DNA of 64,000 nt from Eledone cirrhosa. Its lineage: Eukaryota. The position numbers were made by a program, and so were the translations under genes. Shown here one piece after another: positions 1-64,000 of this stretch (positions within the stretch are counted from its first letter, which is position 1; each line of letters opens with the position of its first letter). The notes under the pieces were generated by a model that was not told the origin of the DNA, made no database searches, and worked only from the letters and a program-made list of their open reading frames with translations. Location of the stretch: contig OZ024741.1 of NCBI GenBank assembly GCA_964016885.1, forward strand, positions 268,708,001 through 268,772,000. The letters are read 5' to 3'.

Positions 1-500
1 ATCTATTGTCGACTTGACCTCCCTTTACTGTTGTGGTGAAGCCACCGTTCTCGGGCTGTCTCCGCCTGTACAGGGGGTACCCGTCGCCACTAGTCTGAGT
101 CTGGTCAACAAATTTTTTTGGGTATCCCTTACTGCACGACTCCCCTTTCAGACACGTCTGATGCTCATTAGGACCTGACGCACACGGACCATGTTAGCTT
201 TGACGATGTCATGTAATTCCTGGCCAGTTGCTGGGTTAGGGATTTCAGCCGAAATGAGCGCTGTCTATGGCATTTGAATTGATTTTATCAGATAACCAAA
301 TCAAAATGTGAGCACGTGGCAGCCCTCGTTTTTGCCATTCGACGGTGAACATGTCACATTTACAGCCCCAAATACCTGACCCTTTTTTATTAAAGCCATG
401 AGTTTAGCCAGTTTCAGTCTGAACACTCTGGCAATGAAGTCATGTCTGTTCGAATAATTTTGCCCAGGAAAAAGTTCACGGGTCACATTCCGATTCATAT
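1..500 (-). mobile_element. Helitron Rep (HUH endonuclease) domain fragment, frameshifted
   Basis: The minus strand reads ELFPGQNYSNRHDFIARVFRLKL..KKGQVFG, then in shifted frames EWQKRGLP..HIL, ISAEIP, NMVRV, KGYPKKF and DGYPLYRR, all typical Helitron Rep motifs. Confidence 0.85.
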
Positions 501-593
501 GTCTATAGCATTAATCTGTTATATGAAGTGTTATTTTGCGGGTTGTTATTTGCAATAAGCCGATTGAAAATGCCCCAGATAACCCGTATGGCA

Positions 594-793
594 ATACGGA
601 ACGCTCCACTGCAGTGTTGTCATATAGGGAGTGAAGAGCGACAGAGAGAGTAAAGCAGTTAAATTATAGAGAGGGGGAATATACGGAACGCTCCATTTGA
701 TCATAAACATTGTTTCTCTCTCTGCAGTGTTGTCATATAGGAAGTGAAGAGCGACAGAGAGAGTAAAGCAGTTAAATTATAGAGAGGGGGAAT
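594..793. repeat. Direct tandem duplication (about 87 bp and 113 bp copies)
   Basis: atacggaacgctcca...ctgcagtgttgtcatatagg..gtgaagagcgacagagagagtaaagcagttaaattatagagagggggaat occurs twice; the second copy has extra internal sequence. Confidence 0.8.
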
Positions 794-858
794 GATCATG
801 ATCGATTTTTGCCCTTATTGTTGATGGATTTGAAATGTTTTTGCTTCATGACCAAAGG

Positions 859-859
<1 letters not shown>

Positions 860-897
<38 letters not shown>

Positions 898-1013
898 ACA
901 CACCACACACCACACACCACACACCACACACACCACACACCACACACCACACACACACACCACACACCACACACCACACACCACACACCACACACTCGCA
1001 CACACACACACAC
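860..1013. repeat. (CA)n/(CACCACA)n microsatellite
   Basis: Direct reading. Confidence 0.95.
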
Positions 1014-2858
1014 GTGTGTATATGTAAAATTAAGAATGGTTTTTCGAAGAGGAACGGAATGAGTTTGGAACTAGCTGCTGAAACGGCAAGAAGCTCAGCC
1101 GTCGAAGTCCTGGCTCTTTATAATGCAACCACATTCTACTACCTCAAGTATCGAGTACTCTGTTGAGTAATGGTCTAACCAGTTTCAAACTGAATCCATC
1201 CTGATTTTTAGCAAAGAGAGCTTGCCATGCAGCCATCTGTACACGTTATTGGCAGTCTGCTGCTGCTTTTGAAGTGGTGGCCAACATCTTAGAAGATTGA
1301 CAGATATGTACAGTAGACGAAACAACCACCCACCAGGTGTCCATAGACAGACAGACATATAGGTCAGCAGACTTTGGAGAGAGAGAAAGGCGAACAATGC
1401 TATGGAGATGATGATGGCGACGAGAATATAGATAATAATTAAACTTGCAGGGAAGAAGGGAATATATATATATATATATAATGTAGGAGGTGAGTTTTAT
1501 TGTAGTACAATAAAGCAATGCAGATATCGGATAAGAAGCACTCTACGGTTTGTGGGACTGGAGTATGCATATATATATATATATATCACTAACTCCCGCG
1601 CTGTATCTATCTATGTATGTCTCTGTGTGTGTATGTGTATGTATCTATCTATGCACATATATTATGTGTATATGTATGTAAGTATATATATATATATATG
1701 TGTGTGTGTGTGCATTTATCTGTACACACACACACACATGATAGAGAGAGAGTAAAGAAAGAGAGAGAGAGAGAGAGCGAGCGAGTGTGTGTGTGTGTGT
1801 GTGTGCGCGTGTGTCTGGTTGTGAGCAGTAAAGACAAGCAGCTTGTTTTGTCTACTACTGCTAGTTTTTTTTTCTATTTCTGTTTATCTCAGTTTCTACT
1901 CCTCTCAACCTAGTGTTGCCGTGCTTGTGTATAAGCTTATCTTTCTTTCCCTCTCTCATACACAAACACGAACGCACAGACACAGGCAAATACACACTCA
2001 TACACACACATATGTGCGTGTATATATATATAAATATATGTATGTATGTATATACCGAGCGCACCTGTCACTGTACTGTTCTCTCCAACTGCTTCCACTT
2101 ACAGTGAGTGGCAGACAAACAGCAGCAGTTGGCGGCGCAGAAAAGCATGTCTGGATATCTAGGCCAGATTACGTAATATGCGTCTGGTTCGGGACGACAG
2201 ACATAGTACACAATCTGTCTGTGTGTTCGTGCTTCAAGCCGCCGTCAGTCATCACAGCACTTACTGCCACTGCTGCTGCTTCGCCAGACAGAAGAAACTA
2301 TGGAATATCATCGGGGTCAAGTTCGCTGTCTCACCCACGAGCTCAAGTGATAACAACGTAGAGATTTTTTTTCTATTCCTCCAACAGTTATGGACAGAGG
2401 GAGAGGGACTAATTTCATTAAAAAATATATCGTTACGTAGTCGTAAAGGAATACTGCCCTTTTTTAAAGAGGTGGGTTGTGTGATTTTGGGGAGGGGTGA
2501 TTTTCAGCATAAGTAACTCAGTTGAAATAAAAAGGACCATTGGATTGATTGGGTTGTGGTGGCGGTGGGATATTTATAAGGATTAATTAATAGGAAGAGA
2601 TGATTGTGTAGTAATATTAGTCTACATTTCAATTTGAATATTGATCTTCAAAATATCTTTGATTCTTTTCTCTCATATCTTCATCTGTATGTATGGAATG
2701 TGTGTGTATATGCACACACACATACACACTACACATTTTACATGTATCTTAGATAAGTATGACTATATGTATGTGCGTGCGCGCTCACAACTCATTTTGT
2801 CTGTTTTCACATGGCATGCGTAATGTTTTTGGAAACCAAAATGATATATATTTATATG

Positions 2859-2993
<135 letters not shown>

Positions 2994-3180
2994 CCATCGA
3001 GGGTACCCACAGTAAGGTACTCAATACATTAGTAAAGGGTAAACATGCAATTTAATATAGAAATGGGTTTTACAAGTCTAGAACTAATTCATTAGAAAGA
3101 AATCATCAGGAAAGTCAACTGTCAATGTAATACGGTGGTATCACCACTGTATTACAATGACAAGCCATTTCTATATTAAG

Positions 3181-3221
<41 letters not shown>

Positions 3222-3352
3222 TTAAACAAGATTCAATGAATACACCAAAGAATGAGTTTTACAAAGATTGGAAGCACTCTACAGAAAATATTTTCCAGAG
3301 TTATTATTATTAATTCAAAATATTAACAAAATAGATATTCTTGTGATCAATT

Positions 3353-3414
3353 ATATTTTATTATACATATTTCAGAGGTACTGAATTAAGTTCAACAGTA
3401 CGTCCTCATCAGAT
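3353..3414 (-). ncRNA. Type I hammerhead motif with truncated stem I
   Basis: Reverse complement: at CTGATGA ggacgtactg..cagtacctct GAAA tatgta ta ataaaata. The 5' strand of stem I is lost at the junction. Confidence 0.55.
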
Positions 3415-3467
3415 TGTCAATATTATAAGTAAGTTTGGTAAAGATTACCTTCGTTGGGATATAAAAC

Positions 3468-3513
<46 letters not shown>

Positions 3514-3536
3514 ATTATATATATATATATTATATA

Positions 3537-3614
<78 letters not shown>

Positions 3615-4145
3615 CTTTCTTTCTCGGATTTCGTAAATCCTTTAAATTTTTTTTCATAAAATTCGAATTTTAGAAATTTAACATAATTATATTATAATAT
3701 TAATACAAATACCTATTAACTTTTAAAACCTGAAATAACATAAATTAAATATTTTGAAAATTAACTGCCAACTATACTATATAAGAATCTGTGTGTGTAG
3801 AAACTTGAACATACATTACTCCCCTTTGTCTCTCTCTCTCTTTAATCATCTTTCATCTGTCTTCTCAAGCTAAATACTAAATAAGTTATCACATCAGCTG
3901 TTTCTTCCTATATGCTTTCCTTTCCCTCCTCTTTCTCTAGTAGTTTTTAAAAATTAAAAATTCTATAACTGTTATATTGATGCCATGTATTTCTTAAAAT
4001 ATATTACTCACACTCTCTATTGTTTGTATTACGTTTTCTCATGTTCTCAATATTAGGGTATAAATATTGAGTTTTGTCATATGTTAATCAATACCTTGAT
4101 TAAATCTTAACCATCTACCACGTCAGGGTATGTCATGTATCATTT

Positions 4146-4212
4146 TATTTTATCTGATGAGGACGTACTGTGGAACTTAATTCAGTACCTCTGAAATATG
4201 TATAATAAAATA
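4146..4212 (+). ncRNA. Minimal type I hammerhead ribozyme
   Basis: Stem I tattttat/ataaaata (8 bp), CTGATGA at 4154-4160, stem II gtactg/cagtac, GAAA at 4193-4196, near-palindromic tatgta, then the UA cleavage site. Confidence 0.75.
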
Positions 4213-4439
4213 TAATTGATCACAAGAATATCTATTTTGTTAATATTTTGAATTAATACCACGCACGCACGCACGCACGCGTATAAAGTGAAAGATTGAA
4301 GAATAACATGGCTGGCTGTACAATAAGGGTTTTTATTTCAAGTATTAACAATTGTTTCATTGATCAGGTGAGTCTAAAGGCCGCTAATCACTCAAAGTTG
4401 CATTACTTGACCTTCAATACAGTTTTTACTTCTGATCAA

Positions 4440-5853
4440 ATCCTCAGAATATATATTATGCACCCTAATCAGGATTACCAGATGTTACTAAAGACAGGTT
4501 CTAATGAGTCTCTAATGCTCACTACCTCCGAGATACCCAACAGTGACTATATAATTATTGCTGGTGATCTTAATGGTCATGTTGGACAACATTGTGATGG
4601 CTATGATTGTGTCCATGGAGGTTATGGGTTTGGTACTAGAAATGAGGAAGGCTTCAGGATCCTGGAATTCTGTGATGCAAATGACCTGACTGTCTGCAAC
4701 ACAAACTTCAAAAAATGTGATAGTCATTTGATCACGTATAGATCAGGGGAGCACACCAGCCAGATAGACTTAATCCTTACTAGGAAACGAGACAAAGTGT
4801 CTGTTTTGAACACTAAGTCCCACCCTCGTGAAGAATGCGCCTTCCAACATAATTTAATAGTAAGTGACCTCATAGTCAGGGCCAGACGTAATTGCCGGCA
4901 GAGGAATACCTTGAGAAGAAGATTATGGAAGCTGAAGAAGCCTGCAGCCAGTAACAAATTCAAAAGCATATTACTTAATGTTTTTGATAGTAAAGAAAAG
5001 CAATTAGAGTCATACAATATAGAGGAACAGTGGGAATTCCTGAAAGTTAACCTGTTGAAGGCGACTGATGAAATCTGTGGCTGGAGCAGACCTTTAGGCA
5101 GGAGGAGAGTGACATGGTGGTGGAACAGTAAGGTGGAGGAGTCCATCAAGGGCAAAAAGCATTCGTGGAAAGAATGGTAGGACGGGGGTAGTAGAGAACA
5201 CTATCGGGTAGCTAGGAGAGAAGCTAGACAACAAGTATACCTTGCAAAGAGGGAAGCAGAGGATAGTAGGTTCAAGCATATTCTACAACGGGAGGACCAA
5301 AAATGTGAGATATTCAGGATTGCGAGGCAATGTGTCCAGGAGAACTGTGATATTATCAGGGAGACATGTGTCCATAATGATGATGGTGTACTTGCCCTCA
5401 CTGATAGTGATAAGAAGGTAGCTTGGAAGTGTCACTACAAGAGACTACTGAATGTGGAGAATTAATGGAATAAAGATAGTCTGCTCCACATCGATCCAAT
5501 AGAAGGACCAGCTGTGCAAGTTGATGGTAGTGTAGTAAGTAAGGAAATCAAAAATATGAAGACAGGCAAGGCAGTTGGGCCTTTGAGAATAGTTGCCGAA
5601 ATGTTGAAGGTATCTGGAATGGTGGGACATACTATGGTCACCCAGATAGTAAATCAAGTAATACAGAATGGGGTCATACCAAATGAATGGCATAGCAGCT
5701 TCATCATCAACTGTTACAAGGGTAAAGGAGACACCCTGGATAAAGGAAACTACAGGGGTCATGAAAGTCACAGAAAGAGTTATTACTCAACTGATTAGAG
5801 ACCAAATTGATCTAGATGAAATGCAGTTTGGGTTTGTGTCTGGTAAAAGTACC
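4440..5853 (+). mobile_element. Degraded RTE-clade LINE (APE C-half to RT start), same family as 55175-59249
   Basis: IIAGDLNGHVG, QIDLIL, TWWWN, GKAVGP and QFGFVSGKST motifs with stops and frameshifts. Confidence 0.9.
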
Positions 5854-6334
5854 ATGGAGGGGGGAGATGGGGTAGGGGTGTGAGACGTGGAGGGGTGTGA
5901 TTGGTGGGGTGGGGGTCTCGGGGTGGGTGGGGAGTGGGGGAAGGAGTCAGTGTAGCTTAAGGACTTTGGTGGAGGTGAAGAAGAGGTCGTGGTTGAGGTT
6001 TTGGAGGAAGAAGATAGAGTGGGTGGCATGCGGAGGAGGGTGGGGGGAGTTTGTGGTCGAGGTTGCGGATGGTGGAGAGGGAGGAGCGGAGGGAATTGTG
6101 CATGAAGAGGCGCGAGGAGTGGGTGAGGATACATTGGGTGGAGGGGGAGGTGTGGAAATGCAGTCGGTAGCCAAAGGGGATGAGGGAAAAGGCAATTAAA
6201 GGATGAAAGTTAAAGCTAATCTCAGCGGGGATTGACCTCAGAAGGTAAAGGACTGTAGCTCCATGCTGCAAAGCTTGTTATCTGACACTCTGCTGATACT
6301 GCCAATCCCCCACCTTTGTATATGTTAATAATCG

Positions 6335-6530
6335 TTTCTGATTTAGGCAAAAGGCCAACAATTTTTGCAGGGAAGGGACTAGTCAATTTAATCGCCCCCT
6401 GCATGTTATTGGTGCTTTATTTTATAGACCCCGTAAGGACGAAAGACAAAGCTAACCGTGACAGGATTTGAACTCAAAACGTAAAGAGCTGTAACTGCAT
6501 TGTCCAATGCTCTACTGATATTGCTAATCT
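6335..6530 (-). mobile_element. tRNA-derived SINE (family A), diverged
   Basis: Reverse complement has the B-box gagttcaaatcc and the central tttcgtccttacggggtc.ataaaa motif; homologous to 50733-50920. Confidence 0.75.
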
Positions 6531-6699
6531 ACTGCTCTCTGTATATGTTAATAATAAAAGAAAGCAAAGAGGAGAGTGAAATCAATAAGAAGAATGTTTA
6601 ACATAATATTTGAGGTCCTTAAATAAGACTGCATAATACTACTTGAAAAAAAAATGGTGGGAATTGGTCTGCTTATGTTTTTGTCAACTATTACTATAG

Positions 6700-7031
6700 T
6701 CATCATTTTACATCTTCTTTTTCATGCTTGCATGGATTGGATGGGTCCTTTCCAGCACAGCCAACCTCCACTTGTAGCATCCGTTCATCATCTCCTCTGT
6801 GAGGTTCAGAATGTTTGAAATCAGTTCTAACCACTTATACCCAAGTTTTCTCAGTCTTCCTCTACTGCATCTTCCTTCCACTAGCATCCCCTGGTATTTC
6901 TTTACCCAGTGTTCATCATCGATATGCATCATATGTTCATACCAACACAGTCTTTTGTCTTGCACACTATATCTGATTTCTTTTATCCTCAGCATTTCTG
7001 TGAGTCTATCCACACCCTGTTGTTTATGCAC
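6700..7031 (-). mobile_element. Old RTE LINE 3' end with a short 3' UTR
   Basis: KRLCWYEHMM..GRCSRGRLRK followed directly by the catgcaagcatgaaaa..gatg tail. Confidence 0.8.
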
Positions 7032-7101
7032 ACAATATATAATATATTTATTTATTAATTAAAAGTAGTTAAGAAGGGGGTTACTTCACCATAATTGCTT
7101 T

Positions 7102-7165
7102 ATTGCATGGTAATATATTTCTGTTACATGGTTATGCATGTAACTTCATCAGATGCTCATGCAAT
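7102..7165 (-). ncRNA. Degenerate hammerhead motif
   Basis: Reverse complement: attgcatgagcat CTGATGA a gttacatg cataac catgtaac a GAAA tatattacc atgcaat. Stem II is 8 bp; the cleavage triplet appears mutated. Confidence 0.6.
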
Positions 7166-7297
7166 CATAAGCGCAGTTATGGAATCATGGGGATATGTCA
7201 CTGGTTAGGTATTACCATCCTGTTGTGATGCTTTATTAAACCTGACTTTAATAAAGAAAATATTAATGCATAATAGTGTTTCTAAATTAATAAGTCT

Positions 7298-7342
7298 ATT
7301 AGTGTTTTGAGACTTTCACAGTCTCATCTTCAGAATAGCACT
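7298..7342 (-). ncRNA. Degenerate hammerhead motif (GAAA mutated)
   Basis: Reverse complement: ctatt CTGAAGA t gagact gtgaa agtctc aaaa cact aatag. Confidence 0.4.
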
Positions 7343-7502
7343 GACAGAATTAGTGGCATATTCATGTGCTTTGTGATAGTTGTATAGAAATAATAGTAAA
7401 GTCATGGACATTGGATGTAGTGTGTGTGTGTGTCATCATCACTGTTTAGTGCCCATTTTCCACTCTAGCATGGGTTAGACTATGTGTGTGTGTATCTACA
7501 AT

Positions 7503-7710
7503 GTTTTCTGATTTAGGCACAAAGCCAATAGTTTTGGGGGGACGATAAAGTCAATTAAATTGTCCCCAATGCATTACTGGTACTTTATTGGCCTCATGAA
7601 GATGAAAGGCTAACTTAACCTCGGTGGGATTTGAACTCAAACCATAAAGGGCCATAACTCCGTGCTACAAAGCATGGAGGCTGACACTCTACTGATTCTG
7701 TCCATCCACC
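7503..7710 (-). mobile_element. tRNA-derived SINE (family A)
   Basis: gatgaaaggc..aacctcggtgggatttgaactc, homologous to the other copies. Confidence 0.75.
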
Positions 7711-8340
7711 ATCCTGTATGTCTAAAATAATGATTATGCAATATAAATGCAACAGCTTGATATGCATTTGTGTTCCTCAACCCAGTGATAGGTGTGGATC
7801 AGTGTAGCTTTAATAGGAGGATATAATTGGCAGAATATGCTTGATCTAGCTCATCCTTAAGCGGTATGGTAGGGTATCTGAGGCTGAGTATAGGAATATG
7901 ATTTGTCTATATTTGGTTTGGTTTTGAGGCTGGCTTTGATTTTCTGAATGTATTTAATTATAAGTTAAGGCAATCCACACACACATGTCCCCAGGTATTC
8001 ATGGCAGTTATGTTCCTAGAGCACCTGCAAATATTGGACATGGTCCATAAAAATGCCTATAAACGTCAAAACATAGTGTAAAACATAGGCCGGCAAATAC
8101 AGTATATTGTTATTAATAATTTAGTGTTAAAAAGCGTGAAAAAATATATATTGCCATGGTTAAAAAGCCATGAAAAATCGCAGAAGATATTTATGATTCT
8201 GCGAATGCCAAGTGGGTTGGGGGTACACTGTATGTATATATAGATGGATATGGATATATAGATATATTTCAGAATAATACTAAGAGTGAGTGGGTATATA
8301 AGCCCACCAAATATATGTTTCCTTGTGGTTGTTTGGATGA

Positions 8341-8398
8341 TATACACACCTTCTGATGAGGGCCTAATTAGGCCCAAAATTTGATTAAATGTGTTTAT
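8341..8398 (+). ncRNA. Degenerate hammerhead motif
   Basis: tatacacacctt CTGATGA gggcct aatt aggccc aaaa tttgatta aatgtgtttat. Stem II is perfect but GAAA has become AAAA. Confidence 0.45.
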
Positions 8399-9057
8399 CT
8401 TTCATTTCAATTTACAGGGAAGTTTGTATTTTCTGTCATGTTTACAATTCTACCTACATATTGAATACGTGTATATTCATATACAATTGGTGCAGTCTCG
8501 GTTACACACTGTGTATATACAGATATAACATTATTGTACATTTAACTGAAAATGCACACAATAACAGACATAATGCAATTTCGCACCTTATGGTGGAATT
8601 GCACTGGTAATATAAAATGGCTCAACAGATGGAAGAACTACTTGGTTGGTAAGATTCATGTGAGATGAGAACAAAACAAAGAATGGACAGGAAAATTTAT
8701 GGGTATCTTTTAACAAAAACAGACACAAAAATTATGACTAGAAATTATGACAATGAACTGAGCATGTAAAATGTGCAACATGTTAAGGCTGGAAAAAATA
8801 TAAAGTAGAAAAATTTGACTTTCATCTTGAAAAAAAGAAAAGAGGTTTGCTATCTACCAAGGTTGAGAGACACAAGACCAGAAATGATGGGAGAACAATA
8901 GTGATAGAAACAAGGACAGAGAGAACAAAGTCACAACAAAAAAATAGAGAAGAGAGGGAGGGGGGGGGGCACACAAATAAAAAACAAAGCAGTTTATCAA
9001 AAAATGTTGGCACATATATATATGTATATGTATGTATATATATGTTTGTATGAATTC

Positions 9058-9915
<858 letters not shown>

Positions 9916-10192
9916 AATGTCATGATTGAATCCTGAGCTGATCGATATTGAAACAATTGCCATATGCAATAAAGTTCATTTATGGTGTAAACTCGACTAC
10001 ATTCCTGTTTACTTGTATTTATACTCTGCACGTTGCAGCTGCGGTAGCCCTGGAGAACACTGAAGTATAAGCCTACATTTGACAGAACTGTAACAGCATT
10101 GAGTACTTTAACTGATAAACCTCCTGTAACTATATGTATGTATGTATGTATGTGTGTATGTGTGTATGTATGTATGTATGTATGTATGTATG

Positions 10193-10222
<30 letters not shown>

Positions 10223-10223
<1 letters not shown>

Positions 10224-10560
10224 TCTCTTTCTCTTAATTTTGAGTATATTTTTTTGACCGGCCACCTTCCTGGTGGCAAGGTTGTAAAAGAAAAGAAATT
10301 GTCATCTCTTGAATCGCAAGAATGTTTTGCAAATTTTGAAGGTGCCAGCTATCGCAACCATTTGTAGACTATGAATTAGGGAGCTGCACTCTTTGTCCGC
10401 AAATCCAAGTTCAGTTATACTTTGGTCCAAGCGGGTTGGTATATAACCCGTAGTTCCAATAATATGGAAGCTAAAGGTGTATCTTGGATATTGGATTTGT
10501 AAACTCCTCATCAATGGTCCGTAAATGTCCTCCTCCTGTATTTTTCTGACAATGTTTACA
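10223..10560 (-). mobile_element. 3' end of an RLE-type (R2/R4/NeSL-like) non-LTR retrotransposon in (CATA)n
   Basis: KIQEEDIYGPL...IIGTTGYIP...LQMVAIAGTFKICKTFL* resembles the C-terminus of a restriction-like endonuclease. (TATG)n flanks both ends. Confidence 0.65.
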
Positions 10561-10628
10561 TGTATGTATGTATGTATGTATGTATGTATGTATGTATGTA
10601 TGTATGTATGTATGTATGTATGTATGTA

Positions 10629-10668
<40 letters not shown>

Positions 10669-11994
10669 CACTCTCTCGTTCGTTCGTTCTTCTGGTTTTA
10701 TAATTTCACAATTTTTTGCCAATAGAGAGTCGGTTTCTAACATAGTTACAAGACTCTCTCATTGGAATTTACACAACATCCACTAGGTAGAAATGTATGA
10801 AGGTCTTCATGCATGCATGTGTGTGCAGGTATGGATGTTATTGTATGTGTGGATGTGTATGTTTTGAGTTGTATGTGTGCATGTGCATACACTTTGTATC
10901 TGTAATTGTGTATATGCAGTTATTAGATGCAAAATTTTTGGAATGTTTTACATATTTTTACTGTTCCATTAATGGATTGTACTTATATATGTATGTAAAC
11001 AGAAATAACAACTCAAATGGTACAGTATATGGAAGGAATATATTAGTTTAATGCTTGAAATAGCAGGAATAGGGTTTTAACGTCCTTCATCAGAAGAAAG
11101 AATGAGAAATTAGAAAGATTGAAGTGACGCGCAAGGCAAAATCGGAATATATATATATTTATATATATATAAGCCATGTTAGCATAGAAGATAGATTGAT
11201 AGACGTTAAATGATGATGACAATGACTACGATTGTGTGTGTATGAGAGAGAGAGAGAGATTGGCATTAGGAAGGGTATCCAGCTACAGAAACCAAGCCCA
11301 AATCAGTTGCCTATGAGCAAGTCATGTTCACCTGACCCGGGATTTCTCACAACAGGTCAACTCATCTAATATCTAACCCATGCTAGCACAGAAAAATGGA
11401 TGTTAAATGATGATGATGATGATGACAACGATGATCTAGTTGTGTTGCTGTAGTTGTACAGTGTTGTAAAGATGGCCTAGTTGGGTTACTGTAGTTAAAT
11501 ACTATTGTAAAGATGGCCTGGTTGTGTTGCTACTAGGAGCATAACTGTCTATCACACACATTTGAATACTCATCACAGCTTTAGCTTATGTTGTTGCCCT
11601 TCATAGCATCTCTAACACAGTTGCATGTGTAACACTACGCAGTATTACCATTCTAAAATGGGAACCGTTGACAATGATGGTGGTGGTGGTGGTGGTGGTG
11701 GTGGTGGTGGTGATGGTGATGATGGTGGTGATGATGGTGGTGGTGGTGATGATGGCTTTCTTCTTTACACTGAAAATTTATATGAAGGCTATATTGATAC
11801 TCTATAGTTAATTAGTCACTTCACATTTTAGTAAAAAAAATTCAAAACAGTCATTTATTTATTTTATTGCAGCCTCTTTCTTCTATATTTGGTATTTGTT
11901 GAGATACGGTACACCTTTTTAAGCTTTCCTGGCACATTTCTTCCCATTTCTGCTCCTCTCTGCATGTATGTGTGAAAATGTGTATGTAATATAA

Positions 11995-12412
11995 GAAGCA
12001 TGGCTTAGTGATTACAGAGTTTGGCTCATCATGAGTTTATATCCTTGAGAAATGCACTTTATTTCATGTTGCTCCAATCTGAAAAACACTCAGCCCTCAC
12101 TGTGTGGTGGTAGTGTTGGTACTACAATAAAAAGCACCCAGTCTACCTTGTAACGTAGTATGTCGTACTGGTACCATGACAAAATGTAGCATGTAATTCA
12201 CCCTGTAAGATGGTAGTGGTGGAGTCAATAAAATGCCCCCAGTATACACTGTAAAGTGGTTGGCACTAGAAAGGGAATCCAACCATAAAAACCAAACTGA
12301 AAAATGGAACATATGAGCAAGATGTGGTCACCCGACCAGTCTAGCCCCAGTATATTGCAAACCCCATCTAACTTTTGCAAGCATGGAAAATAGACATTAA
12401 ACGGTGATGATG
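11995..12412 (+). mobile_element. Old SINE / RTE-tail composite
   Basis: Degenerate tRNA-like head, ggttggc..gaaaggga.tcca motif and catggaaaa..gatgat tail. Confidence 0.5.
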
Positions 12413-12592
12413 ATAATATATGAAACGTGTAGTCACTTGTTATAGATGAGTAAAAAAAGAAGGGAAAAAAAACCCATAAAAACACATTAAAACGATTTTA
12501 TAAAATTCTATCTTTCAGTTTTTGTTGGTTGTTGTAGTTTAATATTCTAAATATAAAATAATACTGCATTTTTCAGGTAATGTAGAATATAT

Positions 12593-12651
12593 TTCTAAAC
12601 TGAAGACCTTGTGACCCTAGCGATGAAATTCCATTATTTTGTGTCTTTAGA
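12593..12651 (+). ncRNA. Degenerate hammerhead motif
   Basis: tctaaa CTGAAGA ... GAAA ... tc tttaga. Stem I is 6 bp; stems II and III are weak. Confidence 0.4.
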
Positions 12652-12747
12652 GAAATGTCTATTTTTTTATGTTCATTTGCTTGTAGACAGAACAAAGATC
12701 AGATGTAAAGCAGACAATTTTATATGAACTATAAAAATTGCTATTAT

Positions 12748-12788
<41 letters not shown>

Positions 12789-13600
12789 TTATTATTATTA
12801 TTATTATTATTATAGTCATACATACAAACTCTATTGATTAGTTTATTGTGCTTTAAACCTATTGTTAGTAAGTTGTCTGAACACTGTAGACAATAAGTTT
12901 TGTCTGGTGTTGGGAAAAGCTGTTTAGTCATTTTATTCTTTCTTACAAATATCTTTACCTATCTCAATATTCCATTATTGTATACATTATAATTTGTCTG
13001 CTCCATAGAACTGCTATCCACTTATATATACACACACACAAATACATATACATTATATATACACGTTTCATCTTAGAAATACTGTCGTATTCATTAGGAT
13101 TATTTGAGAAAAAGAAAAACTATTGTATGTGTGTGTATATATATATATATTCATAGAAAATGTAGTATGCTCAGACACAGAAAATAAATGTAAATACAGT
13201 GGATGGTATAAATAGTTTAGACCCCCTTATGGACGGAAAAAAAGTTGCCAGCAGTCACTACAAGGAATCAAACCACAGATCTCTCAGATAACAGCCATTG
13301 AGCCAGGGTACCTCTGACAACATTTTACTGTCTACATTACGAAGCTGAATCAATCAGCTTTGAAAACGTAAACACGTATCGTGTGCAAAGTTGAAACTCT
13401 CAAAGTGCTGAGAAATTATGATCATAGAAAAAGTAATATACATAGACACAGAAAATGATGTAAATACAGTTGGTTGCTATAAATAGCTTTTTTCCATCTA
13501 TAAGGGGTTATTACCCAATTTTCTAATCTATTTATAGCAACTTATTTTCTGAGCCTATTACATTTTGTAGGAACTTCATAACCTCTTAGCACTTTCATAT

Positions 13601-13720
<120 letters not shown>

Positions 13721-13915
13721 AAAAAGGAAAAGGAAATGCTGACAAATTTTTCCCAGTGAAAAATAGTTTAATTAGGAATAAGTATAAATTAGTAATAAGT
13801 GTTGGTTAGTATTCAGTTTTAGTTTTAAGTTTTTACCGGTTGCGCATTTCTAATGCTTTTCAAAAATAATTTTGAGATAGAGCGCTCGTGATGTTTGCTC
13901 GAATCTGATTTTAAA

Positions 13916-13948
<33 letters not shown>

Positions 13949-13955
<7 letters not shown>

Positions 13956-14203
13956 ATAAGAAACGGAGAATCAGTGGTGCGACGAATTAGAATTTATTAG
14001 ACATATTACAATCGTTTCTCTGGCGACCAGCTCGAGGCACGATCGATGCAATGATCGAACCTGACTGAAGAACTTGTGATTTCAGAGTCAGGTTCGATCT
14101 TCGCATCGATCGTGCCTCGAGCTGGTCGCCAGAGAAACGATTGTAATATATCTAATAAATTCTAATTCGTCGCACCACTGATACTCCGTTTCTTATGTGA
14201 TAT
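13949..14203. repeat. About 255-bp fold-back palindrome (about 118-bp arms) next to (TA)n
   Basis: atatcacataagaaacgg...ctgact / agtcag...ccgtttcttatgtgatat with few mismatches. It contains the hammerhead 3' half GAAAcgattgta at 14134-14145. Confidence 0.9.
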
Positions 14204-14299
14204 TATAGTCTCTCTGTAAGAGCATCGAGTGCTCAAACGGCTTACCGCATACGGACGCTTTAAGCATCCCACACCAAATATGTATATATATATATATAT

Positions 14300-14339
14300 A
14301 TAGGAACAAGTAAGACCCCGGGGTCTTACTTGTTCCTAT
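14300..14339. repeat. Perfect 40-bp loopless palindrome
   Basis: ataggaacaagtaagacccc|ggggtcttacttgttcctat. Confidence 0.9.
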
Positions 14340-14415
14340 TACCCACTCTACTACCCTAAGTATTGAGTACTTTGGTGCGTTATGGTCCACCTGGTTCCTT
14401 ACCACATTTCCTTCG

Positions 14416-14635
<220 letters not shown>

Positions 14636-14656
14636 GCATATATATGTATGTATATC

Positions 14657-16236
14657 TACCTAGGGCGGGTAAAATTCCCGAGATCCATGGAAGTCTCTGT
14701 CCCTCATCATCGCTGCCATGTCCAGTGTCTGTTCTTAGGGCATCAACACATGTCAACCTCGGTCTCCCTCTTCCAGTGTGTCCATGCAGGGCTGCCACAG
14801 GAGCACTGAGTGCAGTGTCAACTTTGGATGTCGGTTAGCATGTCCAGCTAACCTCACTCTCTTCTGTGCTAATCTTGAACTGACTTTTGGGAGGCTCTCG
14901 TACAGCTCTGAGTTCTTCGTCCTCAGTGTATACTGATTAATGTTCAGAGCCATCCTCAGTATTCTTGTGTAACACTCATCCACCATCAGAGTGAGTTTGT
15001 TGGTTAGTTTCCAAGTCTCAGACCCGTACAGCAGCACAGACTCCACTGCAGCAACAAATAGATGGATCTTCAGGTCTTTACGAAGGTCCGACTTCCACAC
15101 CGATCTCAAACTGTGGAATGCCGCCCAGGCTTTGCTCTTCCTCTCGACCACATCATCTTCTGTATTCCCAATCTTTGCTCCCAGATACAGGAAGTCCTTA
15201 ACCAATTCTAGCGGCTTCCCCCCAAATTAGTAATCTTCTCTGGCTTCTTAATATTCTCTACCAGATACTTCGTCTTAATCTCATTCATTCTCAGCTCCAC
15301 ACTCATCGACACAGTCTCCACCTCCTGCATCAACTCCTCTGCCTCCTTCACTGTTTTTATCACCGGAACTATGTCGTCGGCAAATTCAGTATCCGATATC
15401 CTTTTCGCTTTAACTCTCCTGCTCTGAACCAGTGTTACAGTAAAACCGCAGTCCACTGCGGTGATAAAAAGGTAATGAGCCAATGTATCTCCATGGAGCA
15501 CTCCAGCCAGTATCTCAAAGAACTCCATCATCCCATCAGGTGTAATGACTTGGGTGTTGGTGTAAAGCAATGATATCAAGTCTTAGGGATTCCATAAACC
15601 TGTAAGATCTTCATCAGGCAGTGACGGTCCACGGAATCAAAGGCCTTCCTAAAGTCAATGAAAACCTTGACTGCAGGAAGGCTCTTTGCTCTAGCTCCCT
15701 CTAATATCCCCCTCAGCATCAGGATGTGACTGGTGGTTGATCTTCCCTCTCTGAAGCCATTCTGGTGCCGAGGAGAGAAGAAGAGGAAGTACGTCAGCTC
15801 TGCAGACCCAAAAATGTGTGCAGCCAGAGAACACCTGAAAGCTGCCAAGGACCAATTCTATGCTGATTCTACGGAGAAGAGGAAGGAGAATATGGAGGTG
15901 ATGAGGGAAGAACTCTGTACCGCTTACACTGAGGCCAGAGAGCAGGTGCTGATAGAGAAGATCAGAAGTGTGGAGAGAGTGGTTCACAGGTCTGGGTGTA
16001 AGTAGAGCTGGATGATCATCAACGAGGGAGGAAGAGAAGGTGTTCGAGTCAGATCCAGGGAGCAGGGCCTGAGGATAGGAAGAGGAAATGACTGGACCAT
16101 TTTAGGATCCTACTAGGAGAGCCGAGAGCCACCCTCCACAGCCCAGAACATTGGTGGGATCTGGCGGCTGTTTGAGGAACTGGATATTGAGACAGGACCC
16201 TTCACCTGAGAGGAGCTTCAGAGAGCCAAGAAGAAG
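14657..16236 (-). mobile_element. RTE-clade LINE (second family) with 5' inversion
   Basis: The minus strand 14657-15770 encodes QNGFREGRST, FIDFRKAFDSV, GVLHGDTLA, FADDI, FLYLG, LLYGSETW and RLAGH. The plus strand 15770-16236 encodes the upstream linker (DHFRILLG..GPFT.EEL). Confidence 0.85.
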
Positions 16237-16374
16237 ATATATATATGTAGTATTAAATTTAGAAAACCTCCGTGCAATCCTGGCAGAAGTGCATCCCTGT
16301 GAGGACTTGCAACCACCGTCAAGGAGGTCAAGAAATGCCCTGGCATCCTCGTACCGGCAGATAAGACTGGAAAC

Positions 16375-16758
16375 ATCTATAAGACCAGACTTGCCTATAT
16401 ACAAAGTGAAACCTACAGTCAGTAAGCACCTCCTAACCAAAAATACACCCATCCCACTACCCCCACCCCATCAACACCACCCCTTTCTCTGTAAAGTTAT
16501 GTTGGTGCCACAACATCCAGTCCTAAATAAATGAGGTTGTGTAGGTGTCACGACAAAAAAAAAAACCACAGTCCACGCTATAATGTGGCCGTGTAGGTAA
16601 CGTGGTAAAAACCTCCCAGTCCACACTGTAAACGTGGTTGGTGTTAGGAAGGGCAGACAGTCCTATACAAGCAAGACAACCAATCTTGCCTCACGTGGGA
16701 CAATTGTCGTCTAAACCCATGCTAGCGTGGAAGATAGACGTTAAACGATGATGATGAT
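16375..16758 (+). mobile_element. 3' UTR/tail of the main RTE family
   Basis: Homologous to 58850-59249; ends in cgttaaacgatgatgatg. Confidence 0.85.
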
Positions 16759-16861
16759 GGCACTCTGTCTAGCTCTACACCTCGACACAGAAGTGAACCT
16801 AAACATTGAGTACTCACCGGGTGAACCTACAGTAGCTCCAAGTTACACTCCCTGGATTAAT

Positions 16862-18533
16862 AACTTTACAGAGAAAGGGTTGGTGTTGGTGGGGGTGGAG
16901 TAGGGGTAGTGGGATGGGGATGTATATTTGGTTAAGAGGTGCCTACTGACTGTAGGTTTCGCTTTGTATATAGGCAAGGCTGGTCTTCTGTATTACTACA
17001 TAGCGCCAAAGATCTCGGTCCAGTGACATTGTCTTAGAGAGGTGTAAGTGTGTAAGGTCAGAATTTATCAAATCGTCCCAGGTTCTTCTGGGTCTGCCTA
17101 CTCCGTGGCTACCATCTAATTTGATCGACTTGCACTTTTTTATGCAGCTGCCGTCTTTCATGCGCATCACGTAACCATACCAACATAGTCTTCTCTCAAG
17201 TAAACATAATCTGATTCCTCTTATTCCTAATTTCTCACTTAGTTCATTTATGCTTTGCTGTTCACGTATATTACTATTACACATCCAGCGGAGCATGCAT
17301 GCTTTGTTCCTCTCCAGTCTGCGTAGAGGCCCATGTCTCACTGCCATGTAACATTGCTGTTCGTATGCAGGCATCATACAGTCTGCCTTTCATTTTTAGA
17401 GAGAAACTTTTAGTGGCCAATAGTAGTATAGGCTCTCTGAACCTTTTCCATCCCGTTCTGACTCTGGCTACTGTACTTTCAGAGCTGCTGATTTTGTCAC
17501 CCAGGTAACGGAAGGTGTCCACTATTTCTATAGAACCATCTGGGCAATAGAAGGAGCTAGTATCTTGTGGGCACTTGCTACTTATTGCACCTGAGCACCG
17601 ACCACATATAAAATCTACGTTCTTGGATAGCTTACCTGTGATCCCACTACATCTTTTATGCACCCATACTTTGCATTTGGGACATAAAATGTAATTTTTG
17701 CCTACCCCTTTCCTACACATTGAGCATGGCTATTTCCCAGAGGGGACCTGTGCCCTATTTTCCTTCCTACATATTAGAACTTTAGTCTTAGACAGGTGAA
17801 CTTTAAGGCCTTTTGATTCTAGACCAGGCTTCCATGTTTGGAATTTCTTCTAGTTCCGCCATGGATTCAGCTATGAGCGTTAGATCATCTGCATAGAGAA
17901 GCTACCATGGGCAGCCGGTCTTGAATTCCTCTGTTATAGCCTGAAGGGCAATAATAAATAGGAGGGAGCTAAGGAGAGAGCTCTGATGAACACCAACTTT
18001 TACGCTAAATTCTTCACTATATTCGTTGTTAATTTTAACCTTGCTGACTGTTTCTTTATACATGGCTTGTATAGCTCTCACAAGCCATTCATCAACACCT
18101 ATTTTTCTAAGGGCCCACCAGATAATGGCGCGGGGGACTCTCTCAAAGGCTTTCTCCAAGTCAACAGAAGCTAAGTATAGGGGTTTACTTTTAGCTAGGT
18201 ACTTCTTCTGCAGTTGTCGTACAAGGAAAAGGTCCTCTGTGGTACTTTTACCTGACACAAACCCAAACCGCATTTCATTCAAATCAATTCGCTCTCTGAT
18301 GAGTTGCGCTATAACTTTTCTGGGACCTTCATGACATGGTAAATTAATTTAATGCCTCTATAGTTTCCCCTATCTAGGGCATCTCCTTTACCCTTGTAGC
18401 AGTTAATGATGATGCTGCTACGCCAGTCATTTGGTATGACCCTGTTCTGTATGACTTGGTTTACTATCCGGGTGACCATAGTGTGTCCCACCGTTCCAGA
18501 TGCTTTCAGCATTTCAGCAACTATCTCCGAAGG
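16862..18533 (-). mobile_element. Truncated copy of the main RTE family (RT, PHD insert and C-terminus)
   Basis: FGFVSGKSTT, DLEKAFERVP, LYADDL, CPKCKVWVHKRC, FRYLGD and GRPRRTW, with frameshifts and stops. Confidence 0.92.
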
Positions 18534-18594
18534 CCTAACACAGTTTCGTCCTTCAGCCAATCGTGTATATCCCTTCTGCCTCGTCTCCCTAAAC

Positions 18595-18975
18595 AATGAT
18601 TGTAGCACCTCCTTGTACACAATGTTCCTTGTTCTTCCGTGTCGGGTATATGCAAAGAGATTTGTCTTGCTTCCCACTCTTGAGAAACCAACATATAGTT
18701 GCCCGTGTGAAAAACATGACCCTTCCAAAAGAGGACCAGCAACAGCTAGGGTCTGACCCTGGGATTGTTGATAGACATTGAAAAGCTGACACGGTTCGGT
18801 GAATGGCTCGTTGGTTGTCTGTTTCAAATGCTCTTCTGGTGGCAGTAATTTCAGCATTTTGTGACTGTCGAATAGCAGATTCCACTGACGATTCGTTTGC
18901 CCTCCTTGTTCTTTTTCTTGCCATTTTCGCAGTATTTCGGCCAATGGAGTATCTCTTCCTCCGAGGCATGGCCTA
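18595..18975 (-). mobile_element. Internally deleted Helitron (RepHel N-terminus joined to helicase C-terminus)
   Basis: MPRRKRYSIGR.. basic N-terminus abuts SQGQTL..CFSHGQLYVGFSRVGS..TRNIVYKEVL (Pif1-like motifs V and VI). Confidence 0.8.
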
Positions 18976-19129
18976 AAAGCAGGACAAAGTACATTAAGAC
19001 TAACTGGTAGAGTAAGGAGTAAACTCCTCAGTGATGCATGTGATTTCCAAGCCGTTGACTATGTAATTGCTGGTCTTGTGCCAAAAGTAGTGGGACTTTT
19101 TGGGTGGCATATCGGCAGTAACAATGATG

Positions 19130-19208
19130 ATAAACCGTCTGTGCTTTCCTGAAATGAATATGTTTGTTTATATTTTGTTTTTGTGTATGCAAAAATATCT
19201 GTACACGA

Positions 19209-19241
<33 letters not shown>

Positions 19242-19769
19242 TAACAGATTAAAGTTTAAGCAAAGAATCACTGCTTTCACCCTTATCGGGATCTTCTGAA
19301 ACTAAAGAAATCGATCTGTGAATGCAGAAGTAAATATTTCGAAAAACGTTGCAACTGAAGGAAAACAGGAAGACGATACTTTGGTTCGTGAAGACGTTCC
19401 CTGGCAATGAACAGAAAATAGCGAAGATAATATGTCAGGAATGAGAACAATGTTTTCATAATGTCGTAATGCAGACAGTCAGACATACAGACAGATATTA
19501 TAAGGGTGCGACGTTATAGCTATGTATCTATCTAAAAAGACAGACTAAGAAAGAGAGAGAGAGAGATCACTAACCAGCGCCTAACACGCCTTTAACAATA
19601 GAAAATTGAAAAATAAAAGCTGCAGTTAGTATCTTTAGACCGCAAGGAATATTTAAATGCAAGTTTGAAGTCAATCGGAGTAGAAATGTGGATTTCTATA
19701 GACTTTGCAAAAATTAGGAGACACACACACACACACACAGATAATTTCAGTTTTATATATATGTATAGA
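19130..19769 (-). mobile_element. Non-autonomous Helitron-like element
   Basis: 5' end A|TCtatacatatatataaaactg. The body is homologous to 36400-37160. Confidence 0.65.
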
Positions 19770-19771
19770 TG

Positions 19772-20346
19772 TAAACCACAGGTAAATGACAAGATATGAT
19801 GCCTATTCACAAAATTTCAGCAAATTTCAATAATATTAAGACATCCTAATGGGGGTTAAACCTCCTATAGTGAAAACTTTGGTCAATAAATGGAACAAGA
19901 TTTCATGAACTCCTCCTATGATTTTGGAGATAGACCCCTGTAATCATATATATTCTGAAACTACATTGCCCAGGGTACTTGGAAGTATATATCATTTTAA
20001 TCAAGGGGTTCCCGGGGGACACAAACCCCCGCTGAAAATTTTTTCCCTTCGATTTATATGAAATTTAAACCATAGGTAAATGACAAGATATGATGCCTAT
20101 TCACAAAAGTTTTGAATTGATATTTTGAAAAAAATTATTTACAAGAAACAAAATAAGAATAAGATTTAATAATGTAATTTTGATTTGATATATTACAAAA
20201 AATAATGTTTTCCAATTTTTCATGCATTACATTTTACATTGAATAATATTGAAATGCAGATAAATTATATCACTGATTTAAAATCAATCATCATTTTCTT
20301 ACAAAAAAAATGTGTGAAACGCAGCAAGGTGCGGGTAATTTGGCTA

Positions 20347-20347
<1 letters not shown>
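19772..20347 (+). mobile_element. Non-autonomous Helitron-like 3' part
   Basis: Ends with a cgca..tgcg hairpin then ggCTAG|T at 20344-20348. Contains an internal direct repeat aggtaaatgacaagatatgatgcctattcacaaaa. Confidence 0.6.
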
Positions 20348-20389
<42 letters not shown>

Positions 20390-20392
<3 letters not shown>

Positions 20393-20568
20393 GTTTCTAC
20401 TATTGGCACAAGGCCAGCAATTACCCAGTACATTACTGGTACTTTATTTTATCGACCCCGTAAGGATGAAAGGGCAAAGTCAACCTCGGCGGGATTTGAA
20501 CTCAGATCGTAAAGGGACGTAACTATGCTGGAAAGCATGGCGTCCGACCCTCTACCGATACTGCCAAT
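20390..20568 (-). mobile_element. tRNA-derived SINE (family A)
   Basis: Reverse complement: ttggcagtatcggtagag (A-box), gagttcaaatcccgcc (B-box), central tttcatccttacggggtcgataaaataaagtaccag (Meta-like domain, from recall), and 3' ttgtgccaa..agaaacaa. Confidence 0.85.
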
Positions 20569-20593
20569 AATGTTATATATATATATATATATA

Positions 20594-21167
20594 TCATCAT
20601 CATCATCATCATCATCATCGTTTAACGTCCATCTTTCACGCTAGCATGGGTTTGGACGGTAATTTTCCCACTTGAGGCAAGATTGGTTGTCTTGCTCGTA
20701 TAGGACTGTCTGGCGGGTTTTCTACAGCTGGATGAACTTCCTAACAACAACCACGTTTACAGCGTGGACTGGGAGTTTTTTACCGTGTTACCTACATGGC
20801 CACATTACAGAGTGGACTGTGTGTTTTTTTGTCGTGACACCTACACGACCTCATTTGTTTCGGACTGGATCTTGTGGTACCAACATAACTTTACATTGGA
20901 TGGGGTGGGGGTAGTGGGGCCGGGGTGTATTTTTGTTAGAGGTGCCTACTGACTGTAGTAGGTTTCACTTTGTACTTAGGTAAGGCGGGTCTTCTGCATT
21001 ACTGTGTAACGCCAAAGATCTCTGTCCAGTGACATTGTCTTGGGGAGGTGTAAGTGTGTGAGGTCGGAATTTATCAAGTCGTCCCAGGTTTTTCTGGGTC
21101 TGCCTACTCCGTGGCTACCATCTATTTTTATCGCCCTGCACTATTTTATACAGCTGTCGTCTTTCAT

Positions 21168-21172
<5 letters not shown>
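20594..21172 (-). mobile_element. 5'-truncated main RTE copy inserted in (TA)n
   Basis: (CAT)n tail, 3' UTR and ORF end (GRPRKTWDDL); (TA)n on both sides. Confidence 0.9.
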
Positions 21173-21204
<32 letters not shown>

Positions 21205-21207
<3 letters not shown>

Positions 21208-21500
21208 GTGTTGTGGAGAGGAGATTGCATTGGTATGGACATGTGATGCATATGAAGGACGATAGCTGTAAAAAAAAGTGCAGGGCAATGAAAATGATGG
21301 AGTGGGTAGACCAAGAAAAACCTGGGATGAGGTGATAAAAACTGATCTTGCTCAATTACACCTCTCTAAGACAATGACACTAGATCGAGACCTTTGGCAC
21401 CATGCAGTTGTACAGAAGACCCGACTGCCATTGCATACATACCTACAGTCAGTAGGCACCTCTTAACCCAATATACACCCCACCCCACACACCCTACCCA
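21205..21500 (+). mobile_element. RTE C-terminal fragment
   Basis: GRPRKTWDEVIKTDL..DRDLW. Confidence 0.85.
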
Positions 21501-21611
21501 GCCATAGGAAACCTGCCAGAAACCGGCAGCAGCACATATAAATGTGTGTATATATATATATACACATACACACATTTGCTTGTTGTATCCCAACAATTTA
21601 AATAGAACTTC

Positions 21612-21653
<42 letters not shown>

Positions 21654-21782
21654 GAAGTTCTATTTAAATTGTTGGGATACAACAAGCAAATATTTTTATA
21701 ACTGATATAAAGCACTCAACAAATTATTGGAGTAAAAATATGATATATTAACAAATGGAAACTATATTTATAAAACCATATT

Positions 21783-21847
21783 TATTTCATTATACGTATT
21801 TCAAGGACACCAAGTTAAATTATGGTGTGCTTTCATCAGATAAAATA
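21783..21847 (-). ncRNA. Minimal type I hammerhead ribozyme
   Basis: Exact reverse complement of 22003-22067. Confidence 0.8.
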
Positions 21848-22002
21848 TAATATAGAGCAGTTTTATAAATAAATATTGACATACCCTTAAAAAATGCAAC
21901 CATTTCTGTTGGAAGCTCCCGGATAGTCCGGGAGCTTCCAACAGAAATGGTCACATTCTTTAAGGGTATGTCAATATTTATTTATAAAACTGCTCTATAT
22001 TA

Positions 22003-22067
22003 TATTTTATCTGATGAAAGCACACCATAATTTAACTTGGTGTCCTTGAAATACGTATAATGAAATA
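22003..22067 (+). ncRNA. Minimal type I hammerhead ribozyme
   Basis: Stem I tattttat/atgaaata, CTGATGA at 22011-22017, stem II aag.acacca/tggtgt.ctt, GAAA at 22048-22051, palindromic TACGTA, then the UA site. Confidence 0.8.
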
Positions 22068-22112
22068 AATATGGTTTTATAAATATAGTTTCCATTTGTT
22101 AATATATCGTAT

Positions 22113-22548
22113 CATCATCATCATCATCATCATCAACGTTTAACGTCCGTGTTCCACGCTTGCATGGGTTTGGACGGGGGTAGTCCCACTTGAGGCAAGA
22201 GTGATTGTCTTGCTCGCATAGGACTGTCTGGCAGGTTTTCTACAGTTGGATGCCCTTCCTAACACCAACCACATTTACAGTGTGGGTCTGGGAGGTTTTT
22301 ACCGTGTTGCCTACACGGCCACATTACAGCGTGGACTGTGTGTTTTTTTGTCGTGACACCTACACGATCTCATTTGTTTCGGCCTCGATGGCGCGGCACC
22401 AACATAACTTCACATAGAACGGGGTGGTGTGGATGGGGTGGGGGTGGTGGTGGGACGGGGTGTATTTTGTTAGAGATGCCTACTGGCTGGAGTAGGTTTT
22501 ACTATATATTTAGGTAAGGCGGGTCTTCTCTGTTACTGAGTACCGCCA
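22113..22548 (-). mobile_element. 5'-truncated young copy of the main RTE
   Basis: Nearly identical to 58832-59249, with a (CAT)n tail. Confidence 0.9.
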
Positions 22549-22699
22549 TATATATATATATATATATGTATATATGTGAGTGTGTGTGTGTATATATATA
22601 CGTGTGTGTGTGTGTTTGTATGTATGTATGTATATATATGTGAGTGTGTGTGTGTGTATATATATGTGTGTGTGTATATATGTATATGTGTGTGTGTAT

Positions 22700-22744
<45 letters not shown>

Positions 22745-24656
22745 CCGTACGAGTGAGACATGGTCTCCCGACCATTCTCACATCAAATGGAACAAAACCG
22801 TCTAACCCATGCTAGCGTGGAAGATGGATGTTAAACGATGATGATATATATGTATATATACACGTGTGTGTATATATATATATATATATGCACATATGTA
22901 CATACACACTAATTTACTAATTTAGGGTATCACACTTTATATGTATGTATGATGCTTGTCTCTCAGTTGAAAAGCTTTGTAGATGTATCATATATAATAC
23001 AATGTGTTTCTCAAACAATATATGGCTTTTTGTTTCTATATACTATCATCATTCTTATTTCACTCTTTCCATGCTTGCATGGCTTAAACAAGTCCTTTGC
23101 AACTCAGTGGCCCTCCACCCATCCTTTCCTCTGCTCATGTCTTCCTCAGCCTATCTTTATCACATCTTCCTTCCACTCAGAATTTCTCCTGGCACTTCTT
23201 TACCCAACAATCATTATCCATGCACATTATGTACCTATACTTCAGTGCAATCTTTTCTCTTGCACACTACATCTGATACCTCTCAAACCCTACCCTGTTT
23301 TTCTTGCAACTCATCAATGTTTCACTATATATGTATACTCACATTACACATCTAACACAGCATGCAGGATTCATTTTTTTCTAGCTTCTCATCTTCCACA
23401 CATCCTCTACATTCAATGGCCAAACCCACCCTGTTTTCCCCCTCAACTTATCAGTGCTTTGCAACATGCTTGATTTGTTTCTTTCTAGCTTCTAAACTTC
23501 AACACATCTACATTCGATGTCCACTGATATATTTTATTGAATATATTTATTGACAATGTAACCTTGTAGATTAAATTTGGAGATAATATTTATCCACCAC
23601 AATATAGCAAATGACTTAATTTCATTGTCAATATATATTAGTGGCTCATTTTCCCATATATTTTTATCTTTATAGTTGTAAATTAAACAAGATGGTTACA
23701 TTAAATTTCCAAGCCATAGCTTATAGGTGTCATAGAATTTTGTCATGTTCACCAGGTTATACCTGTCATTACCATGTATATACATTTGTGTATAAGTTGT
23801 ACCATTTTCCATGAAAATACTATGTGAAAACCTAGCAGGTGACTTAGCTATAGGACTTATGAAACCTGAATTCAAAATATATGGTACATTGTATATAAAA
23901 TGGAAGAGCAACTTATATATAAGGATATCTTCTATCAATATGTTTATAATTGCTTACTCTATAGAACGTTCTGGTTTGAAGCTAGAAGACAAATTCTCCC
24001 ATTGATTCTGTCAACAATATTGTTAAGTAGTTTCTTCTTCGTTTCACAATTCTTATTTGAAACAGTCAATAAATATAGAAATGACTAGAAAATAGGGTTT
24101 GAAGTTGTTTGAGAGAAATTTCCTTTGAAATACGTATTCTTTCATCTTGAATCAAGTATTTTTATTCCTCCTTCCATAATGGCAGGGGTGGGGTGCGTGT
24201 TTATCATGCTAACGTGTGTGTGTTTGTGCATCAATAAACTATAGTTGAAGTAGAATTGAATCCTAAGGAAATCCAGATGATGTTGATAATGGAAGTGTAT
24301 CTATTCTAAGAATGCTGATAGGAAAAGAAGGCTTAAAGACTGAGCTAATTATAGAAAAATGTACCATAGGTCATTGTTTAATTACTGTATATACTTGTAT
24401 ATAAGCTAAGAAATATGTGATAATAAAATTGGGTGTCGGCTTATATTCAAGATAAGTGCAAAACTGTCAGGTTAATCAACAATTATTTTTTTTTAAAGAG
24501 AATTATTTAGAGTAGGTTTACACAAGATTCTTCAAAGGGTTTTTGAGCTCTTTTGTTTCATTAACCCTTTTGATACCAACCCACCCAAAATGAGCTTGAT
24601 CTATGAAACAAAACCACCCATTTTAAAGGGTTCCTATTTAAATTGAAATCTTTGAA

Positions 24657-24707
<51 letters not shown>

Positions 24708-24944
24708 CAACTATATGTTAAGTTAATATCTTAGAAATGAAATAATTAATAATTTTTGTAAATCACTTGTGTGATAATTGGAAACACCCGTTCTTCAATA
24801 TTTATAGATAAGGGAAAATGGAAATTATTCATTTATAATTAATTTTAACTAAACAGTTCTTATAATTGATTAAATAATTTTTACATTTCCAAATAACACT
24901 TGTTTCTCGTGTATGTTGTTTCCAATGGGAAACAACATACACGA

Positions 24945-25099
24945 GGCATAGCTGTGTGGTTAGGACATTCACTTTGCAATCTTGTGTTTTTCAGGGTTTT
25001 TCTCACTGCATAACATTTTTGGCAAGTATCTTCTACTATAGCTGCACATTAACCAATGATTTCTGAGTGAAATTGGTAGTCAGAAACTCTATGAATGCC

Positions 25100-25100
<1 letters not shown>
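24945..25100 (+). mobile_element. tRNA-derived SINE (family B), diverged
   Basis: ggcatagctgtgtggttagg head and ggcaagtatcttctactatagc core. Related copies lie at about 25990-26130 (+) and 33450-33610 (-). Confidence 0.6.
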
Positions 25101-25140
<40 letters not shown>

Positions 25141-25444
25141 ATTTCACATTTGGCTTTGCTAGTGCTGATGGTGACATTTATTTATGTCCCACATAAAAAG
25201 AAGTCTTATAGCTCAGCAGAAATGAAGTAAGGTTTGGTATCAGGAAGACTTCTGCCCACAAAAGTCTCAGCTGATTCATGCTAGCATGGAAAAATGGTGG
25301 CGCTGATGATGTTGTTAATGGGGGAGTTAGTGGTGGCAGTGGCGGTGGTGATTGTGATGGTGGCAACGATTAATTGTATGTTGCCAACATTTGAAAAAAA
25401 CTTATCAAGTAATTTAGGTAGAAAGCTTCTCACTTTGATTTCAT

Positions 25445-25725
25445 CTCATTATTACTAGTGTTTGTTGCTGTTGTTCTTGTTACTGCTGTTCCTGTTGCTG
25501 TTGTTAAGGTTGTTATTGTTACTGTTGTGGTTAAGGTTGTTACTGTTGTTGTTGCTGTTGTTATGGTTGTTACTGTTACTGTTGTCATGTTTGTTGCTGT
25601 CGTGATTGTTGTTAAGGTTATTATTGTTACTGTTGTTGTCGTGGTTGTTGTTGTTACTGTTGTTGTCATGTTTGTTGCTGTCGTGGTTGTTGTTAACTTT
25701 GTTGCTGTCGTGGTTGTTGTTAACT
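25445..25725. repeat. Degenerate (GTT)n-derived tandem repeat
   Basis: Direct reading. Confidence 0.9.
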
Positions 25726-26383
25726 TTGAGACAATTATTATAACTGTGTTTTTTGATATCTTAAGTAGGTAGTTGAGATTTTGGTCAGTGTAAAAATAAA
25801 AAAAGAGAGGTTATATATTTTTTTCTTATTGTTATTGTGTTAACCTACTTTCACAGTCAATTGATAAACTGTAACTTGAAGCAGTAACCAAATGTTTAGC
25901 ATATCAAAACTAATTAGAAATAATTTTAACTGAAATCTTACCCTTCCAACACAACTTTATGATAAATAACCATATAACTTGGCTGACTAGTTAATGAGTT
26001 TGCATTGCAACCATATGGTTTCAAGTTAAGTCCCACTGTGTGACACACAAAGGGTTCCTCTACTAAGACCTCAACTTGTCTCGTGTCTTTCTTGTGAATG
26101 AAATTTGGTTGACAGAAACTTTGAGGGAATGTATATATATGCACATATATAGAAACTACGTAATATGACAGCTGCAACTTGATAACGTCTTTCTTCCCCA
26201 TTAAGTGGTCATTGTGGTCTGTTTGCGTAAGTTGGGTTTGGGTGAATGGGTGGCCTGCATTTGATTTGCCGAATTAGAGGGTAAGTATGGTTTGTTTGGC
26301 GAGAGTCATGGGTACAGATTGGTGTTTATTTTAGGGTGTTTGTTGAGGGTTAGTAGACTGATTGGAGCAATAACGGTCTTGTT

Positions 26384-26440
<57 letters not shown>

Positions 26441-26444
26441 CACC

Positions 26445-26790
26445 GCAGTAATACAGAAGACCCGACTTCCCATGGGTACAAACCGAAGCTGAAAAACATA
26501 GACAGTATGCCCCCCCCCCCCCACTCTAAAGTGACCGTGTAGATGTCATGACAAAAAAGCACCCAGTCCACACTGTCAAGTGGTCATGTAGGCGCCATGG
26601 TAAAAAGCACCCAGCACTCACTGTAAATGAGGTTGGTGTTAAGAAGGGCGTCCAGCTGTAGAAATCAAGCCAAAATCAGTTCTGTATGGGCAAGACATGG
26701 TCACCTGACCTGGCATTGCCGATAACAGGACAACCAATCTAACCGATGTTAGCATGGAAGAATGGACATAAAACTGTGATGATGATGATG
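26445..26790 (+). mobile_element. RTE 3' UTR/tail copy
   Basis: aatacagaagacccgac...ggttggtgttaagaagggcgtccagc...catggaagaatggac..gatgatgat. Confidence 0.75.
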
Positions 26791-26794
26791 ATCA

Positions 26795-28230
26795 CCATCA
26801 GCATCATTTTATGTCAGCTTTTCTATTGTTTCAGACGTTGGACAAGTCTTTTCCAGCACATTATTCCTTCACTTAGCATGATCCTTAATTATGTCCTGTG
26901 TGAGCTTTAGCTATATTTGACCAGTTCTCACAACTTCCTCCTAGGTCTTCATTGTTCTTTCTCTTCTGCAGCTTCTTTCCACTTGGATTTCTTGGCACTT
27001 CTTCAATTAATGGTCATCATCCATATGCCTTACATCTCCATACAATTCTTTTTCATTCTTTGCTTTCTTTTCTCCTGTACACTACATCTAATTCCTCTTA
27101 TTCCCAGTTTTTCTCTCAGCTTATCGATACTTTTCATTCATGCACATCAACATTGTACATTTGTCGAAGCATGCTCACTTCATTCTTTTACAGTCCTCAC
27201 ATATCCTCTACATTGACTACCAATGTGTTATTACCATGCAACATTGCACACAGCTGGTCTTTCATTTGTAGAGAGAAACCTTTTGTTGTCAACAGAGGTA
27301 ATAGCTCCCTGAACCTTTCCATCCTGTCCTTATTCTCGCTACTCTGCTCCCAGAGAAACCTTTTCCACTGTTAATTCGGTTATTGAGATAGTAGAAGCTA
27401 TCAACTACTGTTATGGATCATTCCTGGGATTGGAAAAAGTTATTATACTGATGCTCTTACGACCAACTCTCCCTGTACATCTACTATACACAAAGCCTCC
27501 CTTTTCTGTTAATCTGCCTGCTTTACCACTACATCTCTTGTGCATCCAAGATTTATGTGGTGTATATCTTGTACAGCTTCTACCTACTCCTTTTCTATAT
27601 ATCGAGCAGGGCCACTTCCCTGAAGGGATATGTTTCCTTCCCTACTTACTAAAATTTTAGTTATTCCTAAGTTTACTCTAAGCCCATTAGATTCTAATTT
27701 CTGTTTCCAATGGCAGAATTTCTTCTCCCACTTTACCATGGATTCAACTATAAGAACCAAGTCATCAGCATAGAGAAGTTTCCATGGACATTGAATTTGA
27801 AACTCCTCTGTTATGGCCTGGAGAACTATAATAAACACGAGTGCACTGAGGACTGAGCCCTGATGAACACTTACCTGCACATTGATTTGTTCACTAAACT
27901 TATTACCTAGTTTCACTTTATTGACAACTCCACTGCACATCACTTGTACTGCTTTCACAAGCTATTCTATATCTAATTTCCTTAGGGACCACGAAATCTA
28001 GATATAGAGGCTTACACTGAACTAGGAACTTTCCTTGTAGTTGTATCTCTAAGAAGAAAGTATTTGTGGTGCTCCTCCCTGGCATAAAACCAAACTGTAT
28101 CTCATCTAATTTAAGCCTTTCTCTAATTATCTGTGCTGAAACTGTCACTTTCATAACTTATCCATTAGTTTAATGTCTTTGTAGTTGCTCCTTTCCAAAG
28201 CATTACCTTATCTCTTGTTGTAGTTAATGG
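26795..28230 (-). mobile_element. Old degenerate RTE LINE (RT to 3' end)
   Basis: QFGFMPGRST, VHQGSVLS, LLYADDL and GLRVNLGITK, with many disruptions. Confidence 0.88.
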
Positions 28231-29329
28231 TTTTGTGGTTTAGTATCAAAAAGGTTAAGTAGAAATGTAACTACAGCTGCCACTGCCAGTTGATTAGGAT
28301 TTTGTAGTATGTGCTATGCTTTCGCAAAAGGGTTTCAGTGCCCATGCAGTTGCAAGCACACGCATAAACCCTCTCTCCCTTGATACAGAAGCACATCCAG
28401 GATATAACAGCTGGAAAGTGGGAAGTTTGCACTTGCACTGGGTTGATGCTTTCTTTATCAAACAAATGTTCTACACAAAAACATACAAAAAAACCTATAG
28501 CTGTAACTTGCAATCCAGTATGATTTGGTGGTATGTACCATGCTTTTGCTAAGGGTTTTTGGTATCTCTGAAGGCATGAGGCAACATAAACACCCTTTGA
28601 CACAGTGGAACATTCAGAATGTGACAGCTGGAAGGAGTGACAGTTGCATAAGTACTAGGTTGGTGCTTCCTTTATCGACCTTGACAAGATGTGAACCCAG
28701 AATGCAGAGACCCGGAATAAATAAGCATTGCTCTAATGACTCTGTGAAATCAACCACCTAAGTAGAGATGTAAGGAGCTAATTTATTGACAAAAGATACT
28801 GAAAACTCTTCTTCTCTGTAGCAAAACAACAACAGCACTGATGCTGACCACCACCACCACCTTAACAACAACTATAACTATTTCTAGTCTGTCATTCTCC
28901 CCTGATAATACTGTGTTATAGTACTGCTCTATTGATTTATAGCTGTTTCTCTGCCAGATCACATAATTTTAACTATATCTCAACTACACTGAAAACACTT
29001 CTGCTCTTTAGAAACTGTCTACAACACCTGCCCACCCATATTCACACACCTTCTACAAAATTGCATTGTCTTTTTTTTTTTGGTTTTTCAATTGAATAAT
29101 CTTTATTGGTTAAACCTTAGCTAGACTTTGCCATTTCTAATCCCTCCCCTCCACTCCACTTCTTATGTTTCAACTATCTTCTCTCCTCACTTATCTGTTA
29201 TTGTCATTACTGTGTCATCGCCTCTGTTTCTTATCGTTACATCACATTTTATCTCATTGTTGCTTTTAACTGATTGACATAACACATAATGAAGTGTAGC
29301 ACGTGAAGGAGACCATGTTGATGCATCAT

Positions 29330-29446
29330 ATCTATATATATTTATTTATCTATCTATCTAACTATCTATCTATCTATCTATCTGTCTGTCTGTCTGTCTG
29401 GCTGTCTTTATCTAATTATCTAACTGTTCATCTATCTATCTATCTA

Positions 29447-29477
<31 letters not shown>

Positions 29478-29512
29478 TTATCTAATTATCTAACTGTTCA
29501 TCTATCTATCTG

Positions 29513-29607
<95 letters not shown>

Positions 29608-29616
29608 GTCTATCTA
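29330..29616. repeat. (TATC)n/(TGTC)n microsatellite
   Basis: Direct reading. Confidence 0.95.
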
Positions 29617-31792
29617 TTGAGGAAGGGCGAGAACAAGGGGGACGATATAAATAATTTCAGGCCCATAACTCTGCTAAATACAGAGTTACAGATTTTGGCC
29701 AAGGTGCTAGCAAAGAGGTTGGCGCTTGTCGTGGGCAACCTGGTGGGAGATGCGCAGACATGTGCTATCCCGTCCAGGTCCATCCACGATAACCTCCACC
29801 TCATGCGATACATCATAGAGAGGGTTGGGAACGAACCCGGCTTTGGTGGGGCCCTGATCAACTTGGATCAATCTAAGGCATTCGATAGGGTCGACCATGG
29901 TTACCTGGATGCGGTGCTAGCGGCGGCAGGCTTCGGACCCGTTTTCAGGGGCTGGATCAATGCCATGCACAGCAGCCGCATCTGCTCTAGGGTCAAGGTG
30001 AACGGCTACCTCTCGGAGCCGTTCGAAATCGCGCGGTCCATCCGACAGGGGTGCCCTCTCTCCTCCCTTCTGTATGTAGTGACTCTAGAGCCACTGCTGC
30101 AAAAGTTGGAGTTGTTGCAGGGCATCCCGTTGGAACCGGGATTGCGGAAAGCGGTGTCAGCCTACGCCGATGACGTAACAGTAATGGTGTCGACGGCCTC
30201 GGAAATCGGGGCGATCGGCACCTTACTGGAGGAGTACGAAAGGTTTACAGGGGCTAAGGTGAACCGGGACAAGTCGATCGGTCTGCAACTCGGCACGTGG
30301 AGGGGCAGATCGATGCCCTCCGATGGCGTCGTCGGGCGCTGAACGGAGGGCCCGGTGAAATTGCTCGGGGTCTGGTTCGGACCAGACCTCCAGGTGGAGA
30401 AGAACTGGGGTGAGGTGACGAGCAGGGTGTTTGCACTGACCCAGAAGTGGGCCGAGTGCAAACTGTCCCTGAAAGGTCAGGCGGAAGTGGCGAACACTTA
30501 TATAGCGTCCGTCATCTACTACCTTGCCCAAGGGAAACGCTCGCCAAAATGGAGCAAGCACTCTTCCAATTCCTTTGGAAGAAGCGGGCTCCTATGGTGA
30601 GGAGATCCATCTGCTGTCAACACCCTTCGAAAGGAGGGCTGGGGATGCTGTGGCTGATGATACGTAAACACGCATTAAGGCTATGGCACCTTCAGGTATT
30701 CCTCTCCGGTCAACCGGTGTGGGCCCCGTTTGTGAGGCGAGCCTTTCCCAGACTCGTCTCACTCACCGAGCTGCAATCCTGGGTCAAGCAAAGACCGAGA
30801 AAACTGGGCGCCTGGCACACCGAGTGTGCCCAGGCGCTCACGGCTCTCTGGCAGGCGGACCCGGCTGTCAGTGGAGAATCCACCTCGTCATTCTATAGAG
30901 GGCTGGTGGTTAGCAGGTGCGACGACGCCCTCGGAGAAGCCCTAGGCATGGAGGAAGACGAACTGGCCAACCTGTTCGGTAGGACATTCAGCCCGGGACC
31001 CATGGATAACTTCCAGAGGTCCCTGGCCTGGCAATGCTACAGAAGGGCTCTGCCCGTTCGAGAAAGGCTCTACAGACACGGGCGCCCGGGTAGGGACCCA
31101 TCGAAAAAGGTCTGTCCCAGACGCGTGTGTGACGAGGAAACCGTTGCACACGCATTGGTACACTGCTCGGGCATTGCCGATCTGTGGGGCTATGTCGAAC
31201 AACTGCTGTCAAGGGTGGGACCGATCCGGTTGACCACCGAGTCTATTGTAACGATCAAGCCGCCTCCCCTCTTCAAAAACGAAGGAGAGGCGGTGTTTCT
31301 GTGCGTAATAGCCATGGCAAAAGAGGTTGTATGGTGGACGTGTCTGAAAGGACTGAGGTCAGACACCTTTCTCTCTGGCCAACAACTGGTCCGTTTCTTC
31401 CGATATCATTTCGGAAGAAGGATCAGGATGGAGAGAGAGGTGCTGCACCCCAGCCGTTTCTATGAAAGATGGGTGAAAGTGGCGAGAATGGCCCGTGTGA
31501 ATGGGCCTTCACTCTACATCAGACTATAGGTGAGGAAGATGAAAGACCAAGGGAGCACCCCTTCTCTGAGCTCCTGAGGAGAAGGGTTGCACACTTTTTT
31601 CGGGGGTGTGTGCGACCCCCCAAGGCGCCTCCTCTCTATTGAGGACTTTGTTATAAATTTTATTTTTTGTTATATTTTATTTTATTTTTATATATTGTTA
31701 TTGCCTCCTCCTTATTGAGGACGCCTTGTTTTGTAAACTCCCCCCATTGTACTTGTCCCACTTTTGATGCCCTGGTGGCAAATAAAAGAAAC
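29617..31792 (+). mobile_element. Tx1/L1-clade LINE ORF2 (RT plus zf-RVT-like C-terminus), 5'-truncated and disrupted
   Basis: NFRPITLLNTE, LDQSKAFDRVDH, IRQGCPLS, AYADDV, GGLGM and C..C..EET..H...HC. There is a stop at 30340 and a frameshift near 30520. The 3' aataaaagaaac runs into (TATC)n. Confidence 0.92.
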
Positions 31793-31917
31793 ATATCTAT
31801 CTGTCTATCTATCTATCTATCTGTCTATCTATCTGTCTGTCTATCTGTCTATCTATCTGTCTATCTATCTGTCTATCTATCTGTCTATCTATCTATCTAT
31901 CTATCTAACTGTCTGTG

Positions 31918-31989
<72 letters not shown>

Positions 31990-32017
31990 ACTGTCTGTGC
32001 CCATCTATCTATCTATT

Positions 32018-32640
32018 ACCGTCTTGCACGCAATTGTACACTGCCCGGGCGTAACCAACCTGTGGAACTACGCAGAACAACTGCTGTCCCGTATGGGACA
32101 AATCCAGTTGACTGCCGAGTCCATAGTAAGGATCAAACCGCCAACCTCTTTCAAAAACGAAAGACAGGCGGTTTTCTTCTGTACAGTGGCTATGGTGAAA
32201 GAGGTTATATGGTGGACGAGATTGAGAGGACCGAGGACAGATGCCTTTATCTCCGGGCAACAACTCATTCCCTTCTTTAGGTACCACTTTAGAAGGAGAA
32301 TCAGAGTGGAGAGAGAGGCACTGCACCCCAGTAAATTTACTGAAAGGTGGGTGAATGTGGCAAAAATGGCCCGAGTGATTGGGTCTTCTGTATATAAACC
32401 TGTAGGTTGAAGAAGAGAGCAAAAGGAAGAAGGGAGCACTTGCACAACACGCTCCTGAAGTTGAGGGTTGTTCTATCGACGGGGGTATTAAACAACCCAT
32501 TTGTGGAGCCTCCCCCCTATTGGGGATTTCAATTGTTTAATTTGTTTGTTTCAATATTTTTACACGATTGTATGTAAAATCCCTGCATGTCTTTGTTTTG
32601 TCCCCGTTTCTTGTGCGCCCTTGTGGCAAATAAAGAAATC
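32018..32640 (+). mobile_element. Second, related Tx1-clade 3' fragment in (TATC)n
   Basis: [32 protein letters not shown], paralogous to 31140-31530; ends aataaagaaa followed by tctatcta. Confidence 0.88.
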
Positions 32641-33139
32641 TATCTATCTATCTATCTATTGATTGATCTGTCCAAAATCTTTGAAGATGGTACCCCAGCA
32701 TGGCCGTAGTCTAATAACTGAAGCTAGTACAGCAACAAAAAACAAAAAAACAACTATACTTTTCTTTTAGAAATCATCTCATTATAAACAAGAAAGATAT
32801 TTTAGGGAAACTTTAGTGATAAATAACAGTAGCATGTTTCTATGCAAAATCACATTGAAAGAATGTACATTTGATGTTTATAGATAGACTGTTGTATTTT
32901 TATCTCAATTCTTCCCCCTTCTCTAATTCAATGTTTATTTTTTCATATTTCAAAGTTTAAATTTATAAGTCTACCTGTTTTTCTATGTCAGATTGTTGCT
33001 AGAATACATAGCAACTGTTTCCATTAACATCTCCATATGCTTCAATACACATTAACAATTACAACACTTTCATACAACTTCTACTGTTTTCTTGCTTTTT
33101 TTTCCTCTTGCCTTATCTGTAGAGAAATATCTGCTTTTG

Positions 33140-33425
33140 CTCTTTTACTGGTTTCTGTAATTGGAATGTGGCCATGCTGGGGCATCATTTTAAATGGTTT
33201 AATCAACCGGTATTTGCTTTTCAAGTTTGGTAGTTATTTCATCGATCTCTGCTGAACTGCTAAATTTTTATAGATATATTTATTTGTGCTCTTTTACTGG
33301 TTTCTGCCATACTGGATCACCACCTTAAATGATTTAGTCAATCAGTATTTGCTTTTTTTTCTTTTTAAATTTGGTACTTCTTTCATTAATCTCTGTTTAT
33401 CAAAGTGCTAATTTACAGGACATAT
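33140..33425 (-). mobile_element. Tandem SINE 3' remnants
   Basis: Two copies of ctcttttactggtttctg..ggccat.ctgg; related pieces at about 32680-32730 and 34260-34445. Confidence 0.5.
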
Positions 33426-35418
33426 ACAAACAAATATGACATGAATGCATGCATATATACATCCACATAGTTTCCATCTATCAAATTTCACCCATAAGAC
33501 ATTGGTTAGTCCGATGTTGTAGTAGAGGACACTTATCCAAGGTTCCATGCTGTGGGACGAAACCAAACTCCATATGGTTGTGAAATGAACTTCTTAACCA
33601 CACAGTTATCCCTATAACCTATAATGTAACTTCATTCATTTTATACACTTTACATTTTAAAACTGAAATATTGATGTATATTTCAGTGTAGAAAATGGTA
33701 ACATTATACCAATTATCAACTATGTTTGAAGTGTTTTATTTGAAGGCTACTACAATGGTAATTGGACAGTAAATGTTAAAATATGACAATAAGAATGATG
33801 TTGGGATGTTAGCTTACAGTTCTTTATATGTCCTCATATTTTGGGATAAAATTCCCTCATCAAAAGAATAATTAAGGAAACTTATTCAGACCTGTCATTT
33901 TTAAGCTGCCATCTTTGTTCACTCTGAATTAGTTTTCCCAATAAATCTTTTGATGAAAGGATTTTATATAATTAGAAAGTAAGTTATGTTACTAAATCTC
34001 TCTAATATCTTGATCTTCTTCTTGGTTAGATATAGTCACGGTTCTGTGGCTCTGATACTGTAGATTTGGATGGAAGATGAGAACTCCACTATTCAGGTGT
34101 GGCACCAAAAATAATTGCACGTGTGGGTGTGATCATTTCTTGATGATTTTCAAAATGATTTGAAAATTGTATTCTGTCTTTCTTTAGATATATGATAAAG
34201 AAAGGGTTAAGATGGTTGAAACAAATTCAACTTTGAGGATATGACAATATTCTTATATTCTTTTACTGATTACACTCATTGAATTGTGGCCAAGCTTGTA
34301 TGCCACCTTAAAGGGTTTAGTTGATCATCTCAATGTCAGTACTTACTTTTAAGTTTTGCAACTATTTTATTGATTTTTATTTGTGACTGAACTGTTAAAT
34401 TATGTGACATATAAAGAAATAACACTGGTTGTCAAATGGTGTCAACCTAATATACAAACCTGGATGAATACACAGTTTTTAACATCAGTACAAGGACAGG
34501 AATTTGGAGGGATTGTGGGGAACAATTGATGATAGCAACCCTAATGTTGACTGATGACATGAATCCTAGTAGTTGCTTCTTCTTTTTCTTCTTCTTCTCC
34601 TTCACCCACTTATTCCTGCTGTGGCCTAGTAGTAGGTATTAGAAATGGCCGAGATCATTGTCTGAGGTTCATTTCCTGAAGGATGAAAATCGTAGGTGAC
34701 CATAGTAAAGAGCTGGAACAGATACTGCAAGGCATTTTTTTCCTGATGCTCTAATGATTATACCACCCTAAATCCATAAACAATAATGTTTCTTTATAAA
34801 TTATTACAGTAATAACGATTGTCTCTTCTCTGACTTTAAAACTATTGTGTGCAATTACCGTTTTATATTATTATTATTATTATTCTATTATCAAAATGTT
34901 TAATATTTAAAATTGCTAACTCCTGAAGATGATTCATCAGTAGATTTGTAGAGATTGTTATTAAATCAGTCTCACCAATCTGTGCCAAACACAGCATTAT
35001 TTGATAGGTTTTGAATAGATGATTATTGTGCTCTATTTAATTATTCAACTATGAAGTTCATGATAGCTTTTATGCTAGACACTTTCTGGCATTATTCATG
35101 TTTCACAATCAATTTAGCTGACAACTTCCAAATTAAGAAGATGAATCATTCTAGTTGACACTGACAAGGCTTTCTCCATTTCCACATTCTCTCAACTCTG
35201 GTGCACCCTCCAAAATTTGGGTTACGCCTCTCACACTTGCCACACTGGCTTCTTTTTTAACCATCTACATACAGAGCATTGTCCACATGTGACCATGGCA
35301 ATTCATAGCAGACATGCATTGCTTCAATAATGAATAGGTACTTAATGAGGGCACAGCAAACTTGTTGCCTCCAACTGCACAAATTGACATATCTTCAACT
35401 CATTTTGTTTTTTTCATA

Positions 35419-35953
35419 AAACCTGGGACGATCTGATAAATTCCGACCTTACACACTTGCACTTCTCTAAGACAATGTCACTGGACCGAGATCTTTGGCG
35501 CTACGCTGTAATACAGAAGACCTGCCTTGCCTATGTACAAAGCGAGACCTACAGTCAGTAGGCACATCCTAACCAAATATACAACCCAATCCACTACCCC
35601 TACCCTATTCTCCCACTCCTACCCTCTCTCTGTAAAGTTGGTACCACAACATCCAGTCCAAATAAATGAGATAAATGAGATCGAGATCGTGTAGGTGTCA
35701 CAACAAAAAAAACAAAAATAAAACACAGTCCACGCTCTAATGTGGCCTTGTAGGTAACACAGTAAAAAGCTCCCAGTTCCACACTGTAAATGTGGTTGGT
35801 GTTAGGAAGGGCATCCAGCCATAGAAAGCCTGCCAGATAGTCCTATATGAGCGAGACACGGTCACCCGACCAACCTTGCCTCAAGTGGCCAACTCCCGTC
35901 TAACCCATGGTAGCATGGAAGATGGACGTTAAACGACGATGATGATGATGATG
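35419..35953 (+). mobile_element. 5'-truncated main RTE copy
   Basis: aaacctgggacgatctgataaattccgac...cgttaaacgacgatgatgat. Confidence 0.88.
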
Positions 35954-35954
35954 A

Positions 35955-36314
35955 AAGGTTACAGGCCCTAACGCAACCAAAATGCTTTAAAAAATTGGTT
36001 TTTCGCCTAATGCGGACCCTGGGGCAAAAAATAAGAAAATCTTTTTTGCTCAAAACACTTTAAACGACATAAGTAATGCAAATTTTGAACAAATCGTCTG
36101 GATTATTGTTCCGTTATGCCTCAAAAAAGCCTTTAAAGCCTAAAATATGCAATTTTTTGTCTAATGCGGTCCTAGGGCATTGAAAATTTGAATATTTTTT
36201 GCTCAAATCACACACGACCATAAGTATTACATGTGTAAAGTTTGAAAAAAATCGGTTGGGTAGTTCTTGAGTTTTAGGGAGACAGACAGACATTCTCTGT
36301 TTTAGATATATAGA
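35955..36314 (-). mobile_element. Non-autonomous Helitron-like 5' part
   Basis: 5' TCtatatatctaaaacagagaatgtctgtctg, identical to the terminus at 37341. Confidence 0.65.
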
Positions 36315-36317
36315 TAA

Positions 36318-37341
<1,024 letters not shown>

Positions 37342-37478
37342 TAATAGTAAAAAGTCGAAGAAAAATTATTAATTTTTACATACATATTTTGAAAGGAAAG
37401 TTCATAACTCTGTCCGTGTTTGTCCTTGTTTCTCTGTTAGTAAGCTAACAGGAGTAGCAGTTTTGATTTTTATATATA

Positions 37479-37928
37479 CTAGCAGAAAAACCACCCTTCG
37501 GGTGGTTTTCTGCTAGCGTGTGTAGTGTGTATATTGATATTATACACAAGTATATGTGATATATCAAATAAAATCGTAATTGACAATATACACAGAAATT
37601 GAACGAAGACTGTTACACTGTCTTATGTAATCAGTAATGATGCATTAAAAAAAGACGATATTATATATAAACTGCATTAGGAGAAAATTAATGACAGAAA
37701 TATATGAATGTTTATTTAAATGATCGCTAACCGGAAGTATTGACATTTGAAAATTTTAAAGAAGTGAATCTTTAAATAAGTAATAACATATATTTATTGA
37801 ACAGCCACAAAATTTAGTAGATAAATTATGTGATATTCATTCATTATTTATTCAAAGTAATCCAACTTATTTTACTAATGGGATAAAAAATTATAAACTG
37901 TACGCACTCCCACGCTCCTTACTTTATT

Positions 37929-37935
<7 letters not shown>
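37479..37935 (-). mobile_element. Helitron-like element with terminal hairpin
   Basis: ctagcagaaaaaccaccc ttc gggtggttttctgctag palindrome ending CTAG|T on the minus strand. Confidence 0.45.
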
Positions 37936-37973
<38 letters not shown>

Positions 37974-38324
37974 TATAATAAAGTAACCCATAACTCTTGG
38001 TGGAGTCTTAGACGCATGTAATGTTTCTTGGACATTTTGTACATAGCAGAGTACATCTCCATAGCTGATTTGTTATATATATATAAACCTATCTCAGTAC
38101 TGGACTGGTAGCTTTTTATTAACCTCGAATCAATGAAAGGCAAAGTTGACCTCAGAGATCCAGAACTAATGCCACAAAGCATTCTATCTGACATTTTAAT
38201 GGCTTTGCCAATTTGCTGCCATACGAGTATCTAAAAATCTCACTCTTTTTAATAAATCTCACTCTTTTAATAATTCTACAATCACCTGGATTGAACAGAA
38301 AACACTGTTGTTTTCCATTAGAAT

Positions 38325-38785
38325 TTACTAATTAAGGTAAACGCGAACCATTAATTATAGGTGAACACTAACAATTAATTATAGGTGAGCACTAACAATT
38401 AATAATAGATAGCATGTAAAAAGTAATTATACATAATCATTAACAGTTTACTGATTATAGGTAAACACTAATAACCAAATTATAGGTAAACACTAATAAC
38501 CAAATTATAGGTGAACACTAACAACTAACACAGAAAAATAATTACAGGTGAACACTAACAATTAATTATAGGTAAACACTAGCAATTAATCATAGGTGAA
38601 CCCTAACAATTAATTACAGGTAAACACTAACAATTAAACTAACAATTATAGGTAAACACTAACATTTAATTATATGTAAACACTAACATTTAATTACAGG
38701 TGAACACTAACGTTTAATTACAGATGAACACTAACGTTTAATTACAGATGAACACTAACGTTTAATTACAGGTGAACACTAACAG
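38325..38785 (+). repeat. About 24-nt minisatellite (aggtRaacACTAACaatTAATtaY), about 16 ACTAAY motifs
   Basis: Direct reading. Units are degenerate at the 5' end and more homogeneous at the 3' end. Confidence 0.9.
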
Positions 38786-38861
38786 ATTGTTATGAAATGA
38801 ATTTTTGTTACTCTTCTTTTTTCATAAAACATTTGTTGAAATATAATTTTGTTCTTTTCAG

Positions 38862-38885
38862 GTGGAAAAAACCATTGGCAAGAGG
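38862..38885 (+). other. Candidate 24-nt frame-preserving microexon of an unidentified host gene
   Basis: Acceptor ttttgttcttttcag, donor G|gtgagt, about 75-nt AG-free zone upstream, and an ACTAAC branch-like motif at 38778. Confidence 0.5.
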
Positions 38886-39009
38886 GTGAGTTAAATAAAT
38901 TTGTAGTTTCACATGACATACTGACAAATGGCTCTAGTGGATCCTTATAACGACATATTGTACAAAATATAATTTAGAGATATATCAGATGAAAGAATGG
39001 TATGGATAG

Positions 39010-39300
39010 GGTGTTCAGCTCACAATCATGAAGTAGTGAGTTTCCCAGACTGGATGGCACATTTGTAACCTTGAGAAAGTTGCTTTATTTCACTCATTTA
39101 GCAAGCAAAAAAAAAAAGAAAAGTTTTACCTGTAATTCAAAGGGCTTACATTGTCACATATAGTGATATGCTGAATCTCCCTGAAAACAATGTTATGGGT
39201 GCATGTGTCTGTAAAATGCTCAGCCGCTTACACATTAATTTCACAAGTAGGCAGTTCCATTGATTGAATCAGCTGGAGCACTCATCATCCTTTAGACAAA
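39010..39300 (+). mobile_element. Diverged SINE (family C)
   Basis: tRNA-like head ctcacaatcatgaagtagtgagtt and body gctgaatctccctgaaaac..ctcagcc.cttacacattaatttcacaag. Confidence 0.5.
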
Positions 39301-41304
39301 CTAACAAACGGACTTTGATCTATCATGTTTCTACTAATTAGTTGTTTTAATTAAATATTTCAAGTTTTGAGATGAGTAATTGTAATTAAGATATTTTTTT
39401 ACAGCAGTTATTATCTTCATCTTTAGAGCAGATGTTGTTTACATTACATATCAACAAGGTGTTTATTTTTTGAATAGCTGTATGGGCAGGCCAAAACAGA
39501 GGTTCAGTCCAGTGGAGAAGGATGGGCAGGCCAAAACAGAGGTTAGGACCAGGGGAGAAAGATGGGAAGGCCAAAACATTACACGTACACTATATATACA
39601 TGCACATGTATACTACATGATGTGTACTTCTATTTCCAAATAAATTGATGTAAGAACTCATTATGAACACTTATTCTCCACTATATATATATATAGTAAA
39701 AATGAGACCAGTAATCATCATCATTATCATTTAACGTCTGTTTTCCCTGCCAGCAAAGGTTGGACGGGGGTCGTCATCTGTGGATACAGTAGGGAGAAAT
39801 GATCTTTAACCGTTTTCATTTCCATATTTCAAATGACATGCACTGTATTTCATTTAATTAGTGAGGAATTTAGAGGTAGTTACTAAAATTATTCATTATT
39901 TTCATCATTTTCATTAGGATAGCAATAAGTTGGTTGATTGGCAGATAAAATGTTTGGTACTGTTCGTCTGAGTTCAAATACCACAGAGGTCATCTTTACC
40001 GTTCATCTCTCCGAGGTCGATAACATATAGCACCAGTCAAGTACTGGGGCCCATTTAACTGCCCTCCTCCTCTAAAGAAAATCATTGTCGGTTTTGTGCC
40101 TAAATTTGAAAACTTTAAGATAACATTTGTTATAAATGGTTCTTAGATAAAATTGAGTTGGAAGGTTTTAAAATTTAAATAGGAATCTTTTATAATGGGT
40201 CGTTTCGTGTCATAGAACCAGAGGTGGTTTTGGATGGGTTGGTATTGAAAGGGTTAAAAAGCACAGGAACACAGGGTTGGGTAGGATACGAGGGATTGAA
40301 TATACATTGTTTAAACTTTTTTGTGGAAGGTAGGTTGGTGGGTGGATGGGTAAATAGTTTGGTAGGTGGGTGGGTTGTTATAAGGTCGGCAGATTGGTGG
40401 TTACATAAGGTATGTAGGTAGGTGGCTGAGTAGGTGTGGTGGTCAGCATATATTGGAATAATCAGCGTTTTTTAAAAATTTTTTTATTGTTTACTACTTG
40501 CAATAAATACTGCAAGACAATGAAACGATGCTGTAACAGATGTGAGGTTAACATGTTTGTTGTTGTCATCACTGTCACCATTGTCACCATGAGCTGTACA
40601 AGACTATTTTTAAGGGAGTATTTCAACAGCTGGTAGCCCTTCCTTACGTCAACCATCGTCTTTTTTGGTTCCACTGATCTTCACATGCCAAACTGCTAAG
40701 CTGCTTCCCAAATGGTGTAAATGTGAAGACCAGACCTGTCGCCAGGTTTTGATAGGGGGTAGGGTGGGAAGGAGGGAGCTTCAGAACATTCTGGGGGTGG
40801 GGGCACACACTGATATGACAGGGACTTTTTGAAACTGTTTGTTTGGCTAACTTTGTTTGTTGTATTTTTATTTTATTTTTTGTTCTTTGTTTTGAGAAGA
40901 AACGTCAGTAAAGTTATGACTTCAAGTAACATACGAATCTTTCAGAGTATTTAAAAATATATATAAATTTTTATCTTCAAAATTTGAGAGTGTACATTTG
41001 TAAAGTTTTAGTGGTGGTGGTGGTGGTGGTGGTGGAGGTGGTGGGAAATGACCCCCACCCCCCCACTTCCCTGACCGGTCCACTGAAGAGACATACACGT
41101 ACTTTCCAACTACTGAATTTAACAACCAAAGCATTGGTCAGCTCAAAGCTATATATATATATATGTACACACGCACACACACAAACATACACTCTCACAC
41201 TCATACTGTAGTGCATATTTGGTATAAATGTCCAAGGGTTAGAGCACTCAGTCTATAAGGCGTGTTAAGTAACGTTAGTTACAACAGTAACATGTACAGG
41301 TACT

Positions 41305-44357
<3,053 letters not shown>

Positions 44358-64000: not shown

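What the first reader, a model, noticed from the sequence alone, without database searches (positions are those of the whole stretch)
38325..38891. Tandem array of splice-signal / Quaking-element units directly upstream of a candidate microexon
Seen: about 24-nt units, each with ACTAAC, then TAAT a few nt later, then YAG|GTRA, giving about 16 ACTAAY copies, all on the + strand. The array is followed by an about 75-nt AG-free stretch, tttcag, 24 nt, and gtgagt. Known: ACUAAY-N1-20-UAAY is the bipartite STAR/Quaking element, ACUAAC is the branch-point/SF1 motif, and AG|GT is the recursive splice-site signature. Inferred: the minisatellite acts as a multivalent QKI/SF1 platform or decoy branch-point array that controls tissue-specific inclusion of an 8-codon microexon, possibly tuned by copy number.
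Basis: partly seen in the sequence, partly recalled or inferred. Interest (0 to 1): 0.72.

Follow-up and report, generated by a model that had tools for sequence, protein, structure and literature searches.

The report
Branch-point array before estrogen-receptor microexon
In an octopus-like animal, a single-copy run of about 19 short repeats carrying 16 branch-point-type words lies directly ahead of a likely 24-letter optional exon of the estrogen-receptor gene; the last repeat likely supplies that exon's branch point, and the extra copies would bind Quaking-type proteins that likely dampen its use.

Summary
In detail: 16 ACTAAY on the + strand (38327-38783), 13 with a TAAY half-site, then 74 AG-free bases, tttcag, 24 nt, gtgagt. 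The host is the + strand estrogen receptor (ER/NR3) gene. The window lies in a 320-kb stretch between a large phase-2 exon and the phase-2 A/B exon. The 24-nt exon is open in that frame and has the strongest splice-site pair of 82 short candidates, though 3 of 40 simulated introns match its score. The last ACTAAC sits at the edge of the AG-free zone, as a distant branch point would. A Quaking/How gene is present. Against a selected device: ACTAAC satellites are common in this genome, a distant mollusc ER lacks both array and exon, and the AG|GT copies are weak acceptors. No RNA was available. Best reading: a real microexon whose branch-point 24-mer was tandemly amplified and likely binds STAR proteins (0.4). 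Rivals are passenger copies or a pseudo-exon. The scan noted a minisatellite supplying a branch point before, in this genome's RUVBL1 intron. Side finds: a conserved ER 5' exon with a CtBP-type motif, and a TT splice donor.

The parts
38327..38783 (+). 24-nt minisatellite, about 19 units, 16 ACTAAY of which 13 are bipartite Quaking-type elements; older, more degenerate units 5', more uniform units 3'
   Evidence: exact 21-mer found only here in the genome (5 of 5 hits); single-copy depth
38778..38783 (+). last ACTAAC, predicted distant branch point (A at 38782, 79 nt from the acceptor G; the only AG between lies 3 nt after it)
   Evidence: use as branch point is inferred
38786..38859 (+). 74-nt AG exclusion zone, 64% pyrimidine, one CTCT, no TGC
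38856..38861 (+). 3' splice site tttcag, score 7.6 (real ER acceptors 2.4-7.4)
   Evidence: simple home-made site model
38862..38885 (+). candidate 24-nt cassette exon of the estrogen receptor gene, phase 2-2, reads WKKPLAR between two split glycine codons; single-copy
   Evidence: use in mRNA not shown
38886..38891 (+). 5' splice site gtgagt, score 6.4 (seven real ER donors -3.1 to 8.7)
1..64000 (+). whole window lies inside the 320-kb stretch between the large 5' exon (L039:2024-3605, about 86 kb before the window) and the ER A/B exon (L051:2751-3106, about 170 kb after it); predicted intron
   Evidence: same exon order and phases in L076

Best explanation
The array is a single-copy 24-base minisatellite on the sense strand of the estrogen-receptor gene, directly upstream of a likely real, frame-preserving 24-nt cassette exon whose distant branch point is likely the array's last ACTAAC, and the other copies would bind the Quaking/How protein in competition with SF1 and so likely lower inclusion of the exon where How is abundant. 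Shown: the sequence anatomy, host gene, strand, frame fit, single-copy state and presence of a Quaking/How-type gene. Inferred: that the large 5' exon splices to the A/B exon, that the microexon is used, branch-point use, STAR binding and the direction of the effect. The array most likely arose by ordinary local tandem amplification of the 24 bases around the branch point; selection for it is not shown.
For: Host and strand: ER exons on + (zf-C4; best PDB hit 4n1y estrogen receptor, E 4.6e-20; DBD matches the snail and limpet ER rows in a supplement of PMC4388693). Frame: the upstream donor ends in phase 2 and the A/B acceptor starts in phase 2; both joins, with and without the 24-nt exon, are stop-free. 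The same phases hold in a distant mollusc-like ER locus, L076. Exon strength: rank 1 of 367 acceptor-donor pairs in 464 kb and top of 82 short pairs over both strands of three regions. Geometry: the last ACTAAC is at the 5' edge of a 74-nt AG-free zone, as for distant-branch-point exons (PMC1431707, abstract). Of 55 genome-wide ACTAAC/short-exon pattern matches only this one has more than 5 ACTAAY upstream, and 7 of 55 lack an AG between motif and acceptor. In 11 full-length units the 10 ACTAAC/TAAT columns carry 2 changes against 6 in 7 non-motif columns (P about 0.06). Trans factor present. Precedents: tandem ACUAAC before RAI14 exon 11 (PMC13004596, passages); CUAAC repeats and ASD-2 in unc-60 (PMC3469465, passages).
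Against: No RNA evidence could be obtained. 3 of 40 Markov-simulated introns give a short pair scoring as high. L076 shows no matching exon and only 5 scattered ACTAAY in its 4.6-kb intron; no cephalopod genome could be compared. ACTAAC-periodic repeats are common: 141,423 triple matches genome-wide against 35,030 control, 954 double Quaking-type matches against 50. Two further arrays of 21 and about 267 copies lie within the 654 kb read, and a 31-mer Quaking-type array lies on C12; none of the three is followed by a comparable acceptor on reading by eye. The ACTAAC plus short-exon pattern is not enriched genome-wide (29 vs 46 and 26 vs 26 control). The QKI/SF1 motif in mammals is enriched 20-60 nt from the acceptor; here the nearest copy is at 79-83 nt. 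The column test is not significant and left out the irregular units.
Confidence: 0.4

Rival explanations
1. The microexon is real and uses the last ACTAAC (or a nearer weak site) as branch point, but the other copies are passengers of an ordinary minisatellite; inclusion is set by other factors, for example the neural eMIC/Srrm234 programme.
For: ACTAAC satellites are common and occur without exons. The long AG-free zone, CUAAY branch point and CUCU fit part of the fly neural-microexon code (PMC8797185 section 10). An earlier scan note describes the same last-copy arrangement in RUVBL1 (e1-10331069, not checked).
Against: 13 intact bipartite elements on the sense strand within 540 nt of the acceptor would be strong STAR-protein sites whether selected or not (inference); weak excess conservation of motif columns. 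No UGC near the acceptor, and the acceptor is strong, unlike fly eMIC exons.
Confidence: 0.25
2. The 24-nt piece is a pseudo-exon that is never or rarely spliced, and the array is neutral repeat DNA that lies beside it by chance in a 320-kb intron.
For: 3 of 40 simulated introns reach the same score; no counterpart in L076; no genome-wide excess of the pattern. At about 3 large arrays per 1.3 Mb of strand, one chance neighbour among a genome's microexon-like sites is plausible (own arithmetic).
Against: It needs several independent fits at once: top score, length 3n, open in the one required frame, 74-nt AG-free zone, consensus branch word at its edge. The intron's + strand has 4 short pairs scoring 11 or more against 0 on its - strand and a simulated mean of 1.3.
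Confidence: 0.25
3. The AG|GT units serve as recursive (zero-length) splice points for the long intron, or the donor at 38886 closes an alternative first exon with the array acting as a promoter element and an in-frame ATG at 38797.
For: Very long intron; array donors match the U1 consensus at 5-8 of 11 positions, like real ER donors (4-9); one unit shares 13 bases with the real acceptor of the first zinc-finger exon; a stop-free frame with an ATG runs into the exon; L076 has a phase-2 ATG-bearing exon candidate at 6812/6834-6889.
Against: Array AGs lack a pyrimidine tract (scores -4.1 to 2.7); AG|GT is broken in 3 units, all among the five nearest the exon; the upstream frame is the pyrimidine tract itself; no CpG-rich stretch was flagged near 38 kb.
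Confidence: 0.1

Closest known systems
Human/mouse RAI14 exon 11: QKI-SF1 competition for tandem ACUAAC branch sites (PMC13004596; search listing and passages read)
   Same: Several ACUAAC upstream of a cassette exon, any of which could be a branch point; a STAR protein able to bind them is encoded.
   Different: Two copies at 34 and 43 nt there, tested by minigene and binding; here 16 copies at 79-535 nt in a minisatellite, a 24-nt exon, a mollusc, and nothing tested on RNA.
C. elegans unc-60 intron 1A CUAAC repeats bound by ASD-2 with SUP-12 (PMC3469465; passages read)
   Same: Repeated CUAAC upstream of an acceptor in an invertebrate; muscle-type STAR protein represses the acceptor.
   Different: A few conserved repeats in a short intron with a UGUGUG partner site; here a long tandem array in a 320-kb intron, conservation not shown.
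Distant-branch-point exons with long AG exclusion zones (PMC1431707; abstract read)
   Same: Consensus branch word at the 5' edge of a long AG-free zone ahead of a short, probably alternative exon.
   Different: The branch word here is the last unit of a tandem repeat; branch use is not shown.
Fly eMIC/Srrm234 neural microexons (PMC8797185; section 10 read)
   Same: Short exon, long AG exclusion zone, CUAAY branch word, a CUCU.
   Different: No UGC near the acceptor, strong rather than weak acceptor, very long rather than short introns.
Amphioxus 'mirages', minisatellite duplications of intron-exon boundaries (PMC3087553; abstract read)
   Same: Minisatellite beside a splice site whose unit carries splice-like words.
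   Different: The unit here does not copy the neighbouring exon edge; it copies the branch-point region and stops 78 nt before the acceptor.

Membership tests
QKI/SF1 branch-point competition exons (RAI14 type) | Two or more ACUAAY upstream of a cassette exon on the sense strand | tested here: met
   16 copies on +, host gene on +
QKI/SF1 branch-point competition exons (RAI14 type) | ACUAA within about 20-60 nt of the 3' splice site | tested here: not met
   nearest copy starts 83 nt before the exon; window
QKI/SF1 branch-point competition exons (RAI14 type) | A Quaking/How-type STAR protein is encoded | tested here: met
   PF16544 hit at C9:33303362, closest solved structures GLD-1 and Quaking
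QKI/SF1 branch-point competition exons (RAI14 type) | [quoted passage not shown] | not testable with these tools
   no RNA run available for this organism
Distant-branch-point exons | AG exclusion zone well over 40 nt with a branch consensus at its 5' edge | tested here: met
   74 nt; ACTAAC with A at -79
Distant-branch-point exons | Lariat maps to that adenosine | not testable with these tools
   needs lariat RT-PCR or sequencing
eMIC/Srrm234 neural microexons | UGC close to the 3' splice site and a weak 3' splice site | tested here: not met
   no TGC in the last 60 nt; acceptor scores above all nine real ER acceptors; features
eMIC/Srrm234 neural microexons | Long AG exclusion zone, CUAAY branch word, UCUC-type tract | tested here: met
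   (one CTCT only)
eMIC/Srrm234 neural microexons | eMIC-bearing Srrm gene present | tested here: inconclusive
   PF15230 found nothing here or in the controls
Recursive splice sites (AG|GT ratchet points) | Strong pyrimidine-tract acceptor fused to a strong donor | tested here: not met
   13 array sites score -4.1 to 2.7 as acceptors and 1.0 to 4.9 as donors
Mirage minisatellites | Unit is a copy of the adjacent exon-intron boundary | tested here: not met
   unit and microexon acceptor share only CAGGTG; array ends 78 nt upstream
Dispersed transposon-borne repeat | Many copies elsewhere in the genome | tested here: not met
   exact 21-mer only here; array depth 2-11 against thousands in flanking repeats; only 66-71% look-alikes at two other loci

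The most novel reading that the evidence does not exclude
A variable-number minisatellite made of the exon's own branch point acts as a dial: its copy number sets how much Quaking/How is loaded and so how often an 8-residue basic insert enters the N-terminal region of the octopod estrogen receptor, in a long isoform that starts with a mollusc-wide exon carrying a CtBP-type corepressor motif. That would be a heritable, repeat-tuned, tissue-specific switch on a receptor known as a ligand-independent activator.
Probability: 0.15. Interest if true: 0.75.

Novelty: new variant of a known kind. Interest (0 to 1): 0.48.

Why it matters
Mollusc estrogen receptors are described as constitutive (abstract listing of PMC3886901), so their control must come from expression and isoform choice. 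A microexon under a 16-copy branch-point/Quaking array would be a concrete, testable control point. It would also be an extreme natural case of the QKI-SF1 competition shown in mammals with only two copies. If the copies are passengers, it still shows how minisatellite growth at a branch point is tolerated. The work also places an apparently unlinked octopus ORF upstream of ER as a probable long first coding exon.

Tried and rejected
No RNA holder was listed for the region; this is no evidence either way. RAD-seq runs did not cover the array, and the microexon bin had no contig cover. Pfam on 76 window ORFs found transposon-type domains (RT, endonuclease, PHD) and a few weak sub-threshold hits, no host exon. 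Homologue searches for a long protein with the large exon and with the A/B exon found nothing, so no database ER N-terminus could be checked for the 7-residue peptide. The representative search gave only P0002 and one weak hit. Atlas hits were all under 0.9. A full-text search for three short peptides found 0 papers. Supplements of PMC4388693, PMC4070562, PMC11345136, PMC9493083, PMC3886901 and PMC9699675 gave no full-length mollusc ER (picture PDFs and one large file not searched). I first read the large exon as a separate gene because three homologues end at 'G-stop'. I rejected that after L076 showed the same read-through into a phase-2 donor upstream of ER exons. An LCoR/E93-type host was considered: the nearest HTH_psq hits lie about 480 kb upstream of the large exon. 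No special RNA fold over the exon (z 0.77). The column test had its classes shifted by one base and was redone. Scan look-ups by place, relatives, sequence and one word set gave nothing.

Full report
Observation. The array is real and as described. There are 16 ACTAAY on the + strand from 38327 to 38783, in a period-24 repeat of about 19 units. 13 of the 16 have a TAAY half-site 1-20 nt downstream. YAG|GTR stands 12 times in the array and is broken in three units. After the last ACTAAC come an AG 3 nt past the predicted branch A, 74 AG-free bases, tttcag, 24 nt and gtgagt. Short-read contigs of one sample match most of the array without a difference and at single-copy depth. The exact 21-mer occurs only here (5 of 5 hits), and the tract plus exon is single-copy.

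Host gene. The window is G000:C2:268708001-268772000 of a 3.0-Gb genome. It holds no host exon that Pfam recognises. In 654 kb around it exon prediction found, on the + strand, a nuclear receptor: A/B exon at window-extended 233751-234106, zinc-finger exons at 271480 and 275229, hinge at 282036, ligand-domain exons at 285086, 286185, 289908 and 301135. Pfam gives zf-C4. The best solved-structure hit is 4n1y, estrogen receptor (that it is the oyster protein is recalled). The DNA-binding domain matches the snail and limpet ER rows, not ERR, in a supplement of PMC4388693. A 1.58-kb exon 86 kb before the window (L039:2024-3605) is 91-92% identical to Octopus sinensis and O. bimaculoides proteins that are recorded as stand-alone, so the animal is octopod-like. 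Those records and an unnamed homologue all stop one residue after the point where this exon has a phase-2 donor. A marine-metagenome contig, L076, found with that alignment, carries a homologous exon (same start motif, 68% over 22 residues). It too runs into a phase-2 donor and a stop, 4.6 kb upstream of a phase-2 A/B acceptor and the ER zinc-finger, hinge and ligand exons. I infer that the large exon belongs to ER and that the window lies in a 320-kb ER intron. The join itself is not shown.

Is the microexon real? It is 24 nt, and in the phase-2 frame that both neighbours need it reads WKKPLAR without a stop; joins with and without it stay open. With a simple home-made site model its acceptor (7.6) beats all nine real ER acceptors (2.4-7.4), and its donor (6.4) is within their range. 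It ranks first of 367 pairs in 464 kb and first of 82 short pairs over both strands of three regions. But 3 of 40 simulated introns of the same composition give a pair as good. L076 shows no similar exon, no similar peptide and only 5 scattered ACTAAY in the matching intron. No database ER N-terminus could be retrieved. I put the exon at about 0.7.

What does the array do? The last ACTAAC lies at the 5' edge of the AG-free zone, the layout of distant-branch-point exons (PMC1431707, abstract). Any earlier copy has an array AG 5-37 nt downstream, so only the last copy leads cleanly to the microexon acceptor. The array AG|GT sites are weak acceptors, which speaks against recursive splicing. A Quaking/How-type gene is present. 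Tandem ACUAAC ahead of an acceptor is known to bind QKI against SF1 and cause skipping (PMC13004596, passages), and CUAAC repeats bind ASD-2 to repress an acceptor in worm muscle (PMC3469465, passages). Thirteen intact bipartite elements on the sense strand would therefore likely load How and lower inclusion; this is inference. Motif columns change less than others across 11 full-length units (2 changes in 10 columns against 6 in 7; P about 0.06; irregular units left out).

Against a selected device. ACTAAC-periodic repeats are abundant in this genome (141,423 triple matches against 35,030 control; 954 double Quaking-type matches against 50). Two other large arrays lie within the 654 kb on the - strand, and a Quaking-type 31-mer array lies on C12; none is followed by a comparable acceptor by eye. 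The narrow ACTAAC/short-exon pattern is not enriched over its control (29 vs 46; 26 vs 26), and this locus is the only one of 55 with a large array: a one-off, not a programme. The mammalian motif is enriched at 20-60 nt, nearer than here. The fly neural-microexon code fits in part (AG-free zone, CUAAY) but not in UGC or acceptor strength (PMC8797185 section 10).

Verdict. Most likely a real ER microexon whose branch-point 24-mer was amplified by ordinary minisatellite growth and now likely binds STAR proteins (0.40). Rivals: passenger copies (0.25), pseudo-exon (0.25), recursive or first-exon use (0.10). It works like RAI14 exon 11 and unc-60 intron 1A but fails the distance feature of the former and is untested on RNA, so it is filed as a new variant of a known kind. 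Ten literature searches (listings and abstract starts only, except where stated) showed no paper on a mollusc ER microexon or on such an array. The original octopus ER paper was not held. The closed supplements of bioRxiv 10.64898/2026.09.05.749416 (2 passages read; includes O. bimaculoides exon data) and an unsearched file of PMC9699675 may bear on whether the exon is known. PMC12965858 was read in passages and added only the NR3D naming.

Noticed in passing
L039:2024-3605 (G000:C2:268620024-268621605) and L076:2599-3674: A large exon recorded as a stand-alone octopus protein has a conserved phase-2 donor and lies upstream of the ER A/B exon in two distant molluscs. It starts with a basic MPPPKKPK motif and carries PFDLT or PHDLS (CtBP-type motif, label recalled). 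It would give a long ER isoform with a possible corepressor site.
   Followed up: partly
L054:2185-2336 (window-extended 286185-286336): The second ligand-domain exon of ER joins the next exon in frame only through a donor reading TTAAGT instead of GTAAGT; the GT four bases on brings an in-frame stop. Contigs of 3 runs of one sample show the same letters, so it is not an assembly error: a natural TT donor or a truncating allele.
   Followed up: partly
window-extended 88132-88149, 111558-111569, 118344-118361 (+): Three more short exon candidates of 18, 12 and 18 nt score 11.0-11.2 in the same intron; the first two are open in phase 2 and the first holds an ATG. None has an ACTAAY in the 300 nt upstream.
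   Followed up: partly
window-extended 271467-271481 (L052): The real acceptor of the first zinc-finger exon shares 13 consecutive bases with the array unit.
   Followed up: no
G000:C11:35412030-35414870 (L002-L010): A long 24-mer array 66-71% like this one lies antisense in an intron of a leucine-rich-repeat gene (read by eye; SHOC2-like, label recalled), directly after a donor, with short inverted repeats at both ends; on the gene's strand it reads as complements of a 5' splice site.
   Followed up: no
window-extended -103304 to -92141 (- strand) and 415450-416051 (- strand); G000:C12:46499030-46499557: Three other ACTAAC-bearing repeats: a 37-mer of about 301 copies just upstream of the large exon, a 21-copy CAC/ACTAAC run, and a 31-mer with ACTAAC-N2-TAAC; none is followed by an evident acceptor.
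   Followed up: partly
L076:6812-6889: A phase-2, ATG-bearing exon candidate (56 or 78 nt) between the large exon and the A/B exon of the second mollusc, possibly an alternative start for a short ER.
   Followed up: no
window 4287-5180, 14756-15582, 17280-18348, 27587-27961, 29494-31529, 55782-58408: Fragments of LINE-type retroelements (reverse transcriptase, endonuclease, PHD finger) on both strands; Helitron-like pieces (read by eye) just upstream of the window.
   Followed up: no
window 41306-44357, 45468-48507, 59248-62965: Very long TA-rich microsatellite runs of 1-3.7 kb.
   Followed up: no
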